Shown piece after piece: positions 1-64,000 of a stretch of 64,000 bases of DNA. Within the stretch, counting starts at the first letter, position 1. Every line of letters begins with the position of its first letter. This stretch comes from a virus. Location of the stretch: the IMG/VR virus record IMGVR_UViG_3300028840_004184, positions 106,411-170,410 of that record, one strand, 5' to 3'. The notes beneath the pieces are model-generated. The model ran no database searches. It had not been told where the DNA came from and worked only from the letters and a program-made list of their open reading frames with translations. The translations under genes were made by a program, and so were the position numbers.

Positions 1-95
1 CAAGTATTGTGTTCGAAAAATGAGGTTAAGATTGGTACAGCAGTTACTTATAGACTAAAGTCTTTTGCCAAAGGAAAGCGTATCAGACTGGATAC

Positions 96-399
96 AAGTA
101 AGTGATCGGAGTATATAGACATGACGTTTCTTGAATGGCTTGGTGAAAAACAGAATCAGGATTTTGTTTTACTGTTGGCAGTTTTGTTTTTTGTGTTTGC
201 GGGTCCTCTCATGGTCGTTATTCGGAAGAACAAAAATGACCTGGATGACGAGTAAGTAACTTCTTATATAGCCGCAAGTAAGCGAGATCCTATATAGGAC
301 CCCGGCCATCATACTTCCTCCTGGCTCCGTAACCTGAATAGAGCCCACCTGCCAAAATGGCAGATCCCAGGCCAGAATGGCACCTGAGCCAAATCTGCA
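96..399. repeat. Repeat cassette 1
   Basis: RAGTAAGY-N7/8-TATATAG at 96-118, 250-271, 276-297; TGCCA-N3-TGGCA-like palindromes at 350-362, 370-382, 387-399. Confidence 0.8.
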
Positions 400-484
400 C
401 ACTGCGGATTATACTATTATCATAGTCCCTCACATAGAAAAAAAGTCAAGTGGAAAATAAAAAAAACTTAATTGAGTTTTTTGT

Positions 485-512
485 TTGACTATTTCCTTCT
501 ATGATTTATACT
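485..512 (+). promoter_or_regulatory. sigma70-type promoter TTGACT-N16-TATACT
   Basis: Near-consensus hexamers upstream of RBS AAGGAG and ORF 557. Confidence 0.8.
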
Positions 513-556
513 CTTAATGACGAGAAAAATAAGGTTAAACTTAAGGAGTATAAGTT

Positions 557-775
557 ATGTTGCCTGTTACAGTTACAAATCTCGGTACTGGAAAGACTTT
601 GACTTTTGTTGGAATATCACCGAAAAAGGCTGTTGTTTGTGCTTATGAACAATCAAGGGGTAATTTTAATACGTGGACCTATGATGAAAACAAGGCGATT
701 GTTTCAACTAGTGGTGCTACAGTATCTTGCGGTGATTTTTGCAGTATCATTGATAGGAGCAAGATGAAATCATGA
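557..775 (+). CDS. hypothetical protein
   Basis: ORF with AAGGAG RBS after promoter. Confidence 0.7.
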   Translation: MLPVTVTNLGTGKTLTFVGISPKKAVVCAYEQSRGNFNTWTYDENKAIVSTSGATVSCGDFCSIIDRSKMKS

Positions 776-958
776 ATCCTAATTTAGAAGGTATTATCGG
801 TTTTATTCCAATAAAAGATATTAAGCGTATTTTAACCAGTTATAATGTAGTATTTTATGATGATGATTTAAATTGGCAATTAAGGGCATTATTGTTAGAG
901 AAAATCAAAGACGGCACAATTCCCGATAGTGCTATCCATAATTTTCTTTGATTTATTC

Positions 959-986
959 TTGACTATTGTTTTCTATCTAGTATACT
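959..986 (+). promoter_or_regulatory. sigma70-type promoter TTGACT-N16-TATACT
   Basis: Near-consensus hexamers. Confidence 0.8.
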
Positions 987-1113
987 CTTAATAACAAAGA
1001 CAAGGATAAGTTTTTTCAGGAGTTTAGATTATGAAACAATGGTACGCCATAGAATATTATGATAAATCTGTTTGGGAAAAAATAGCTAGACAATCTATGG
1101 AGCAAAAAGGGGC

Positions 1114-1956
1114 TTGTGTCGGTTCATGGGGGGTATCGTAACAATGAATGCATCTGTTTTTAAAACAAGCCATTACAAACAATTCATTAATGGTAAACGT
1201 CCTAAAAAATGGTCTCCTACCATAAGTATCAATTATGGGAACGAAAAAACTAGACCACGTAAACGTGGCGGGTTTAAGGGAGAATCCCTTGATATTTGGT
1301 CAACCGATGTAACTAAAGGATGTGACAATGGTTGTGTCGAATGCTATGCTGCAAAAATGTCGGCTATGGCTATGCGTAACTTTGGTTGTGTCAAAACCGT
1401 TAAGCTTATTGGTAAACCTAAGGGGAATCCTTTTATATGGACGGCGGGACAAGGGGATATACCTAAGTGTATTATCGATAGCAAGATAGGGGTTATCGTA
1501 ACGGTTGATCCTATGCGGGAAAAATCCTTTGTCGATAATTCTATCAAGGCTGTATTGTCGGTACCACCTAGGCAAGTTTTGATCGGTTTTCGGGTATATC
1601 CTAAAAATATGGTCTCAATAGCTAGATGCTTGAAGCTTGCAAAGTATTTTCGAGCAAAGGGTTACAAGGGCATCTTTCATATGATTGTCCGGATAAACTC
1701 TTTAGAAATGGCTAGCAGGCTTGATTCTATCATATGCCCTAAAGGAAAAGTCAACCGTAAAATCTTCTATGAAGATAACAAAATTCCCGGTCTAGGCCTA
1801 GCTTGTGGGTCAAAGGGTAACGGCACTTGTGCCGATTGCATGTTTTGTTTTAACTATCATAATGCTACGCATAGGGTTGGAACATCTAGCGATCCTCTAA
1901 GATACCCTAAACATCTTGTGTCGGAATTCAAAAGAGTTGGATGGATAAAGTCTTAG
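1114..1956 (+). CDS. radical SAM-like (CxxxCxxC) protein; start probably 1144
   Basis: GCDNGCVECYA matches CxxxCxxC; second Cys cluster CGSKGNGTCADCMFC near the C-terminus. Confidence 0.55.
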   Translation: MCRFMGGIVTMNASVFKTSHYKQFINGKRPKKWSPTISINYGNEKTRPRKRGGFKGESLDIWSTDVTKGCDNGCVECYAAKMSAMAMRNFGCVKTVKLIGKPKGNPFIWTAGQGDIPKCIIDSKIGVIVTVDPMREKSFVDNSIKAVLSVPPRQVLIGFRVYPKNMVSIARCLKLAKYFRAKGYKGIFHMIVRINSLEMASRLDSIICPKGKVNRKIFYEDNKIPGLGLACGSKGNGTCADCMFCFNYHNATHRVGTSSDPLRYPKHLVSEFKRVGWIKS

Positions 1957-2162
1957 ACGCCGACGGGCTAATAATAAGGAAAAATAACCATGATGGAAAT
2001 TATAAAAATCCTTTGTTTGTTTATAGCAATTTTGTTTACTATATCATGTTTGTTTCGTGCCCATGCTAAGAATGATATTGCATTCCATAACATGGTTATG
2101 ATGAGTATAGGATGGACGGGATTTATTTATTTGCAATTTATTTACAAATAATGATTTTTGAT

Positions 2163-2190
2163 TTGACTATCCGAATATGTTGAATATACT
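2163..2190 (+). promoter_or_regulatory. sigma70-type promoter TTGACT-N16-TATACT
   Basis: Near-consensus hexamers upstream of ORF 2226. Confidence 0.8.
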
Positions 2191-2225
2191 TTTATAACTA
2201 AGTCACATTTAAGGAGTTACGAAGC

Positions 2226-2639
2226 ATGGAATTGATCAATACTCCAGCCGATCAAATCTTTGAAACGGTTGCCGATTATGAAAAGGCAAAAGGTAATTTC
2301 AAAACCCTGAAAAGTGATATTGAAGTCTTTGAAAAGGCTTTGATTGAACAGGCGGGTGAAGGAAAAAGAGACTTTGTTTTTCCTGATGGAATTCTCGTTA
2401 TCCCCGAAAAAGAAAGGTCTGGAGATAGCCCAGCATACAAGGCTATGTTTGAAGCTATTAAGGAGCGTATAAACGACGGCTCTATATGGACGGATAGCAA
2501 AGACGACGTAAGGCTATGGCTTGAAAATCTTTGGAATGATAAAAGAGGAAACAAGTATAAAAGCCGGAAACCCAAGATAAAAAAGGAAATCGCATCTAAG
2601 AGCAAAAGAAAAGCCAAGAAAATGGCATCTGCGAGTTAA
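2226..2639 (+). CDS. hypothetical protein with basic C-terminal tail
   Basis: ORF with AAGGAG RBS. Confidence 0.7.
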   Translation: MELINTPADQIFETVADYEKAKGNFKTLKSDIEVFEKALIEQAGEGKRDFVFPDGILVIPEKERSGDSPAYKAMFEAIKERINDGSIWTDSKDDVRLWLENLWNDKRGNKYKSRKPKIKKEIASKSKRKAKKMASAS

Positions 2640-2695
2640 ATAGATCTCCTCTAACCTCCTTGTCATCGCCGGTTTACATCGGGTAGACCGGTCAA

Positions 2696-2730
2696 GAGAC
2701 CGGGCGAAAGCCCGGTCTCATTTTTTATTT
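2696..2730 (+). terminator. intrinsic terminator
   Basis: GAGACCGGGC-GAAA-GCCCGGTCTC followed by T-tract. Confidence 0.85.
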
Positions 2731-2740
2731 AAAAACAAGC

Positions 2741-2768
2741 TTGACGTTTCCGTTTCATGGGATATAAT
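2741..2768 (+). promoter_or_regulatory. sigma70-type promoter TTGACG-N16-TATAAT
   Basis: Near-consensus hexamers directly after terminator. Confidence 0.8.
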
Positions 2769-2814
2769 ATACATAACAAGGCAATAAAAGGTTAGTTATT
2801 AAGGAGTTAAGGAT

Positions 2815-3231
2815 ATGTCAAGAGATAATGTCTATGGTTTCTGGGCGGGAAATCTTAAGCTTGATAATAGCAATTCTGGTAAATCTTTGGTTGTTTCCGA
2901 CGGAAAAAACAATTCTATAAGGGTTATCAGAACACAACAGGGTTTGTTAATTGACAATCTTCAAGGTATAGTCAAGGGCTCAAAGGCGGTCATAGACTCT
3001 ATGGAATTTCTTAGGGCTAAGCCTGTTACGGAGCAAAAGAAAGCGGGATTAAGGATTGACATCAAACTATTAGAGAAACAAGCCAATCAAATTGGTATAA
3101 TGCATCAAGAGATGAAAAACGGTCTTTCTGAAAATGATGATGATATGCTTGAAGGGTTATTAAACTTTGTAACTAGTGCTCTATTCCAGCTTAAGGAAAA
3201 TGGGGCTGTAACCCTTATTGTAGCTGATTAA
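2815..3231 (+). CDS. hypothetical protein
   Basis: ORF with RBS; C-terminal RIDIKLLEKQ...MLEGLL resembles NIDTKLLSRQ...LLSGIL of ORF 4104. Confidence 0.7.
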   Translation: MSRDNVYGFWAGNLKLDNSNSGKSLVVSDGKNNSIRVIRTQQGLLIDNLQGIVKGSKAVIDSMEFLRAKPVTEQKKAGLRIDIKLLEKQANQIGIMHQEMKNGLSENDDDMLEGLLNFVTSALFQLKENGAVTLIVAD

Positions 3232-4103
3232 GGAGAAAAAGAAAAATGAGATATAAAACGTCTAATACAAAAGAAGCTAAGTATGTCCGACGACATAACG
3301 TCTATCGGTGTATTTGTGGCCGAAAAAAGATTATGCCTTTCAGAACAAAGGTTTTTGAAATGATATGGTGTCCTAGGTGTAAAAAGAAGACTCTTCATGA
3401 AACGCCATAAAAATCAATGGTACAAGGTATTATGGAGAAGAATACATCGGAATATCCGTATTATATACCTTAAAATAAACAAAAAAAGATACAATGAACT
3501 ACTTAAAGAAAGACGGGGAATCGCTTGCAAGGTTATCTTAACCCATAAGGAGGAAAAAGAGTTAAGGAGGATTAATATTTTGTTAGGTAATGGCCCCTTA
3601 TACATATTTTCAAAAAAGGAAATACAGGATGCGTTGCGAAAGATGTAAACGACATATAGAGAATGATAAGAATAGGGAAAAAGAAAGAATCTGGTCAAAC
3701 ATAGCTGAATTGACAAACGTGTTAATGTGTCAAGCGGCGTCAATACCTACTTCTTATGGAGAGAAGAGTTATAAAGAAGTTAAGGACCTTATTTATCAAC
3801 AGATTAAGGATATTGTACTAAGAAATGATCAAGAGACTTTGAAGCATTGTTTTAAGGAAGAAGTATAATATGCTAATCCCACAACTGATTATAAAAATAA
3901 GCCTTGCGGAGTTATCAATAGGTAAAAATGATTCTTTTGATGGGCAATACGAAACAGCGAGAGTTTTAGAGGCTTTTGCAGAAAAAATAAGGAAAGAAGG
4001 TATACCCGAAGTTTTAGCAGATATAAAAGATAATAAAGATGGAAGAACCGTAGGCTTTGCATATCTTCATTGTTAAATGTATTAGGTTATGGAGTAAAGA
4101 ATT

Positions 4104-4493
4104 GTGAAAACTTTTAACATAGATACAAAACTATTATCTAGACAATTAAACCTAATAGGACAATTAATCAATACCCTACCAGATGATCATTTCAAGGAAA
4201 GGGATACGGAATTGTTATCTGGTATCCTCGATATGTTTTGTTCTATTGAAGCAAGCATTATGCGGGATAATGGGGTTATGCTTGTTGAACATAAGGAATT
4301 AACAGAAAAGCAAGGGGTTACGGAGCAAGAAAAAACATATTTCATAAAAATACAACAAGAACTAGTATACACAAACAAAGAAACAAATAATAAAAAAGAA
4401 GCAATAGAACATGCAAGGCGAGATATGATCGAAAGGTTACAAAGGGGGGAAATGGACAATTCTATTTTCCACATCATTGAAGTATCATCGTAA
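4104..4493 (+). CDS. hypothetical protein
   Basis: ORF with GGAG RBS, GTG start. Confidence 0.65.
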   Translation: MKTFNIDTKLLSRQLNLIGQLINTLPDDHFKERDTELLSGILDMFCSIEASIMRDNGVMLVEHKELTEKQGVTEQEKTYFIKIQQELVYTNKETNNKKEAIEHARRDMIERLQRGEMDNSIFHIIEVSS

Positions 4494-4639
4494 CAGGGGA
4501 AACAACGGGATTCGGTAGTTTTAAACTAGGTTCATTGTCAACATTATATAAGCCCCTTGTAAATGTACATTAATCCTCGAAGCAAGCGGGATTTTAACGA
4601 AAGGTATCGATAATGCGTGATTAATTCTGAAAAACTGAT

Positions 4640-4667
4640 TTGACTTTTCTTAAGGGCAGGGTATAAT
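4640..4667 (+). promoter_or_regulatory. sigma70-type promoter TTGACT-N16-TATAAT
   Basis: Near-consensus hexamers. Confidence 0.8.
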
Positions 4668-4673
4668 AAAAGC

Positions 4674-4835
4674 AGAGAAGAGTAGTAGTGAGTAGCTTAA
4701 CTGGGGGACGCGTACCTGACTTACTATAACAAAAGTTAAGCCTTCTCTTTAACTGGGTGATGACGAAAGTCAATATTTCCGGACTCATGATAGTTTGCCG
4801 GAAAAGCCCCTCATGGAAATTGCATGGGGGGGACA
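4674..4835 (+). ncRNA. candidate structured ncRNA or leader RNA
   Basis: Starts at predicted TSS; helices 4674-4680/4742-4748 and 4695-4702/4734-4741, crossing helix 4686-4693/4719-4726, GAAA tetraloop hairpin and two more hairpins; no + strand ORF in the track. Confidence 0.5.
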
Positions 4836-4867
4836 CCCTATTTATTTTTAGGTTAAGGAGTTAGGGA

Positions 4868-5065
4868 TTGACTAATTTTAAGCTTAAACTTAAACGCGTA
4901 TTCGCGGGAAGGTATATAACTCATAGTCGCGATTTTATCATTAACAAAGATAAAGACGGGTTGTGGAAAGTCATACCTACGAAAAGCCCGTTGATGCATA
5001 TCCTAGAGGCCGAGACCTTAGGTTTAGTCCGGGCTTATTATGAACAGCATGGAACATTTTACTAG
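4868..5065 (+). CDS. hypothetical protein
   Basis: ORF with AAGGAG RBS, TTG start. Confidence 0.6.
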   Translation: MTNFKLKLKRVFAGRYITHSRDFIINKDKDGLWKVIPTKSPLMHILEAETLGLVRAYYEQHGTFY

Positions 5066-5074
5066 GAGGTTTTA

Positions 5075-5518
5075 ATGGGCTGGAGTTTTTGTTTTGCACA
5101 CACAAAAAGAAAGATGCTTATTGAAGACTTGTGTCGTAACTGGTCTTATACGGGTTATAGAGGGACCCTCTTAACGATTAGAGTAATAGCCCATTGTTAT
5201 CGCGGAAATCCCGGTAACGGGATATTATGGAGCGTACAGGAGCGATATAATGAGAAGACGGGGGAAATCGAAGATAGGATGATCCGTTGTGATAAGATGC
5301 ATTATAGTCGTTTCGATGGATGTTGGGGCTATAAGCCTATGTGTGAAAGGGAAGGTCCCTATTATTATTCGTGTCCTCAAAGGTATTTAGATATGACTCC
5401 TAAGGAAATTAATCCAGGATTTAATCCATCATGGAGAAATACGGTTGAAGGACTCCATAACATGAAGAAAACAACCAGAAGTTTAAAAAAACTAAATAAA
5501 AGGATTGCGGTGTCATAA
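5075..5518 (+). CDS. DUF6927-like protein
   Basis: MGW start and WGYKPMCEREGPYYYSCP...WR motif, recalled from a phage/plasmid family. Confidence 0.5.
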   Translation: MGWSFCFAHTKRKMLIEDLCRNWSYTGYRGTLLTIRVIAHCYRGNPGNGILWSVQERYNEKTGEIEDRMIRCDKMHYSRFDGCWGYKPMCEREGPYYYSCPQRYLDMTPKEINPGFNPSWRNTVEGLHNMKKTTRSLKKLNKRIAVS

Positions 5519-5539
5519 CTCCATTGTTTTCCTCCAATT

Positions 5540-5570
5540 AGGGCCGGAATTTTTCCGGCCCTTTTTTATT
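5540..5570 (+). terminator. intrinsic terminator
   Basis: AGGGCCGGAA/TTCCGGCCCT hairpin followed by T-tract. Confidence 0.85.
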
Positions 5571-5577
5571 AAAATGT

Positions 5578-5606
5578 TTGACAATGGGCAAAGCCCATGA
5601 TATACT
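5578..5606 (+). promoter_or_regulatory. sigma70-type promoter TTGACA-N17-TATACT
   Basis: Near-consensus hexamers; spacer holds inverted repeat ATGGGC-AAA-GCCCAT. Confidence 0.8.
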
Positions 5607-5647
5607 CTTAATAGTTAAGAAAAACTAAGCTTTAAGGAGCTAAAATC

Positions 5648-5917
5648 ATGGCAAGGACCATCACACTAAAGTATAGTGGTCGCTGTAAAGATTGCGGTGC
5701 TTTTCTTCCAGCCGGTTCACGGGCTAAGTATTATGGACGTGGACGTATCTATGGGATCGGTTGCCATAGTAAGAAAAACAAAACTGCTTATGAACAAGGT
5801 GATAGATCCCCCGGAGCGATAGCAAGTCATTTTGATCGTACAGGAGTATATAGCTATGATGGGCGGAAAATAGGCTCTACTTGTGGGTGTGAGGATTATC
5901 CTTGTTGCGGTCATTAA
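5648..5917 (+). CDS. Cys-rich phage protein
   Basis: CKDCG and C-terminal CGCEDYPCCGH motif; AAGGAG RBS. Confidence 0.7.
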   Translation: MARTITLKYSGRCKDCGAFLPAGSRAKYYGRGRIYGIGCHSKKNKTAYEQGDRSPGAIASHFDRTGVYSYDGRKIGSTCGCEDYPCCGH

Positions 5918-6296
5918 CTCTTAAGGAGCATATAATGATTTTCAAAAATATCATCCATGCAAATTTAGGCATTATACTTGCAAGGGAATCTAAGAAGGCG
6001 AGAGGGGAAAGGCATTACTGCCCAGATTGCGGGAAGGAACTAATCATTGATGATGGGGTAGCTTATTGTCTTATGGAGGAGGGTGGTTGTGGATATTCGT
6101 TTGACCCTAATTATAAAAGGAATATAGGATAATGACTCTTAAGAAAACGCTTGAAGAGAAAAGGGAAGCTTTAGCAAAACGGGATATGGAAATATTAGAT
6201 GGTGAATCTTTGTTCCATATTTTCTTGCATGGATGTACCGGATATAATAATATGTCTGATGAAGAGGTAGAAGAATTGTATCTGATGTTTTTCAGC

Positions 6297-6472
6297 GAGT
6301 AAGTGAAAACCGTATATAGGTTAAGAGTAAGTGATTTCTGTATATAGAGGGATCGGCAAGTAAGTATCTCTTGTATATAGAGACGTAGGAAAACGCCCCC
6401 ATGCCATATCGGCAGACCGGTACCGTCATTCTGGCAGTGTGCAGAATTGGCACATGTCACCCTATGGTAACA
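6297..6472. repeat. Repeat cassette 2
   Basis: RAGTAAGT-N8-TATATAG at 6297, 6325, 6358; TGCCA-N3-TGGCA-like at 6402, 6424, 6440; GTCACC-N4-GGTAAC at 6456-6471. Confidence 0.85.
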
Positions 6473-6662
6473 TAGGGGATTCCGATCAAGTGTATCATAT
6501 TTAATGAGACAATCAAGGAAAAAATAAAATTTTTTCGGCGGGGTGATTTGGTGTGAACAAAATTCTACACCGTCCTGCTATCTTCCCGGCTCTTTATTCC
6601 GGAGTTTCAAGTTTATTTATACTGGTAACTTTTCTTATCCAGTCTTTTGTTTTGTTATCTCT

Positions 6663-6742
6663 ATTATACTATATATCGACATACAATCAAGTAAAATTAA
6701 GATTAAATTTTCATTTGACTACATATTTTTATCGACTATAAT
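6663..6742. promoter_or_regulatory. divergent sigma70-type promoter pair
   Basis: - strand TTGATT-N16-TATAAT (6690-6663); + strand TTGACT-N16-TATAAT (6715-6742). Confidence 0.75.
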
Positions 6743-6786
6743 AATGGAAACGAAACAACAGGATAGAATCATAAGGAGTTAATAGT

Positions 6787-7710
6787 ATGAAAAAAACAAA
6801 GCTAAGCTTAACCGAAAAGAAGATAGCAGAAATGCTAACTGAAAATACAGGGACTCATTTTTTAGATTCCGGCGGGGCATATGGTCGAAACTGGGAAAGA
6901 AACCAGGGAAGGAATTTCAAAGCTGAAAATGAAACATCTTTTCGGGCTAGCAACGGCTATCTTGAAATAACGCATAATCTTTTTCACTGGTTATCGGAAC
7001 GGTTGGAATATTCTCCGGAATGGCAAAGAAGATTTTCTAGGTTTGCTAATAGAGAAGAGGAACAAAATAATTCTTGGTTTGAAACGGTTGATAATTTCCT
7101 AGGATACTTAAGAGAAAAGGGGCATGAACTAGGCGGGATATATGGGGAAGGTGAGCCCCTAACCGTTAATACTTATAACGGGGAAGATTTGCTTTCACAA
7201 ACAATTCAATATACTTATTTTACTTATAATGATTCGGAAGTAGTTATTGCTCTTTTCATTCATGGCGGTTGTGATGTTAGGGGGGGATATACAGCACCTA
7301 AATTTTTCACTGAAAATGGCAATTATTCCGAACTAGCTATATTAAATAATGCCGATGCTAGAATATACTGTCAAAACAAAAACGATCGTCATTCATGGTA
7401 TACTGATGATGGTTGTCATTTTTACGGGGATAATCAGGAACCGGATATAAACGGCTTTAGAAATAGCATGGAATTCATTGATTTTACTGATGATGAAAAT
7501 GATTATCCTTTTTCTATTGACAAGAATGAAAAGGGGGATATAATTAATGTATTCCATGAGGGGAAAATTATTGATTCACCTTTGAAATCATTCAAGGGTA
7601 TTCCTTTTAATGAGGTACCGATAGAAGAAAAACTAATTTTGCCTTTCGACGGGGAAACGGGAAAGGCTTTTTGTCCTATATGCGGGGAAGAATTGCTAGC
7701 CCATAGTTAA
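6787..7710 (+). CDS. conserved phage hypothetical protein (acidic, C-terminal CPICG)
   Basis: 307-aa ORF; motifs MLTENTG-HFLDSGGAYGRNWERNQ and IHGGCDVRGGYT. Confidence 0.75.
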   Translation: MKKTKLSLTEKKIAEMLTENTGTHFLDSGGAYGRNWERNQGRNFKAENETSFRASNGYLEITHNLFHWLSERLEYSPEWQRRFSRFANREEEQNNSWFETVDNFLGYLREKGHELGGIYGEGEPLTVNTYNGEDLLSQTIQYTYFTYNDSEVVIALFIHGGCDVRGGYTAPKFFTENGNYSELAILNNADARIYCQNKNDRHSWYTDDGCHFYGDNQEPDINGFRNSMEFIDFTDDENDYPFSIDKNEKGDIINVFHEGKIIDSPLKSFKGIPFNEVPIEEKLILPFDGETGKAFCPICGEELLAHS

Positions 7711-7762
7711 GTCTCAATTGCCGACGGGCTTAATAGGGGGGATTTTAAAAGGAAACGATAAA

Positions 7763-8233
7763 ATGAGCAATGAAGTTTTAGAAACAAGGGTAAAAGGGGT
7801 AAATAATGCTCATAAATACGGAAATGAACTATATCGTATTTTAGTAAAGGTTTTTAAGCCTTTCATAGGTCAAAAGGTTATCAAGAAAACAGGGGGATTA
7901 ATTCAGAAGGTACAAAGGGCTATTGATTCTCTTAATTTACCTTGTAGTGTACCTATACAAGTTTATAGAAATTCATTTAGTGATTATTCCCTTTCATATG
8001 TTGTTAAAACTTGTGAAACATTAAATCAAAGGGCCTATTATTATGAAGTAAGTATCTATATCGGGAACATAGAAAACGGAATCTTAAAAGATATTGATTA
8101 TCCTTTTCCTAATTTTAAAACAGATTATAAAGCGGAAACAATTAGAGAAAACAGGAAAATATATAAGGAACTGCAAGAAAAAGCGGATAAAGCAAAAAGC
8201 AATTTATTTCCTTTTGATACGTATGATAGATAG
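7763..8233 (+). CDS. hypothetical protein
   Basis: ORF; ATG at 7763 preceded by AAAGGA. Confidence 0.65.
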   Translation: MSNEVLETRVKGVNNAHKYGNELYRILVKVFKPFIGQKVIKKTGGLIQKVQRAIDSLNLPCSVPIQVYRNSFSDYSLSYVVKTCETLNQRAYYYEVSIYIGNIENGILKDIDYPFPNFKTDYKAETIRENRKIYKELQEKADKAKSNLFPFDTYDR

Positions 8234-8291
8234 CATGTCTAAATCTTAGTTTTTGATTTGACTTTTCTTTTCGCGGGGATATACTTAGATA

Positions 8292-8501
8292 ATGCCGACA
8301 TATGATTATCAATGTAAAAACTGTGGAAACACATTAGAGAAATTTCAAGGCATAACCGATAAGCCCCTTAAGAGGTGTCCTAGGTGCCGGAAAATGGCTC
8401 TTAAGCGAAAAATAGGACCGGGAAGTGGTTTTATATTCAGGGGGGAGCCGTTTTCAGCCAGTACTGAATATCTAGCAAAAAACAAGGATAAAAACAAATG
8501 A
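8292..8501 (+). CDS. FmdB-family zinc-ribbon protein
   Basis: MPTYDYQCKNCG...CPRC...GSGFIFRG; follows promoter 8258-8285 almost leaderless. Confidence 0.85.
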   Translation: MPTYDYQCKNCGNTLEKFQGITDKPLKRCPRCRKMALKRKIGPGSGFIFRGEPFSASTEYLAKNKDKNK

Positions 8502-8722
8502 GCAAAGAAAAGGAAACGTATCCTCTAGCTGATTATCATTCAATGGCAAATCGGGCCATTAGAACCGGCGATTTTAGAAAGCCTAAAAAAGGGGAGTGGT
8601 TTCTTAGTGGGGCGATACCAGAGGCATATAAAGCCCCTAATGATTTGTCTGTTGCATATTATATCATGAGACCCGTCAAGGCTAAAACTAAAACCGTATG
8701 GATTATTAAAGAATATTATTAA
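8498..8722 (+). CDS. hypothetical protein
   Basis: ORF overlapping previous stop. Confidence 0.65.
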   Translation: MSKEKETYPLADYHSMANRAIRTGDFRKPKKGEWFLSGAIPEAYKAPNDLSVAYYIMRPVKAKTKTVWIIKEYY

Positions 8723-8812
8723 TCTGTTGACAAAAAGAAAATCGGGGATATAATTAAATCAACAGGAACAAACCGCCGTTTACTTTTTCAGTTAAAGAGC
8801 AGGGGGTAACAA

Positions 8813-9055
8813 ATGACAAATACAAAGACTCTTAAGGCAGTGATTCAAAAAGAATTCCCGGAATTGACTGATCAATATTTTGATGCTCATGAATCAGATC
8901 TTTATGTTCAATGGGTGCCGGGATTAAGGCATTTTTTGCGGCATAACTTAGGCTTGCCAAGTATTCAAACATTTATGGATGATATAGACGGCTTAGCATG
9001 GCTTGACATTGCTTTTATGAATGATAATTTCTGGGATAGATTTAACTATCTGTAA
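8813..9055 (+). CDS. hypothetical protein
   Basis: ORF after promoter TTGACA-N16-TATAAT at 8727-8754. Confidence 0.65.
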   Translation: MTNTKTLKAVIQKEFPELTDQYFDAHESDLYVQWVPGLRHFLRHNLGLPSIQTFMDDIDGLAWLDIAFMNDNFWDRFNYL

Positions 9056-9130
9056 AATAAACCCCTTCTTTTCCTGTTGCTATAGGCGGGGGGATTTATC
9101 CCCCTGCCTAGGCTCTTAAGAGGAAACAAT

Positions 9131-9334
9131 ATGGATAAATATAATATTCAATGGAAAAATCGAATAATCAATAATCAACCTGGTATATCATTAAAAGAAA
9201 CTGGGTATTATTTTATTGATCATTATGGGTGTTGGCATAAAGTTAAGGTTATTGCTATAACCGATAGCAAAACAGCAAAAAATAAAATAGATGATGAATT
9301 TTATATGATAGGGGAATATCCGGAAAATTATTAA
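9131..9334 (+). CDS. hypothetical protein
   Basis: ORF with AGAGGA RBS. Confidence 0.55.
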   Translation: MDKYNIQWKNRIINNQPGISLKETGYYFIDHYGCWHKVKVIAITDSKTAKNKIDDEFYMIGEYPENY

Positions 9335-9412
9335 TTTTTCGTTGACAATATAAAACAACAGGGTATAATTGAGTATCGTAACAAAAGGAAGTTTTTTTAG
9401 GGGTCAAAAATT

Positions 9413-9628
9413 ATGAGTACAATCGGAAAAGTCATCATGGGTGCCGGTCGGGAAAAATCGTATACTTCCCCCACCTCCCCCCTCGTTTATCTCCGTCACG
9501 AGGTTGATTTGAACGGGGATTTTATGGAAGAATGGAAAAAGCTCGACGATACCACCAAAGAATGGTATCGAGCCGCCGCTCTGGCGGAAATGGAAGCAAA
9601 TAATATTCCTGTCCAGGGTAAAAAGTAA
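9413..9628 (+). CDS. hypothetical protein
   Basis: ORF after promoter TTGACA-N16-TATAAT at 9342-9369. Confidence 0.7.
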   Translation: MSTIGKVIMGAGREKSYTSPTSPLVYLRHEVDLNGDFMEEWKKLDDTTKEWYRAAALAEMEANNIPVQGKK

Positions 9629-9670
9629 AATTGTTGTAGTGGATTGTAAGCCCCACTAATTTCATGGATA

Positions 9671-9708
9671 AGCCCCGTTGTGGATCGGCCACGGCGGGGT
9701 TTTTTTAT
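9671..9708 (+). terminator. intrinsic terminator
   Basis: AGCCCCGTTGTGG/CCACGGCGGGGTT hairpin followed by T-tract. Confidence 0.8.
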
Positions 9709-9738
9709 TGCTATCTGGGGACCGGGGTAAAGCCCTGC

Positions 9739-9924
9739 GAGTAAGCGGTTTTAAGTTATATCGCGAGTAAGTAGTTTCCCTCTATAGGTGGCAAGTAAGC
9801 GGTTGTCCTATATAGGCACCCTGCCGGGGGGGTGTTACCGAGTGGTAACGTTACCGAATGGTGACGCTCAATGTTACCAAAATGTGACTTGTAGTCAAAT
9901 GGCGACATGTTACCGAAAAGTAAC
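9739..9924. repeat. Repeat cassette 3
   Basis: RAGTAAGY...TATATAG-like at 9739, 9765, 9793; five GTTACC-N4-GGTAAC-like palindromes at 9834, 9850, 9873, 9891, 9909. Confidence 0.9.
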
Positions 9925-9951
9925 ATAGGCAGATTTTAGGTATATGTTAGC

Positions 9952-10033
9952 ATTATACAATACAAAAGAAAAATCGTCAATATGAATTTTTTTTTATTAA
10001 GTTATTGACTATATTATTCCGACAATATATAAT
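9952..10033. promoter_or_regulatory. divergent sigma70-type promoter pair
   Basis: - strand TTGACG-N17-TATAAT (9980-9952) pointing into cassette 3; + strand TTGACT-N17-TATAAT (10005-10033). Confidence 0.8.
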
Positions 10034-10084
10034 AGTATTATGTTTTTTTGTTATTTGACAAATCATCTTTTAAGGAAAAGCATT

Positions 10085-10270
10085 ATGGCGAAAAAAGGAA
10101 AGGCTAGCAACAAAACGGAAATGCTTTGCAATGAATGTAACCATACTTTCAAACGTGTTATAGGTAAAAATACGTTTGAGGTTAGATGCCCTAAATGTAA
10201 AGGGTATGATACGGAACCAAGCGGTTACATATTGGTTGTGAATCCTTTACGTACCAACACAAGAGGATAA
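10085..10270 (+). CDS. small zinc-ribbon protein
   Basis: CNECN...CPKC; AAGGA RBS before ATG 10085. Confidence 0.65.
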   Translation: MAKKGKASNKTEMLCNECNHTFKRVIGKNTFEVRCPKCKGYDTEPSGYILVVNPLRTNTRG

Positions 10271-10427
10271 CATGGAAAAGACTAAACTCATTTTGTTACA
10301 AGAGGATATATCCTCTAGGTTAAGGCTCTTAAAAAGGTTTAACGGAAATCCTGATAGAATCAAAGAGTTATCCGAAAAAAACAAAGCCTTATCGGATCAA
10401 ATCAAACGTAAAGCCTAGCAACACAAA

Positions 10428-10466
10428 AATTTAGCCCCTAAAAAAATTTTTAGGGGCTAAATTATT
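10428..10466. terminator. palindromic (bidirectional) terminator-like hairpin
   Basis: AATTTAGCCCCTAAAAA/TTTTTAGGGGCTAAATT. Confidence 0.7.
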
Positions 10467-10664
10467 TTATCCTTCATTTTACCCGTTTATCGGTCGATAA
10501 TATATATTAGTCAAGGAAAATTAACAAAAGGGGTTAAAAATGAAACACTTAATCGATAAAGCAAAACTTTACAGTACTATCCCGGTTATCGCAATAGTTA
10601 TTTATATTTTTGCGAGAATAGCAATAACCCTTAGTACTGTAACCCGATAAAGGGGTTATCATAA

Positions 10665-10871
10665 ATGATGATTATCGAAGCTAAAATGCTAGTCTTGTCT
10701 AGCATTTTAGACGAAAACGTTTATCAGACTAGTGTTATATCATCATTAATTAATGATGAAACGCATATTAAACTTTTAGATATTTTTGAAAAACTACAAG
10801 ATACATATGGATTAGAAAAATCCATTAACTTTTTCCGTAAATATAGGGGAGAAAAGCCTTTAGATTTTTAA
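10665..10871 (+). CDS. hypothetical protein
   Basis: ORF; N-terminus IEAKMLVL resembles IEAKLLIL of ORF 12199. Confidence 0.6.
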   Translation: MMIIEAKMLVLSSILDENVYQTSVISSLINDETHIKLLDIFEKLQDTYGLEKSINFFRKYRGEKPLDF

Positions 10872-10880
10872 GGGGTTAAA

Positions 10881-11087
10881 ATGGCGAAAATTCCGGATAT
10901 GTCAAAATGGCCTAGTTTTCACGTTCCTATGAATCATCATAAAACTAGTGGAATAAAACCTTTAACCCCTAGACAAGAAAAACTTTTGCAACTAGTTAGA
11001 ATGTACCGAAAAGCAAAATCTAAAAACGTTAAATCAAGAATATTAGACAAGATACATCAGATTGAATTAAACCCCTTAAGAGATTAA
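10881..11087 (+). CDS. hypothetical protein
   Basis: ORF with AAGGGG RBS-like element. Confidence 0.6.
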   Translation: MAKIPDMSKWPSFHVPMNHHKTSGIKPLTPRQEKLLQLVRMYRKAKSKNVKSRILDKIHQIELNPLRD

Positions 11088-11303
11088 GGGGCTTTTGTCA
11101 TTATTGATTGAACATTGACAAATGATTTTCCTAATAAGGGGCTTTGTATGCTCAAAAATGACCGAAAAAGACGATTCAGGCGAAAAGCCTTCAATACCCT
11201 TATCAAGCTTAAGAATAGGCTTAAAGGGGTTATCAGGGGCTTTTGTGAAGGTTTATTTGATCAAGATGAAAGGGGTTATTTCATCAAATAAGGGGTTTCA
11301 AAA

Positions 11304-11513
11304 ATGGGAATAGTTATGAAAACATTTTGTACATCTAACAAAAAATCATTTCTTGGAAGAATAGAAAGATTATCCCTTGAACTAGAAAACCATTTCAAGA
11401 GGATAACCGTTATTCCAGATAAAAAGACTAGGATCAAGAAAAGGGATGAAATCAATTTTTTGACGGATTTTCTATATCGGGATATGAAATATAATCCTCT
11501 TGAAAATCACTAG
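11304..11513 (+). CDS. hypothetical protein
   Basis: ORF with AAGGGG RBS-like element. Confidence 0.55.
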   Translation: MGIVMKTFCTSNKKSFLGRIERLSLELENHFKRITVIPDKKTRIKKRDEINFLTDFLYRDMKYNPLENH

Positions 11514-11536
11514 CGAAAACTGTACCAAACAAATAG

Positions 11537-11569
11537 AAAACCCGGATTTATCCGGGTTTTTTATTTTTT
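11537..11569 (+). terminator. intrinsic terminator
   Basis: AAAACCCGGAT/ATCCGGGTTTT hairpin followed by T-tract. Confidence 0.85.
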
Positions 11570-11582
11570 ATATTGTTAATTA

Positions 11583-11600
11583 TTGGTATACCTTTTGCTA
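11583..11600 (+). promoter_or_regulatory. sigma54-type -24/-12 site
   Basis: TTGGTATACCTTTTGCTA is GG-N10-GC; similar sites on the - strand at 11511-11528 and 12740-12757. Confidence 0.5.
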
Positions 11601-11850
11601 TGCCCTAATCTATACCCTAAAATCTGGGATTCGTTTTGATACATGATTTTGATACGTTATTAGAGCCCCATATTTAGCCCCTATCGCATATTAACACCTA
11701 GGACGTATCTTAACCCTATTTTCTGGAGAATTCAATTTATACCTAATAAACCCCTAACAAAAAAAGAAAATAAATTTATTTTGTTTTTGATTTTTTATTT
11801 AGGTTAGGTATACTTAATAGACGATATAAAGGAATGAAGGGAAAAAGAAA

Positions 11851-12090
11851 ATGAATAGATTATCAGATGAAATTATTTTACGTGATAATGATCATTTTGA
11901 AGGGGAAATAATAAGGTATCCGATTGATTTCATGTTTGAAAACTTTGGACCTTATGAAACCCTTGACGGAAAAACGGTACCGATACAACAATATCGTTTT
12001 TATATGAATGTAGGTTGTACCGGTAACAAATGGCAAGCTTGCTATATTTGGGATATTAACTCTAGGCAATGGACATTAGGGGCTAATTAG
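11851..12090 (+). CDS. hypothetical protein
   Basis: ORF after promoter TTGATT-N16-TATACT at 11787-11814. Confidence 0.65.
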   Translation: MNRLSDEIILRDNDHFEGEIIRYPIDFMFENFGPYETLDGKTVPIQQYRFYMNVGCTGNKWQACYIWDINSRQWTLGAN

Positions 12091-12198
12091 ACAATCGATA
12101 GGAATAGGGGAGAATAGGGTTATAAAAGGAACTAGAAAGCCTTTGAATCCTGATAATTTCTAAGATCCTATTCCTAGTTTTTTATAAAAGGGGTTTTT

Positions 12199-12468
12199 GT
12201 GTTACGTCCTATCGAAGCAAAATTATTGATTCTCTATTGTATTATGTCTTTCGATGTTTTGCCTAATTTTACATCAAATCATTTTACTTTAGTCAATAAT
12301 AGATTTGCCTTATTGGAATCGGAATATAATAAACCGGTTGATGATTATCACACCGATAGATTAATCGATAAATATGCTGCCTATTATGAATATCCCGATT
12401 TGTTTGAAATAGGGGTAGAATACGATAGATTCGGGAATAGATGGTATACAGGAAAAGAGGATAAATAA
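12199..12468 (+). CDS. hypothetical protein
   Basis: ORF with GTG start. Confidence 0.6.
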   Translation: MLRPIEAKLLILYCIMSFDVLPNFTSNHFTLVNNRFALLESEYNKPVDDYHTDRLIDKYAAYYEYPDLFEIGVEYDRFGNRWYTGKEDK

Positions 12469-12650
12469 TGGTATACTTTAGAGAATTGAAAGGCGAAAAG
12501 CCTATTGAATATGATAATCAAAGATGGTTATATGTTCATGATATTAAAGAAGGAAAAAACACATATTTGCATCTAAACTGCGATTGTCAAGTTGATGAAG
12601 AGGGATATTGTCTTTTATGCGGTTGTCCTAGTCCAATAGTGATTAAATAA
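12468..12650 (+). CDS. small Cys-containing protein
   Basis: TAATG coupling, AGAGGA RBS. Confidence 0.6.
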   Translation: MVYFRELKGEKPIEYDNQRWLYVHDIKEGKNTYLHLNCDCQVDEEGYCLLCGCPSPIVIK

Positions 12651-12680
12651 AAAATACTCCTTTTCCCATTTCCTGATTTT

Positions 12681-12711
12681 AGCCCCTGGATTAAATCCAG
12701 GGGCTTTTTTT
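12681..12711 (+). terminator. intrinsic terminator ending the early block
   Basis: AGCCCCTGGATT/AATCCAGGGGCT hairpin followed by T-tract. Confidence 0.85.
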
Positions 12712-12786
12712 ATTGTCTAGTCATATCCTAATAATACCCTAGCAAAAAGCATACCAAACCACTAATAAAATTAAATTTATTTTTTG

Positions 12787-13046
12787 TCTTGACGTATTCC
12801 AATGCGTCAAGATGTTACCATATGGTAACGGTCATTTTGACATGTCAACCTGCCAGCTTGGCAGGGTACCCGGTTTTTTAATTTCCTGCCATTTTGACAC
12901 TGCCATTTTGGCAGCCGGGGGGGCCATCTATCAACGCCCCGCCTCGGCGTGAGCCGAGTTGCTCACCCAAGTTGTCAAAAATCGATGACCCCCCGGTTCA
13001 AAAAAGTTGCTCACCTAAGGGGGACACCCCCTTAAAACCCCCGGCT
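12787..13046. repeat. Repeat cassette 4 (inverted orientation) and GC-rich boundary region
   Basis: GTTACC-ATAT-GGTAAC at 12814-12829; TGYCA-N3-TGRCA-like at 12830, 12851, 12887, 12901; G/C runs; AGTTGCTCACC twice. Confidence 0.8.
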
Positions 13047-13060
13047 TCTTAACTACACAT

Positions 13061-13300
13061 TCATGTATTTTGTGCAGACTCACAATAGCATGGTCTGTGT
13101 GCTATATCTGCAATATCACCACACCTCATATGTAATGCTTTAATTTCTTCGTATATCGAATCCAGTATAGCAAGTATATCACCAGCAGGGACGTTCTCAC
13201 TTTTATGGTTGTTTAACCATACTGCCCAGCAGTGTACACAGTTTGTTTTTCGTAACGGCTTCCTGACACCTTTATATTTGGTGTGTTTAGGGCATTCCAT
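13061..13300 (-). CDS. hypothetical Cys/His-rich protein
   Basis: ORF with AAGGA RBS. Confidence 0.6.
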   Translation of the reverse strand: MECPKHTKYKGVRKPLRKTNCVHCWAVWLNNHKSENVPAGDILAILDSIYEEIKALHMRCGDIADIAHRPCYCESAQNT

Positions 13301-13316
13301 TATTATTTCCTTTCAG

Positions 13317-13634
13317 TTAACCTATCCCAAATGATATAATTTGTTTCAAAACCCCCGGCTTGGGTGTGGTTTTGTAACAATGGGAAGCTTTATCCCACTT
13401 ATACCACGTTTCATATTCTGGAAGCGGGGGGAGGGCGTATGTCCCTTCGGGGACTTTTTCAACAACAGCGAAGCTATAATATCCACCATCATTGATATCA
13501 AGATCATTTCGTATAACCATTTTTTCGGCTATACTCTTTTCAGAATACCAGCCAACCAACCTGCTGCGTTTGATGGGATAACTACCATCACTCAATTCGA
13601 TCATGGTGATCGTGTAGATATATTTAGTGGTCAT
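13317..13634 (-). CDS. conserved phage hypothetical protein
   Basis: ORF; RLVGWY...YYSFAVVE...WYKW pattern. Confidence 0.65.
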   Translation of the reverse strand: MTTKYIYTITMIELSDGSYPIKRSRLVGWYSEKSIAEKMVIRNDLDINDGGYYSFAVVEKVPEGTYALPPLPEYETWYKWDKASHCYKTTPKPGVLKQIISFGIG

Positions 13635-14484
13635 ATTTAAGACTTTCTCTTCTCTGATGGCATCGCTGTGCGTTCGTGACCCAATTGCCCACTTCCTTTC
13701 TTTTGTTAAGGAGTAATATCGGTATCACCGGTATATTCCTTATACGCATCATCAATTTGTTGCTTAGTAATACCCTTATCACATGATTCACATCTGATAA
13801 AAACAAGCTGTTGTTTTTCAAAAGCCTGGATATTAATTATCGGTATAGGTTGATTACAATGTGGACAATATAAAGTTGATAAATTAGAATCGTCACGGAC
13901 CATTATAAATGAAGCCTTTCTGTTTCACCGCTCATAAAACCATCTCTTCTAAAAGCACCCTTCTACTGGTTGCATAAAAAAGAAACTATTAAACCAATCT
14001 ACAACATCCAAGGCCCTTATAAGCCTATCTTCGAAAATCATACTTGTCTTTTAAGCCACCCAATACATCTACGACACTCGACCCAACTATACACAATATC
14101 ATAAGCACACCATTGGTATACTGCCCTTTTAGACATATGAGTACCACAAGCGGGTTTACCATCTTGTACGATGTGAACCTTCCCGCCATTCCTGCCCGGA
14201 ATACCAAAGTATCCTGTTTCGTAATTACCTTTGTCTTTCAAAATATATATCCAAAGTATAAGTCAATACACCATATGGAATCTTAGTTCCATTTACCTTA
14301 TGAAAACCGTCTACCTTAGACGTGTCTCTCCATCTACTATTTATAAAGTGATTCAAATATTTATCGTTATCACCCAACGTGTCTTTTATAGCCCTCCATG
14401 CCAATTGGTCCCAATCTAGTTGGGTGAGAACCCCATAATTTTCAGGATGCTTCCGGTATTTTTTCAGTACTATGGTTATTTTTT

Positions 14485-14991
14485 TCATCTAAGTTGTCCA
14501 TTGATCATTTTTTCCCAAAACTCATGAATAACTTTTAGTTCACTCTTTGTGAATCTTATTTCAGCGGTAGAACTCGTTTTTGTAAACACGGCTCCCCATT
14601 GAGGGGCTGCTTTGCTATTTATTATACACAACCCATCTTGACTATAGTTACTATCCCAGACTGGTACCTGAATAGCATTGTTATGATCAAAAAAGAGCCA
14701 TCTTTGTTTTACTATCTTTTCAATATCACTTCTACGAAAGAACCATTCTATTGTACTATTTAACACACTAACCCTGAAAAACGTATTTTCCGAACGATAC
14801 GAAAAGAGAACACCATTTACATCGATGACGGTATTAGATGCGGAAGATATTTTATCATTAGAAGAACATTTTTCACAGACACAACTTGTCAGCAAGGGAA
14901 TCATTTTATTTCCGCAAACTGGACATATCTTTTCACATTTAGTTCGCCTTGTTACCACGGAACACTCCTTAACAAAAAAATATAGCGGCAA
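14485..14991 (-). CDS. protein with N-terminal CxxCG-LLTS Zn-ribbon
   Basis: CPVCGNKMIPLLTSCVCEKC. Confidence 0.7.
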   Translation of the reverse strand: MPLYFFVKECSVVTRRTKCEKICPVCGNKMIPLLTSCVCEKCSSNDKISSASNTVIDVNGVLFSYRSENTFFRVSVLNSTIEWFFRRSDIEKIVKQRWLFFDHNNAIQVPVWDSNYSQDGLCIINSKAAPQWGAVFTKTSSTAEIRFTKSELKVIHEFWEKMINGQLR

Positions 14992-15231
14992 AACAGATCA
15001 CGCGGGGGTTCCAAAGGGGGTATCCCCCTTTTTAGTCGTTTGGATCTACCTCACTGACGCCCTCGCCCTTTACCTGATCTTTAATCCTCTCTACGAGAAT
15101 ATACCACCAGTCTTTTTGGCTTCTATCAGACAAGCTGTTTATAAATTTAAAACCCGCCTCCTCTATAGAATCATTTTCATAAGGACACAAAAAGCCTGCT
15201 TTGTGGCGAAGCCTATCTTTTTTCTTCTTTT

Positions 15232-16107
15232 TCAATTGGTTGTTCCATTTCCATCGAATAAAGTAAAAGGAGTTTCCTTACACTGAAAGCCAGATGCCCC
15301 CTTATGTCCGCCACCGCCGTGCTTTTTGGCGATATCCCCAACATTTACATCACCCTTCGTAGAATACATGGTCACAACCCAGTGTTTGCCATTCTTGTTA
15401 TAATAAACCATCATTGCATCATGTTTGTCGGGATCATACACAGAGTCGAACAACTTGGACCCAGGCATACAGGCGTTCGCCGCTATGAAACGAAGGCCCT
15501 CAAATTCGAACTCATAACACAGTGGACCACACAAGAATTCGTTTTGTTTATTAACATACTTTTGAATTGTACGACCTTCACTGACAATATCCATAACAAG
15601 CGTATAAGAAGGCAGCATTTTGTTACCATCAAACAATATATGCCACAAACGATCGTCATCTTCCGGATTCGTGTCTCGTTGCTTGATGCCATACTGAAAC
15701 GGCAGTACGTCCATGTCTTTATGATCCCAAACGTCATACCTACCCAACAGAAAGACAGAGCGAGGCATTACTTGGTTAGGGAACAGATATTGCCACGTAA
15801 GTTCACATGCCGCGAATTTCGTATCACGTATACCGGCTATAGCAATTTCGAATGCATTGACGCCGTTTATAGCTGTTTCGTGATGATCAATCCAAACCAA
15901 GTCACAATGATTAAACAATGTGATCATATCTTCGTGTGGCTGCAAGGAAAAATCGACCATAAAGACAATTTCGCCTTCTGTAATAGAATCCCACGGAAAT
16001 TCTTCTCCGTAATCCATGCCGATCATTTCGCATTCTGGATATTTATGTTTGACAATTGCACCAGCACAGTGGCCGTCAAGGTCTGTTGAATGATAAAAAC
16101 ATTTCAT
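15232..16107 (-). CDS. DHH/DHHA1 family phosphoesterase
   Basis: YHSTDLDG, MVDFS, WIDHH, GGGGHKGASGF motifs. Confidence 0.9.
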   Translation of the reverse strand: MKCFYHSTDLDGHCAGAIVKHKYPECEMIGMDYGEEFPWDSITEGEIVFMVDFSLQPHEDMITLFNHCDLVWIDHHETAINGVNAFEIAIAGIRDTKFAACELTWQYLFPNQVMPRSVFLLGRYDVWDHKDMDVLPFQYGIKQRDTNPEDDDRLWHILFDGNKMLPSYTLVMDIVSEGRTIQKYVNKQNEFLCGPLCYEFEFEGLRFIAANACMPGSKLFDSVYDPDKHDAMMVYYNKNGKHWVVTMYSTKGDVNVGDIAKKHGGGGHKGASGFQCKETPFTLFDGNGTTN

Positions 16108-16126
16108 TGCTCAGTCGCCGCAAGGC

Positions 16127-16564
16127 TTAGTTGCAGCCTCCATTTTCTAACACAATTTTTCTTATAAAATTACCTATACGTTTAACGCCATTGTTTTTAA
16201 TAACTATAGAGTCTTTAAAAAGACGAACCCCTACGTCTGGCATCACTATCTTGCTAGCAATCGTTAATTTGCCAAACAGTATGGTAAAATATATCTCTCC
16301 AACACGCAATTTAGATGATGAAACTTCACTTAATAAAAAATCAGCTATTCTTGTTGCTTCTTTTTTAGAAAAATATACCCCTCTGGTATTTAGCATATCA
16401 CATGACAATACCAATACATAATCTTCATGATCAGAATGTGACCATCGAGCATCATCAGTTATAATAGTTTTATCTGATGAGGTTGCTTTTTTATCGCATT
16501 CTTTGGAACAGTAAAACGAAGTTAGTAACAAAAGCATGTCTGCTCCGCATACAGGGCATTTCAT
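16127..16564 (-). CDS. protein with N-terminal CxxCG-LLTS Zn-ribbon
   Basis: MKCPVCGADMLLLLTSFYCSKEC. Confidence 0.7.
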   Translation of the reverse strand: MKCPVCGADMLLLLTSFYCSKECDKKATSSDKTIITDDARWSHSDHEDYVLVLSCDMLNTRGVYFSKKEATRIADFLLSEVSSSKLRVGEIYFTILFGKLTIASKIVMPDVGVRLFKDSIVIKNNGVKRIGNFIRKIVLENGGCN

Positions 16565-17296
16565 TTATTTTTTCCTCAGGGAGATAAGGAAATCATAGAT
16601 TTCCTTTATGTCTTGCATCGCGAATGTATAAAAACTGTTTCTTTTTTTGCGACCGAAAGCATCTGGGGCTGTATATTTTACCTCAAGACTGGCTTCGGAT
16701 TTATGGTGTTTCGAGACTGGACGATAATTAAAAGAGACATTTTTATATCCACATTGGCTTAGAAGAGTCCATTTATATAACTTTTCGTTAGAAAGAATAT
16801 ATTCCAGGTTTTCGGCTAGTACATGTGTATGGTTTTCACCGAATTCTAAAATATCCCTTAAGTCATGTCTAGAAATAGAAAGTTGACCATCTCCGTATCT
16901 GAAACACACTTCGTTGTGTAGTATCAGTCGTTTATAGTTATGTGTACGACATTCTTGTTGTATAACATTTTTGTTGTCCGTTGGTGATGGCTCGACCAGG
17001 ACTTCACTACGGCAGCTCATTTGATGATGACAAGCCGTGCAATTTAATAGACAATAGTCAAGACTACTCCAATTATTTTGTGAGCATAACGAATTGTTTC
17101 TGTATAGAATGTCTTCGATGGCTGCTTTACGAGTTTCGATGGACTGATTCCATAAATGTCTTGCTAATGGTTCATCAACGGCTTTTGGCCCCTTGATACC
17201 ACACTCACTACAGGTATAATTATTATGAAAACCCATTTCACGATTTAAAACGGCCAACCCACCACATAAACATTTGTCAAGGAAAGTCGCATCCAT
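16565..17296 (-). CDS. protein with Lar-like Zn-binding N-terminus
   Basis: KCLCGG...CSECG...LARHLWN pattern. Confidence 0.5.
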   Translation of the reverse strand: MDATFLDKCLCGGLAVLNREMGFHNNYTCSECGIKGPKAVDEPLARHLWNQSIETRKAAIEDILYRNNSLCSQNNWSSLDYCLLNCTACHHQMSCRSEVLVEPSPTDNKNVIQQECRTHNYKRLILHNEVCFRYGDGQLSISRHDLRDILEFGENHTHVLAENLEYILSNEKLYKWTLLSQCGYKNVSFNYRPVSKHHKSEASLEVKYTAPDAFGRKKRNSFYTFAMQDIKEIYDFLISLRKK

Positions 17297-17799
17297 TAGA
17301 ATCCATCTCCTATTTTAAAACCACGGATATAATTATCGTCGTCGCCACATGGGTTATAGTCAGGATTGGGCTCTACTGGTCCATGTATATGTTTTTTAAT
17401 ATGTATAGGGAAACATGGGATGATACAAATCCATATGTCTGTTGATATATGTCGTCTATGTTTTGGTGTCGCTCCTGGATGTGTTTGTCCAGTATAGTTA
17501 TATGTTTTTTTCCAGTATACACCAATCCACATATCCCGTAGATTAAATTCCCATTTTACGCTTGTATTTTTCATGATTTTCCTTAAGTGCTTTATATGCT
17601 GGGTCATTAGTGTCAGCTTTGCCTAATGCCGACAGGATGTTAAGTTTTAGTACTTCTGGTATTCCTCGCCAATAACATATGTTGCCGCAACCATCCTGAC
17701 ACTTAATATATTCTTCGCCATCCTCACCCTTGGAGAAGAACAAGGCATAATGCTTGCAAAAGGGACACTTTACTTTATCACCATGATCTGGTTTTAACA

Positions 17800-18282
17800 T
17801 TATAGAAACCTTTTCCATATATCGTGTTCGTTGTCAAGCTTGCTTTTAGTTCGCCGACCACGGATATTGTTGATAAGTTTGAATTCATTTGTTATACGAT
17901 TTATCATAAGGCTATGTTTGCCTTTCATAAAAGCTTCTGATAGACCAGGCGGATCGGGCGGACACGACATCCAATTATTTATTCTTTCTTTTGTAGAATA
18001 ACATATGGTCCATTCCGAGGTATCACTATTATTTATCATACCAAGCGGGAGGCCGTCTATATTAACAGATTTGGCATGTATAATAGAATAACATTCGCCT
18101 ATGTATTCCCAGTCTGAATCTTTTAATTCTATGCCATATGGCCTTTGTTGATACTGTGTTTTGAATATATTTCTATCCACATCGGGGGTTTTTGAGGGGG
18201 TCCCCTTAATGCATCCCTTGGGGCAATATGTCGAAGTCAGCAGCATTTCTAGCTCAGAACCACATACACTACACTTTTCCAT
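17800..18282 (-). CDS. protein with N-terminal CxxCG-LLTS Zn-ribbon
   Basis: MEKCSVCGSELEMLLTSTYCPKGC. Confidence 0.7.
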   Translation of the reverse strand: MEKCSVCGSELEMLLTSTYCPKGCIKGTPSKTPDVDRNIFKTQYQQRPYGIELKDSDWEYIGECYSIIHAKSVNIDGLPLGMINNSDTSEWTICYSTKERINNWMSCPPDPPGLSEAFMKGKHSLMINRITNEFKLINNIRGRRTKSKLDNEHDIWKRFL

Positions 18283-18445
18283 TGAAGTCTCCGAATATAT
18301 TACTAAACATACCAGAAGTCATCATCGCTGCTTGAACTTTACGTATAAGGTCTTCAAGCCTTGCCCTGTGTGTAGGATCTCGTGTCACACTAAATTCGAT
18401 GCTAAGCTTCTCGTTAAACGTTTTTAATGTTTGTCTGATGTTCAT
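18269..18445 (-). CDS. hypothetical protein
   Basis: GGAG RBS before ATG 18445; the longer start overlaps RNA motif A. Confidence 0.55.
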   Translation of the reverse strand: MNIRQTLKTFNEKLSIEFSVTRDPTHRARLEDLIRKVQAAMMTSGMFSNIFGDFNGKV

Positions 18446-18467
18446 ATGGCTCCATAATGAAAAAAAT

Positions 18468-18566
18468 AGCGGAGATTGATGCATCTATAACGGTGCTCTC
18501 TGCCATCAAGTGGCAGCAGCATTCCCGGCTTAATAGGCAATAGAAGGAAGATGCAATATAGCCGCT
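18468..18566 (-). ncRNA. structured RNA motif copy A
   Basis: AGCGG/CCGCU outer stem, UCUUCCUUCUA core, 53-nt structured apical insert. Confidence 0.75.
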
Positions 18567-18575
18567 CATATTAAC

Positions 18576-18631
18576 AGAGGTAATTATAACACCTAAATTT
18601 ATCTTTAGAAGGAAGATGTTATATAGCCTCT
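18576..18631 (-). ncRNA. structured RNA motif copy B
   Basis: AGAGG/CCUCU, UAUAACA/UGUUAUA, UCUUCCU bulge, UCUAAA/UUUAGG. Confidence 0.75.
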
Positions 18632-18663
18632 TTTTTATTATATAAAGTAGCCTTTATATTTCA

Positions 18664-18736
18664 GGTCGGTCGGGGACAAGATTCGATACTTGTCATATCG
18701 GGGATCAGCCGCAGTTTATCTTAACCTACCCGCCGA
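18664..18736 (-). ncRNA. non-canonical tRNA-like element
   Basis: Cloverleaf with bulged acceptor-like stem, D-like arm, 3-bp arm with CUGAUCC loop, GACAAG-UAUCGAAU-CUUGUC T-like arm; no CCA. Confidence 0.55.
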
Positions 18737-18760
18737 GTTTGTTTGTTATCAAGGATCATC

Positions 18761-20923
18761 TTACAAAAACTCTCCCATAATAACATCATCATCAAAATGA
18801 GTTACTACACGAGCACCTTCTTTAAGAGGCAGGGAGTTCACGTCGTCAACGACAGTAAATATGGTGTCGGCTTCTTCGATACTGACGAGTTCGCCGCGAG
18901 CCTCTACGTGTAAATTGAATAGATCGAAGAGAGTGGGTTTTACACAGATGAAGTTAGACATAGCTTTGCCCATGGCGATCATGCCTCTCTGGTTACTCTC
19001 GACGTTGTTCCCGCTCCACGAAGGTCTTTTCTTAAGAGCAAGATCGGTCCAAATCACCTTATTATTTTTAAGGTCTATAATCATAGGAATACAGATGCGA
19101 GTATTGGCGGTTAGATCGATTTTGTTTTCTACCGTCTTGGGCTCGTAAATTTCTCCGGAGCCAGGTTCTTCTCTGCTCATCCAACCCATAAAACATTCAG
19201 GGACCTTACAGAATGGCTGACCGCTATATGAAAGTACCGACCATACGATGTAACGAACACCATATCGTCTAGCGGACTCGATATCTATATCAATGAATTC
19301 GCTTGCTCCATTGGGAGCATTAGTAATATCTCCGCTATGACATGCTTTATAAGCGTTTGACCTTATGCGTGTATATGATATATGCTCCTTATAATTCCAG
19401 TCGTCGTCGTATAGAACAGCGGACGAATCAATATCAACGCGATTACTAGCGGATATGTTTTTCCAATGGATAAAGCTGCGTAAGGTTTTCATATTTTCCG
19501 GCATATCCACCTGTGATCCACGAGTAATGGTCCGGAATGCACCGCTTGCCGACCTCTGAGAAAATGGAACGAGGTAGCTAGCAAGCCTTTCGTCGATATG
19601 TACGTTACCTAGACTACCCCTTTCCTTAAATATTGTACATAGTGCTTTATCGCACACTGTTACTACTCTTTGACAAATATCATCATCAATCTCGGGCAGA
19701 TGATTATCCATACTAAAGGCTTTAGCTATTGTTCTTTTGGGGAAAAACACCCTTGTATTATGCTCAAGGCTATTCCTGCCGCGAAAATGAGCCATAACCT
19801 GTAGCAACACCGGGACGGAGACCTTGCTGGCTACGGCAGCAAATCGAGCAATTATATTGCCGGGCCTCGCGGTCATTCTCATTAAATGATCGAGTCTACG
19901 GGCGAATTCTCCCGGCCTCTGCTTAAGGAGATCGGCCGCCACGCGGGTTTCCCCTTGTGACAGGGCTGTTTCGACCTTACCATTAAAAGTCTTGATTTTC
20001 CTATGATTGTTACGGAGATTCCAGAAAGCACTATAAGCCTTTTCAAAACGCCCTTTATAATCACCAGGATGTAATTTTTCACCAAGACGAATCCATTTCA
20101 TGGTGTAACGCTTCATGTCTTCTTCAAGAAGCCCACACGCATGCTCTAATAGACCAAGTAGTAGTTTTCTTTCTGAGCGATTGAAATTACGATAATTGGT
20201 GTTGGTAGCAAGACTTATATCACCATCTGACATGGATGTTGCCAGCCTCAAAACGTCGGTAGCTGTTTTGAAATAAGGTTTTAGAAACGTTATAGCGGCA
20301 TCGTCAACCTGAATATTTTCAAGAACACACTTTGAAACCAGGGCTACGTTTTCTTTAAGAGGAATGGCATCAGGCAATAGTCGTTCAAGATCATTTTTGT
20401 AGTATTCGACGTACCACATTACGTCAGTCTTATCGGTTTCCGACAGAGAAGTTTTTGAGTTGATTAGATTTTGTCCTATCTCCACAAACTCTTTTTCTGT
20501 ACCTAGACCAATACCCTTGGGCTTGTGTGTTTCTAAAGACGGAAATCTTTCTTTGACTTCATATTCTGGAATCCATTCGCCGAAAGTCAGATAGTGAAAA
20601 ATGGCATTAATGTAAAGTTCAGCTTCAACCATTTCCATTACTTGCTGGGGGAAATTGGGATACATGGGTTTGTGACGAACGTTGGCACCCACCATCTTTT
20701 TAAGGTTTGCGGCTATGTTCACGTAAAAAGTTTTAGCCTGATCGATGGATAATGTCCTTAGGGCGTTAACTAGATCTTTTGAGAAAGTAAAACCAAGGTT
20801 TTCGATATTACGCATCATAGTTGCGATGTACTGATCGGGAAGACAGTTGCTTTTGAACATTCTACTGGTTCCAGTGGGAATAAACACCTTTAGTTTTCTT
20901 CTCAGATAAATTTCGTTTCTCAT
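18761..20923 (-). CDS. large alpha-helical protein with C-terminal TerD-like domain (possible divergent TROVE/Ro-like)
   Basis: C-terminal VDIDSSAVLYD, HSGDITNAPNGASEFIDID and SYSGQPF are TerD-type; N-terminal region looks helical (TATDVLRLA, RPGEFARRLDHL). TROVE relation is inference. Confidence 0.7.
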   Translation of the reverse strand: MRNEIYLRRKLKVFIPTGTSRMFKSNCLPDQYIATMMRNIENLGFTFSKDLVNALRTLSIDQAKTFYVNIAANLKKMVGANVRHKPMYPNFPQQVMEMVEAELYINAIFHYLTFGEWIPEYEVKERFPSLETHKPKGIGLGTEKEFVEIGQNLINSKTSLSETDKTDVMWYVEYYKNDLERLLPDAIPLKENVALVSKCVLENIQVDDAAITFLKPYFKTATDVLRLATSMSDGDISLATNTNYRNFNRSERKLLLGLLEHACGLLEEDMKRYTMKWIRLGEKLHPGDYKGRFEKAYSAFWNLRNNHRKIKTFNGKVETALSQGETRVAADLLKQRPGEFARRLDHLMRMTARPGNIIARFAAVASKVSVPVLLQVMAHFRGRNSLEHNTRVFFPKRTIAKAFSMDNHLPEIDDDICQRVVTVCDKALCTIFKERGSLGNVHIDERLASYLVPFSQRSASGAFRTITRGSQVDMPENMKTLRSFIHWKNISASNRVDIDSSAVLYDDDWNYKEHISYTRIRSNAYKACHSGDITNAPNGASEFIDIDIESARRYGVRYIVWSVLSYSGQPFCKVPECFMGWMSREEPGSGEIYEPKTVENKIDLTANTRICIPMIIDLKNNKVIWTDLALKKRPSWSGNNVESNQRGMIAMGKAMSNFICVKPTLFDLFNLHVEARGELVSIEEADTIFTVVDDVNSLPLKEGARVVTHFDDDVIMGEFL

Positions 20924-20950
20924 CTTAGTTCGTCCTTATAATAAATAAAA

Positions 20951-21033
20951 AAGGAAATTGACGCCTCTAATAAGGTAGCTCCCAAAGCTACTGGCGAATC
21001 GCCAGTGATAGAAGGAAGAAGCGTCGTGGCCTT
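20951..21033 (-). ncRNA. structured RNA motif copy C
   Basis: AAGG/CCUU, GACGCU/GGCGUC, UCUUCCUUCUA core, 39-nt insert with two hairpins. Confidence 0.75.
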
Positions 21034-21047
21034 AAAATTTTTAAAGC

Positions 21048-21118
21048 AGCAGGAAATTTTCCTATCTAATAACAATATAATGAATAGTTTTTAGAAGGAA
21101 GATAAGATGTAGTCTGCT
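21048..21118 (-). ncRNA. structured RNA motif copy D
   Basis: AGCAG/CUGCU, UCUUA/UAGGA, UCUUCCUUCUA core, 23-nt insert; begins at predicted TSS. Confidence 0.75.
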
Positions 21119-21125
21119 TGTTTTT

Positions 21126-21153
21126 ATTATATACAATTTTCCAAGAAAGTCAA
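21126..21153 (-). promoter_or_regulatory. sigma70-type promoter TTGACT-N16-TATAAT for the RNA-TerD locus
   Basis: Near-consensus hexamers 7 nt upstream of copy D. Confidence 0.8.
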
Positions 21154-21171
21154 GTAAAAAATCTAGAAATA

Positions 21172-21666
21172 TTATGAAGTAGTTACTGGTATAATACCTC
21201 CGACCATCATTTGAGCCTTACAGGTAGTACACTTAACTTTACATGTGAATTTAAGACCTTTGGTTACATCATAGTCGCTTGGGTTTACTTTGTCATTCCA
21301 CCATCCAGCAGCTTCTTCATCAGGCAGAGTTTGGCTACCGCCGTGATTACCTAGTTCTCCATCAGCGGTTCGATCATCATTGAAAATACATGTCCAGTCG
21401 CCTTCACCGTCTTTGGCGTCAGGGTCCCATGCGAAAATTTTCCAGTAATATATCCATTTTGGATTGTCACATAGTTGGACGCAATTAAAGCTGGCCGTCC
21501 ATACAAAACCCTCTCCGTATACCAGAGGATTAGGATCTAGTATCATCTCTTTTCTATTCCACGCACACATTTTAACTTGTGGGTTCGGATTATAGTCCAT
21601 AATCGTTGTTTCCTTTCTATCGACAGGATAGTTGTGCAAACAAAGTATTATGTGTTCTCTTTGCAC
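21172..21666 (-). CDS. hypothetical protein
   Basis: ORF; start probably at MDYNP after AAGGA. Confidence 0.6.
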   Translation of the reverse strand: MQREHIILCLHNYPVDRKETTIMDYNPNPQVKMCAWNRKEMILDPNPLVYGEGFVWTASFNCVQLCDNPKWIYYWKIFAWDPDAKDGEGDWTCIFNDDRTADGELGNHGGSQTLPDEEAAGWWNDKVNPSDYDVTKGLKFTCKVKCTTCKAQMMVGGIIPVTTS

Positions 21667-21891
21667 ATCTTGCCTGATTCGATCATTTTGAATATCTCAC
21701 ACGCCATATCTTCGGCGTCACCGATGGTAACATGGCTTGGTAAATAGGTCCATAGCAACTCATTAATGGTTTTTTTCAGTTCTGTGGTATCTGGTTTATC
21801 GAGTGCTCTTTTAACAACGCTTCTATGTATTTTGGGACATTTACATGGTTTTGTACCACATACACAACAAGAGTGATCTCCGTCGAATCGT

Positions 21892-23181
21892 TTATCCATA
21901 TGTACGCCCCTCTCTATATATTTTGAATGCATCAACTCTTCTCTGGAAGAGGGCACCGCCGAGATTAGGTCCTTCTTCGTACCCCTCTTCAATAAGTTGT
22001 TTGCCCGTAATGGTAGCCTCTATTTCAAAAGCTTTGTCGATGATATCTTCTGCATAATCTAGCCATATCAAAATATCTAAATACTGTGCTCCTTCGCGAT
22101 ATATAGAGTCCAAGGAGGATAGATGCATCAGGCTTTTTATGAATTTTTTATTATTCAAAATCCACCTGAGTAACTTCCCTGGACGCATTTCCTGGATGGT
22201 TTTGATACGCATATGATGTTTTGCACAGAAAACACCGAAGTTCCTAAATTCGTTAGGTATTTTGAGCCTATCACAAAAATCATTAACGGGCTTTTCGCCC
22301 ATTTTGCCATGACCATGGTGAGCGGGATGTATTTCTTTGGGAGTACATCCTTTTCCAAAGTCATGCACCAAGGCTCCAAATCTCATCAAAGGTGTATCAC
22401 TAAAAGTTAAAATATTCATAGTATGGTTAAATGCCGTACCATCATGTTTATCGAAAACATTTAGGGCAGCTACTTCTTTAAAGTGAACATCTAGAACATC
22501 GATACTCTTAAGTACTTCGAAAAAACGCCTTGGGTTAGGTGTCTTCAATACCTTTTCAAATTCAATCCAAACCCGTTCCGGAGTTAAGGTCTCAAGCTGT
22601 TTCTTCATATTATGCATTAATACAAGAGTATGCATATCAATGTCAAATCCAAGCTGAGCCGCAAATCTGGCGGTTCTGTAAACACGGAGCGGATCTTCCT
22701 CGAAAGCTTCCGTGGTATGTCTCAAAATTCTGGACTCAATGTCCTTTTCACCACCAAAAGGGTCAACTACGGCAGACACATCATCCGGGATACAACATTT
22801 TTGCATATGAATCGCTATGGCGTTCATGGTCAGATCTCGTCTGGCTAAATCATCATGAATAGTGACATCTTTGCCTGTAAAAAATGTAAATCCTTTGTAG
22901 CCTACACCGTCTTTTTTCTCCTTACGAGCCATGGCTACTTCACATTTTTTGCCACCAATTTCTACAAGAAATACAGGAAAGTCATCACCGACTACCTTTT
23001 CAAAGGGCATGTCTGTAATATCAATACCCGTAACAACATAGTCCTCATCATTAGAGTTTATACCTAAAAAAGAGTCGCGTACCGCTCCTCCAACCAACCA
23101 AAGATGACCACCTAGCGAATCTATGAAGTTGGCGAATTCTGTTGTGTGTTCAAAGGTTTTTGTTTTCTTTTTTTTCATCAA
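21892..23181 (-). CDS. cca: class II tRNA nucleotidyltransferase (CCA-adding enzyme) with HD domain
   Basis: LVGGAVRD, DEDY, DLARRDLTMNA, EDPLRVYR, LVHDFGK. Confidence 0.92.
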   Translation of the reverse strand: MMKKKKTKTFEHTTEFANFIDSLGGHLWLVGGAVRDSFLGINSNDEDYVVTGIDITDMPFEKVVGDDFPVFLVEIGGKKCEVAMARKEKKDGVGYKGFTFFTGKDVTIHDDLARRDLTMNAIAIHMQKCCIPDDVSAVVDPFGGEKDIESRILRHTTEAFEEDPLRVYRTARFAAQLGFDIDMHTLVLMHNMKKQLETLTPERVWIEFEKVLKTPNPRRFFEVLKSIDVLDVHFKEVAALNVFDKHDGTAFNHTMNILTFSDTPLMRFGALVHDFGKGCTPKEIHPAHHGHGKMGEKPVNDFCDRLKIPNEFRNFGVFCAKHHMRIKTIQEMRPGKLLRWILNNKKFIKSLMHLSSLDSIYREGAQYLDILIWLDYAEDIIDKAFEIEATITGKQLIEEGYEEGPNLGGALFQRRVDAFKIYREGRTYG

Positions 23182-23647
23182 AGTACCCCATACGAACGGT
23201 ATTTTTTATATTCTCTTCTTGATATTGGTTGCCAGGACAACAGTGTTACTGGTATATCCTTAGTCGGGTCTTCTTCTCTTTTCTCCATGATTCTCTTAAA
23301 GGCCATAAACCAGTCTATTGGATGCTGATTTATGACTTTACAGCTTAATTTAGGGCCACTACGATAACTTATAAAATAGTATTTCAATTTTCCTCAGCCT
23401 CCTTTTCTATAGCGTTTATAATGGCTTGACGAATATCTGTAGTGCCACCAGGTTTACTGGTTTCATGCAATCTCCATCCATGCCCAGTAGACGAACGTCT
23501 ACAAATTATTTTACCGGTATATTCTCTCATTTTACTTTGCAGCCAGTCTAGTAGCTCTGTGTCCGAATATTGAGATAGAGAATTTGTTTCTGGTATAGAT
23601 ATTTTTAAATTTGGTTTTGGAAGCCCATTATTCATTATGGCGTGCTC

Positions 23648-24253
23648 CTATTCTATTTCTAGTGCCTGTTTTATTGGCCATTTTAGTTGATTAATTCTGG
23701 CTTTAACCTTGTTGTAATCTAGACAAAGACTTTCACACCATTCCTTGAGGCATTTGGTGACATTATCGATAGTAATCATTTTGCTAGTACGCCTATTGCG
23801 TGCTTGTGTTTTACGTGTGGTCCATCGACAGTTTTTCTTGTTATAATTGCCATTATTGTTAATCCTGTCAAGTGTTAGCCCACTTGGACACTCCCCCATG
23901 TCTGACAGAAAATTTTCAAATTTTAACCATGTTTTACAAACCGTGATACCGCGAGAACCATAGTGTTTATAAGCTCTATTATGAGGATTGTTGCAACGCT
24001 GAATCATACTGGCCCACGAGCGATATGTTGTTGTATTTTCATAACCATGTTTTATATTGGGTTTTACTTGTTTATTCCAACATCCGCAGCTTTTAGTATT
24101 ACCACTACGAAGGTTATACCCAAGTACTATTGGTCGATTACCGCATTTGCACCGACACAATCAACGCAACTTACCACGACTACAATTAGTTACACGACCT
24201 AAGACGATCAGATAATGAAACTTTTGTCCGGTTAAGTCAACCAATTTACCCAT
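23648..24253 (-). pseudogene. HNH homing endonuclease with in-frame TGA
   Basis: MGKLVDLTGQKF...KLR*LCRCKCG; TGA at 24163-24161 where paralog 32271 has W; TLDRINNNGNY...NCRW. Confidence 0.8.
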
Positions 24254-24308
24254 AATTATCTCTTATATTATGACATATATTCAGAAAATGTCAAGTAAAT
24301 TTTATTTA

Positions 24309-24629
24309 TTATTCTACGATTTCCTTATCCCCGTTTACCCAACCCTCCTGATAATCAATATCATCAGAATCTCTCACTCGCACAGCCTTGGCCGCAACGT
24401 CTGTCCAATCCATATTGTTTTCTGCCCAATCTTCGATATCACATGAATATTGTTCAAAAAATGGCCATGTATCTTCTTCAAGCGAACGACCTATATCGTT
24501 GTCAAATTCATGCTTGTAGTAATCCGCCCTATGTTTTGCTATTACGGAGACGGGAATATCCCATTTCGATCCGTCAGACATAGTAACTCGTAGCTTAGCT
24601 TTTCTTATGTTCATTTGGATTTGGCTCAC
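24309..24629 (-). CDS. conserved phage hypothetical protein
   Basis: ORF; DWAENNMDW motif. Confidence 0.65.
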   Translation of the reverse strand: MSQIQMNIRKAKLRVTMSDGSKWDIPVSVIAKHRADYYKHEFDNDIGRSLEEDTWPFFEQYSCDIEDWAENNMDWTDVAAKAVRVRDSDDIDYQEGWVNGDKEIVE

Positions 24630-25506
24630 AATAAAACATATTTTCGTATTCTTGAAGTATTCGTTGTTCTGTTTGTTCGATTAATTTTTTTATCATATCT
24701 TTGTCTATTATTTTATTATGCTCTAAGCATGTAGTAACCCCTGGTGGTGGCCAGAAGAATTTTTCTTCGGACCAATTAATGGCTTTAAAATCTTCTTTAT
24801 CTATTTTTTCTGATTCTTTTACGGGTGTAAGGAGATCTTTTATCTCTGGTGTTAAAAAGCCTTTGTTGTCAAGTATTTGTTTGCACTCCTCGGCAAAAAT
24901 AACGTGAAGCTGAGATATAAAAGAGTTAATCGATATCATGCCCTTTTGCAAAGCTTCTTTAAGAGACTCTTTTTTTCTTTCATCCCACGTTTTGTGACAT
25001 GGCCACTCATGTGTCTGTTTCCAGTTTCTGCGGTCATGTAGCCGACCCCATTCCGCGATAGCTTCTTTTTCAGTTGGCATAGCTCCTGCATGTATACCAC
25101 AATTATAACACCCTACACGGACTCTGTGTTTTAAATGCATTAAATATACACTGTCTCTGCCACTACACCCCCAACACCGCTTATAGGGTTCAGGAAGTTC
25201 ATATTGATGAATAGATGTTTTTGATCCAACACCCCATTTCCGATCAAGTGTAGCCTCAAGGCTGGGATTTTTTAAATGAGTGTCACCTTTCAATATTGTT
25301 TCTTTAGTTTCAGCATCTACAACTTCAAAAGACCACTTACTTATCGCATCAAAGGTTTCTTTCATTGCTTGTTGATAACCAGGCTCCTCACAAAAACCGG
25401 GGGTTTCCAAGGGGGTGTCCACCTTGTTGCAATTGTTAGGACACACTCCCCCCGAAGTCAAAAGATCAATAAGTTCTGCCCCACATATATCACACTTAGT
25501 ATGCAT
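24595..25506 (-). CDS. CxxCG-LLTS Zn-ribbon protein with internal Lar-like domain
   Basis: CDICGAELIDLLTSGGVCPNNC; CWGC...CYNCG...TEKEAIAEW. Confidence 0.65.
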   Translation of the reverse strand: MHTKCDICGAELIDLLTSGGVCPNNCNKVDTPLETPGFCEEPGYQQAMKETFDAISKWSFEVVDAETKETILKGDTHLKNPSLEATLDRKWGVGSKTSIHQYELPEPYKRCWGCSGRDSVYLMHLKHRVRVGCYNCGIHAGAMPTEKEAIAEWGRLHDRRNWKQTHEWPCHKTWDERKKESLKEALQKGMISINSFISQLHVIFAEECKQILDNKGFLTPEIKDLLTPVKESEKIDKEDFKAINWSEEKFFWPPPGVTTCLEHNKIIDKDMIKKLIEQTEQRILQEYENMFYCEPNPNEHKKS

Positions 25507-26224
25507 CTTTATCTCCGAACACGAACTCTATTCTATATTGATCAAAATAGTCACTCTCCTTTTCTCTTTTTCCATAAAGGATCATTTTTTCAAAGCCACT
25601 ATGTTCATCATGTGTAAGCCCCAGCATTATGGCCAAAATATCTGAGTCGGTTATTTTAACATCGCAAGTATCAAATGTACAAGTCACAAGTGTACCATTA
25701 GACATTCTATCACCAACCTCGATGGTTACGTCAAGTCGTTCGTTGGTTTTATGCATTATGGACTCAGCCTCACCTAACATAAATTGTTCCTCAAGATCAT
25801 GTGTGCCATGCATATTGATAGAATCTATCGGACCAAGTTCTTCCCAGCCTTGTTCTTGTTGTAATAATTTATTCCAATGTCGTTTGGCTTTCCTAATACT
25901 AGAAAACCCCTTGGTGGCTAATTTAGTTTTACAATCACATGACACACATGTTATAGTGGAAAATGAATATACTTCCTTGTTGTCGATTTTTGTGACATGT
26001 AAATCCGGAAAAGACCCACATTCACAACGCCATAATCCTATATTCATAACATCTAGTGGGCTGCCATCATTGCGTTCTAGCTCAAAACTTGACTCACACG
26101 AAACATTGTTTTGGTCTTCGTGTACAAAATCAGCACCGCTTTGATCCTGCTGATGACAATCCGCAGGACATACCCATGATGTAATAAGTTGAATCATTTC
26201 TTCACCACACTTGGGGCATTTCAT
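25496..26224 (-). CDS. CxxCG-LITS Zn-ribbon protein with internal Lar-like domain
   Basis: MKCPKCGEEMIQLITSWVCPADC; CECG...CVSC...KAKRHWN. Confidence 0.65.
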   Translation of the reverse strand: MKCPKCGEEMIQLITSWVCPADCHQQDQSGADFVHEDQNNVSCESSFELERNDGSPLDVMNIGLWRCECGSFPDLHVTKIDNKEVYSFSTITCVSCDCKTKLATKGFSSIRKAKRHWNKLLQQEQGWEELGPIDSINMHGTHDLEEQFMLGEAESIMHKTNERLDVTIEVGDRMSNGTLVTCTFDTCDVKITDSDILAIMLGLTHDEHSGFEKMILYGKREKESDYFDQYRIEFVFGDKDAY

Positions 26225-27003
26225 TTACTTTGTTCCTTTATTTTATCGGCCAAAAGTTTTATTGTTGGTAAATTATAAAACCCATCATCAAAAGAGCTTA
26301 ATGCTCTTTTTATTTGTTCAATGGTATATTTCTTTTTCTTTGCCTTAGGCGGCTTTCCACCACATTTATATTTCCACGCCACAGTATCAAAAATAGGCGG
26401 ATATAGTATCGCAAATTCCTTAAGTAAAGGCAGCATCAAATTACGGATATCTGGATGGGCACCCTTAGAACACCGAAGATTAAACACATGGTTCCATTCA
26501 CGGAAATTGGCTGACATAACAATTTCTGTTTTAAGATCATTGGGTAGTATACCCCTAGCTTGCTGTGGCGATAAACCTATCAAAACGAGTTGTAAATACC
26601 TTTCTTCATCTTGTTCTATGGCATCCATCCACAGTTTACGACATTCTTCTGAATACTCACTCCATGTACTTGGTCGTACAAATGTTAATTGATTATCAAA
26701 TTTATCATTTGAATAATTACAGTATCTAGTACTTTCTTGGGAATAGGCAGCAATGCGATGCCGAACAAGTTCGTGGGTTACGCCACGGTTAGTGATAAAT
26801 CGGACAGATGCATCCGAGTGCTCTATGACAGATAAATGACCACGGCCCATAATGCGACTCAAAAATTCGTCCGACTGTTCGGGCGAAACGTCCATCATAT
26901 TTTCTGTTTTATAGCATGTCCTGGCCGCTCTTTCGATCCGCTTTAGTGCGATCTCCGGTTCCGGCTTCCATTCCCATCCGTAATATTGCTTTACTATTTT
27001 CAT
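26221..27003 (-). CDS. thyX: flavin-dependent thymidylate synthase
   Basis: GHLSVIEH, RGVTHELVRHRIAAYSQESTRY, QARGILP. Confidence 0.95.
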   Translation of the reverse strand: MKIVKQYYGWEWKPEPEIALKRIERAARTCYKTENMMDVSPEQSDEFLSRIMGRGHLSVIEHSDASVRFITNRGVTHELVRHRIAAYSQESTRYCNYSNDKFDNQLTFVRPSTWSEYSEECRKLWMDAIEQDEERYLQLVLIGLSPQQARGILPNDLKTEIVMSANFREWNHVFNLRCSKGAHPDIRNLMLPLLKEFAILYPPIFDTVAWKYKCGGKPPKAKKKKYTIEQIKRALSSFDDGFYNLPTIKLLADKIKEQSK

Positions 27004-27261
27004 TCTGGGTCTTCCTGATCGGAAGGAGGAGGAACACTACCGACTTCCTGAGAAAGATGTACGTGAATAGGATCATCGATACTAATATCTACCTTTTCAT
27101 TGTGACCTAGGTCTCTGTCGGCAGGAGTTTTGAAGAAAATTTGTAGACCAGTAACCCTAGTCTTGCCCGTAATTACTCTTTTAAGACGCAAATATTCTAC
27201 TATATCATTCTCGTCCAGTGTTATAACGTCTTTTTTGATTTGTACATATTCAGTTTTTACT

Positions 27262-27567
27262 TTAACTTTTTTCTTGTCTGTCATTTTCCTTTTCCTTTCC
27301 TAAAAGTTCTGTCGGTATACAAAATGCCTCTATTATTTCTTTTTCTATGCGTGTACGAATATTTATTAAATCGTCCCATTCAGGGACGACAGCAAATTCT
27401 ATAAACTCTATGGATTGAAGATTTTTGAACGTACAAGATATTGAGGAAATCATTTTATCACATTCCTTTGGGCATACCCACGAAGTCAATAATGGAACCA
27501 TTTTAGACCCGCATATCTCACATTTGTTCATCGTAACTATCATCTCCGACATGTGGTAGGTTACCAT
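27262..27567 (-). CDS. protein with N-terminal CxxCG-LLTS Zn-ribbon
   Basis: MNKCEICGSKMVPLLTSWVCPKEC; start probably at MNK. Confidence 0.7.
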   Translation of the reverse strand: MVTYHMSEMIVTMNKCEICGSKMVPLLTSWVCPKECDKMISSISCTFKNLQSIEFIEFAVVPEWDDLINIRTRIEKEIIEAFCIPTELLGKEKENDRQEKS

Positions 27568-27949
27568 AGAACATTTCAGTTATGTTTGCTGCGGTAGCCA
27601 ATATAAAGCGTCTTATTGGTATTAATTCTGGATGAGCAACCAAAAAAGACAATAATTGACCCATTTGTCCTGTGGTTAATTTTAATTCTTGATTATTCTC
27701 AACAATTTTTGGGTCTTTATCCTTACAGTCCTCTGCCCACACATTCATAGCGTTCCATATTAAACTAGCCGCAACATACATGCTTGTTTTCACAGACATT
27801 GCTTCGGCAAAGGCATGTTTTTTAAGATGTTCGTTATATGCCTTTAATTGATTTTTTTCTTTTTCACTTAACGGCTGTAAAAGATATGGAAATTCATTGT
27901 ATACATCAGCGTCATCATTTATTTCCATCAGCCTTCTCCTTTGATTCAA
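27518..27949 (-). CDS. hypothetical protein
   Basis: ORF in operon. Confidence 0.55.
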   Translation of the reverse strand: MNQRRRLMEINDDADVYNEFPYLLQPLSEKEKNQLKAYNEHLKKHAFAEAMSVKTSMYVAASLIWNAMNVWAEDCKDKDPKIVENNQELKLTTGQMGQLLSFLVAHPELIPIRRFILATAANITEMFYGNLPHVGDDSYDEQM

Positions 27950-28229
27950 AGCCAGTACACTCCTCTAACCATACCGGATCGAAATTCCATGGATGATTAA
28001 ACCACCCTCGTTCAATGCCATGCGGATTACCTTTAACATATATATCTGCGTCGGTGCTATCAGCCTGTATGGGCGATATACGACCGACACCAGCAAATAT
28101 ACCAAGAATTTGACCTAGTGGATCATCCATCGCGGATGCAAAATCCGGATGTTTACAGCATGAATGAGCATTACCAGCCAGCCCACCACGAAATTTACAT
28201 TCGTAGCAATTCGGTTTGTTTTTGTTCAT
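27915..28229 (-). CDS. conserved Cys-containing phage protein
   Basis: CYEC...HSCC...GWFNHPWNFDPVWLEEC. Confidence 0.65.
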   Translation of the reverse strand: MNKNKPNCYECKFRGGLAGNAHSCCKHPDFASAMDDPLGQILGIFAGVGRISPIQADSTDADIYVKGNPHGIERGWFNHPWNFDPVWLEECTGFESKEKADGNK

Positions 28230-28522
28230 CTTCTTCTTAACCCAAAAATACTATGCTGGGACGACCTCTTGTTTCTTCTGATAGTGATGTTTCTGCGACT
28301 ATGTTTGCCATAACTAGCTCTCGAACGGGTCATCCTATTCATTTTGTACTTTAGAAAATATTCGCTTCTGCATCTTGAGTACCGTTTATGTATTAGGCTA
28401 CGATGCCCCTTACATACTACGACAACACGAACATTTGTCTGTCTGCTGCTACGACTTTGGGCCATTACTGGTACGGCTATTAGTGATAAAAATAAAATTA
28501 CGATAAATACTTTTAGTTTCAT
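28226..28522 (-). CDS. putative exported Arg-rich protein
   Basis: Signal-peptide-like N-terminus ending VMA-Q; very basic mature part. Confidence 0.55.
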   Translation of the reverse strand: MKLKVFIVILFLSLIAVPVMAQSRSSRQTNVRVVVVCKGHRSLIHKRYSRCRSEYFLKYKMNRMTRSRASYGKHSRRNITIRRNKRSSQHSIFGLRRR

Positions 28523-29892
28523 TATCTCGCTCCTCTGGGGAAGGCCACGAATCCTGCTTCATCAGCACCCATATCTACGGTCCCCTGATATATACGGGAC
28601 TCTTGATCAATATCTTTAGCCGCTATATAACTTGCATTATTATTACCGATATTAATAACTGGTGATGACCTAAGACCAATATGATAATCATCATTGTAAT
28701 AATGCATGAAAATAGGGTCTATATTTACATTTCCACTTCCCCATGTAAGGGTGCTTCCTGTTTGTACCGTACAAGATCCAGTTCCTCCATCAACATCCGT
28801 ATAGCTTATGGTTATAGAGGAGTGGAAGAAAAACCCATCACCAACAAGCATCTCGTCTGCTGCTGGGACCGCACATACATTACCCCATAAAATCCCGTTA
28901 ACTACTTCGGCGGCAATACCATAAAATGTCATACCTGCACCAAAACCTCCCCAAACAGCAGAACTGTAATTATCCGCGATTGTATTATTGACAAATACTG
29001 TGTCAGTTGTATAAGTCAGCGTGGGGCCATAAACCATTACACCGGCACCGAAGCCATAATAATCCAGCGTGTTTTTACAAATCATATTGTTTTGAAAAAC
29101 ATTAGTTGTATTTGGGAAAGCGAATAACGCGAGTCCACCACCCTCTATATGTGCCGTGTTCTCGAAGATGCGATTATCGCGGCATGTAATCTCCGAGCAT
29201 CCTTCGAAACATAACCCTCCTCCGCTGCCGTTCGCAAATGTGGTGAAACCGTAGACATAATTATCTTCGATCCAGTTACGGAGCACAACAGCTTTACTAC
29301 AATATTCTACACAAACCCCACCACCCTTAACATAACAAGTGTTATTATAGATGGTATTATTAATAATTTTAGCCGTCCCAGTGAATAGTACCTGCCAATC
29401 GTCTGCTGGGCCGACATAAATTCCTCCGCCAAAGCTATGATGCTGGTCCCCGGCTAAATTATTGCCGTGTATTACATTGTTACGGAGAATAGGGGACGAA
29501 TTTTTACAGTAGATACCGCCACCTACATATAGATAAACAACAGGTAAACCACCCATATTAAACTGAGTACCAGTCCCGTTAGTTATAGTGAAACCATCCA
29601 GGATAGACGTATTTGTTTCACCGTTATCAAACGTTACTACCGAGCCACTTTGGTTACCATCAATAATACAATTGTATGGACTACCGAGGTGTTCAACCTT
29701 GATAGCTTTACCAAGAAAATTAATATTTTCTGTGTAAGTACCATCAGATACACGAACAGTATCACCGTTTGATGCTGCGTTGATAGCTGCTTGGATTGTT
29801 GAATATCCGGATGGTACGTAAAGAATACTACCGCTGGCCGTGGAAAATAATCCTAATAATAGTCCGATGACTAAGATAATTACATTACGCAT
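28522..29892 (-). CDS. secreted right-handed parallel beta-helix (pectin lyase-like fold) protein
   Basis: Signal peptide; VPSGYSTIQAAINAA, GTYTENINF, repeated GGGIY/NN-I-N, C-terminal VDMGADE. Confidence 0.85.
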   Translation of the reverse strand: MRNVIILVIGLLLGLFSTASGSILYVPSGYSTIQAAINAASNGDTVRVSDGTYTENINFLGKAIKVEHLGSPYNCIIDGNQSGSVVTFDNGETNTSILDGFTITNGTGTQFNMGGLPVVYLYVGGGIYCKNSSPILRNNVIHGNNLAGDQHHSFGGGIYVGPADDWQVLFTGTAKIINNTIYNNTCYVKGGGVCVEYCSKAVVLRNWIEDNYVYGFTTFANGSGGGLCFEGCSEITCRDNRIFENTAHIEGGGLALFAFPNTTNVFQNNMICKNTLDYYGFGAGVMVYGPTLTYTTDTVFVNNTIADNYSSAVWGGFGAGMTFYGIAAEVVNGILWGNVCAVPAADEMLVGDGFFFHSSITISYTDVDGGTGSCTVQTGSTLTWGSGNVNIDPIFMHYYNDDYHIGLRSSPVINIGNNNASYIAAKDIDQESRIYQGTVDMGADEAGFVAFPRGAR

Positions 29893-30218
29893 AATTGTTT
29901 ACTCCTTTTAAAAAATTATTAGCCCCATCTGTAGCCACAGCTATTACAAGTGTGGCCATGTCCATCTAGTGTTCGGGTTACATTTGAACTATTGCATACG
30001 GGGCACCAGATGTTGTTTGACCAAAATTCTGCAATATCATTTGGATCGTCTGTTTGAAATTCAAATGGATTATCTATCATATCAATACCTTGCTGTAAAC
30101 ATTTTTTGCATAGTGTTATGTCAGTTAATCTGATTGATATCTTCAGACATTTGCCCATGAATAGGCAATTTGCACAATTACCACTTTCCTCTACTTCGAA
30201 CAAGTCAACCACTCCCCT

Positions 30219-30971
30219 TTAGGTCCATAATCTATTTCTCACTTTTATAAGCCTACACATCATTTCTTCTTCTTTTGCCACTAATTTATCTTCCATTATC
30301 TGAACCGCACGACATAAGTTACTAAATGTTTGGTTAGTGTCCGTCTTTCTGTGCCGTTGATAATATCCATCGGGCATTTTAACCATCTCATATGGGATGT
30401 GTTTTCCCATATCATCATATATATCATCTATCTCTTGTTGAAATTTTGGATAATCATCTTTCCACCAACGATATATTTTATGAATTTCAATAGCATCGTC
30501 CACTTGTGTTCTGAATATTCTTTTAGCTATTTCGTTTTCTTGTTTTTCTGCCTCGTTGCGTAATTCAGCTACTTTCCCATCAAGGATCATATGGACATCC
30601 CATGGTTCTTGGTATTCAACATAATGACATAAGATTTCCATCATTCCGTGTAACATGCGTTCATGGTCTTCATGCATTTTCCATTTACTTAATCTACGTA
30701 ATGGAATCATGAAGTGTTTATACTTAAACCTACATCTCAGGCGATAAGGGATATCACCTATCAGCCGAAAGATTCTCATGATTTTATTGATCATTTTTTC
30801 ACCCCTATTCATATGAGGGTTCGTGTATCGGTCCAGCAAACAATCCACCGAAGCCTTCGCTTCGTCCAATATCTTGACAGTGAAAAAATCTAATCTTGGG
30901 ACACTCCATAACAACAAAACAGGCGAGGGTGCCACGGCCATCCCTGATTTTCTTAACCCGGATAATCGCAT
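30219..30971 (-). CDS. conserved phage hypothetical protein
   Basis: ORF; ERMLHG...YRWWK...RNRLWT; true start probably at MINK. Confidence 0.6.
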   Translation of the reverse strand: MRLSGLRKSGMAVAPSPVLLLWSVPRLDFFTVKILDEAKASVDCLLDRYTNPHMNRGEKMINKIMRIFRLIGDIPYRLRCRFKYKHFMIPLRRLSKWKMHEDHERMLHGMMEILCHYVEYQEPWDVHMILDGKVAELRNEAEKQENEIAKRIFRTQVDDAIEIHKIYRWWKDDYPKFQQEIDDIYDDMGKHIPYEMVKMPDGYYQRHRKTDTNQTFSNLCRAVQIMEDKLVAKEEEMMCRLIKVRNRLWT

Positions 30972-31048
30972 AGTCCCTCGGGTTCATGTCAGTGTCCGTC
31001 CTGCGATAAAAGTACAGTCCGGGCCTCTTAGGAAGATCTTTGGTCCAT

Positions 31049-31816
31049 TTATACATCGTTTTCACCTATAGCTACTTTTTCCAACAATTCTTCGGCAAAT
31101 ATCATGAATGTATTGAAGTCATACGCTTCTTCGGAACGCTGTTTTAGCTCTTCAACTACCACAGTCAAATAGCTGATATCTATGCCTCTCAATTGATTGG
31201 CTAAGGCGTCAAAATTGTACAGCGGTAGACTATGTACCTTAAGAGCCATCTTGACTATTTCCATTGCCGAAATTCTGTACCCACGCTCGATATACTTCCT
31301 AACGCGGAACAGTGAGGCGATAGGGAATTCAGACTTAGTGTTATAAACCAACCTCTTTGACGCCAAATGATGCATGAAATCTTTATGAAACCAAAACTGA
31401 TCCTGTTTGATGCCATACATAGCCATGCAAACCGTGAAATCGAAATTATCAAATACGTGAGACGAAAAACACGCCTCTGCCAGGTCGGGTTTTAAGAAGC
31501 GGTCCATAATGATGACTTGTAGAACGCACTTGTCCCATTTGTACGTAACTGCTGTATCCGTATGGGTTAATTCTACTACCCTTTCATGGTCCTTACCCTT
31601 GGTTAAGATATAAAGCTGAACATCTTTCAGAAATTGGTCCCGATGTTCTCGTAGCTGAAAATATACGTCCAGATCTTTAATCCGGCTACGGCTAAAAGCG
31701 GCGGTTATAGCACCGCCAGCGATGCACGCACAGTTTTTGCTTAAGAGCCTCCATAGCTCATCAGGGACATATTGTCTAATAATATATTTTTCTCTTTGAT
31801 ATTCCATTATTCGCAT
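31049..31816 (-). CDS. phage nucleotidyltransferase-fold protein
   Basis: IAGGAI...KDLDVYF (GG-DxD), FDFTVC, RVRKYIERGY. Confidence 0.7.
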   Translation of the reverse strand: MRIMEYQREKYIIRQYVPDELWRLLSKNCACIAGGAITAAFSRSRIKDLDVYFQLREHRDQFLKDVQLYILTKGKDHERVVELTHTDTAVTYKWDKCVLQVIIMDRFLKPDLAEACFSSHVFDNFDFTVCMAMYGIKQDQFWFHKDFMHHLASKRLVYNTKSEFPIASLFRVRKYIERGYRISAMEIVKMALKVHSLPLYNFDALANQLRGIDISYLTVVVEELKQRSEEAYDFNTFMIFAEELLEKVAIGENDV

Positions 31817-32268
31817 TCCACTGTATCTACGCCCTGCTCATTAGTATATGGTTGCCCGGTGGCTTTAAATTCTTGTTTGCTGCCATTAAATACAGGTTTT
31901 CCGTTATATTCGAACATACGAAAAGTATCTCCAGTCTGTAACTGAAGCATCGAGTCGAGCCGTTCCCATGTGTCGTCAGGTCGTTTTCTTTCGATTATTC
32001 GAGTATTTTTACTTGGATCGGACTGGACGCCGTCTTCTGTTAAAATTTCGACTTCTGCCTGCGGCAGGTTGTCCTTAATAGCCTTTGTGACGATCTCCAT
32101 GACTTTTTCTTCAAAAGCCTCGGGTTCCATATTTATATCAAGGCCATATGGACCAACGAGGTTAGTAGCTCGCTCAGAGAGATCTGGCGGCAAAGGTACA
32201 CCATGTTTGCTCGTATAATGGAATAAGCCACGTATAATTTTGATTGCTTCAGCTAATGATACATCCAT
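31807..32268 (-). CDS. hypothetical protein
   Basis: ORF in operon. Confidence 0.55.
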   Translation of the reverse strand: MDVSLAEAIKIIRGLFHYTSKHGVPLPPDLSERATNLVGPYGLDINMEPEAFEEKVMEIVTKAIKDNLPQAEVEILTEDGVQSDPSKNTRIIERKRPDDTWERLDSMLQLQTGDTFRMFEYNGKPVFNGSKQEFKATGQPYTNEQGVDTVECE

Positions 32269-32270
32269 GT

Positions 32271-32870
32271 CTATTTCTCCAATTCAAACGTTTCTTGAAT
32301 AGAACATCCGCGTCTTAATCGTCCATACACTGTTTGACGATTTAAGCCAAATATATCGCACCATTCTGTGATACATTTTGTTTGGTTATTAATTGTAATC
32401 ATTCTATTTCTACGATAATTAGTGTTTTGTTGTTGTCGTGTAGCCCATCTACAATTTTCTTTACAATAATCTCCATTGTTATCGATTCGGTCGAGAGTTA
32501 AACCGTCTGGTTTTTCTCCCATATCTTTAAGAAAGTTTTCAAATTTTAGCCATGCTTTGCAGATACAGATGCCGCGACCACCATAGTTTTTATATGATTT
32601 ATGATTAGAATTTGTACAACGCTGAATCATTTCTTTCCATATATTATGTATATCTGTGTTGGTATAGCCATGTTTATAGATATTTTCTTTATTTAGACAT
32701 CCGCAACTTTTTGTGTGGCCACTTTTAAGATTATCACTTTGTACGGTCGTATAATTACCGCATTTACATCTACATAGCCACATTGCGTGTTTTTTAGTAT
32801 TATTATTAATACGCTTTATAACTGTTAGTCGATAAAATGTTTTATCAATTAAATCTACTATTCTGGGCAT
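32271..32870 (-). CDS. HNH homing endonuclease
   Basis: WLCRCKCG, TKSCGC, YGGRGI, TLDRIDNNGDY...NCRWAT. Confidence 0.9.
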   Translation of the reverse strand: MPRIVDLIDKTFYRLTVIKRINNNTKKHAMWLCRCKCGNYTTVQSDNLKSGHTKSCGCLNKENIYKHGYTNTDIHNIWKEMIQRCTNSNHKSYKNYGGRGICICKAWLKFENFLKDMGEKPDGLTLDRIDNNGDYCKENCRWATRQQQNTNYRRNRMITINNQTKCITEWCDIFGLNRQTVYGRLRRGCSIQETFELEK

Positions 32871-32879
32871 ATATTTTAC

Positions 32880-33242
32880 CTATCTATTATCCCCATCACC
32901 ATGTAATTGGTTTCGTTTCATCCTACTCATTAGTTTCGTTATGTTTGTTTCTGCGACATCACTTAATTTTATATCAAAGTGAGCAGATAGTCTACTATGA
33001 TACCATAGAATATCACCAAGTTCTTTTTTGACCGATTCTTTAAATTCAGGAGTTACTTTTCCTTGATTGTCTCGAAATAGTTTCTTGATTTTTTCAAGAA
33101 GTTCTCCTGTTTCTCCACCAAGGCCGAGAACATAATATAACCATCCGACAGGCTTTAATGAGTCTTGTGCTGCTGTTCCGAGATCTGTCAGAGCAGCTTT
33201 TTCTTGATATTCATTGAATCCCATGTCTTCCATAATATACAA
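32880..33242 (-). CDS. mazG: MazG-like nucleotide pyrophosphohydrolase
   Basis: LGLGGETGELLEKIKK, KELGDILWY, GDGDNR. Confidence 0.9.
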   Translation of the reverse strand: MYIMEDMGFNEYQEKAALTDLGTAAQDSLKPVGWLYYVLGLGGETGELLEKIKKLFRDNQGKVTPEFKESVKKELGDILWYHSRLSAHFDIKLSDVAETNITKLMSRMKRNQLHGDGDNR

Positions 33243-33289
33243 CTCTCCTTTTGTACGATGAATTTGTTGTACGATAATTTTATCGTATA

Positions 33290-34084
33290 TTAACTCCTGA
33301 TGATTTGTTTGTGGATTCTGTTCGGCGAAGATATAATCCCCTGAATGAGATTATCATGTAGATCACCGACAGGTAATGTATCATCAATACGAATTCTTCT
33401 ACGAAGCACTTCTACCTTTTCTTGAGTCTTGGGATTAAAACCTTCCTTGGGTTTTAGCATCCAGTAGGCCCCGGTGCCGTTTCTTTTCCAGCTTTCAAGT
33501 TCGTCGAAATTGACGTTATTTCGTAGAAGCATATTTTTCTTCTCTGCAACACCTGTACCATTCATCCATGATGCCGCTTTTCTGCGTGACATATTTTCAA
33601 GGCTTACAAGAGTCCAGAATGCAGCAGAGTTCAACGCATTTCTTTGGGCATCCGCCATACGCCATCTGAAATAATCTTTCACGTCTGCGACGTGAGGTAA
33701 TAGTACAATTCGGCAATCGAATACGAGCGGAGAGCCAGCTATCATTGTCATATGAGCACTTGCTTCTCCGGCAAGGACAGAGATCCATTTACGAATTTTG
33801 CGGTCGAATGAATCGTCATACGGATCGATCAACAATGAAATCTCATCGCTTTGTGTATACCCGTACAAAATATTGAATCCACGATTGTTCATCAGATATC
33901 CCAACGTAGTTGTCATAGCTACGTGAAAATTGTCATCAAACGGTTTAGTATAACCAGATTTTTCAAGCAGCTTGGTGAAACCACGACCATCCAACCTCGC
34001 GATAGCATACGTACCTGGTATAACTGATGGATCATCCGCCTTTTCAAAAGCACGCATTCTTGCGTCGAATTCTTTGAACTTCAT
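33290..34084 (-). CDS. Thg1-like 3'-5' polymerase (tRNA-His guanylyltransferase family)
   Basis: ARLDGRGFTK, YTQSDEISLL, FDCR, YFRWRMADAQRN. Confidence 0.92.
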   Translation of the reverse strand: MKFKEFDARMRAFEKADDPSVIPGTYAIARLDGRGFTKLLEKSGYTKPFDDNFHVAMTTTLGYLMNNRGFNILYGYTQSDEISLLIDPYDDSFDRKIRKWISVLAGEASAHMTMIAGSPLVFDCRIVLLPHVADVKDYFRWRMADAQRNALNSAAFWTLVSLENMSRRKAASWMNGTGVAEKKNMLLRNNVNFDELESWKRNGTGAYWMLKPKEGFNPKTQEKVEVLRRRIRIDDTLPVGDLHDNLIQGIISSPNRIHKQIIRS

Positions 34085-34099
34085 TTCATCTTCCTTTTT

Positions 34100-34705
34100 T
34101 TAATGCATATAAGGTTCTTTAAATACCTTTTCGTACATTTCCATAGCGTAAATATTTCCAAGCTTCATAGCTAAGAAACAAAAGATGCTACGCTTAAAAA
34201 GCGTCACCGCCTCGTCTACATAATTCAATCCCATTTGATTGGCAAGGACATGAGTGCAACGCATATAATGTTTTTCCCAACCTATTTGATCAGCAAAAGC
34301 TTTTTCGTTGTCGTAGAATACTTGTGACACTTTGCGAAGCTCAGCATAACGCTTATAGCCAAACTTGCGTTCGGCAGGCGACATACCATACCAGTCCGCG
34401 AAGAAACCGTCCGCAGGCGTTTTTTCTCTATAGTCATATATGCCATGGCTTGCCAGTATATCTACGACTACATTGATAAACCAGTCATCATTTGCTATCC
34501 ATGTTATTTCAACATATGGCTCAAAAAACCACCATATGTGCTTAATGCCCCATCTTGGATCTTCAGAAGCATCCATGATATCTTTTATAATGGGGTAATA
34601 CTTCCTACAGTCCCGAAATCCATCGGGGTAATCGATGTCTTCTCCTCCAAATTCGACGCGATAATTATTGCATACATCTTTGTCTTCTTTGGAATCCCAT
34701 GTCAT
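34100..34705 (-). CDS. hypothetical protein
   Basis: 201-aa ORF. Confidence 0.6.
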   Translation of the reverse strand: MTWDSKEDKDVCNNYRVEFGGEDIDYPDGFRDCRKYYPIIKDIMDASEDPRWGIKHIWWFFEPYVEITWIANDDWFINVVVDILASHGIYDYREKTPADGFFADWYGMSPAERKFGYKRYAELRKVSQVFYDNEKAFADQIGWEKHYMRCTHVLANQMGLNYVDEAVTLFKRSIFCFLAMKLGNIYAMEMYEKVFKEPYMH

Positions 34706-34707
34706 AG

Positions 34708-35013
34708 TTAGTGATCCTTACAATCTTTCTTTTTATTTTTCTTTTTGGGCTTTAATTCTTTAACGATTCTCTCAGCAGCCTGATCGGCCTCGAACTTACC
34801 TGCCTGTACTTCAAACGGGCTATAATCTTCGATAGTTATTTCTTCGCCACGAGACTTTTTTGCTTCACGCCACTGGCTATAACAAACGCCAGCCCTTTGC
34901 TTTTGCTTAGGGAATTCTTTTTTCATGGAATCATTTCCCATACAGCGAGATATAAATTTTTGTTTTGTTTCCTTTCCTTTTGGGCTAGGTATAGGCATTT
35001 TGTCTACCTCCAT
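34708..35013 (-). CDS. conserved small phage protein
   Basis: MPIPSP...FISRCM...QRAGVCYSQW motif. Confidence 0.65.
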   Translation of the reverse strand: MEVDKMPIPSPKGKETKQKFISRCMGNDSMKKEFPKQKQRAGVCYSQWREAKKSRGEEITIEDYSPFEVQAGKFEADQAAERIVKELKPKKKNKKKDCKDH

Positions 35014-35486
35014 CCTTCTGGGTCTATGAAAATTATTGGCTTATCTTTTTCTCTGGCATATTTAATTGTAGAACCTGTGCCGCTTTTCCAGTCACCACCA
35101 AACACCGCAACCAATATTTGACATTTATCCACCATAAACCTATCTCTAATATGCATTTTTTCTGGAGAATATCCGCCTTCAGAAACGTACACTGGTGTAA
35201 CTATTTTGTCACGTAAGATATCATGATATTTACTTTGTTGATAATGTGGCCACTTAGATTCTTGGCCCTTAAAAGGTATAGCTGCTATAAGACTTACTCT
35301 ATATTTGATGGCTTTTTCTGCCCACAATGTATCGCTGCCTAATGCCATACCACTAATCATTTCTGTTGGTTTAAGCAATAATATAATTTCTTCCATTTTC
35401 TGCAAAACGTAATTGCTATATGGTCCTCTGTGACCCCATTCGTTGCCAAGTCTATTCGGTCTATGTCCAGTTATCGCTACTCTCAT
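35004..35486 (-). CDS. YspA/SLOG (DUF1273-like) protein
   Basis: AITGHRP, ISGMALGSD, IPFKGQESKW, RDRFMVD, SGTGSTIKYA. Confidence 0.88.
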   Translation of the reverse strand: MRVAITGHRPNRLGNEWGHRGPYSNYVLQKMEEIILLLKPTEMISGMALGSDTLWAEKAIKYRVSLIAAIPFKGQESKWPHYQQSKYHDILRDKIVTPVYVSEGGYSPEKMHIRDRFMVDKCQILVAVFGGDWKSGTGSTIKYAREKDKPIIFIDPEGWR

Positions 35487-35869
35487 TATTTCTCTTTCTC
35501 CGGAGCCGGGGCCTGCATACTATTCAACCTCGCTGTTTCAAACTCTATGCATCTTGCAAGGATTTCCAGTGCATTTTGAGGATCGTCCCTGTGTAGAAGA
35601 AGACTGATGATTTGACCATATTGATATATATGTAAATCATACATTGCATGAATTGCTTCATCTCCTGTGACACCAGATTCTTCTATACCATCTCTTGCTC
35701 GCTGATCCCACCAGTCCACATAAGACTGTATCCCACCCATTAATGCTTTTATGGCAACAGAAAGACTAACATTAGATTCATTAATTATATTTTGAAACTT
35801 GGTAACTAGATTTCTAGCCTGCTCTATTTCTTCATCTGTTGCTTGTTGAAATAAATCATTAGTATTCAT
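35486..35869 (-). CDS. hypothetical protein
   Basis: ORF in operon. Confidence 0.55.
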   Translation of the reverse strand: MNTNDLFQQATDEEIEQARNLVTKFQNIINESNVSLSVAIKALMGGIQSYVDWWDQRARDGIEESGVTGDEAIHAMYDLHIYQYGQIISLLLHRDDPQNALEILARCIEFETARLNSMQAPAPEKEK

Positions 35870-35890
35870 ACCGTATCAGCCCAATAAGCT

Positions 35891-38200
35891 TCATCCTTTT
35901 AGTACTGCTAGTGTTCTTAATTTAACCACAGGTTCTACTAGATCTTTTTGTGCCTCCATAACTTCATCGATATTTTTATATGCCTGTGGTGCTTCACTTA
36001 AGTCATATCTTGTGCCAGGCAATGTAGCACTTCTTTTTATTCTTCCTCTGCTTCTTTTAAAGCCGTCCCATACAATACCATCCATTGCTGTATCACATTC
36101 CTCTTTACTGAATGTGGCTGATGCCTGGGTTCTACTCATAGTTCTCCCTGCTCCGTGAGAACATGATTTAAAAGACTGTTCGTTACCAAGTCCCTTAACA
36201 ATATAAGAAAAACTTCCCATTGCACCAGGAATTATACCAAATTGTCCTAGTTTGGCAGAAGTAGCACCTTTACGGTGAATCCAAAGATTTTTACCAAAGT
36301 GATTTTCTATGGTTGCATAGTTATGATGTATGTTTACTTCCATACCAAATTTAACATCGTTGAATATTTCAGCTATACTTGTTTTGACAACTTGCATCAT
36401 ACGCGTTCTGTTTTCCTCAGCATAAGCCAATGCAAAATTCATATCATAAATATAGTGAACACCCCAAACACTATCCGTCGGTAAAAAAGCTAAGTCGTTA
36501 CATGGTAAAACAGAATGCCATTGTTTGTTTAATTCTTTTGCAGTATCATTCCAGTGCTTAGCTATTTGATAACCTAGATTCCTCGACCCAGAATGCAACA
36601 TAATCCACACAAACCCATCATCACCTGCCTGTATTTCAATAAAATGATTACCACCACCCAGTGTGCCAAGGTTCCGTTTTGCTAATTCCCACATTTTTTC
36701 ATTATACCATCCGCCCATTATCGGTGGTGCTTCTGGGGTCTGGCTATAGCCATGCGATTTTTTGAATGTGTCCATACCTGTCCATTCTTGTGGATGAGCA
36801 TGAGCATGACCTTCTCCCATAGGAACACGCAATTTAATTTTATTAATAATTTCACGCAATTGTTGTTTTTTAATAGATGTTAATGTGGTTCTGACTGCAC
36901 ACATGCCGCAACCTATGTCTACTCCAACGGCATTTGGAATTACAGCATTGTGACAAGCGATCACACCACCTATAGGCATGCCGTATCCTTGATGACAGTT
37001 CCCGGTGACAAAAGTTAAACCATTTTGCCTTGCTATAAAAAAACCAGAATCACATGATAAACATACTACGTTATCACTATAGTCTATTTGGTTTTTAACC
37101 AATATGCTGTTATGAATACCATTGCCGGATTCTATGACATTATTTTTATCAATAGATGATAAATAATGCATCTTGATATTTTGATATCCTTCGCTTAATC
37201 TAGTATTGTCGTTAGCAATACCAGTATGTATAGCTATCAGTGATGATATAAAATTAACATCACTTGTTCTTTTCGAATTATATCTTTTAGCACCGGTTTT
37301 TTGATAGTTAAGCCAGTCACCGTCCACCTTTAATATTTCTTCTAATAATATTGTAGCTTGATTATCCGATAGGCTTGTGATAAAATCTACCGGATATTCT
37401 TTATTTACACCAATATACTCAATGATTTTTGCACTATATTTAGTGTGTATTTCTATAGATGTTTGTTGATTATCTATTCTTATGTTATATGTATAACCTA
37501 ATGATGTTAATAATTGTATTATCCTATTTATCTTACGTTCCTTTGTTAAACCAAACCTAATAATAATACTGCTGAAGGTTCCATCTGGTTTTTTATTATT
37601 TTTCTTTAGATTGCCATCACCCACAACCCAGGCGATTAGACATAATAGTTCATACTGTATATCAAGATAAGGCTTGTTTGTGTCTGTTTTACTTTTTTTA
37701 ATACCATTGCCACTCCATATATAATGTGATATAAATGTTTTGTCTGGTATATCTAATACTCTAGTATCATAGTGTTTGCCATTATATGGCTTATATGTCA
37801 TTCTATGATTTTCTGTAACAACAATATTCTTATCTAGAAACGTAGATATAAATTCAAATACTTTTTCGTCTTTTCTTAGCGGACGATTGATAATAGCTGT
37901 TGGGTGCATAAAATATATCTTACCATCATCTGGGTCATAGTTAGCTACCTTGTCGTCATATGACAATTCACTGATTAATTTAAAACCACAAGATGTTAAA
38001 ACTTCTGTATTATTAGATAAACAATCTGCCATTAATGCAACATGATTTCTAATCACCGGATGATGTGCTAAATTCTTAGCCTGCTCAAGTGCTCCATCTT
38101 CCAAATCTTTACACCATGACTTGATATTTATATTGCTATTTTTACCACCATCTATGAAACGCATTGATACTTTTTCCCATTGAAGCATCGGTGCGGCCAT
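35891..38200 (-). CDS. rtcB: RtcB RNA ligase containing an intein
   Basis: MAD|CHQGYGMPIGG, VGVDIGCGM, LGTLGGGNHFIE, HSGSR, HHNY, HRKGA, SHGAGR, EAPQAYK. Confidence 0.95.
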   Translation of the reverse strand: MAAPMLQWEKVSMRFIDGGKNSNINIKSWCKDLEDGALEQAKNLAHHPVIRNHVALMADCLSNNTEVLTSCGFKLISELSYDDKVANYDPDDGKIYFMHPTAIINRPLRKDEKVFEFISTFLDKNIVVTENHRMTYKPYNGKHYDTRVLDIPDKTFISHYIWSGNGIKKSKTDTNKPYLDIQYELLCLIAWVVGDGNLKKNNKKPDGTFSSIIIRFGLTKERKINRIIQLLTSLGYTYNIRIDNQQTSIEIHTKYSAKIIEYIGVNKEYPVDFITSLSDNQATILLEEILKVDGDWLNYQKTGAKRYNSKRTSDVNFISSLIAIHTGIANDNTRLSEGYQNIKMHYLSSIDKNNVIESGNGIHNSILVKNQIDYSDNVVCLSCDSGFFIARQNGLTFVTGNCHQGYGMPIGGVIACHNAVIPNAVGVDIGCGMCAVRTTLTSIKKQQLREIINKIKLRVPMGEGHAHAHPQEWTGMDTFKKSHGYSQTPEAPPIMGGWYNEKMWELAKRNLGTLGGGNHFIEIQAGDDGFVWIMLHSGSRNLGYQIAKHWNDTAKELNKQWHSVLPCNDLAFLPTDSVWGVHYIYDMNFALAYAEENRTRMMQVVKTSIAEIFNDVKFGMEVNIHHNYATIENHFGKNLWIHRKGATSAKLGQFGIIPGAMGSFSYIVKGLGNEQSFKSCSHGAGRTMSRTQASATFSKEECDTAMDGIVWDGFKRSRGRIKRSATLPGTRYDLSEAPQAYKNIDEVMEAQKDLVEPVVKLRTLAVLKG
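36998..38023 (-). mobile_element. intein (342 aa) with LAGLIDADG-type endonuclease
   Basis: Starts CLSNNTEVLT, ends FFIARQNGLTFVTGN before extein Cys; internal LIAWVVGDG and LLEEILKVDG blocks. Confidence 0.92.
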
Positions 38201-38224
38201 AACGACCGCACCGATTTAGTTATA

Positions 38225-38569
38225 CTACACTTCTCTTGAAGGAGCAGGCGGAGGTGGAGGAGGTGGATTGAATCCTGGTCCTGGTTGTCCGACAGGTACA
38301 ACTGGTGTCCCAGGAGGAGGTGAAAAGATAGCTCCTTTGTCCTGCATCTCCTTGACAAACCTCGCGTGTTCTTGCTGCTTGCTTTTCCCGTTGTCGGCAA
38401 TTCCCTGGCCGAGAATTTGTACACCAAACAAACCGGCGGTAGTCGGGATTAACATCATTAATGCTTCAGGCTTTGGAAAAAATACGCCGAAAAGCAAATA
38501 TTCAATGATAATTAGCCCCACACCGATAGCAGCCGACTGAAACTTTTTACTTCCAAACAAATCTGACAT
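38225..38569 (-). CDS. small two-TM membrane protein with Pro-rich tail (holin-like)
   Basis: SKKF..., two hydrophobic segments, ILGQGIADNGK, poly-Pro tail. Confidence 0.5.
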   Translation of the reverse strand: MSDLFGSKKFQSAAIGVGLIIIEYLLFGVFFPKPEALMMLIPTTAGLFGVQILGQGIADNGKSKQQEHARFVKEMQDKGAIFSPPPGTPVVPVGQPGPGFNPPPPPPPAPSREV

Positions 38570-38831
38570 CTTTCTTACTCTCCTTAACGAAAAAAATTAG
38601 TCGCCATTTCCATTTCTCGGATCACGCAACGGCACATAACGCACAGGTCTAGTAATTTCCCAGTATGCATCACAGGGACCGTCTTCTATCTGCCTTTTTT
38701 CCCAGACACGATAAACGTCATAGGCCGCCTTTTCCGAGGAAAACAACAGCGGTCCATTCATTGGGTCGAATATTACCCAGATCTCTCGCGGGATACGCAT
38801 GTCTTTTTGTGCTCTTTTTCCTTTCTTCATA

Positions 38832-39635
38832 CTACCTTTCTCCAAATTGATAAATAAACTGACGGAATATTTTATTAAGCTGTTTTGTTTGAGTTTTAAG
38901 ATCTGGTTTGCCTGAGTGTATAGTTTTGAAATCTATTTTATCAAGACGAGCCATTTCATTATCGATAAAAGCGTGTATATTATTTATCCTACGCCCTATA
39001 GATAATTCCTTTCCATTACGTTTATTCTCTACAAGTTGATCAATCGACTTACGGAGCCCGGCAGGCAAATCTATAGCATCCACCAAAGTTTCGAAATCGA
39101 CAGGTACAGTATTTGTACGATTATTTTCTATCCATTTACATGCAAGCATTGGGCGAAGGACATAAAAATATTTCTTAGTCCATACCTCGTCGCCTTTAAG
39201 ATATTCCCGGTAGTTGCCCTTTCCCATATTAAAGTAATGATAAATGCATGATACCGGCGAGTAAAACTCAGGTAGTATTTGCTTAAGAGCCGCTGATAGA
39301 TCCCACAAGCCTGGTCCCACTTTGTCAATATACACTATCGGTGAGTGGAGCCATTCTAAAAGAGGAGGATTAGATTTTCGAAATAATCGGAGTGCTTTGC
39401 TAAGTTCCCAACCAGCAAAATCTAGTGGTTCTTCCATTCGCTCAATAACGTCTTTTTTTTGTCGATCGATATCGATATACCATGATTCGTCATGAGCATA
39501 TATGAATCTCACGTCATAATCACTGTCTTTGGACTGGAAGCCCCAGGCACGCGAACCAGCTTCGCACGCAAACAAAATGCGGACACCTTTTTCTTGCTCT
39601 GTCTTTTTGAGCATATCCAAAATTTTATCACGCAA
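38832..39635 (-). CDS. Pol-beta superfamily nucleotidyltransferase (YcgL/RlaP-like)
   Basis: ACEAGSRAWGFQSKDSDYDVRFIY, KSNPPLLEWLHSP, KKYFYVLRP. Confidence 0.88.
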   Translation of the reverse strand: MRDKILDMLKKTEQEKGVRILFACEAGSRAWGFQSKDSDYDVRFIYAHDESWYIDIDRQKKDVIERMEEPLDFAGWELSKALRLFRKSNPPLLEWLHSPIVYIDKVGPGLWDLSAALKQILPEFYSPVSCIYHYFNMGKGNYREYLKGDEVWTKKYFYVLRPMLACKWIENNRTNTVPVDFETLVDAIDLPAGLRKSIDQLVENKRNGKELSIGRRINNIHAFIDNEMARLDKIDFKTIHSGKPDLKTQTKQLNKIFRQFIYQFGER

Positions 39636-39719
39636 TTCACTAGTTCCTTAAATAATTGGTATATGAAATCATTCTATCATATCAAAATTAGAATGTCAAG
39701 CTGTTTTTGAAATAATTTT

Positions 39720-39796
39720 TGGCACGGGGAGCAGGATTCGAACCTGCATTATTCAGCTTCAAAAGCTGATAGGTTAGCCAATTACCTCATCCCCGC
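39720..39796 (-). tRNA. tRNA-Gln(UUG)
   Basis: Cloverleaf, UCAGC-UUUUGAA-GCUGA, GGUUCGAAUCC, encoded CCA. Confidence 0.92.
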
Positions 39797-40195
39797 TTTA
39801 TCCATTTGCGTATTGTGTTGCTACTTACGCCATATTTGGTTGCTGTTTTTTCATAATTGGTTGCTTTGATTTCTTCTGTCAATACCTCGATCGATGGTCT
39901 TTGTGTCTTTCTTCTTGATTTATCAAAGCATGTTTTACATAATCCTGTTAATCAGTATTTCATTTAATGGTCTTGGTTTACCTATTTTTTCAGTACGTTT
40001 TTTATTAGCCCTTTTTCTAAGTTCAGAGATGTCTATGTTGTCGTAATTGACCCTATTTATAAAAGTGCGGAAATTTCCACCCTTATTTAATAGGCCAAAA
40101 TGTTTCAAAACATCACTTATAGTATCAGAGACAGATATAATTTCAATAAGGCGATCTCTTGGTATCTTCCATATGATACTTCTTCGTTTACGCAT
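39787..40195 (-). pseudogene. decayed HNH endonuclease (catalytic domain missing, frameshifted)
   Basis: N-terminal SDVLKHFGLLNKGGNFRT...PLNEILI, then in another frame CKTC...KYGVSSNTIRKW (HTH); no HNH core between them. Confidence 0.6.
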
Positions 40196-40266
40196 ACATA
40201 ACCCTTTTATTATGAAGCAAAAAAAATTATACTGTGCAGTAGAATTCTACTGAGCAGTGGAATAAT

Positions 40267-40340
40267 TGGTGGGCGGAGAAGGAATCGAACCTCCGTGGGT
40301 AGGTCTTCAGCCTACAGCCTTACCACTAGGCTATCCGCCC
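40267..40340 (-). tRNA. tRNA-Phe(GAA)
   Basis: GUAGG-CUGAAGA-CCUAC, canonical arms, CCA. Confidence 0.92.
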
Positions 40341-40342
40341 AT

Positions 40343-40418
40343 TGGTGGACCGTGTAGGACTTGAACCTACCACCTACCGCTTAAAAGGCGGTTGCTCTAC
40401 CTGATGAGCTAACGGTCC
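40343..40418 (-). tRNA. tRNA-Lys(UUU)
   Basis: ACCGC-CUUUUAA-GCGGU, canonical arms, CCA. Confidence 0.95.
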
Positions 40419-40473
40419 AGGTAGTTAAATTTTCGCCTATATTTCTTCATTATGTAGCCTCTTTTTTGAGTTT

Positions 40474-40547
40474 TGGAGGCTCTGGGAGGAATCAAACCTC
40501 CGTACAGCGGTTAACAGCCGCACGCTAAGTCACTCAGCTACAGAGCC
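40474..40547 (-). tRNA. tRNA-Asn(GUU), atypical
   Basis: GCGG-CUGUUAA-CCGC; T-loop UUUGAUU; G1-C72, U73; CCA. Confidence 0.8.
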
Positions 40548-40554
40548 TTGTGTT

Positions 40555-40631
40555 TGGTAGCCCCACCAGGACTCTAACCTGGAACTTACGGTTTAGAAGA
40601 CCGTTACTCTATACGGTTGAGTTATGGGGCT
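40555..40631 (-). tRNA. tRNA-Arg(UCU), atypical elbow
   Basis: ACGGU-CUUCUAA-ACCGU; T-loop UUAGAGU; A20; CCA. Confidence 0.88.
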
Positions 40632-40637
40632 TTAGAA

Positions 40638-41087
40638 TTATTTTTTCGGAAAAACAGCACATATACCATCTAGATGATCTATCTCGTGCTGAATTATTCT
40701 AGCAATGTTTTTGTCATCGAACCAGGCAGTATGACATTCAAAGTTTTGATCATAGTATTTAACACTAACTTTGGGATATCTTTTAACAAAAGAATGTGTG
40801 CCTGGTAAACTTAGGCACCCCTCATGAGACCTAAAAGTGTTGCCGTCTCTGTCAATGATCTCTGGATTAATCAGAACTAATTCGCTCTTTCTCTTTGGTG
40901 GTCTTGGATTTATAACGCACAGCCTTACTAACCACCCCACTTGTGGTGCAGCCAAACCGACTCCACCATAGGCGTAAGTTAAATTAAATATTTGTCGAAT
41001 TTTTTCTTCCAGATTCGTAACCTGGTTTTTCTCAAGTAGTTCTGCTTTTTTGAAGAGGTCTTGATGCGGATAAAGTAAAATTTGCAT
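40638..41087 (-). CDS. def: peptide deformylase
   Basis: GVGLAAPQVG, EGCLS, QHEIDHLDG; short C-terminus. Confidence 0.95.
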   Translation of the reverse strand: MQILLYPHQDLFKKAELLEKNQVTNLEEKIRQIFNLTYAYGGVGLAAPQVGWLVRLCVINPRPPKRKSELVLINPEIIDRDGNTFRSHEGCLSLPGTHSFVKRYPKVSVKYYDQNFECHTAWFDDKNIARIIQHEIDHLDGICAVFPKK

Positions 41088-41400
41088 ATTTGTGTCCTTT
41101 TCAGTTATATCAGCTAAAATGATTTATTTGAACATTATTTTTTTTAAAAAAATTTTATGCTATAAAATTATGCTGATCCTATGCTTGTGTGTACCATTTA
41201 ATACGTAAAATATTTTTTACTTGACTTTTGGGTATTTTCTGGTATCACTATAATAGCCGCCGTGAGGCGGCCTAGGCTTAGCCATCGGCCAAGCCGTTAA
41301 GTCTAGATGTGCTCTTAACAAAAACTTCTCCATAACCTAAAAATATAGGGGGTAAAAAGAGCACATCAAAGTCTAGAAACCTAATCTAGGTTTATCAACT

Positions 41401-41486
41401 ATTATATCAAAGATTTTCCAAAAGTCAACAAAAAAAGTGAAATAATTTTATAAATTACTTGACTTTACGTATTATTATGATATAAT
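41401..41486. promoter_or_regulatory. divergent sigma70-type promoters at the strand switch
   Basis: - strand TTGACT-N16-TATAAT (41428-41401); + strand TTGACT-N16-TATAAT (41459-41486). Confidence 0.8.
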
Positions 41487-41565
41487 ACTATTGTTGACAG
41501 AGGGAAAGAACATATCGTTGATACACACATCTTAAATCTTCGTTTTATAATTCTGTCTTTTATTT

Positions 41566-41574
41566 TTAGTGTAT
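41566..41574 (+). promoter_or_regulatory. putative late promoter motif TTAGTGTAT
   Basis: Exact copies at 41566, 48907, 51399, 52725, 56002, 60471, each just upstream of a gene. Confidence 0.7.
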
Positions 41575-41617
41575 ATTTAATTTGGATATATACATTTTTA
41601 TTTTTTGAGGTAGGATT

Positions 41618-41908
41618 ATGTCTGAGCAAAATGAACCTAGGTATAAGGTTATAATGATTCCTGAAGATAATGTCACGCAGATGTCGGAAACAAAGTTCGA
41701 ACCTGGCAAGGGCGAAACTTTGGTTTTTGTTAAAATAGTGGCCATGAATCAGCCGTGTATTAAAAGCAGGAACCATGATATCCCGAGTGCTTTCGCTGAT
41801 AAGGGGCATTTGGTATTTGGCGAGGTTGATGAGGTTCGTAGATTTTTGGTTGATATGCTAAATGAGACAATGGATCAGGCGAAGAAAGATGCCGAACTAA
41901 ATCCATAA
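41618..41908 (+). CDS. hypothetical protein
   Basis: GAGG RBS. Confidence 0.65.
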   Translation: MSEQNEPRYKVIMIPEDNVTQMSETKFEPGKGETLVFVKIVAMNQPCIKSRNHDIPSAFADKGHLVFGEVDEVRRFLVDMLNETMDQAKKDAELNP

Positions 41909-42112
41909 GGAGGAAGGATGGAGCCTAATAGGAGTTACGCACAACCTAGTCCGGAGGCAAAAGAGTTTGATAATGTCGAGGACAGATCAAATGCTTCCGA
42001 AGCAGACACGAAGAAAAGGCGTGCTAAGGCCATGGCCGATCACGAAGTCCAGGTTAACGATGAGGACCGTAAGCCGTTGATTACTTCGCGTGATGAGGTG
42101 GAGGACGGGTAA

Positions 42113-42733
42113 TTGGTTAACGGTAGTGGTATTGCTGCCTGGCGTAGTAGTGAAGGTTTGTATAGTCAGACTAGTGGTGTTATAGATAATATTATACATC
42201 ATTATCTTATTATACAAAGAATAACAATTCCAGACATGGATGCTGAGGATATTGCACAAGAAATACGATTTAAGTGTATACAAGCCCTTCTATCACCCAA
42301 GTTTGACCCAGATAAAGTTGGGACATCTCCGTATAGTTTTTTACATCGTGTTATTCATAATCATGTTTATAATCTCAAGAGGGGTGTATGGACTGTAAAC
42401 AACCCACCGTGTGTCAGGTGTGAGTATTGGGATAAAGATGTTAGAAAATGCTTGGCACAAGTTAATCATTGTGATAAAATGTTAGCTTATCAAGATGATA
42501 TGCAGAAGAAGGCCGCGTTACGCACTCCTGTTGGGTTTGAGAAGGATTATGTGGAAAATCAAGCCTTCGAGGTTAGTTCTATAGATGACTATATTCTAGA
42601 TGACCATGTTATTAGTAGATTGCCCGAGAATCTACGCAGCTTTTATATTGATTTAAAAAAGGGGCTTGATATACCTCATCTTATACGTAAAGAATTGCGT
42701 CGTCGTATTATGAGAATTATTAAGGAGGATTAA
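42113..42733 (+). CDS. phage sigma-factor-like protein
   Basis: DAEDIAQEI...KFDP...YSFLHRVIHNHVYNLKR resembles sigma region 2; Cys insert; RLPENLR. Confidence 0.65.
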   Translation: MVNGSGIAAWRSSEGLYSQTSGVIDNIIHHYLIIQRITIPDMDAEDIAQEIRFKCIQALLSPKFDPDKVGTSPYSFLHRVIHNHVYNLKRGVWTVNNPPCVRCEYWDKDVRKCLAQVNHCDKMLAYQDDMQKKAALRTPVGFEKDYVENQAFEVSSIDDYILDDHVISRLPENLRSFYIDLKKGLDIPHLIRKELRRRIMRIIKED

Positions 42734-42886
42734 TAGTGTGTCTTGTGTATGAGGTTTTTGATTGTGGTCAGGGGGTACACTATAGTTTGATGGATGGTCG
42801 TTGTATTGAAGCTAGTCAGGACGTTGACACTTCTTATATCTATCACTGTTCTTGTAGTGAGTGTGAGATTTTGAGAGAGGAGATGC

Positions 42887-43711
42887 GTGAACAAAGTGGC
42901 ATCGAAGAGATTTGATCCAGAAAGAATCAGAGAGCTTTTTAATGAAGGCTTTGATGATAAAAGAATAGCATTACAACTTGGTCATAATGCTGTTAATGCC
43001 TGGCGAACGGTGCAGAGAATACGTATCAAAAATGGCTGGACTAGGAAGCGTGGTGTTAAAAAGAAGCCGTCGAATCCAGTTGATAATAGCTCATCTCCTG
43101 TGAATCAAAACATTAAAAAAACTGCTATCGCTGATTTTAGTCGCATGAATCCCGATGAGCGAGTTGATTTTTTACGTGAGCGTTTTAAAAAGAGTGCTAG
43201 ATTCAGTCGTTTTTCTAAGACGATGAGTGAGGACGAAATGGAGGTGTTTCAGGAGGAATACTTTAATATTATACGTGATATAGATGATGTTAGTCTGACA
43301 GAAGAGCAGGCCTTGTTTTTTGCAATATATGATTTGATATTAGCTATGCGTGCTCAGGTTCGTCGTCAGGAAGAGGAAGATATATTAGACAGGTGTAGAA
43401 GCGGCGAAATACCTCAGGTTGATCTACGCTATATTGTTACTATTGATGATAGGTGGGATAAGGAGTATAATAGTCATATTAAGTCTTATAAGGAATTTAT
43501 TGATAATCTTAAGTTGTCGCGTAAACAGCGTTTGGATAAACAGAAAAAAACGAAGAAAACAATTTTAGATTTTGTTGTAGAATTGGCTGATCACGACAAC
43601 CAGACTTCTGTAGCAGAAACTATTAGACAATTGGAAAAAGAAAGCGATGCTGAGTTGTCACGTCTAGTGGAGAACGATCTGTTATTGGGGTATTTTGAGG
43701 GAGCTAAGTAG
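42887..43711 (+). CDS. HTH plus coiled-coil protein, possible terminase small subunit
   Basis: N-terminal HTH-like DKRIALQLG; helical body; upstream of packaging genes. Confidence 0.45.
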   Translation: MNKVASKRFDPERIRELFNEGFDDKRIALQLGHNAVNAWRTVQRIRIKNGWTRKRGVKKKPSNPVDNSSSPVNQNIKKTAIADFSRMNPDERVDFLRERFKKSARFSRFSKTMSEDEMEVFQEEYFNIIRDIDDVSLTEEQALFFAIYDLILAMRAQVRRQEEEDILDRCRSGEIPQVDLRYIVTIDDRWDKEYNSHIKSYKEFIDNLKLSRKQRLDKQKKTKKTILDFVVELADHDNQTSVAETIRQLEKESDAELSRLVENDLLLGYFEGAK

Positions 43712-43714
43712 ATT

Positions 43715-44500
43715 ATGGTTTGGACAAGTAATTATGTAGTATTAGATACTGAGACCACTGGTCTTTCTAAAAATCCGCTTGCTGAGGTTATTGAAGTTGG
43801 TGTGATCGCCTTAGATAGAAATGGTTTGTCTGAGATAGGTAGATTCCAGTCTCTTATTAAACCAGCAAATATTGATTTAAATAAACCGTTACCGGATTGG
43901 TCTAAGAAGGCTTTTGAGAAGCATCAGATATCTGTTGAAGAATTGATGGTTGCACCATCTCCCGAAGATGTGTGTCATAAGATTATTGGTTTGTTGAAAA
44001 AATTAAGCAAGCCTATTCTGGTTGGACAGAATATCGATTTTGATGTTCGTATGCTAAGAAGACTTTTTAGGTCCTGTGATGAGGATTTTGATGAATACTT
44101 TTTTAGCCCTATAATAGATTTGTATTCTATTTCTTACATGTTTTGGCGTGACGATGCTGATATGCCTAATGTACAACTTGGCACGGTTGCTGAAAAACTA
44201 AAGATTAAGCCGGGTGAGGCACATCGTGCGTTAGGGGACTGTGAGACATCTGTGCCTGTATTTAAGAAGTTTATGGATTTTATTGGTCAGTATGCTGGTG
44301 TTATTTCTGATGTAAAAATAAAAGACCCCAAGCGGATGACTGGGAAGTATGCTTGTCCTATGTGTGGTTATGGTCTATCATTGCGGACGGCCAAGAGGGG
44401 CGTTAATAAGAATAATAAATTTTATGGATGTAAGGGATTTCCTTCATGTCGTTTTACGTGTCAGTTGAATGAGATTGAGCAATACGAGAGGAATGAATAA
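43715..44500 (+). CDS. DEDDh 3'-5' exonuclease with topoisomerase-type C4 Zn-ribbon
   Basis: LDTETTGL, GQNIDFD, HRALGD; CPMCG...FYGCKGFPSC. Confidence 0.9.
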   Translation: MVWTSNYVVLDTETTGLSKNPLAEVIEVGVIALDRNGLSEIGRFQSLIKPANIDLNKPLPDWSKKAFEKHQISVEELMVAPSPEDVCHKIIGLLKKLSKPILVGQNIDFDVRMLRRLFRSCDEDFDEYFFSPIIDLYSISYMFWRDDADMPNVQLGTVAEKLKIKPGEAHRALGDCETSVPVFKKFMDFIGQYAGVISDVKIKDPKRMTGKYACPMCGYGLSLRTAKRGVNKNNKFYGCKGFPSCRFTCQLNEIEQYERNE

Positions 44501-45396
44501 TGAAGATTGCTGTATTGGCTGCTTTTCATAGCCTAGATAAAGGATGGTCGTGCCCGTTGTCATTAATTAATCAGCTTGAATCTATGGGACATCAGGTGAT
44601 TATGTTCAATCTTTATCAGCTTAATAATGAGAATGTTGGTGTCAGTTATACCGACAATGGCTTGAAGAAATTTTTAGATCAGCAAAATGATTTTGATTTA
44701 TTCTTGCATATGGATTATGGTATGTTTTATAGTCCCCTTTTAAAAGATGTTAAGATTCCTTCTATAGGTGAAATGGGTGATGATCCTCAGGCATTTTCAC
44801 GTAATTTGCCTAAAGCGAATTTTTTCGATTTAGTTTTTTCGCCTGACAAACGCTGTGTTCAACAGTATAAAAATCATGGGATCAAAGCTGTGTGGCTTAC
44901 GCATTGGGCCGATCCGTCTATTCATATGCCTATTTCTGATATAGTCCCCGACAAATTTGTTGTTACTACTTGTGAGACCGGCAGGGGGAACGGCATGATA
45001 AATATAATGCGTCAGCAACTTGGTGGTGATATTTGGCTAGATGATAGATATTATTACGCGTTTGAACATACAAAATTTATGCATCGTGGACATGTTGTTT
45101 TTCAAAAAAGTCAATGGGGTGAGATCACACGCAGGCCGTTTGAGGCCGCAGCGTGTAGAAAAATGGTTATGCTTGATGAACTAGAGGCTGATACTGGCAT
45201 TAAAAACATATTCAGGGATGGTGTAGACGCGGTATATTATCATAGCTGGGAAGATGCTGTTGATAAAATCAATTATTATAAAAGCAGACTAGATGAAGTA
45301 GCAGATATAGCAAAAAGTGGGTACGAAAGGGTGATTAGCGGACATACCGTCGAGCACCGTGCTAATCGTATTCTTGATTTAGTGGAGACATTATAA
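44500..45396 (+). CDS. GT-B glycosyltransferase (CgeB-like)
   Basis: RRPFEAAAC, DKINYY, IAKSGYERV...HTVEHR. Confidence 0.8.
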   Translation: MKIAVLAAFHSLDKGWSCPLSLINQLESMGHQVIMFNLYQLNNENVGVSYTDNGLKKFLDQQNDFDLFLHMDYGMFYSPLLKDVKIPSIGEMGDDPQAFSRNLPKANFFDLVFSPDKRCVQQYKNHGIKAVWLTHWADPSIHMPISDIVPDKFVVTTCETGRGNGMINIMRQQLGGDIWLDDRYYYAFEHTKFMHRGHVVFQKSQWGEITRRPFEAAACRKMVMLDELEADTGIKNIFRDGVDAVYYHSWEDAVDKINYYKSRLDEVADIAKSGYERVISGHTVEHRANRILDLVETL

Positions 45397-46194
45397 ATGA
45401 CCTTGCCCAGGATACCTGACGGACAAGCAATTGACAGGAACAAACAGGTTTATAGAGATATCATCGATCCATATTGTGAGCCTGGTCTTATTTCTATTAT
45501 GTTTCTGGGGTGTGGTAGACATAATGTGACACGGATATCACTTGATAAACTTTTGTTGTCGTTGAGAAAATATGATGGTCCGACTGAATGGGTTTTTCTA
45601 GAGCAGGGATGGGATATTGATAATGATGGTGCCACTAAGAATCTGACGTTATTTAAGAATATCAGTTCTTTGTTAGATAGGTCTATTATTTTGTGTCCAA
45701 ATAGGAATTATGGTATTAATGTAGCTATTAATCAAATGAATAGTGTGGCGAGAGGACAATATTCTTTATTGATCGAAAATGATTGGATGTGTCATCAAAC
45801 TACGTCAAAATGGTTATATGATAGTAAGCAAATTTTAGATGAGTATCTTAATATCGGTGTTGTCCAGCTTCGTGCCATAAATGATCCTAACGATAACTAC
45901 GGTGTGGGAAAAGTCATGTTTAATCCTTTTTCTATACCTATGTGCGAGCATGTTGCCGAACTTGTCGTTTCTTGTGGTACAAAATTTTTATTAGCTAATC
46001 ATAAGTTTGCTGGTATTAATAACAACCCTAGTTTAATTCGTAAAGAAGTTCATCTTGAGCTTGGTTTTATGCGTGAGCCCGAACTGTGGTCTGACCTTAG
46101 GCATGGTGAGACTGATAGAGAAAAGAAGTATATGCAAACAAATTGGAAAACAGCACATTTGATAGATGATGTTTTTTTTCACTACAAACCGTAG
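45397..46194 (+). CDS. GT-A (GT2-like) glycosyltransferase
   Basis: NYGINVAIN, LLIENDW (DxD-like), NNNPSLIR. Confidence 0.7.
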   Translation: MTLPRIPDGQAIDRNKQVYRDIIDPYCEPGLISIMFLGCGRHNVTRISLDKLLLSLRKYDGPTEWVFLEQGWDIDNDGATKNLTLFKNISSLLDRSIILCPNRNYGINVAINQMNSVARGQYSLLIENDWMCHQTTSKWLYDSKQILDEYLNIGVVQLRAINDPNDNYGVGKVMFNPFSIPMCEHVAELVVSCGTKFLLANHKFAGINNNPSLIRKEVHLELGFMREPELWSDLRHGETDREKKYMQTNWKTAHLIDDVFFHYKP

Positions 46195-46201
46195 GTATTA
46201 T

Positions 46202-46684
46202 ATGGGTAGCAAGAAGGAAAGAGAATTCACTGTAGCTGTTGACACCAGGGAAAAAATTCCATTATGGGATGTAGATGATAAAAAATTTTTCATAGTACAC
46301 CAGAAGGTAGATGCTGGTGATTATGCGTTTGCTGATGATGAAATAAAGCACCTTATAACTATTGAACGCAAGAAAAGCTTTAATGAGTTATATGCTAATT
46401 TTACACGACACCGTGAACGTTTTTACAATGAAATTAACAGGATGAAAAAGTATAAGAGGCGTTTCATTGTTATCGAACAAAATGCTTCTGATGCACTTAA
46501 TCCTTTTTCATATAGAACGACCGCAAGTAAACGCAGAGCTGCTATTGCTATTGTTTTGTCGTCAATTATTAATTTGATGCTTCTGCATGATGTACATGTT
46601 GTGTTTGCTGGTGATAGTGCCAAGTCTATTATTAGGCAGCTTTTTGTTAAGACATATGAATATTATAAAAAAAATAAGTTATAG
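46202..46684 (+). CDS. ERCC4/XPF-family nuclease
   Basis: VDTRE, GDY, IERK motifs. Confidence 0.85.
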   Translation: MGSKKEREFTVAVDTREKIPLWDVDDKKFFIVHQKVDAGDYAFADDEIKHLITIERKKSFNELYANFTRHRERFYNEINRMKKYKRRFIVIEQNASDALNPFSYRTTASKRRAAIAIVLSSIINLMLLHDVHVVFAGDSAKSIIRQLFVKTYEYYKKNKL

Positions 46685-46937
46685 GAGGCGAAGCCTTGGA
46701 CGGTGAGGAACTGAGGAGTAGATTGCGTCGTATAAAAACTGTTATCATCGAAGCTGACAGACGTGCCGACGAAGCGGTTAAAGCTAGAGACGATGCATTT
46801 TCTGAGTTGCTGTCGCGATTGAATCAAAAACATGATGAAGCTGTTAGAATAGTCCAAATAGCTCGTTACGAGGCTGTTTTTAAAAGTTTATTAAAGAATG
46901 AGAACGAAGAGAATGAAGAGGAGTTCGGTGGGTAGAT

Positions 46938-48905
46938 ATGCCAGCTATTTGCACCGATGAGGTTTTAGATGTTTTTGATTCGGAAAGCACGCCCGTACAT
47001 GCCATGGTACGAATGGGGCAATTTTCGTGGACATGGTTGATCTCCCAGATATACCGTAATCAGAGGGGCAAACCTCTCCGGTTGCTACCCTTTCAGTCTG
47101 TGATGTTTGATATTCTATGGAATAAGAAATTTCCTATGATTATGGCATCTCGTGGCGGTGGGAAGACTTTTTTGCTTGGATTATATGCCTTAACCCGTGC
47201 TATTTTTTGTCCTGGTAGTAAAATTATTATTGTTGGTGCTGGCCTTAGGCAGTCTGCTAAAGTATTTTCTTATGTCCAGGATTTGTACAATCAGAGCCCC
47301 ATTATACAAGAGGCATTGCATCATTTCGGTGGGCCGAGAATTGTTACTACCGGGCCGTATATTAAGGTTGGGGAGTTATCTAGTATTATAGCGTTGCCTA
47401 TCGGCGATGGGGAAAAAATTAGAGGTCAAAGAGCTACTCATATATTGTGTGATGAGTTTGGATCGATCCCGGAAGCGATTTATGAAACTGTTATCAGTCC
47501 TTTTGCATCTGTACATGCTGATCCAGAAGAAAGGGTTATGGTTGAGAATTTCTGCTCAAGAGTAGGGGGGCTAGGTGCTGATGATGCATTGCTGGATAAA
47601 ATACGCGAGATACAGGGCTATGGAAACCAGATAGTTATTTCAGGTACTGCAACATATGAGTTTAATCATTTTTATCGAAATTATATGTCATATAAGATGA
47701 TTGCAGATTCGCACGGAGATCCCGAGCTTATTCGAAAAGCTATGGAGTATAGACGTAGAACAGATATGCATTCTAATGTTGGGGAAATAGATCCAGAGAC
47801 CATCAAAATCTTATCAAAGGGATGGAAGAACTATGCTATTCTTCAGATGCCTTATCAACATATTCCCGCTGGATTTTTAGATAATGAAATTATTGCTAAG
47901 GACAAGGCGACATTTTCATCTGTAAGGTTCGGCATGGAGTACGAATGTAAATTTGCTAAAGATTCTGATGGCTTCATTAAGAGGTCCTCTATTTTTGATG
48001 CCACACCTCAGGACGAGGCTGCTTTCGATATAGAGCTATATGGAGAAGATGGCTTTGATTATGTTATGGGTCTTGACCCAGGTAGACATAATGATAATTT
48101 TGGCCTTGTTGTATTGAAGCTTATACCAGGTGGTTCTAAATTAGTATATGCGGACGCGTGGCACGGAAAGGCCTCTCCTCAGACTGGGCGGAAGATACGC
48201 CAGATTATGAACCGCTTCAATATAGTCAGAATAGCAATGGATAAGGGTGGTGGCGGTGACTACGTGTCTGATATTTTAGCGTTGCGGGAGCTATGCGAGG
48301 AGGGCGAGCTACCTATTTTTCTTGTTAGGGAGCAAATAGAGAACAAAGCGATGCTTGGTGAAGAGGGGTATCATATTCTTGAGTTGGTTAGTTGGCAGGG
48401 TTGGATTTCTCAGGCTGCTCATAGTATTAGTGGTGATATTCAGCATAATCGTTTGTTGTTTCCCACATATCCTGATATTGAGCGTATTTATGCCAAGTAT
48501 GCTACCCATGTATTGAGGCATAGGCGAGCAATGTCTGATGAGGAAAAAATTGAAGTTGATATAATGGTTTTTGGGAAGGATAATGAGGATTTTGAAAAGG
48601 TCCAGCTTGGTGTGTGGGACAACGTAGAGGCCACGGTGGATGAAACATGTGCGATCCAGTTAATGGTTACTCCTGGTGGCGTTGAGAAGTTTGAGTTGCC
48701 TCCTTTAGCTGAGCAGCCAGATGGTATGGATATACGTAGGCGTGATAGATGGTCGGCTCTTGTGTTAGCGGCTTATGCAGCAAGGGTTTATAGAAACCAA
48801 GAGCGAACCAATAAGCCTTTGCCGCCCGGAGGATCTCCCAGTTCTATTTTGTCTGGTAAGAAACGATATAGAAAGGTGAGGAGAAAAGGAAGTGTTATGT
48901 ACTAG
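46938..48905 (+). CDS. terL: terminase large subunit
   Basis: Walker A ASRGGGKT, IRGQRA, Walker B ILCDE, MEYEC, nuclease GLDPG and DRWSA. Confidence 0.92.
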   Translation: MPAICTDEVLDVFDSESTPVHAMVRMGQFSWTWLISQIYRNQRGKPLRLLPFQSVMFDILWNKKFPMIMASRGGGKTFLLGLYALTRAIFCPGSKIIIVGAGLRQSAKVFSYVQDLYNQSPIIQEALHHFGGPRIVTTGPYIKVGELSSIIALPIGDGEKIRGQRATHILCDEFGSIPEAIYETVISPFASVHADPEERVMVENFCSRVGGLGADDALLDKIREIQGYGNQIVISGTATYEFNHFYRNYMSYKMIADSHGDPELIRKAMEYRRRTDMHSNVGEIDPETIKILSKGWKNYAILQMPYQHIPAGFLDNEIIAKDKATFSSVRFGMEYECKFAKDSDGFIKRSSIFDATPQDEAAFDIELYGEDGFDYVMGLDPGRHNDNFGLVVLKLIPGGSKLVYADAWHGKASPQTGRKIRQIMNRFNIVRIAMDKGGGGDYVSDILALRELCEEGELPIFLVREQIENKAMLGEEGYHILELVSWQGWISQAAHSISGDIQHNRLLFPTYPDIERIYAKYATHVLRHRRAMSDEEKIEVDIMVFGKDNEDFEKVQLGVWDNVEATVDETCAIQLMVTPGGVEKFELPPLAEQPDGMDIRRRDRWSALVLAAYAARVYRNQERTNKPLPPGGSPSSILSGKKRYRKVRRKGSVMY

Positions 48906-48968
48906 TTTAGTGTATATCCTTGAGTAGATAGCATATAAGCATTTCTTGGCGAAAGGATTAAAATAATA

Positions 48969-51386
48969 ATGAAGAAAAAAGGTGCTAAGGAATCGAATAG
49001 ACGTAAAAAGAAGTCTACAGCCGTGATTGTGGAAAATGAGCCTTCTAAGGCTATTAAGTCTAGGAATACGTCTGCAAAACGAAGTTCTAAGACACAATAT
49101 AAGTATCCGTCTGCCGATGCAATTATGCGTGTTAACGCACGTCTTATGGGGGTTGCCACTGGTTCTTATGAGCCCGGTCAGATAGGTGACGCTGTTGAGA
49201 GACGTATTATCGAGAAGTATAATACTGTTTTAGGCGAAGATCCTTTGTCTTCGAATGAGAAGTCACGGGGTGAACAAATACAGATTTTGAAAAGACTTGC
49301 CACTAGTGACAAAATGAATCATGCCATTATGTCGCAATGTCATATAGCTTATTTGAGTTATGGTATTGTCCGTGTTGTTGTCGATTTGTATGCCGATTTT
49401 GCCACTGAGGGTCTTGAGATTTTACACCCAAATAAAAGTGTAGAGAATTTTTATAGAGCTTGGGCAACAAAAGTACATCTTAAAGAGCGTGTCAATAGAT
49501 TCTTTACCGACCTGTTCGTGTCTGCTAACGTTTTTATTCACAAGATTCGTGCTAAGATTAATCCAGAAGAGGAGCGTAGTATGAGGCGTGCTCAGGCGAA
49601 TAATGTTGAATTACTTGATGCAAATACGCTGCTTATACGTGGTGGTGGCAATAGTATAGATGTGTGTGTGTCGCCCAATTTGGTGTTGGATAGTGAGCTT
49701 ACTCCGTTTTTTAAGTTATGTGATGTAGCTGATAAACAGATAAAAAATGGTAATGCAATATGTTCTATTGCTGAGTCACCGGATGTTACTATTGATGTAA
49801 ATAAGAGGAAAATTCCATGGGAATATATTTCTCTTCCTCCCGTTAATATAGAGAGTCGAGATAGAAATTTTGCTAATCGTGGTAGATGGGTGCTTGTGCT
49901 TAATAAAGACGACGTTAGTTCTGTTTCTAATTTTTTACGCATGGTATATGACCCTCATAATAAAAAAACCAAGATTAAGCTACCCCCATCATTATCGGGT
50001 AAGCTTGCGAAATATGAAGGTAAATCAAGATATTATAAGGCCGAGGTGTCATTACCGCCTGATGATGTTTATGTTGTCCAGGATAAGAAGTTTGATAATT
50101 GGACTTGGGCTATCCCATTTGTTTTTCCTTCATTACGCTGTTTACGTTTTAAGGATAATCTGAGAAACATGGAGAAAAAGTTTTGTAATAGTGTTATTAA
50201 TTCTATTACGCTTTGGGAGCTTGGAGATCCTGAGAATGGTATATTTCCGGAGGATGAGCATTTTGAAAGACTTGCTGATATGTTGCAGCAGCCTGGTCAA
50301 GCTATGAATTTGATATGGCCAGCCCCAATCAAAGGTAGTGTTATCGAGCCGAGGTCCTCGAATGCTCTTGATCCTCGTAAACATGAATCGATTGATAGAG
50401 ACACTCTTGTATCTCTTGGCATTCCTGATGTTTTGATTGGTGGCAAGGGCAGTAATTTTTCCAACTCTTTTATTTCTGTAGCTACTACTCTTAAGAAACT
50501 TGAGGTTGCTCGTGATCGGATAGAAGCATGGCTTATGAATGAGCTTAAAGAGATTGCTGAAGCAATGGGGTTTCGTAAGCTTCCTAGGATTAAGTGGGGC
50601 AAAAGTAGCTTGCGTGATAAGAAATGGGAGCAGCAGTTTAAACTTCAATTATTCGATCGTGGCGTTTTGTCTGCCGAAGCGTTACTCAAGGAGGCTGATG
50701 AGCACCTTGATACCGAGGTACAGAGGCAGAAAAATGAGAAAAATATCGCCGATTCTACCGGCGTTGGTGTTCTTGATAAACACACTCCTTATTATCGTCC
50801 AGCCGATTTGGTCAAGGTTGGTATTATGCCTCCTGGTTGGAAGCCAGAGCGTAACATGTTAGATATTAAGGAGCAAGAAGCCGAGGTTGATATTAAGATA
50901 GACAAGAAAAGAAATGATACACTTAATCCAGAAGGTGGTGATGACAAGAAGCCCACTAAACCAGAAGGAAGACCGCCGGGCAAGCAAGACACTCAAAAAA
51001 GAAAGAAAAAGGAACCTGTCCCTCGTGGAAATAATGTAGCTGCTTTTATCAAATTTGATTCGCTTAAGGAGCAGGGAGCCAAGTTATTGGATACGGTCGG
51101 CTCTATGCTAAAGACCAAGGGGAAGCGGGGGCCTGTGTCTGAGAAATTACTTTACTCTGTCGTAAGTAATTTAACTGCTGGTTGCTCGAAGACAGATATC
51201 ACAAAGACTATCAAAAGTCTTAAGAGCATAAAAAATAATAAGATAAATGCGTCGGTTAATAAACCTTATGAGTTTTTAGTTAATTATTATAGGGTGAAGT
51301 CTATTGACAATAAATTATCTAAAGACCAAAAACGAGATATATTTATTTATGCTTGGGCGGTAGCAAATATGATTAATCTGTTGTAA
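48969..51386 (+). CDS. portal protein
   Basis: 805 aa directly after terminase; IVRVVVDLYADF, LGIPDVLIGG..SNFS, GRP tail. Confidence 0.8.
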   Translation: MKKKGAKESNRRKKKSTAVIVENEPSKAIKSRNTSAKRSSKTQYKYPSADAIMRVNARLMGVATGSYEPGQIGDAVERRIIEKYNTVLGEDPLSSNEKSRGEQIQILKRLATSDKMNHAIMSQCHIAYLSYGIVRVVVDLYADFATEGLEILHPNKSVENFYRAWATKVHLKERVNRFFTDLFVSANVFIHKIRAKINPEEERSMRRAQANNVELLDANTLLIRGGGNSIDVCVSPNLVLDSELTPFFKLCDVADKQIKNGNAICSIAESPDVTIDVNKRKIPWEYISLPPVNIESRDRNFANRGRWVLVLNKDDVSSVSNFLRMVYDPHNKKTKIKLPPSLSGKLAKYEGKSRYYKAEVSLPPDDVYVVQDKKFDNWTWAIPFVFPSLRCLRFKDNLRNMEKKFCNSVINSITLWELGDPENGIFPEDEHFERLADMLQQPGQAMNLIWPAPIKGSVIEPRSSNALDPRKHESIDRDTLVSLGIPDVLIGGKGSNFSNSFISVATTLKKLEVARDRIEAWLMNELKEIAEAMGFRKLPRIKWGKSSLRDKKWEQQFKLQLFDRGVLSAEALLKEADEHLDTEVQRQKNEKNIADSTGVGVLDKHTPYYRPADLVKVGIMPPGWKPERNMLDIKEQEAEVDIKIDKKRNDTLNPEGGDDKKPTKPEGRPPGKQDTQKRKKKEPVPRGNNVAAFIKFDSLKEQGAKLLDTVGSMLKTKGKRGPVSEKLLYSVVSNLTAGCSKTDITKTIKSLKSIKNNKINASVNKPYEFLVNYYRVKSIDNKLSKDQKRDIFIYAWAVANMINLL

Positions 51387-51459
51387 AATCATGTGTTGTT
51401 AGTGTATAATGTTATAGCATATTATTTTTGTACATATTTTTGACCTATAAAGAAGGCAG

Positions 51460-52206
51460 GTGATATATGTGGCTAATGCAGCTAAAGAAGGTCAAACTGA
51501 TCCTAAAGCAAAGGTTAGGAATCGTGGCAAAGTAATTTTTCCCGCCAGTTCTAATAAGGTCAAAGACAGCAAGGACCATTTCCCAATCAACGATGCAAAT
51601 CAGGCACGTAACGCACTTTCTCGTGTATCTCAGTATACTTCAGTTCCGAAATGGTATAGTGGGACTCTTAATGAGTTGCAGAAGGTGGTCTGTAGTGCCG
51701 TTAAGAATGCATATTCTGATATCGAGGTTAGTATGAAGAAAAAATCTAAGTCTTTTCGTCTCATGGATTATGAGGAATATCAAAATCTGATTAAGAGTGA
51801 GTTTTTTATCATGGTCACATCTCCAGATCCGGAGGATGGACATACACATATTGTCTGGGTAGATAAAAAGGGTAATGGTATGACATCGCCTTATCCAGAA
51901 GAAGAAAGTTATTCTAGACATCAGCACGTTATCGTTGGCAAAGATGTTGTACCGTTCACTAACGGATACAGCGTTTCGTTTCATTCTGGATTGCAAGACG
52001 CAACAGAGGCTGATTTGAAGGACTCTCTTTCTTGTGGTAGGCGTCGTGACAATAATGATGGGTGTCGTGAGGCGGCAGCAGGTCTAGTTGGTAGGGGTAT
52101 TCCTGATACTCAAGAGCAGGAAGCCGATGAGCGTATCAGTGGTTATCGCAGGAGTTTAGACAAGATAATTCGTGATAGGCTTAAAAATAAAAAGAAAAAG
52201 AAGTAG
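51460..52206 (+). CDS. head-associated protein with FPI..ARNAL domain and His motifs
   Basis: HFPINDANQARNALSR; DGHTH, RHQH. Confidence 0.55.
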   Translation: MIYVANAAKEGQTDPKAKVRNRGKVIFPASSNKVKDSKDHFPINDANQARNALSRVSQYTSVPKWYSGTLNELQKVVCSAVKNAYSDIEVSMKKKSKSFRLMDYEEYQNLIKSEFFIMVTSPDPEDGHTHIVWVDKKGNGMTSPYPEEESYSRHQHVIVGKDVVPFTNGYSVSFHSGLQDATEADLKDSLSCGRRRDNNDGCREAAAGLVGRGIPDTQEQEADERISGYRRSLDKIIRDRLKNKKKKK

Positions 52207-52215
52207 GTGATGTGA

Positions 52216-52458
52216 ATGGCCTCTCCATTGAACCCGAATTTTGTGAATAGAGTGAATTTGATTGCCGTTGGTCAATCACATAATGCCGCTTTGTATACCG
52301 ATGGTAGAGCTTTGTCAAGTGGTATTGCTGGTGGTCTTGCTCCTGATGGTGCTCCAGCTAGATCTAAGGTTAATCAAACTTTTACTGGTCCTGAATTACC
52401 AGAGAGATCCGAGGTATATTCTTTGCCTGGTTCTGGTTCGTTTAACCCGGAGGTGTAA
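52216..52458 (+). CDS. hypothetical virion-region protein
   Basis: AGGTG RBS, in late operon. Confidence 0.6.
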   Translation: MASPLNPNFVNRVNLIAVGQSHNAALYTDGRALSSGIAGGLAPDGAPARSKVNQTFTGPELPERSEVYSLPGSGSFNPEV

Positions 52459-52464
52459 TAATTT

Positions 52465-52728
52465 ATGGCTAGATGTACTAAGTGTGGGGCTGTTCTTTAT
52501 ACAACTGAGCGTGGTAATATTACTATGGACACCGAGTCTAGGTGTGGGTTTAAACACAAAAGTTGTGATAAAGCTATCGGTGTTAAGAAGTTAACAAAGG
52601 ATATTGTTCCTGTTGTGACGCCGAAAAAGAAAAAAGTTTTTCCTCGTTCATCAGGTGGTGTTGGTGAAACTAGGTCTTCTAAGTTGGATAATGAGAACAA
52701 AAATAATGATATAGAAAAAGAAACTTAG
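52465..52728 (+). CDS. small Zn-binding protein
   Basis: GGAGG RBS; CTKCG. Confidence 0.55.
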   Translation: MARCTKCGAVLYTTERGNITMDTESRCGFKHKSCDKAIGVKKLTKDIVPVVTPKKKKVFPRSSGGVGETRSSKLDNENKNNDIEKET

Positions 52729-52754
52729 TGTATTAAACACTTTGGAGGTAGAGT

Positions 52755-54419
52755 GTGAGTGACAAGAAACCCTTTAAGACATATGCTTTAGCTAAGGCTA
52801 CCTTATTTGAACCTAATGATAAGGCCATAGCTAAGACTAATGCTGCTCTTAAGCAAATTGGCGGGGAAAAAACCAAGAATCTTCTTCCACAAACTGATCT
52901 TTTATATGTCAAATCCGTTCTTGTTACTGCTGGAATGAATGCTAATGATGATGTTTTTTTTGTAGACGAACTATGGGATGCTCGTTACTCACCTATATTA
53001 AAGCCACTTGATTGGCTTCATAACGAACAAGAGATTATTGGCGTTATGTATAATGTTTCTGCTCGCGATATAAATGATGGAGCGGGTATTGATTTAGAAC
53101 TTGAGCATTATGATAAGCCTTTCGAAATTATATCAGAGGGTGTTGTTTATAAACTTTTGTTCGCCGATCGTGCTAACGAGATTGTTAGGGGAACCAAGGC
53201 TGGTGACTTGTTTGTTAGCATGGAGTGCTGGTTTGATAATTATGATTATGTTGTGTTTAATAATGGTAATATAGAGCGTATTATTAAACGCAGTGGTGAT
53301 ACATCGTTTTTAGATGCATCACTTAAGGCTTTCGGGGGCAGCGGCTTTTTTGATGATCCCGATAGCGATGGTTTCAAACGTATTGGAAGAGGGTTACGCA
53401 ATTTAACCTTTGGTGGTTGTGGATTTGTACCGCGTCCTGCTAATAAGAGATCTGTTATTGAGGTAGTGGGTGATACGGAAGAACCTCATGAGAATAAGGT
53501 GATTGAAAGTGACGCAGAACAGAATTTGGTGTGTGCTGATAGTAATAAGGAGGATGTAATGACCAACGAAAAAGATCTGGTTAAAGCGTCGGTTAAAGAG
53601 GTTTTAGATGAGCAGGCTGAGGTTAGCCGCATCAAAGATCTTGAAAAGAAAGCAAGGACGCTAGCTACTGTACAAGAAGAAAAAAATAGTCTTGAAGCTC
53701 AGATCGAGCTTATGACAAGACAGCGTGATAATATTTTGTCTGCATTTACTGATACAATGCAGGAAATTGTAAAAATCGTTGCCGCTGAGGCTCCGCCTGA
53801 GATCGCAGCCATCGATGCCGCAAGCGATGATGTCGAAGCTGCATTCCAAGCAAAGTTGTCGTGGATTCAGAAATCTGTTGGTTCTATGGCCGAAAAAGTT
53901 GAGGCTGCTTCTGAGTATAAAGAGAAGCTTGATGCTTTGGCCAAAGATGCACGCAGAAGTGAAGTAAACGAACTACTTTGTGATGTGAATGTGGGGGATG
54001 AAGCACTTTCTGGTCTTATTGAAAATGCACTTGCTATGTGTGACGAGGATTATACCAAGTGGTTCGATGAGAAAAAATTACTTATCGATAGTATGAAGGC
54101 GGAGTCTTCAGATAATTCTGAGGATGAAGAGTCTGCTGCTGATGGTGGTGAAGATAGTGCCGAAGCGTCTTCTGACGAGAACAACTCTGACGGAGACGAG
54201 ACTGATAGTGCCGAAGCTGATGAAAATGAAGTCAGCGAAAAGGTGTTGGATAATGTGGAAGAAGATGACCAGCCGAATTTGGCTGGTGCCACTAGTGAGC
54301 CTGAAGATAATGATCCAGATGGCGTAAAACAGCTTGCGGCTGATCTTCACCCCACAGAAGAGAACGAGGACAATGAAGACGAAAAGTCTGAGTTTGATTT
54401 TCTTAACCATGATGAATAA
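52755..54419 (+). CDS. prohead protease-scaffold protein
   Basis: NANDDVF, WLH, VSMEC, FGGCGFVPRPA; coiled coil and acidic C-terminus; upstream of capsid genes. Confidence 0.8.
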   Translation: MSDKKPFKTYALAKATLFEPNDKAIAKTNAALKQIGGEKTKNLLPQTDLLYVKSVLVTAGMNANDDVFFVDELWDARYSPILKPLDWLHNEQEIIGVMYNVSARDINDGAGIDLELEHYDKPFEIISEGVVYKLLFADRANEIVRGTKAGDLFVSMECWFDNYDYVVFNNGNIERIIKRSGDTSFLDASLKAFGGSGFFDDPDSDGFKRIGRGLRNLTFGGCGFVPRPANKRSVIEVVGDTEEPHENKVIESDAEQNLVCADSNKEDVMTNEKDLVKASVKEVLDEQAEVSRIKDLEKKARTLATVQEEKNSLEAQIELMTRQRDNILSAFTDTMQEIVKIVAAEAPPEIAAIDAASDDVEAAFQAKLSWIQKSVGSMAEKVEAASEYKEKLDALAKDARRSEVNELLCDVNVGDEALSGLIENALAMCDEDYTKWFDEKKLLIDSMKAESSDNSEDEESAADGGEDSAEASSDENNSDGDETDSAEADENEVSEKVLDNVEEDDQPNLAGATSEPEDNDPDGVKQLAADLHPTEENEDNEDEKSEFDFLNHDE

Positions 54420-54442
54420 TGTGTGAAGGAGGTGTTAAGTAG

Positions 54443-54883
54443 ATGGCTCTTAAAGAGGATCGTCAAATTTTTGAAACAAGTGTAAGCTTTGCTTCATCTG
54501 GTACTATGGAGAGAGGTGGAGTGGCAAGTATTATCCCGTGGGCTGATGGGCTCGTGTATTATGCTGCTGGTAGTGGACAAACGCCTCATGGTATCGTACT
54601 TGATGACATTGAGTCTTTGAATCCTATGACGCAACCCGAGTATCTGCAAAGAAATGTTTCTCCTGCGGGTGCAGCAGTTGGCATCGTGACGAGAGGTGAG
54701 GTCAAGACAGATATGATTGATACTGGCAATACTACTTATGCTGCTGGTCAGCCTTTGTATCTGTTAGGTAATGGAAGAATCACTAACATTGCTTCTGTTG
54801 TCGGGACGTTGGATGTGCGTGTTGGCACTTGTTTGTCAACTAGGGATTCGCAAGGTTTTATCAAGATGAGAGTTGAATTATAA
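54443..54883 (+). CDS. capsid decoration/minor head protein
   Basis: Between scaffold and major capsid gene; GEVKTD, GQPLY. Confidence 0.7.
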   Translation: MALKEDRQIFETSVSFASSGTMERGGVASIIPWADGLVYYAAGSGQTPHGIVLDDIESLNPMTQPEYLQRNVSPAGAAVGIVTRGEVKTDMIDTGNTTYAAGQPLYLLGNGRITNIASVVGTLDVRVGTCLSTRDSQGFIKMRVEL

Positions 54884-54901
54884 GAAGGGGGTGAAAAATA
54901 G

Positions 54902-55933
54902 ATGTCTTATGCAAAGAAGTATAGCGAAAAATCAAAGGATGCTCTTAGGAGAGCGGCTTCTGCTAACAAGGAGATTCGTGAGGATGCTCAACAAGCTCTT
55001 GCTCAGGCACTGACCGTCCCTCTTCGTAAAGCTATTTTCGACAGGGATAGTCTTGGTGAGATCTTCGTAAAAGAAGTTCTTGAGCCGGGTGGACAGGCCA
55101 ATTATCCGCTTGATTTCATCAAGCCTGGATACGAGGACGAGTTTGTCGCTTTTACTCTTCCTAAGCAGGGGAGAATACCGGAGAGACATGTGGAAGGCGA
55201 CGAGCTTTGGGTCCAAACTTTTCGCGTTGGTAATACCATCGATTGGGATATTTCTTACGCTGAAAATGCTCGCTTTAACGTTATTGAGAGATGTATCCGT
55301 GCTTATGAAGACGGCTATATCCGCAAGAATAACAGTGATGGATGGCGTACTATCCTAGCTGCTGCTGATGGTCGTGGCTTGATTGTTTCCGCTACGGGTG
55401 CGGCTCCTTTTACTGGGGCGACAGTTGTTCCTACTGCTGCTGCCGGTCAGTTTACTAAAGAGCTTGTGTCTCGTATGAAGACTGCCATGATGAGAGGTGC
55501 TGGCGGGAATGGGCCTTACGCTGGACGTTTGACCGATCTTTATCTGAGCCCTGAGGCTATGGAAGACATCCGTGCCTGGGACGCGGACGAGGTTGATGAG
55601 TTCACACGTCGTCAAATCTTCGTTAACGAGGAATATGGTCTGGCAAGTATTTATGGGGTAACCCTCCATGAGATGACCGAGTTCGGTATCGGACAGGAAT
55701 ATCAGAACTTCCTTACTAACGTTACTAGAACTTCTTTTCCTGGAAGCGAAGTTGAGTGGTGCGTAGGTCTTGACTTGTCTACCAAGGATTCGTTCCTGAT
55801 GCCTATTCGTAGAGAGCTAGAAACTCTTGATGATCCTACACTTTACAGGCAGATGAGAATGGGTATTTATGGCTGGATGGAACATGGCTTTGCCGCTTTG
55901 GACCCTCGTAGGGTAATCCTGGGCTGCTTCTAA
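54902..55933 (+). CDS. major capsid protein (HK97-like by position and size)
   Basis: 343 aa; GRIPERHVEGD, LTDLYLSPEAMEDIR, GIYGWMEHGFA; strong RBS and following terminator. Confidence 0.88.
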   Translation: MSYAKKYSEKSKDALRRAASANKEIREDAQQALAQALTVPLRKAIFDRDSLGEIFVKEVLEPGGQANYPLDFIKPGYEDEFVAFTLPKQGRIPERHVEGDELWVQTFRVGNTIDWDISYAENARFNVIERCIRAYEDGYIRKNNSDGWRTILAAADGRGLIVSATGAAPFTGATVVPTAAAGQFTKELVSRMKTAMMRGAGGNGPYAGRLTDLYLSPEAMEDIRAWDADEVDEFTRRQIFVNEEYGLASIYGVTLHEMTEFGIGQEYQNFLTNVTRTSFPGSEVEWCVGLDLSTKDSFLMPIRRELETLDDPTLYRQMRMGIYGWMEHGFAALDPRRVILGCF

Positions 55934-55964
55934 GGTTATGTCATTTATTACAGTTTAGCAATAT

Positions 55965-55999
55965 ATAGAGAGGGATAATATCTCTCTCTATTTTTTTTT
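55965..55999 (+). terminator. intrinsic terminator after major capsid gene
   Basis: TAGAGAGGGATA/TATCTCTCTCTA hairpin followed by T-tract. Confidence 0.8.
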
Positions 56000-56054
56000 A
56001 TTTAGTGTATATACATACATCAAGTCTTACTTTACAATCGGTCCCTTATGGCCG

Positions 56055-56711
56055 GTGGGGTGGAGGCGAAGAAAACAAGATATGATGGAGGAGGTTTTAG
56101 ATATGGGTATGAGAGGTACACTTAACGCGAGAGGTTCTCAGTTTCTTCGTGGTGTTGCTTATGTGAGGCATTTGGGAGATGAGGGGTCTGCTGGTAGTCC
56201 AGCCGGTCACGTCGCATTAAGACCTGATACAGACCATGTTGTTGGGTTTACATCAGGTATCCCATCAACTGCCGCGACGGCTGGTAGTGGTATCACAGTT
56301 CCAGCACAGGGCGTTTATAAAGCCAAGGCTTTTGTGCATGTATCTGGTATGGCTCCCGTGCCTGCTGTTGTGACTCAGGCTGGTCCTCAGTATGGTATTG
56401 GTTTTACTCTTGATGGTGCTCCTATTCAGCAATCTCGCAATATTTTCAACGCCGCTTCTGGTGTCGGTAGTAATGGCGTAGCAGCGAGTTCTCCTCAAGT
56501 TACAAGACTCGAAGCAGAAGCCACTTTCTTTGCTCGTAAGAATGATGTTCTTCGGGTTGTCATCCGTGGCAATGGAGACGCTGGTGGATTTACTCTAGTC
56601 GGACAAGATGAGCTTAGCGGTGCTAATGTGCCGATGACTGTTCCTGCCGCTTTTGTACATCTACAAAGAATACCTACTAAGGAGCTTGGTTCTGACACAT
56701 ACCTTGTCTAA
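56055..56711 (+). CDS. virion structural protein (beta-rich); start probably 56103
   Basis: GGAGG RBS before MGMRG; Gly/Ala-rich. Confidence 0.6.
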   Translation: MGWRRRKQDMMEEVLDMGMRGTLNARGSQFLRGVAYVRHLGDEGSAGSPAGHVALRPDTDHVVGFTSGIPSTAATAGSGITVPAQGVYKAKAFVHVSGMAPVPAVVTQAGPQYGIGFTLDGAPIQQSRNIFNAASGVGSNGVAASSPQVTRLEAEATFFARKNDVLRVVIRGNGDAGGFTLVGQDELSGANVPMTVPAAFVHLQRIPTKELGSDTYLV

Positions 56712-56778
56712 CAGCTTATAATGGGGTGACTCCATAAGGAGTCACCCTAATACTCTTAGATTAGGAGGAGTGTGAATC

Positions 56779-57318
56779 ATGACTACCTTAACGGGTGATG
56801 GTGGCATTTATGATGCTGTACGTATCGACGCAGGCGATCCTGATGGGGTTGTATTCGTTGATGCTTTTTTGAATCGTGTGCTACAGAAAGCTGTGCGTAG
56901 ACTCAATAATACGCTTGGTTTGTCTGTGACTAATCGACCAAGAGGCGTTCATGGATACAAATCTCTGAGTGTCGCTCCTATCACATATAACATCTCAGGT
57001 AACAGTATTGACCCAGACAACGACGAGCTTGCTGACATGATAGTATTGATGATGGAATATATTATCAAAAAAGGCGAGGTCGCTGCTCTTAAGAGACTCA
57101 ATGCTGCTTATGGGGGGGCATTTTCCACCAATGCGGAAGCAGATGATATATCTGTAAAAAATGCTGATGGTGTTGATGTAAGGATGGGGGCAAACAGACT
57201 TGCTACTAGAGCAAGATTATTTACTCTTGATTTAGAAACAATCATAAAAGAGTTAAATGAAGCGATAAAAAGATTTTTATTTCGTCAAACTGGTAATTAT
57301 AGTAAGTTGGTTTATTAA
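56779..57318 (+). CDS. putative head-tail adaptor
   Basis: Position and size; VRIDAGD N-terminus. Confidence 0.55.
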   Translation: MTTLTGDGGIYDAVRIDAGDPDGVVFVDAFLNRVLQKAVRRLNNTLGLSVTNRPRGVHGYKSLSVAPITYNISGNSIDPDNDELADMIVLMMEYIIKKGEVAALKRLNAAYGGAFSTNAEADDISVKNADGVDVRMGANRLATRARLFTLDLETIIKELNEAIKRFLFRQTGNYSKLVY

Positions 57319-57323
57319 ATGTT

Positions 57324-57662
57324 ATGCTTGTTTGGTTGCGAAGCCCATTTGCTATTGGTCTTATTCCCGAGACTGGTGGTAGAATATATGGATATAGGCT
57401 ATGCTATGATCCTTGTGAAATATCTTATGAGCTATACAAGAGACATAAGAAGATTTTTAAATTAGCTCCTTATACTACTAAGTGGCTACGCGAGAATTAT
57501 GGTGCAGATTTTACTCCAATTTTTTTTACGTATGATGAGGTTATGGATATGCCTTATAAGGCATTACATAGGCTCGCTTATGAAATGAATCTAGGATTTC
57601 GTGGTAATCCATCTATTAAAAAACTTAGGCTTGCTATTCGTAGATCATTAAGGAGCAAATAA
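57324..57662 (+). CDS. hypothetical protein
   Basis: ORF in late operon. Confidence 0.55.
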   Translation: MLVWLRSPFAIGLIPETGGRIYGYRLCYDPCEISYELYKRHKKIFKLAPYTTKWLRENYGADFTPIFFTYDEVMDMPYKALHRLAYEMNLGFRGNPSIKKLRLAIRRSLRSK

Positions 57663-57666
57663 CTAT

Positions 57667-58257
57667 ATGGGACTGAAGCCACTAAGGACACAATACATGA
57701 CAAATAGGGATGATTTTTGTCATCCTCGCACAAGCGAGCGTGGTGGTGTTTTAACTGCTGTCACTGTGTCTGGTGTTGAGTACGCTGATTATTCTGCTGA
57801 TCCAAGTGGACTCGGCATTTTAGGTATTAAAGCGAATGATCATGAGTGGATGGAGTTTGATAGACAGGTGTCTAACTATGGTGATGTTAGACGCGTAGCC
57901 CAACTAGATGATATAGCTTATATAATAACTGGTGGTGAAGTTGTAACTGATTGGGTCCATCCAGATTACGCCTCTTCTATAAAAGCGGGTGATGCTGCTT
58001 ATGCTGGTCCTTCTGGTTTGTTGGTAAATGACCAATCTTTTGCTGGTCGAAAAGTGGGCACTTTTCTTTGTAGTGTTGGTTCAACGCAATTTAATTTACA
58101 GAGACATGATACTTATCTTGTTTTATATGGAGGCGGTGGACTAAGTTATGTATGGACCGATCCACAAACAAAAGAAATAGAAGAAGTAAATACGACTAAG
58201 GTATTTTTATCTGTTGCTGGGTGGGTTAAATTAAGAATAGAACTGAGTAGTGGTTAA
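57667..58257 (+). CDS. paralog of capsid decoration protein
   Basis: MGLKPLR...ERGGV...GEVVTD...AGDAAY...VGTFL parallels 54443. Confidence 0.7.
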   Translation: MGLKPLRTQYMTNRDDFCHPRTSERGGVLTAVTVSGVEYADYSADPSGLGILGIKANDHEWMEFDRQVSNYGDVRRVAQLDDIAYIITGGEVVTDWVHPDYASSIKAGDAAYAGPSGLLVNDQSFAGRKVGTFLCSVGSTQFNLQRHDTYLVLYGGGGLSYVWTDPQTKEIEEVNTTKVFLSVAGWVKLRIELSSG

Positions 58258-58259
58258 TT

Positions 58260-58784
58260 ATGGTATTATTGCCAACAAAAGAGGATTTTTCTCAGGCTTC
58301 AGGCACGATACCTTTTGGTATTATGGAGCGTTATTACGAGGCTATTATGGACAAAACCTATGTCCAGAATAGTGGCATAGCTCGTCAAATTATATTACAT
58401 CTTGAGCCATCACGTACTGAAGATAAAACAGTGCAGGCACAGAACAATCCTGGGGCTTTTAATCCGTATTTTCAGGGGGCGATGAGACCTACTGCTGGTG
58501 GTAAAAATAGGAGTGTTGAAATAACTCCTCGCGATATACCGTATATGGCCCAGATTAGACATGGACCTAAACCAGATGATGATACAAATGGAATCGGTGC
58601 GTTAGCACAAGATGAGTGTGCTACTACTTTAGCTATTGAATGTTTGCCTGATTTGGAATCTTGTTTGTCAGCTACGATTGATGATATGCGATTTACTAGA
58701 TTGGGTGGGCATAGGCCAATTGGTTTTATGACTAAAAAATTTGTTATACAGAAGTGGAAACGTAAACAGGAGACTGTGGTGTAA
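58260..58784 (+). CDS. putative head-closure protein
   Basis: Position and size. Confidence 0.5.
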   Translation: MVLLPTKEDFSQASGTIPFGIMERYYEAIMDKTYVQNSGIARQIILHLEPSRTEDKTVQAQNNPGAFNPYFQGAMRPTAGGKNRSVEITPRDIPYMAQIRHGPKPDDDTNGIGALAQDECATTLAIECLPDLESCLSATIDDMRFTRLGGHRPIGFMTKKFVIQKWKRKQETVV

Positions 58785-59422
58785 TGGTTGAGATTTCTAT
58801 TGATTTAAATAAAAGATCTAATAGGAGATCTCTTATGTTTGCTGTTACTAATAAATGGAACAAGGCTGTTGTTCTGGCTGCTCCTGCGATTCAAAAGGAG
58901 TTGCGTAGTCAGTTGATTACTGGTGGCGGAGCGATGATTCCATTTAATAAAACGCTTGTTTGGACATATATGCATCAGCCAGGAATTTTGGCTGAGCTTG
59001 GTTTTATGTCGCTTAAACCATTTGATGATTTGTTAGATGCTTTACGTAGTACTATTGATGTATATACATCTCGTGCTAAGCGTAAAATGTTAGTTATCAA
59101 TATGTTTTCTTTGAGTGCTATCGCTGGGATGACAATTCATCCTTCTGCTGGGACTGGTCAGCTAGGTGAGGTTTCTTGGTTTGTTGATTGGGTTGTTCGG
59201 GGTAGACCTATCCGCAGATATGATTTTAAGACTACCGGACCTCCTGTACCAAGGTCATCTAGGTTGGCAGGCCCAGAAGCTGGTTTGATGGTTCCTGCTC
59301 GTGGTGGATTTTGGAGCATACCTCCTTTTAAGGATGATATTTTGAGGTGGTTGGATAATAACGGAAGTCATATAAAGTCTTTGATTATTAGTCAAATTAG
59401 GAAAGCTGTGAAGCGGGTATAA
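58784..59422 (+). CDS. putative neck/tail-completion protein
   Basis: Position; SSR..GLM...WSIPP motif. Confidence 0.5.
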   Translation: MVEISIDLNKRSNRRSLMFAVTNKWNKAVVLAAPAIQKELRSQLITGGGAMIPFNKTLVWTYMHQPGILAELGFMSLKPFDDLLDALRSTIDVYTSRAKRKMLVINMFSLSAIAGMTIHPSAGTGQLGEVSWFVDWVVRGRPIRRYDFKTTGPPVPRSSRLAGPEAGLMVPARGGFWSIPPFKDDILRWLDNNGSHIKSLIISQIRKAVKRV

Positions 59423-59424
59423 TT

Positions 59425-60474
59425 ATGGGTTTATATAAGCATAGATCGTTATTAAAATTAAATATGAAAATGCTTCTTGATTATGAGTTTGTCAGAGATG
59501 GTAGATATAGTAATGTTGCTTCTGGTCAGCAATATTATGATGGTTCGGACATGAGTATTTTGCAGTGTGATACAGAGGCGTCTAACCAGTTTGGTATGCA
59601 GGCCGGTCAGGTATGGCAAAGCATTTCTCGTAATTGGGTTTATGAATCTGGTGTTGTTCTTAACGACACGATAGGTATCAGGGATAATGCCCTACCTATT
59701 GTTTGTTCCGGTGTTTATGTCGATGGTATTTTTAAGGCTACCGCGTCTTCTCATCCAGATCATGATGTTTCGTATTCGCATCACGTTGATTGGATCAACG
59801 GGCGTGTTATTTTTGATTCTCCTGTATCTTTAACGTCTAATGTACAGGCTGCTTTTGCTTATAAACATGTTCGTGTTACCTTTGAGGATGATTTTAATAA
59901 TGAATTACAGCAGGGGTATTTAGAGTCGAAGTATTTGACTAATCCGTTAGTGTCTAATAATTTAGCTTATCCGTCTGGTATGGCACAGCCTTTTCCGGCT
60001 GTTTTTGTCGAGACTGCTAGTCGTAGATGGAAACCGTATGAGCTTGGTAATAGGAGCTTAACGGCTCATGATAGAGTTATTTTTCACGTATGGACACTTG
60101 ATGGTATGACGAGGGATGATGTTATGGATATTATTTCTTATCAGGAAAGAAAGAGTATCCCTATGATTGACTTCAATTTAGCACCATTGCCTTTGTCTGG
60201 TATTTATAATGAGATTTCTCCTGAGTATATACCTTATCAGGAGTTGTTGAAAAATCCGGTTGTTAATGTAATAGGTTCTACGTATGGGACGGCACATGCT
60301 ATTGGTTACAATATGTTTATAGAAGATACGGAATCTATGAATGATGCAAGGTATGCCGATTTTGAGCGTGGTCGTGTCGAATGTATAGCTATTGTGCATC
60401 AATTTCATCCTAATTTGCCTATAGGAATAAATACTGGCTCTTTTGGATTTAAGGGCGGGAATGAGAACTTTTAG
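59425..60474 (+). CDS. putative tail terminator
   Basis: Directly before tail tube gene; FPAVFVE, KPYELG, RDDVMD. Confidence 0.55.
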   Translation: MGLYKHRSLLKLNMKMLLDYEFVRDGRYSNVASGQQYYDGSDMSILQCDTEASNQFGMQAGQVWQSISRNWVYESGVVLNDTIGIRDNALPIVCSGVYVDGIFKATASSHPDHDVSYSHHVDWINGRVIFDSPVSLTSNVQAAFAYKHVRVTFEDDFNNELQQGYLESKYLTNPLVSNNLAYPSGMAQPFPAVFVETASRRWKPYELGNRSLTAHDRVIFHVWTLDGMTRDDVMDIISYQERKSIPMIDFNLAPLPLSGIYNEISPEYIPYQELLKNPVVNVIGSTYGTAHAIGYNMFIEDTESMNDARYADFERGRVECIAIVHQFHPNLPIGINTGSFGFKGGNENF

Positions 60475-60529
60475 TGTATTGTATTAAAGACGGTTAGTTT
60501 AATTAGCTGACAGAAGGAGGTGTAGTAGA

Positions 60530-61876
60530 GTGGCAAACAAGAGAGTTTTTTACGCTATTGAACAAGTGGCGGTAAAAGATAACTCAGCGAACCCTACCAA
60601 CGAAGTGGCTTGGTGGACTGCGAAGGAATTTCCTACCGGATCTATGGCTTCTGGTGTAGATAGTGTCGGTGGTATTTGGGAAGTACCTCGTGGTATGCAG
60701 TCCGTTGGTATGTCAACTACTTTCAACCTTGAAGAGACTTTCGAGCTTGGTCAAGTTGAAGTATATGAGCAGTCAGAGCGTCAACCGGATGTTGAGTGGA
60801 CGCTGAATAGGGTTGTTGATGGTACGAAGCCGCTGTGGTTTATGTTAACCGATCCCGCTTATGGTAATAACCTTGTGGGACGAACAGCAGATTACCGTGT
60901 TGATGTGATGTTAACCATTTATCCTGATACGCAGTATCGTGCTGATAACGATCCTCTGTCCGCATGTCTTGGTTCCGGTATGTATTTTTCTAGTATGACT
61001 TATACATTTCCTGTAGACGGTGCGGTTACTGAGGAAGCCAGTCTTATTGGTAATGACAAGATATGGTCTGTGCTTGATTCAAGCATTTCTGGTCTTGATG
61101 AAGATGTCTTGTCGGCCCCTCAAACTGGTTATGAATGGGAGGCTCCTGTTGGTATTCCTTCCGGTGTTTTTGGCTGGGATAATATTGCTGGGGCACAGGA
61201 AGTTGCTGGTCCTCCTTCGAGTGCTGGAACTATCGTGATGGGTTCTGGTGTACAGAGACGCGAGGAAGTTGATCTTCGTAGATCTGTTTTGCCTAACGAT
61301 ATCCCAGGTGTGTTGACGGCTTCTTTTTCTGGTTTAGCTTCTGTTTATCTTGATGGTATACCAGATAATAATGGTCAGCCGACTCGGACAGTTCAGGTTG
61401 GTGATTCTAATATCGATTATGTTGCCGAGCATATTCAGAATATAACATGTACTGTTGATTTAGGGCGTTCTGATATTTTTGAACTTGGTTCAAAGCGTGC
61501 TTATCACCGTGCTGTTTCTTTCCCGGTTGAGGTTACTTGTTCTGTGGAAGTTATTACAGCAGATGGTGATTTGATTGATGCCAGAGCGTTGGATTCTGAG
61601 GATAACACGGTAGCAAACAATACTATTATTATACGTACCGTGGACGGTCTCCAGGTAGACCTTGGTGATTCTAATCGTCTTGTTTCTGTTGATGTCGCTG
61701 GCGGCGAGGCCGGTGGTGACAACCTGACAGTGACTTATAATTATCAATCTTTTAACGTTTTTAACGTTACTCATGATGCATGGAATCCTAATCATAGGGT
61801 TATCATTTTCGAGACTGGTAATTCTAGGTTCAACCAGGGTGCTCCTTCTTATAAACGTACCGATTTCGGTATATAA
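60530..61876 (+). CDS. major tail tube protein
   Basis: MANKRVFYA, GMQSVGMSTTFNLE.FELGQ, second DIFELG repeat; strong RBS; terminator 61889-61915. Confidence 0.75.
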   Translation: MANKRVFYAIEQVAVKDNSANPTNEVAWWTAKEFPTGSMASGVDSVGGIWEVPRGMQSVGMSTTFNLEETFELGQVEVYEQSERQPDVEWTLNRVVDGTKPLWFMLTDPAYGNNLVGRTADYRVDVMLTIYPDTQYRADNDPLSACLGSGMYFSSMTYTFPVDGAVTEEASLIGNDKIWSVLDSSISGLDEDVLSAPQTGYEWEAPVGIPSGVFGWDNIAGAQEVAGPPSSAGTIVMGSGVQRREEVDLRRSVLPNDIPGVLTASFSGLASVYLDGIPDNNGQPTRTVQVGDSNIDYVAEHIQNITCTVDLGRSDIFELGSKRAYHRAVSFPVEVTCSVEVITADGDLIDARALDSEDNTVANNTIIIRTVDGLQVDLGDSNRLVSVDVAGGEAGGDNLTVTYNYQSFNVFNVTHDAWNPNHRVIIFETGNSRFNQGAPSYKRTDFGI

Positions 61877-62106
61877 TATTTATGATTGTGGGGGAGGATT
61901 TTCCTCCCCCATTTTCTGTTTTTTGGAAGGGTTGTGTTATGATTAAGAAAATAGTTTGCATATTTTGTTTAGTGTGTGCTATATTTGGGGCTATTTGTCT
62001 GAGTGGTTGTGTTGATATTGATGAAGCAATGCCTCATTACGGTATGAAGAACCAATATTCTAGTAATTAATATTTATATCATATATAAGTATAAACAAGG
62101 TACAAA

Positions 62107-63249
62107 ATGGAATACGATAAGATCGAAGAATATATCGCTAAGATTCTGTGGGGGAGGCGTATAGTCATCTTAGATGATGAGGCGTATGTTTTTCGACCTT
62201 TAACTATTGATGAAAGAAATCGTGCATTATTTGTGTACGAAAAAGCATGCCAAGATTACCAATCAGCACTTCTTTCCAGCGATCAACTTATTAGAAAAGC
62301 CCGTGAACAAGGGGCATGGTCTAGTGTCGATGATAACTATTATAATAAATTTGATGAACTTATAAAAGTTGCTAGTGATCAACTAGAAAACGCTAGTGTA
62401 GCACAAAAGAAACGTATTGAGAAACAGATTAAGAAAGCAGAAGACAGAAGAAATTCTGTTATTTCTCGTTATAACCATATTACGTCTCATAGTATTGAAC
62501 AACAAGCAAATGAAGATAAGTTAAAATATATTATTCGGTGTGTTACAGAGGACCTAGATGGTAACCCCGTATGGGGATCTGGTCGTTGTTTTGATGACGA
62601 CACGGATCATACTTTGTTAGTCAGGCTGATATCTGCTTATATAGAAAAGAAAAATGATGTTTTTGATGTAGCTACTATGAGAGCTATAGCACGCTCTCCG
62701 CAATGGCGTATTCGGTGGAATATAGGTAAGAAAGACCCGAAGACGCTTTTTGGTTCTGATATTAGGGACATTGGAGACGTTCAGCTTGGGCTTATATATT
62801 GGAGTCAAGTTTATGATGGTGTTTATAGTATGGTAGACGGACCATCTGATGAGATAATAGAAGACGATAAGCGTTTAGATGAGTGGTTGAAAAAGCATCA
62901 AGAAGAGGAAAAGACGCGTAAGGTTAACAGGGCATTAGATAAAGAAGGAAAGACCAAAGGCTTTTTCGATCGAAAAGGTAAATTTCATGCACACGGCAAG
63001 GGGGCGTTGAACCACAAAGAGGTTGGTTGCTGCTTAAATGGATATTATAACGAGGATGGTTTTTTTGTTCGTTATTCCAAAGAAGAGAAGCAGGATATAT
63101 TAAACGAATTACATCAGCGAAATAATCCAGCGGTTAGACAGATTTTGGGTAGTGAATACAAAAAGCTTAAGGACGATGGCGGATCATTAAGAGAGGAAAG
63201 ATTGCGAAAGGGACGAAATCGTATGCTTATGAGTAAAGTTACTCAATAA
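62107..63249 (+). CDS. putative tail assembly chaperone-like protein
   Basis: Follows tail tube gene; RAIARS.QWR, WSQVYD, IIEDD..LD.W. Confidence 0.5.
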   Translation: MEYDKIEEYIAKILWGRRIVILDDEAYVFRPLTIDERNRALFVYEKACQDYQSALLSSDQLIRKAREQGAWSSVDDNYYNKFDELIKVASDQLENASVAQKKRIEKQIKKAEDRRNSVISRYNHITSHSIEQQANEDKLKYIIRCVTEDLDGNPVWGSGRCFDDDTDHTLLVRLISAYIEKKNDVFDVATMRAIARSPQWRIRWNIGKKDPKTLFGSDIRDIGDVQLGLIYWSQVYDGVYSMVDGPSDEIIEDDKRLDEWLKKHQEEEKTRKVNRALDKEGKTKGFFDRKGKFHAHGKGALNHKEVGCCLNGYYNEDGFFVRYSKEEKQDILNELHQRNNPAVRQILGSEYKKLKDDGGSLREERLRKGRNRMLMSKVTQ

Positions 63250-63262
63250 TTAAGGAATTCTA

Positions 63263-63814
63263 TTGATGTATAAAACACGGACTATTTCTAAGAATATCAG
63301 CGGACGGACCAAGTTTTTGTCGGCTAGAATGTTTCAGTTGATTGAACTCAGTATGCCAGATATCATAGAACGAAAAGAGTGGCATGATGTAAGAAAAAAA
63401 ATACTTGATGTTATGAATCAGATTTTGAGGGGAAACAAAGAAGACCTCAAAGACTGTGATATTGTTTATAGACCGATAGCTGTTAATAATAATGGCAGAG
63501 TTAAAGTAAAAGCATCATCTGATATAATTAATTTATTCAGAAAATTAGATTTTCAAAGTGATCCGTTTTTAGTTTTATTGAAATCAAGTATGCATGATAT
63601 AGATATTATGACTAGTGTATGTGATGAGTTTGGTTTTGGCAAAGTCACATTTGACGCAGACAATAATGTTTATTATACTATTGTTGGTGAGCAGTGCTTG
63701 GATGTTTTGTCAATTTTCGATCTTATAGTACTTCCACAAGAAGTCAAGAAAAAGTATTTAGATTGGCGTAAAAAATTAAAGGCATTTTATCAGGAGAATA
63801 ATAATGCAAGATAG
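63263..63814 (+). CDS. hypothetical protein
   Basis: 183-aa ORF. Confidence 0.6.
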   Translation: MMYKTRTISKNISGRTKFLSARMFQLIELSMPDIIERKEWHDVRKKILDVMNQILRGNKEDLKDCDIVYRPIAVNNNGRVKVKASSDIINLFRKLDFQSDPFLVLLKSSMHDIDIMTSVCDEFGFGKVTFDADNNVYYTIVGEQCLDVLSIFDLIVLPQEVKKKYLDWRKKLKAFYQENNNAR

Positions 63815-64000
63815 TGATAATGTAAGTAAAATTATTAAGACAAAGGACGCTGATGGTAAAGACATAGATTTGTGTTTGCTTCCTAATAGTTTTGAAGTAT
63901 CACGTAAATGTGATATTGAATTTCGTAAAGCGTTTGCTGGTGCTCTTCAGGAGGGTGTTTATATACATGATGTTTTAAAAGAAGTTTTTGAGAAGCAAGG
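63804..64000 (+). CDS. partial ORF running off the window (MQDSDNVSKIIK...)
   Basis: AGGAG RBS, open to window end. Confidence 0.6.
   Translation, partial: MQDSDNVSKIIKTKDADGKDIDLCLLPNSFEVSRKCDIEFRKAFAGALQEGVYIHDVLKEVFEKQ

Follow-up and report, generated by a model that had tools for sequence, protein, structure and literature searches.

Paralogous non-coding cassettes between early gene blocks of an uncultured 170-kb phage and their counterparts in related phages

The DNA analyzed here, a stretch of 64,000 nucleotides referred to as the window (positions 106,411 to 170,410 of IMG/VR record IMGVR_UViG_3300028840_004184), belongs to an uncultured 170-kb phage in which five paralogous non-coding cassettes lie between early gene blocks. 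Four of them are found in the first part of the window, as claimed in a preliminary description of the sequence; this description missed a fifth, cassette 0, at genome positions 94153-94440, 12.2 kb 5′ of the window start. The cassettes are confined to the early region, are 250-450 bp long, are surrounded by anti-defence-type early genes (DUF932, SprT) and are separated from each other by small ORFans. Alignment of the paralogous copies agrees with the homology and shared order proposed earlier. All five follow one element order, with one copy inverted, namely: repeat units (AGTAAGY-N7/8-TATATAG in cassettes 1-3), a G/C-rich stretch, palindromes of two classes, a leftward promoter, an A-tract and a rightward promoter for the next early operon. 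The apparent terminal repeats are assembly overlaps and thus do not place the cassettes relative to the DNA ends. The features of the cassettes in the window, in window coordinates, are:

97-118, 251-271 and 277-297, + strand: repeat units of cassette 1, exact pattern matches
121-255: 44-codon ORF between units 1 and 2 of cassette 1, plausible membrane peptide, GGAG 9 nt upstream
300-304: C-run of cassette 1
348-362 and 369-382: palindromes CTGCCAAAATGGCAG and GGCCAGAATGGCAC of cassette 1
386-400: quasi-palindrome of cassette 1, shared in inverted form with 6434-6457 of cassette 2 (repeat I7)
422-449, - strand: leftward promoter-like site of cassette 1, with -35 TTGACT (449-444) inside AGTCAAG and a weak -10
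452-512, + strand: A/T tract and rightward promoter TTGACT-16-TATACT of the next operon
6298-6319, 6326-6347 and 6359-6380, + strand: repeat units of cassette 2, exact pattern matches
6396-6400: C-run of cassette 2
6401-6415, 6419-6424, 6423-6437, 6440-6452 and 6454-6473: palindromes ATGCCATATCGGCAG, GGTACC, CCGTCATTCTGGCAG, TGCAGAATTGGCA and ATGTCACCCTATGGTAACAT of cassette 2
6516-6489, - strand: proximal leftward promoter TTGATT-16-TACACT of cassette 2, a moderate match
6690-6663, - strand: second, stronger leftward promoter TTGATT-16-TATAAT
6715-6742, + strand: rightward promoter TTGACT-16-TATAAT, back to back with 6690-6663
9670-9702, + strand: intrinsic terminator of the operon upstream of cassette 3
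9740-9815, + strand: repeat units of cassette 3 at 9740 (imperfect), 9766 (TCTATAG variant) and 9794 (exact)
9826-9832: G-run of cassette 3
9826-9926: region of the GTTACC-N4-GGTAAC array, with sites at 9834, 9850, 9873 and 9909 and a hybrid at about 9889-9904
9980-9952, - strand: leftward promoter TTGACG-17-TATAAT of cassette 3, 11 of 12 consensus positions
10005-10033, + strand: rightward promoter TTGACT-17-TATAAT, back to back with 9980-9952 and sharing its A/T tract
12681-12705, + strand: intrinsic terminator of the last + strand early operon
12760-13015, - strand: cassette 4, opening with an A/T tract in window order
12789-12794: -35 TTGACG of cassette 4, inside the inverted repeat CTTGACG..CGTCAAG
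12814-12829, 12850-12864, 12865-12870, 12886-12899 and 12900-12914: palindromes GTTACCATATGGTAAC, CTGCCAGCTTGGCAG, GGTACC, CTGCCATTTTGACA and CTGCCATTTTGGCAG of cassette 4
12917-12923: G-run of cassette 4
12957 and 13005: the AGTTGCTCACC pair of cassette 4
12969-12978: AAGTTGTCAA of cassette 4

The repeat-unit pattern is matched exactly at 7 places in the window (97, 251, 277, 6298, 6326, 6359 and 9794), all on the + strand, with 0 expected and 0 found in 100 shuffles of the window. Across the whole 170-kb genome there are 7 forward matches, 0 reverse matches and 0 in the reversed control; the pattern is restricted to the cassettes and not spread evenly. Together with the imperfect copies at 9740 and 9766, these matches account for the three copies previously described in each of cassettes 1-3. 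The spacing within the units varies by 1 bp and their core is variable, widely so inside one genome. TGYCA-N3-TGRCA occurs 4 times in the window (0.22 expected), always within cassettes 1 and 4, while GTTACC-N4-GGTAAC with up to 2 mismatches occurs 7 times (1.6 expected), and cassettes 2-4 hold 6 of these sites. Both palindrome classes are far above chance and nearly exclusive to the cassettes, where the earlier report placed clusters of 13-bp and 16-bp palindromes, and a G or C run is present in each of the four cassettes of the window. The array at 9834-9924, described as five palindromes in tandem, consists of four GTTACC-type sites, but the remaining site is a hybrid.

Cassette 4 aligns with the others only after reverse-complementing, whereupon its element order is identical, making it a true mirror image as first suggested. 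The genome contains exactly two copies of AGTTGCTCACC, and both lie in cassette 4; its proposed kinship with the AGTAAG unit of cassette 1 is weak. It should be noted that the cassettes are judged non-coding, as stated earlier, but that the ORF at 121-255 of cassette 1 is plausible.

With respect to transcription, the leftward promoter at 9980-9952 is as clear as originally claimed, and cassette 1 indeed combines a good -35 with a poor -10. The site at 6516-6489 exists but had been overrated, and the stronger promoter at 6690-6663 had been overlooked. The -10 is poor in cassette 4 as well, and the leftward promoter of cassette 0 is differently placed. The distance between the leftward -10 and the palindrome nearest to it is 0-28 bp in this phage. 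Of the proposed dedicated transcription, the leftward signals in the cassettes are supported. The early region contains about 20 strong rightward sigma70 promoters, so that finding one of them behind a cassette is nothing special in itself; furthermore, since only 5 of these roughly 20 promoters carry a cassette, the cassettes cannot be the sole early control.

The layout recurs in a family of uncultured phages that has no cultured relative. TGCCA-N3-TGGCA has 34 matches in 27 relatives compared to 8 for the reversed control, and about two thirds of these matches fall in non-coding stretches. The non-coding CTGCCA-N3-TGGCAG palindromes are often paired, 14-39 bp apart (mostly 18-31), beside a leftward promoter, namely: TTGACT-17-TATACT in G012; TTGACA-16-TATAAT in G009; TTGACA-17-TATACT in G008 and G029; TTGACT-16-TATTAT in G010; and TTGACT-16-TATACT in G1. 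Their -35 sits in (A/C)GTCAAG(G), so the AGTCAAG(G) context of cassette 1 is kept, and is followed by an A-tract and mostly by the next rightward promoter. On the far side of the palindromes from the promoter, G1, G003, G004, G010 and G012 carry unit homologues of the form TAGAAGYG-N10-CCYTTAC(-TATA), which in G1 have no TATA box; the link between AGTAAG and TAGAAG units consists of short similarities, alignable in either orientation. Among the 27 relatives, GTTAC-N6-GTAAC is not enriched and AGTAAG pairs are absent.

In G1, G010 and G029, the gene that comes first behind a cassette encodes a conserved 63-72-aa protein and is followed by DUF932 and SprT genes, which cassette 0 likewise precedes in our phage. 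All fold matches of this protein are to ribbon-helix-helix proteins (RHH_1 below threshold, VapB26 as top PDB profile and Arc repressor as top Foldseek hit), every E-value being at least 0.03, and they weakly support an Arc/CopG-like ribbon-helix-helix candidate in the relatives. No homologue was detected in our phage (best E-value 1.2). For 150 early and middle ORFs, 25 Pfam families are listed, among which there is no HTH or ParB domain, and the only two RHH_1 matches are both sub-threshold and both in relatives.

The palindrome arms are kept across phages of 38-57% G+C while the loops vary, and they are exact between phages with no more than 53-69% identity in their capsid proteins. Arm mismatches are mostly non-wobble (23), and the wobbles show no strand bias (15 vs. 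11). In these respects, the palindromes resemble sites that sequence-specific dimeric proteins recognise in double-stranded DNA, in partial support of an earlier proposal of sites for two or three DNA-binding proteins. It is rather unlikely that the cassettes are instead multi-copy non-coding RNA genes, in which a leftward RNA of 150-300 nt, with its hairpins and 3′ repeat units, is the product, either acting in trans or pairing in cis, as an antisense RNA, with the 3′ end of the early mRNA from upstream. Promoter, palindromes and units do keep one order and direction family-wide, and G012 has three units that each lie 100-150 nt behind their own consensus promoter, one of them without palindromes. 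However, neither repeats nor palindromes show RNA-structure signals: the unit arrays of this phage fold no better than shuffles (z-scores -0.01 to -1.4), Rfam yields no match, the wobble pairs lack strand bias and the unit cores vary widely; nor is there a clear terminator for the leftward RNA. The idea that the units are themselves promoters for a phage RNA polymerase or sigma factor is highly improbable. At 22-23 bp, with a TATAG end, strict strand polarity and tandem arrangement, they recall T7 promoters, and one sigma-factor gene is present (window 42113-42733), but no single-subunit polymerase was found (the control genomes likewise gave no match), and the 1-bp variation in spacing and the variable part, which is the core that such enzymes read, both speak against it. 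In addition, the spacing is wrong for -35/-10 recognition, the G1 homologues lack the TATA box, the units face non-coding DNA and another motif, TAGTGTATA, is the likely late promoter. As replication origins or primer-RNA starts, the cassettes would have TATATA repeats that unwind, palindromes that bind an initiator like the four iterons of lambda ori, and a leftward promoter that activates or primes in the manner of T4 oriF/oriG or the T7 primary origin. The anatomy fits (tandem repeats, five adjacent palindromic sites at 9834-9924, A/T tract, promoter) and T4 has several early origins, but five copies in 25 kb, an A/T tract that is upstream and not downstream of the leftward promoter, and strand-composition switches that track gene direction only make this improbable. 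No initiator, helicase-loader, primase or ParB gene and no DnaA-box cluster was found near the cassettes, and the DNA polymerase gene lies at 33.9 kb of the genome. The evidence singles out none of the roles initially suggested, i.e. staged DNA entry, segregation, host-factor titration or primer-RNA origins.

Signals for DNA-entry pausing or membrane anchoring, which we consider very unlikely, would have their model in T5 first-step-transfer DNA, whose untranslated repeat regions 1-3 include the injection stop signal (Davison, bioRxiv 10.1101/866236). As in the cassettes, the element order of these regions is kept in the phage family but the intervening genes are not, and one block is found again, inverted, a few kb away (bioRxiv 10.1101/866236); the anti-defence-type genes around the cassettes also suit such a role. 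Unlike the T5 regions, whose own function is itself putative, the cassettes have no paired DnaA boxes, bear no sequence similarity to them and each possess a defined divergent promoter pair. Moreover, no evidence ties the early region here to a terminal repeat or first entry (the terminal repeat of 144 bp has an arbitrary position, and in relatives such repeats fall within genes), and five stops would be unprecedented. Another precedent is found in the PeSL (promoter-early stem-loop) cassettes of T4-type phages, repeated hairpin and early-promoter modules that likewise bound small variable early genes of a large virulent phage (PMC2839356, PMC4122927). By analogy, our cassettes could be recombination seams, persisting as homologous recombination among the copies shuffles, adds and removes early ORFans, their conservation being due to concerted evolution and promoter/terminator function with no dedicated binding protein. 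The ORFans between cassettes have almost no homologues in relatives although the layout is kept, cassette 4 is inverted, as is sub-element I7 between cassettes 1 and 2, several relatives' contigs break in or near cassettes, and in the G+C-rich G004, G009 and G005 an extended CTGCCA..TGGCAG hairpin with a T-run forms a terminator just before the promoter. On the other hand, exact arms across such divergent phages are hard to obtain by within-genome gene conversion alone, and early promoters greatly outnumber the cassettes; a PeSL is a simple terminator-promoter pair and occurs at most units, whereas the cassettes are fewer and multi-part, with recombination at them only putative. We give this explanation a low likelihood, but it is compatible with the one that we favour.

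Two further systems offer parallels. The immI region of P22 has the ribbon-helix-helix repressors Arc and Mnt, the promoters Pant and Pmnt, and sar antisense RNA, with palindromic operators at closely spaced opposed promoters and a short antisense transcript. The cassettes' palindromes similarly appear to lie at opposed promoters, and an Arc-like candidate is encoded beside a cassette in relatives; in contrast, immI is a single locus of a temperate phage that has Arc and Mnt, whereas the cassettes are five dispersed copies in a virulent-type genome in which no ribbon-helix-helix gene was detected. In the dispersed operator regulons of plasmids (KorA/KorB of RK2, omega of pSM19035), one or two proteins co-regulate many operons. 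The two classes of short palindromic or repeated putative operators, scattered over several promoter regions, are reminiscent of these regulons, but here in a phage, with no KorB/ParB or omega homologue found.

Taken together, the comparison across the family suggests that the cassettes are promoter-operator-boundary modules separating early operons. Our tentative preference, held with somewhat less than even confidence, is that they are boundary modules under operator control, which coordinate successive early operons, insulate them from one another and give rise to a short antisense transcript. Such a module would separate successive early transcription units of this virulent-type 170-kb phage and comprise three parts: a pair of sigma70 (host-type) promoters, usually back to back with a common A/T-rich upstream tract, one of which would start the next early operon; 13-16-bp palindromes, arrayed 0-35 bp downstream of the leftward promoter; and, beyond these, one to three short direct repeats. 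The palindromes may serve as operators for sequence-specific dimeric proteins, for which the Arc/CopG-like protein of the relatives is a candidate. Their occupancy would gate the leftward promoter of every cassette simultaneously, perhaps together with its divergent partner. When active, the leftward promoter would yield a short non-coding RNA that crosses the palindromes and repeats and runs head-on against the end of the upstream operon, which may insulate neighbouring early units and provide a timed switch. Since the layout is the same in related phages, they probably share the module as a control and boundary element of a kind known from T5 and T4 phages.

The record is 170,410 bp long, and the window is its final 64 kb. 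A block of rightward genes extends from ~78 kb to 119.4 kb of the genome (window 13.0 kb) and is followed by leftward genes up to window 41 kb and, beyond that, by rightward genes that include those for the sigma factor, terminase, portal and capsid. Because the first of these blocks contains small ORFans, tRNAs, DUF932 and SprT-like genes, ~20 near-consensus sigma70 promoters and several intrinsic terminators, it resembles an early region devoted to host takeover. The 144-bp terminal repeat of this phage and the 44-127-bp repeats of four relatives were rejected as true genome ends, as they look like assembly overlaps and the relatives' copies are located within genes. Host assignment via a single match on a Hydrogenophaga MAG contig was not reliable.

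Repeated non-coding modules, termed cassettes, punctuate the early region. The preliminary description had counted four of them; all four are present in the window, but a fifth copy lies 12.2 kb upstream of it. The cassettes are:

Genome 94153-94440 (outside the window): cassette 0, in which the two units are variant (AGTAAGC-N9-TATAGGG), the palindrome is CTGTCGAAATGACAG and the rightward promoter is perfect.
Window ~97-512: cassette 1, whose repeat units are on the + strand.
Window 6298-6742: cassette 2, which runs on to 6742; besides its first leftward promoter there is a better one at 6690-6663, arranged back to back with the next gene's promoter as in cassette 3.
Window 9740-10033: cassette 3, with a leftward promoter at 9980-9952, as had been described, that matches 11 of the 12 consensus positions.
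Window 12760-13015: cassette 4, a mirror image, which aligns over its whole sequence only as the reverse complement, with the same order of elements.

The repeat units of these cassettes, AGTAAGY-N7/8-TATATAG, are real: there are 7 exact copies, all on the + strand and confined to window 97-9815, compared with 0 in shuffles and 0 in a reversed control of the whole genome. A looser form (AGTAAG-N8-11-TATAG) gives 11 matches on the + strand vs. 0 on the - strand of the 170 kb genome. A solo unit-like match at genome 74995, which sits within a real - strand gene, was set aside as probably due to chance. Both proposed kinds of palindrome are likewise enriched, namely: TGYCA-N3-TGRCA, with 4 matches vs. 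0.22 expected; and GTTACC-N4-GGTAAC (up to 2 mismatches), with 7 matches vs. 1.6 expected. They are confined to the cassettes, save for one 2-mismatch GTTACC-type match at window 3911. Within the cassettes these operator-like palindromes are located at promoters, and the sequences CTGCCAAAATGGCAG and GTTACCGAGTGGTAAC are putative protein-binding sites. The G or C runs and A/T tracts of the preliminary description can be read in the sequence, and terminators are found upstream of cassettes 3 and 4 and not before cassettes 1 and 2.

The cassettes had also been described as lacking any credible ORF. This holds for the leftward transcript, on which no conserved ORF is found, but cassette 1 does contain a plausible membrane peptide of 44 codons. 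Its ORF, MTFLEWLGEKQNQDFVLLLAVLFFVFAGPLMVVIRKNKNDLDDE (window 121-255, + strand), lies between the first two units and encodes one hydrophobic helix; a GGAG is found 9 nt upstream, within unit 1, and the stop codon is within unit 2. Small ORFs on the leftward transcript were rejected, since their ATGTTACC starts belong to the palindrome and the one in cassette 2 stops after 3 codons.

Several other features were observed in and around the cassettes. The rightward -10 of cassette 3 (TATAAT, 10028-10033) is only 6 nt ahead of the ATG at 10040; thus, the first gene after this cassette may lack a leader; alternatively, its start may be a downstream ATG behind AAGGAAAAG. A short motif, T(T/G)(A/G)NCAACTT, occurs in three copies just upstream of the units of cassette 0 (genome 94153-94196); the two AGTTGCTCACC copies in cassette 4 (window 12957-13015) have an inverted form of it, AAGTTGTCAA, between them. 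A 50-nt early promoter module is present three times (window 7498-7547, 8708-8757 and 9323-9372), and comprises TTGACA-16-TATAAT, a conserved discriminator region of sequence GGGG(A/T)ATAATT, and an A/T block upstream. Further along, the divergent zone between the leftward middle and rightward late genes (window 41100-41600) holds a dense cluster of 16 small palindromes in 120 bp (window ~41138-41257), together with two strong rightward promoters and a structured G+C-rich insert.

In order to examine conservation, ~30 uncultured relatives of 150-180 kb were gathered by terminase and capsid searches. Their capsid identity to this phage is 53-69%, and the closest relative by terminase has 47% identity at most. 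Among cultured phages there is no DNA match by megablast and no capsid-protein match, and the terminase gives only distant matches of 22-26% identity, to Bacillus phages. Two relatives, G1 and G2, were fetched whole, while the other 27 are represented by stretches around palindrome matches and some contig ends, so that the numbers of cassettes per relative are lower bounds. Other routes to relatives were abandoned: scans for the tandem-unit pattern in IMG/VR and a metagenome collection returned only chance coding matches and eukaryote-like satellites, the gene that follows cassette 2 (307 aa) is a member of a widespread family, phrog_11344, whose 80 loci are without cassettes, and a crude scan for palindrome clusters was too noisy for use.

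Across the 27 relatives scanned, the exact AGTAAG tandem is absent and GTTAC-N6-GTAAC is not enriched; two perfect GTTACC-N4-GGTAAC sites are found in G2, a terminase relative. TGCCA-N3-TGGCA is enriched in the 27 relatives, with 34 matches vs. 8 in the reversed control, and about two thirds of these sites are in non-coding stretches laid out like the cassettes of this phage. Thus, the layout is conserved in related phages, and reads, in order:

1-4 units of the form TAGAAGYG-N10-CCYTTAC, often then TATA (in the relatives G1, G003, G004, G010 and G012).
A G/C-rich stretch.
1-3 CTGCCA-N3-TGGCAG sites, often paired 14-39 bp apart (mostly 18-31).
A near-consensus leftward sigma70 promoter, with its -35 inside (A/C)GTCAAG(G), as in cassettes 1-4.
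An A-tract.
The rightward promoter of the next operon.

In two cassettes of this phage, the leftward promoter, which faces against the early gene direction, is weak; since it has a near-consensus counterpart in the cassettes of the relatives, it is a conserved and probably real feature. For the units, a first alignment of those of G1 with the AGTAAG units would place them in opposite orientations in the two phages, while a second (AGTAAGTG with TAGAAGTG, GTATATA with GTATATATA) gives all phages one orientation and order, the similarities being short. We prefer the second on parsimony.

In G1, a 38-bp unit is repeated exactly, in inverted orientation, 1.1 kb apart (L137:12478-12516 and L137:13583-13671, on the fetched locus of this relative). 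The pair flanks a divergent promoter pair, a small gene and two tRNA genes, and the segment between the copies could be open to inversion. Also in G1, GGTGAGCAAGT is found at the -35 of a leftward promoter close to the contig end. Contig ends lie within ~2.5 kb of a cassette-type palindrome in G1, G2, G005, G010, G022 and G028 (~1 kb in G1, G005 and G028); assemblies may be breaking at the cassettes, or the early region may be near real or repeated genome ends.

One explanation of the cassettes is that they are multi-copy antisense RNA genes, with their palindromes acting in the leftward RNA. A total of 47 sites resembling CTGCCA-N3-TGGCAG, found in 26 of the 27 examined cassette regions, were oriented by early-gene direction and their arm mismatches sorted: 23 are non-wobble, 15 would form wobble pairs in the leftward RNA and 11 in the rightward RNA. 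The arms are constant across genomes of 38-57% G+C while the 3-nt centre varies, and for this reason the pattern is that of protein-binding sites on duplex DNA rather than of an RNA helix. The unit arrays fold no better than shuffles on either strand, and Rfam 15 gave no match at or above the gathering score. A role as RNA structure was thus rejected for the units, on folding, and is unsupported for the palindromes, on the mismatch pattern. A longer form of the palindrome, with a T-run behind it, occurs in some G+C-rich relatives, and there it can also act as a terminator.

The units were also considered as promoters of a phage polymerase. No single-subunit (T7-like) polymerase gene was found, in a search in which the control genomes likewise gave no match. 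The spacing and core of the units are variable, unlike the fixed-length, conserved-core promoters of single-subunit polymerases, and the sole phage sigma factor gene (window 42113-42733) pairs with another motif, so this role was rejected. The other motif is TAGTGTATA, mostly after TT and before T, which is found on the + strand ahead of many structural genes (e.g. window 41567, 48908, 51400 and 56003), and is likely the late promoter of this sigma factor.

A candidate for the protein that would bind the palindromes comes from the relatives. A conserved protein of 63-72 aa with an N-terminal RGRGRPA motif is the product of the first gene after a cassette in G1, G010 and G029 (L137:14124-14342, L287:2141-2344 and L268:1035-1226 of the fetched loci). 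Its matches to Pfam RHH_1 are sub-threshold (E 0.03 and 0.19), a PDB profile search placed VapB26 at the top (E 0.08) and also returned CopG (E 0.96), and the Foldseek top ten comprised nine Arc-repressor chains and one CopG-family antitoxin (CopASO), at E ~1. In the model (pLDDT 70), the first element is predicted as a helix, not a strand. Every match is to the ribbon-helix-helix fold and every match is weak, which hints at a protein of this kind. The candidate gene is followed by DUF932 or SprT genes; since the same genes are found downstream of cassette 0, the two regions are syntenic. In this phage, the SprT-like and DUF932 genes are adjacent at genome 95745-97232 (L235:15745-17232), and the same pair follows cassettes in relatives. 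Both are typical of the leading regions of conjugative plasmids.

This phage itself has no detectable homologue of the candidate protein. A Pfam listing for its 150 early and middle ORFs comprises 25 families, none of them an HTH or ParB domain, and RHH_1 gave nothing beyond the two sub-threshold matches in the relatives (E 0.03 and 0.19). Thus, relative to the operator modules of ribbon-helix-helix proteins (Arc/Mnt, CopG, omega), the palindromic operator-like sites at promoters are present, with binding predicted, but the adjacent gene is not found here and has a weak candidate in G1, G010 and G029. Of other site families compared, namely the I-F CRISPR-repeat hairpin, matS, parS, LexA and NtrC sites, none fits the spacing or flanks.

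Taken together, our tentative reading, at somewhat less than even chances, is that each cassette is a boundary module that lies between early operons and is under operator control. The palindromes lie 0-35 bp past the leftward -10, and a dimer bound at this position would block the leftward promoter. This promoter faces the tail of the preceding operon, and its partner starts the next one; leftward transcription could insulate successive early units or mark a temporal switch, and one or two proteins could jointly set all five modules. Such a scheme explains the repeat units least. Recombination seams of the PeSL type would be compatible with it. The PeSL of T4-type phages consist of a terminator stem-loop and, directly behind it, an early sigma70 promoter, and they flank variable early ORFs. 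Here, terminators precede cassettes 3 and 4 and not cassettes 1 and 2; a form with hairpin and T-run is present in relatives.

Replication origins would account for part of the anatomy, as repeat and palindrome arrays and A/T tracts are present, the tract being situated between promoters. Against this, there are five copies, where one or two per genome are expected of an iteron-type origin such as lambda ori, P4 ori/crr or oriC, and no initiator or replication gene is found beside the cassettes: their neighbours are ORFans and the polymerase gene is ~70 kb away. No cassette has a cluster of DnaA boxes. The remaining alternative, that the cassettes are entry-stop or anchoring sites, draws on the first-step-transfer DNA of T5-like phages, whose untranslated repeat regions have a conserved order and an inverted copy and are unexplained (bioRxiv 10.1101/866236). 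These are the closest published analogue in pattern, and the cassettes share with them several untranslated blocks of repeats and palindromes, a family-conserved order and one inverted block; the paired DnaA boxes stressed for the inverted T5 blocks (bioRxiv 10.1101/866236) are absent. The T5 blocks are situated in a long terminal repeat that is first to enter the cell; the terminal repeats of 44-144 bp in this phage and four relatives look like assembly overlaps. In a broader and rather improbable version, the whole family would use a conserved DNA-binding protein, from phage or host, that recognises CTGCCA-N3-TGGCAG at several stations of the early region and, together with the polar units, stages progress along the DNA, whether of the entering genome, RNA polymerase or the replication fork. 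If true, it would be a multi-stop counterpart of the presumed single T5 injection stop.

In large virulent phages, the early region consists mostly of ORFans that cannot be interpreted and, to our knowledge, the ordering and shut-off of early expression are poorly known outside T4, T5 and T7. With the cassettes, an uncultured family of 150-180-kb phages gains a non-coding module that is conserved and sharply delimited, with a putative operator open to testing, CTGCCA-N3-TGGCAG, as well as a conserved antisense promoter and, in some members, a candidate repressor. The module is an independent example beside the unexplained repeat regions of T5, and offers a handle for finding the regulator, for delimiting the units of early transcription and for examining whether gene shuffling also uses these modules as seams.

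What the first reader, a model, noticed from the sequence alone, without database searches (positions are those of the whole stretch)
18664..18736. Non-canonical tRNA mimic inside the TerD/RNA-repeat locus
Seen, on the - strand 25 nt after the TerD-protein stop: UCGG-CGGG...CCCG-A-CCGA (acceptor-like stem with a bulged A), GGUU-AAGAUA-AACU (D-like), CGG-CUGAUCC-CCG (3-bp stem with a 7-nt loop, GAU at the anticodon position) and GACAAG-UAUCGAAU-CUUGUC (6-bp T-like arm, 8-nt loop). It ends CCU, not CCA. All arms still pair although none has canonical geometry, and it lies 21 kb from the tRNA cluster. Established: bacterial YrlA Y RNAs contain a tRNA-like domain. Inference: a tRNA-shaped processing signal, a nuclease decoy, or a fifth RNA of the putative RNP.
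Basis: partly seen in the sequence, partly recalled or inferred. Interest (0 to 1): 0.72.

Follow-up and report, generated by a model that had tools for sequence, protein, structure and literature searches.

The report
Degenerate tRNA-like relic beside Ro60-like gene
The 74-base cloverleaf is really there, but it fails every tRNA test and is most likely a worn-out tRNA gene left beside a Ro60-like phage protein, whose own partner RNAs (already noted by this scan) are the interesting part.

Summary
The CCU ends at 18663, one base beyond the stated range. The cloverleaf is the minimum-energy fold, alone and with flanks. As a fold it is not unusual: z is -1.1 against shuffles, and about 20 other non-tRNA cloverleaf folds occur in this window. 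ARAGORN, all of Rfam (tRNA model included) and a phage-tRNA profile HMM do not detect it.

Two results argue against pure chance. A 14-base exact match joins its T arm to the phage's own tRNA-Ser(GCU) (E 4e-4). Its best alignment to the 24 phage tRNAs beats 98.7% of shuffles and 99.7% of genome windows.

The context is real. The 720-aa gene encodes a helical part whose best fold matches are Ro60 proteins (modest Z), plus a TerD domain. Four covarying "handle" RNAs flank it. In relatives this cassette sits inside tRNA arrays, and 33 handle RNAs carry inside-out, YrlA-style tRNA bodies with mostly canonical T and D loops. This element has neither loop, is not mounted on a handle, and ends CCU where all 24 phage tRNAs end CCA.

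Odds: decayed tRNA about 0.5, retained structural or processing module about 0.25, chance about 0.2. This scan has already found the protein-RNA system in at least 64 other genomes.

The parts
18663..18736 (-). The finding itself: a 74-nt non-canonical cloverleaf. It reads U(-1), then a 7-bp acceptor with a bulged A, a 4-bp D stem with a 6-nt loop lacking GG, a 3-bp anticodon stem with the 7-nt loop CUGAUCC, a 6-bp T stem with the 8-nt loop UAUCGAAU, and ends A-CCU.
   Evidence: Sequence. MFE fold and pair probabilities. No call by ARAGORN, Rfam or nhmmer. A 14-nt identity to the phage's own tRNA-Ser(GCU) T arm. Alignment statistics.
18761..20923 (-). 720-aa protein gene. Residues about 463-655 form a TerD beta-sandwich. 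The helical part, from about residue 143, has Ro60/Rsr proteins as its best fold matches.
   Evidence: No Pfam hit for this protein; it matches phrog_33734, of unknown function. More than 4600 homologues, named 'TerD family protein' by NCBI. AF2 pLDDT 89.9. TerD fold Z about 15. Ro60 family matches: 2nvo Z 7.7 over 324 aa, 9l5y Z 7.0 to 8.4, 9kop Z 7.0, 9nen Z 6.1, 1yvp Z 6.5.
21048..21118 (-). Handle RNA unit U1. The layout is P1, then ACUAC, P2, UCCUUCUA, a 24-nt insert, P2', AAAUUUC, P1'.
   Evidence: Alignment A3 and covariation count.
20951..21033 (-). Handle RNA unit U2. Its insert holds two hairpins, one of them shaped like an anticodon arm (20975-20991).
18576..18631 (-). Handle RNA unit U3, the minimal form with an 11-nt insert. 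It starts 31 nt downstream of the cloverleaf.
18468..18566 (-). Handle RNA unit U4, with a 54-nt insert. It is followed by a small ORF.
18637..18664 (-). Sigma-70-like promoter (CTGAAA-16-TATAAT) for U3-U4. Its -35 hexamer overlaps the last two bases of the cloverleaf's CCU, so the cloverleaf lies outside a U3-U4 transcript started here.
   Evidence: The -10 region is repeated at the U1 promoter (repeat family D11).
21126..21153 (-). Sigma-70-like promoter (TTGACT-16-TATAAT, 11 of 12 matches) upstream of U1-U2 and the gene. No intrinsic terminator lies between it and the cloverleaf, so the cloverleaf is probably in the gene's 3' untranslated region.
   Evidence: 0 terminator-like sites in 18200-21300.
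21892..23181 (-). Phage CCA-adding enzyme / tRNA nucleotidyltransferase, on the same strand about 1 kb upstream.
   Evidence: Pfam PolyA_pol 6.4e-17 and PolyA_pol_RNAbd 5.6e-12. phrog_2244 7e-97. It lies next to the homologous gene in only 2 related loci.

Best explanation
The element is a tRNA-derived sequence that no longer qualifies as a tRNA. It is most likely a decaying tRNA gene: a pseudo-tRNA whose anticodon loop resembles Ile-GAU and whose T arm is related to the phage's tRNA-Ser(GCU).

In related phages the Ro60-like/TerD gene and its handle RNAs sit inside tRNA arrays, often with a tRNA directly after the stop codon or directly in front of a handle RNA. In this phage the cassette lies 19-33 kb from the two tRNA clusters, and one flanking tRNA appears to have been carried along and eroded. 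The erosion comprises a 1-nt insertion in the T loop, a bulge in the acceptor 3' strand, a shortened or mismatched anticodon stem, loss of the D-loop GG, and CCA changed to CCU.

Shown: the pairings, the failure of all tRNA detectors, the local identity to the phage's own tRNAs, and the tRNA-rich context in relatives.

Inferred: the ancestry, and that the element has no decoding role. It is presumably transcribed as the 3' untranslated end of the gene's mRNA. Any residual activity would be as a passive structure.
For: 1. It fails every tRNA model: ARAGORN, all Rfam families including tRNA, and nhmmer.
2. Canonical tertiary-contact features are missing. The T loop has 8 nt, the D loop has no GG, and position 37 is C. 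By contrast 29 of 33 tRNA-like inserts of this RNA family have a canonical T loop, and 25 of 33 also have a canonical D arm.
3. All 24 tRNA genes of the phage encode CCA. This element ends A-CCU, one substitution away.
4. It matches the T arm of the phage's tRNA-Ser(GCU) exactly over 14 nt, in register, with the T loop differing by one inserted A (E 3.9e-4). An 8-mer matches the tRNA-Ile(GAU) anticodon arm. The global alignment beats 98.7% of shuffles and 99.7% of genome windows.
5. Position: 45 of 72 distinct homologous loci have same-strand tRNAs within 2.5 kb, and 28 have one within 400 nt of the gene. True tRNAs follow the stop codon in L063, L064/65, L072 and L088. Eleven handle units start 0-4 nt after a tRNA.
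6. The same genome holds other eroded tRNA pieces in its main cluster.
7. The fold is no more stable than shuffles, and the D and anticodon arms have pair probability of about 0.5 or less.
Against: Neutral decay would be expected to break stems. The deviations are mostly indels that keep pairing, including an anticodon arm shortened on both sides.

One related phage has a tRNA-like with a similarly truncated anticodon arm (GGG-UCGCU-CCC) in the same place, between the stop codon and the first handle unit (L056:4674-4745; Rfam tRNA 43 bits). That hints at a recurring design.

No extant tRNA is close over the full length (best about 60%), so the ancestry rests mainly on the T arm. Phage genomes are compact, and 100 nt of useless spacer is unusual. 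No conservation test was possible.
Confidence: 0.5

Rival explanations
1. A retained, non-decoding tRNA-like module. The cloverleaf would be kept for its shape in one of three roles. It could be a punctuation signal cut by RNase P and/or RNase Z, separating the gene's mRNA from the downstream U3-U4 RNAs and capping the mRNA 3' end. It could be a stand-alone counterpart of the tRNA-like bodies that other phages mount on the handle RNA, possibly a substrate of the neighbouring CCA-adding enzyme. It could be a decoy for a host tRNA-targeting enzyme.
For: All four arms pair, and the acceptor and T arm are robust (P 0.96 and 0.70). The fold survives in context. The RCC of the 3' end is kept.

The position is the same as the tRNA-like with a truncated anticodon arm in L056. 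The tRNA-then-handle junction recurs in at least 9 phages.

None of the four handle units of this phage carries a tRNA-like insert, whereas 33 of 171 distinct units elsewhere do. A CCA-adding enzyme gene lies 1 kb upstream. M. smegmatis YrlA is cut by RNase P and receives CCA (PMC4201824).
Against: It lacks the T-loop and D-loop nucleotides that the family's tRNA-like domains conserve. An 8-nt T loop and a 14-bp stack with a bulge are poor RNase P or TruB substrates; that judgement is from general knowledge and was not tested.

Handle arrays elsewhere, and U1-U2 here, need no such element. U3-U4 have their own promoter, which overlaps the element's 3' end. The CCA-adding enzyme is not a conserved neighbour: it appears in 2 related loci only. 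The fold has no stability above shuffles.
Confidence: 0.25
2. A chance fold. The sequence is an ordinary 3' untranslated spacer that happens to fold as a cloverleaf, and its resemblance to tRNA is coincidental.
For: z-score -1.1. About 20 non-tRNA cloverleaf MFE folds in the window and 14 in 17.7 kb of comparable spacers. No hit with Rfam, ARAGORN or nhmmer. The only ARAGORN call is at a threshold where shuffled genomes give about 500 calls.
Against: The 14-nt exact match in register to the phage's tRNA-Ser(GCU) T arm has E 3.9e-4. Given a TCGAAT loop, matching the next 7-8 nt of one of 24 tRNAs has a probability of about 1e-3 (my estimate). The global alignment is in the top 0.3-1.3% of controls. 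U8-A9, a 7-nt loop with U33 and a terminal A-CC are all in register. By my estimate from the rate, a chance cloverleaf is expected in this about 100-130-nt spacer on the right strand only about 2% of the time.
Confidence: 0.2
3. A working but structurally aberrant tRNA-Ile(GAU) used in translation.
For: A 7-nt loop with U33 and GAU at the anticodon position. A 7-bp acceptor is possible. A CCA-adding enzyme is encoded nearby and could repair the CCU end.
Against: The anticodon stem has 3 bp, position 37 is C, the T loop has 8 nt, the D loop has no G18G19, and the acceptor has a bulge. No detector calls it. The phage already has a canonical tRNA-Ile(GAU) at genome position 84164-84240.
Confidence: 0.03

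Closest known systems
tRNA pseudogenes and eroded tRNA remnants in phage tRNA clusters
   Same: Partial identity to the phage's own tRNA genes, a recognisable arm order, loss of canonical loops and of the encoded CCA, and the presence of further eroded tRNA pieces in the same genome.
   Different: It lies 19-33 kb from the phage's two tRNA clusters. All stems still pair, though with non-canonical lengths. It sits inside an RNA-protein cassette where tRNA shapes are used functionally in relatives.
YrlA-type bacterial and phage Y RNAs bound by Ro60/Rsr (Chen et al. 2014, PMC4201824)
   Same: It is encoded on the same strand, 24 nt from a gene whose helical part has Ro60/Rsr as its best fold match. 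[quoted passage not shown] Related loci of this gene family carry RNAs with exactly the YrlA order of V, T arm, capped acceptor and D arm.
   Different: The element has normal tRNA topology with free ends at the acceptor. It is not joined to a protein-binding stem and has no GNCGAA motif. It lacks the conserved T and D loops, and no Rfam family hits it. The partner protein has a TerD domain, not vWA, and no detectable TROVE sequence signature.
The 'handle' RNA family of Ro60-like/TerD loci. It is undescribed in Rfam and in the papers searched, but this scan has noted it repeatedly on other genomes.
   Same: Same locus and same strand. In relatives, handle RNAs display tRNA bodies or are fused to tRNAs (L007, L078, L056).
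   Different: The element lacks every handle signature: GGCUAUG, the UCCUUCUA bulge, and AAUUUCC. It is separated from U3 by 31 nt that contain a -10 box.
tRNA-like processing signals such as the MALAT1 mascRNA or tRNA punctuation of polycistronic transcripts. This comparison rests on general knowledge and was not tested here.
   Same: A cloverleaf at the 3' end of an mRNA, between two functional RNAs, with an intact acceptor/T-arm stack and RCC.
   Different: There is no evidence of cleavage. The T loop and the stack length are non-canonical. Relatives manage without such an element.

Membership tests
Canonical tRNA (Rfam RF00005) | Covariance-model score at or above the gathering threshold (29 bits) | tested here: not met
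   No hit at the gathering threshold. No hit at E<=10 on 701 nt or on 91 nt. The five true tRNAs of the window score 55-70 bits.
Canonical tRNA (Rfam RF00005) | A 7-nt T loop (T54-Psi55-C56-R57-A58) and G18G19 in the D loop, needed for the elbow contact | tested here: not met
   The T loop is UAUCGAAU (8 nt). The D loop is AAGAUA, with a single G.
Canonical tRNA (Rfam RF00005) | A 5-bp anticodon stem and a 7-nt loop with U33 and a purine at 37 | tested here: not met
   The stem has 3 bp; in ARAGORN's low-threshold threading it has 5 positions with U.U and G.A mismatches. The loop is CUGAUCC: U33 is present but position 37 is C.
Canonical tRNA (Rfam RF00005) | A 7-bp acceptor stem and, in this phage, an encoded 3' CCA | tested here: not met
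   The 7 bp form only with a bulged A in the 3' strand. The end is A-CCU, whereas all 24 ARAGORN-called tRNAs of the genome end in CCA.
YrlA-type Y RNA tRNA-like domain | Permuted order (5' strand with the Ro-binding motif, V, T arm, acceptor-like stem-loop, D arm, 3' strand), with the ends in the protein-binding stem (PMC4201824) | tested here: not met
   The element has the normal order of acceptor 5' strand, D, anticodon, T and acceptor 3' strand, with free ends. The permuted order is present in 33 handle-borne inserts of related loci.
YrlA-type Y RNA tRNA-like domain | The GNCGAAN0-1G motif and conserved D and T loops | tested here: not met
   There is no GNCGAA; the nearest stretch is AUCGAA, inside the T loop. 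The loops are non-canonical. No Rfam family hits.
YrlA-type Y RNA tRNA-like domain | Encoded within 4 kb of a Ro60 (TROVE) gene, on the same strand | tested here: inconclusive
   It is on the same strand, 24 nt from the gene. The protein has no TROVE Pfam hit. The Ro60 family is its best fold match, but with modest Z: 8.4 over 265 aa and 7.8 over 247 aa in an exhaustive search, and 6.1 to 7.7 over 320-330 aa.
Handle RNA of Ro60-like/TerD loci | P1, GGCUAUG, P2, C(U/A)UCCUUCUA, insert, P2', AAUUUCC, P1' | tested here: not met
   The motif occurs in this arrangement only four times in the 170-kb genome (U1-U4), and none overlaps the element.
tRNA-derived relic (pseudo-tRNA) | Sequence similarity to bona fide tRNAs above chance, in structural register | tested here: met
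   A 14-nt exact match to the tRNA-Ser(GCU) T arm (E 3.9e-4). The best global score is reached by 1.3% of shuffles and 0.27% of genome windows. The profile HMM, however, sees nothing.
tRNA-derived relic (pseudo-tRNA) | It lies where relatives have intact tRNA genes | tested here: met
   tRNAs directly follow the homologous gene in L063, L064/65, L072 and L088. 28 of 72 distinct loci have a same-strand tRNA within 400 nt of the gene.
tRNA-derived relic (pseudo-tRNA) | No purifying selection on the structure, seen as drift or absence in close relatives | not testable with these tools
   The nearest available loci share 50% protein identity or less. The one 67% relative (P0002) has no retrievable DNA.

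The most novel reading that the evidence does not exclude
The cloverleaf could be a working, stand-alone tRNA-shaped RNA of the Ro60-like/TerD particle. It would be a 'split' version of the tRNA body that other phages graft onto the handle RNA. It would be released from the gene's mRNA by RNase P/Z-type cuts and tagged by the phage CCA-adding enzyme. It would serve as a decoy or adaptor alongside the four handle RNAs.
Probability: 0.15. Interest if true: 0.65.

Novelty: new member of a known kind. Interest (0 to 1): 0.3.

Why it matters
On its own the element matters little. A worn tRNA copy is an ordinary by-product of the turnover of phage tRNA clusters.

Its value is as a marker of history. 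It supports the view that the Ro60-like/TerD gene and its handle RNAs travel as a cassette that normally lives inside tRNA arrays, and that tRNA genes are the raw material from which this RNA family builds its tRNA-shaped cargo.

If the element proved functional, it would show that the particle can use a tRNA mimic supplied separately from the handle. That would make the role of tRNA mimicry in Ro60-type particles, an open question since YrlA was described, easier to test by separating the two parts.

The surrounding system is the more important object. Other findings of this scan already cover it.

Tried and rejected
- Rfam. No family, tRNA model included, hit the window at gathering thresholds apart from the five true tRNAs. 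There was also no hit on 701 nt or 91 nt around the element at E<=10. The handle RNAs are not in Rfam either.
- ARAGORN at lowered thresholds. It calls tRNA-Ile(gat) at -ps70, and -mt -ps90 gives a different call, mtRNA-Cys. The -ps70 call was rejected because that setting gives 517 calls in the genome and 503-549 in Markov-shuffled genomes. There is no call at -ps80 or -ps90.
- nhmmer with a profile of 162 phage tRNAs. No hit at E<=1000, although it recovers other tRNA fragments in the genome.
- Search for homologues of the element. The exact 20-mer of the T arm was not found in viral contigs. blastn of 151 nt against GenBank phages gave only noise at E>=2. megablast of the 4-kb locus gave nothing. 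Protein-guided searches of viral and metagenome contigs gave loci with 50% identity or less. The 67% relative has no DNA on hand. Conservation and covariation of the element therefore could not be tested.
- Expression. No RNA holder is listed among the public runs. Only two DNA runs hold the stretch (sediment and seawater metagenomes), and they may be the source of this DNA. Read laying was not used, because contigs identical to the window cannot show RNA ends.
- The idea that the element is a degraded handle unit. Only GCGGCUGA resembles the start of a unit, and the UCCUUCUA bulge and AAUUUCC are absent. Rejected.
- The idea that the hairpins act as an intrinsic terminator. No U tract follows, and the scan found 0 terminators in 18200-21300. 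Rejected.
- Conserved synteny with the CCA-adding enzyme. It was found near the homologous gene in only 2 fetched loci, L088 and L113.
- Literature. No paper was found linking TROVE and TerD, or TerD and tRNA-like RNAs, beyond a jumbo-phage survey that treats them separately.

Full report
**What the window is.** The window is the last 64 kb of a 170,410-bp virus record with direct terminal repeats. ARAGORN tRNA genes in the genome, in two clusters at 82-92 kb and 146-147 kb. The second cluster is the five tRNAs at window 39720-40631. The finding lies at genome 125073-125146, 19-33 kb from either cluster.

**The observation.** On the - strand the stop codon of a 720-aa ORF is TAA at 18763-18761. 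CCU occupies 18665-18663, so the element is 18663-18736, one base more than reported.
- The cloverleaf is the minimum-energy fold of the isolated sequence (-20.6 to -20.8 kcal/mol). It is also the fold when 40 nt of flank are added on each side.
- Pair probabilities are about 0.96 for the acceptor, 0.70 for the T arm, 0.5 for the anticodon arm and 0.4-0.47 for the D arm.

**Is the fold more than chance?** As a fold, no.
- The energy z-score against dinucleotide shuffles is -1.10.
- I scanned the window on both strands for MFE structures with a closing stem of at least 7 bp and three hairpins. This gave 30 clusters. About nine are the five real tRNAs read on both strands and about 20 are chance. 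This element is third among the chance ones by energy.
- The same scan of the 260 nt downstream of 68 distinct homologous genes gave 14 non-tRNA cloverleaves in 17.7 kb.
- ARAGORN does not call the element at default or moderately lowered thresholds. Its call at 70% of the thresholds (tRNA-Ile, gat) is worthless, because that setting yields 517 calls in the genome and 503-549 in shuffled genomes.
- Rfam reports nothing at E<=10, even when only 91 nt are searched.
- A profile HMM built from 162 phage tRNAs finds other tRNA fragments in the genome but not this one.

**Is it tRNA-related at all?** Probably yes.
- TCGAATCTTGTCCC is identical to the 3' half of the T loop, the 3' strand of the T stem and the first acceptor bases of the phage's own tRNA-Ser(GCU). 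It sits in the same structural register. The two T arms differ by one inserted A and one G-to-A change (E 3.9e-4 against the 24-tRNA set).
- CGGCTGAT equals the anticodon-arm core of the phage's tRNA-Ile(GAU).
- The best global alignment to any phage tRNA scores 36. That score is reached by 1.3% of shuffles and 0.27% of random genome windows.
- U8-A9, a 7-nt loop with U33, and a terminal A-CC are in register. All 24 phage tRNA genes end in CCA and this element ends in CCU.

**The surroundings.** The upstream gene has no Pfam hit but belongs to a very large family that NCBI names 'TerD family protein'.
- An AlphaFold model built on 46 homologues is confident (pLDDT 89.9).
- Residues about 463-655 are a TerD sandwich (Z about 15).
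- The helical part has as its best matches four Ro60-family structures over 320-330 residues (Z 6.1-7.7).
- In an exhaustive search with the N-terminal model alone, the two top hits of 48,161 chains are a Thermus phage Ro60 (Z 8.4, 265 aa) and Deinococcus Rsr (Z 7.8, 247 aa). Xenopus Ro follows at Z 6.5 over 279 aa. All other hits cover only about 95 residues.
- These Z values are modest for helical repeats, so I call the protein Ro60-like, not a proven TROVE member.

**The handle RNAs.** Four copies of one RNA unit flank the gene: U1 21048-21118, U2 20951-21033, U3 18576-18631 and U4 18468-18566. The layout is P1, GGCUAUG, P2, UCCUUCUA, insert, P2', AAUUUCC, P1'. They are the only four in the genome.
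- The same unit flanks homologous genes in nearly all of 80 viral loci.
- In 69 of 80 bacterial loci, 1-3 units were detected. Of those 127 units, 112 lie upstream of the gene start, mostly within 70-330 nt.
- Of 255 distinct motif hits, 157 have both helices, against 35 after shuffling the downstream sequence.
- On a 44-sequence alignment, 87.5% of cells pair against 58% in shuffles, and the covariation score is 0.73 against 0.17. The caveat is that the units were chosen for pairing.
- Rfam has no such family.

**tRNA shapes in this RNA family.**
- Of 171 distinct units, 33 carry inserts of 81-107 nt, most of which are circularly permuted tRNA bodies. The order is anticodon-stem strand, variable region, T arm, acceptor stem capped by a loop, U8-A9, D arm, anticodon-stem strand. 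That is the YrlA architecture described by Chen et al. 2014 (PMC4201824).
- 29 of the 33 keep a canonical T loop, and 25 also keep a D-arm signature.
- One locus has the reverse permutation, a normal tRNA with the handle in place of its anticodon loop (L007:5024-5158, Rfam tRNA 55.6 bits).
- The gene sits inside tRNA arrays in many phages. 45 of 72 distinct loci have same-strand tRNAs within 2.5 kb, and 28 have one within 400 nt of the gene.
- Eleven units in at least nine phages begin 0-4 nt after a tRNA 3' end.
- True tRNAs directly follow the stop codon in L063, L064/65, L072 and L088.
- Several further tRNA-likes with a canonical T arm and CCA, but an aberrant core, occur in these loci. 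The closest analogue of the present element is L056:4674-4745. It lies between the stop codon and the first downstream unit and has an anticodon arm reduced to GGG-UCGCU-CCC.

**Interpretation.**
- It is not mounted on a handle.
- Its topology is normal, not permuted.
- It lacks the T-loop and D-loop nucleotides those mimics conserve.
- It is not needed for handle RNA production. U1-U2 start right after their promoter, U3-U4 have a promoter whose -35 overlaps the element's last bases, and in many relatives arrays start 10-30 nt after the stop.
- The genome also contains other eroded tRNA fragments.

The simplest account is that the cassette came from a tRNA array and carried one flanking tRNA, which has since decayed. 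I give this 0.5.

A retained structural role gets 0.25. This could be mRNA 3' end processing or stabilisation, or a stand-alone tRNA-shaped partner or decoy. The reasons are that every arm still pairs, the deviations are mainly length changes rather than mismatches, L056 shows a similar design in the same place, and a CCA-adding enzyme is encoded 1 kb upstream.

Pure chance gets 0.2 and a working tRNA 0.03.

**Limits.** No close relative of the phage could be retrieved, so conservation of the element is untested. No RNA data exist for it.

**Relation to earlier notes of this scan.** The Ro60-like/TerD protein with handle RNAs has been reported by this scan in at least 64 other genomes, and twice on this genome. 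My independent checks agree with those notes. None of the notes retrieved in those look-ups concerns a free-standing degenerate cloverleaf like this one.

Noticed in passing
window 20975-20991 (-), inside unit U2: The hairpin GUAGC-UUUGGGA-GCUAC has a 5-bp stem and a 7-nt loop with the U33/R37 pattern. It looks like an anticodon arm, with UGG at the anticodon position, displayed on a handle RNA.
   Followed up: no
window 18269-18664 (-): The second unit pair, U3-U4, has its own sigma-70-like promoter and leads a small ORF (probable ATG near 18445). This mirrors the bacterial arrangement, where 1-3 units lie upstream of the TerD-family gene itself (112 of 127 detected units, mostly within 70-330 nt). 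The units may therefore also act as a cis-regulatory leader.
   Followed up: partly
G000:C1 83537-83632, 87976-88048, 87395-87425, 95614-95636 (outside the window): The main tRNA cluster of the same phage holds further degenerate tRNA pieces. One is a tRNA body with a 23-nt insertion in the anticodon region, and another is a weak Ile(GAU)-like copy.
   Followed up: partly
L014:6186-6267, L024:265-350, L028:5833-5904, L056:1649-1723, L056:4674-4745, L056:6141-6220, L086:767-835, L088:4558-4623: These are tRNA-like genes with a canonical T arm and a 7-bp acceptor, most with an encoded CCA (the two other L056 copies end CAA), but an aberrant D or anticodon region. ARAGORN does not call them. They lie in phage tRNA arrays next to the Ro60-like/TerD gene.
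   Followed up: partly
L032:837-974, L078:5618-5765, L086:1665-1857, L033:4600-4756, L007:5165-5310: tRNA scaffolds carrying structured insertions of about 50-100 nt in the anticodon region. Some hold a second T-arm-like hairpin.
   Followed up: no
L020:1361-1674, L024:992-1394: Phage-encoded tmRNA genes (Rfam 111.7 and 55.4 bits) in the same tRNA arrays as the Ro60-like/TerD cassette.
   Followed up: no
window 15232-16107 (-) and 21892-23181 (-): A DHH/DHHA1 phosphoesterase and a CCA-adding enzyme with a weak HD-domain match lie on the same strand as the cassette, giving the neighbourhood an RNA-processing flavour.
   Followed up: partly
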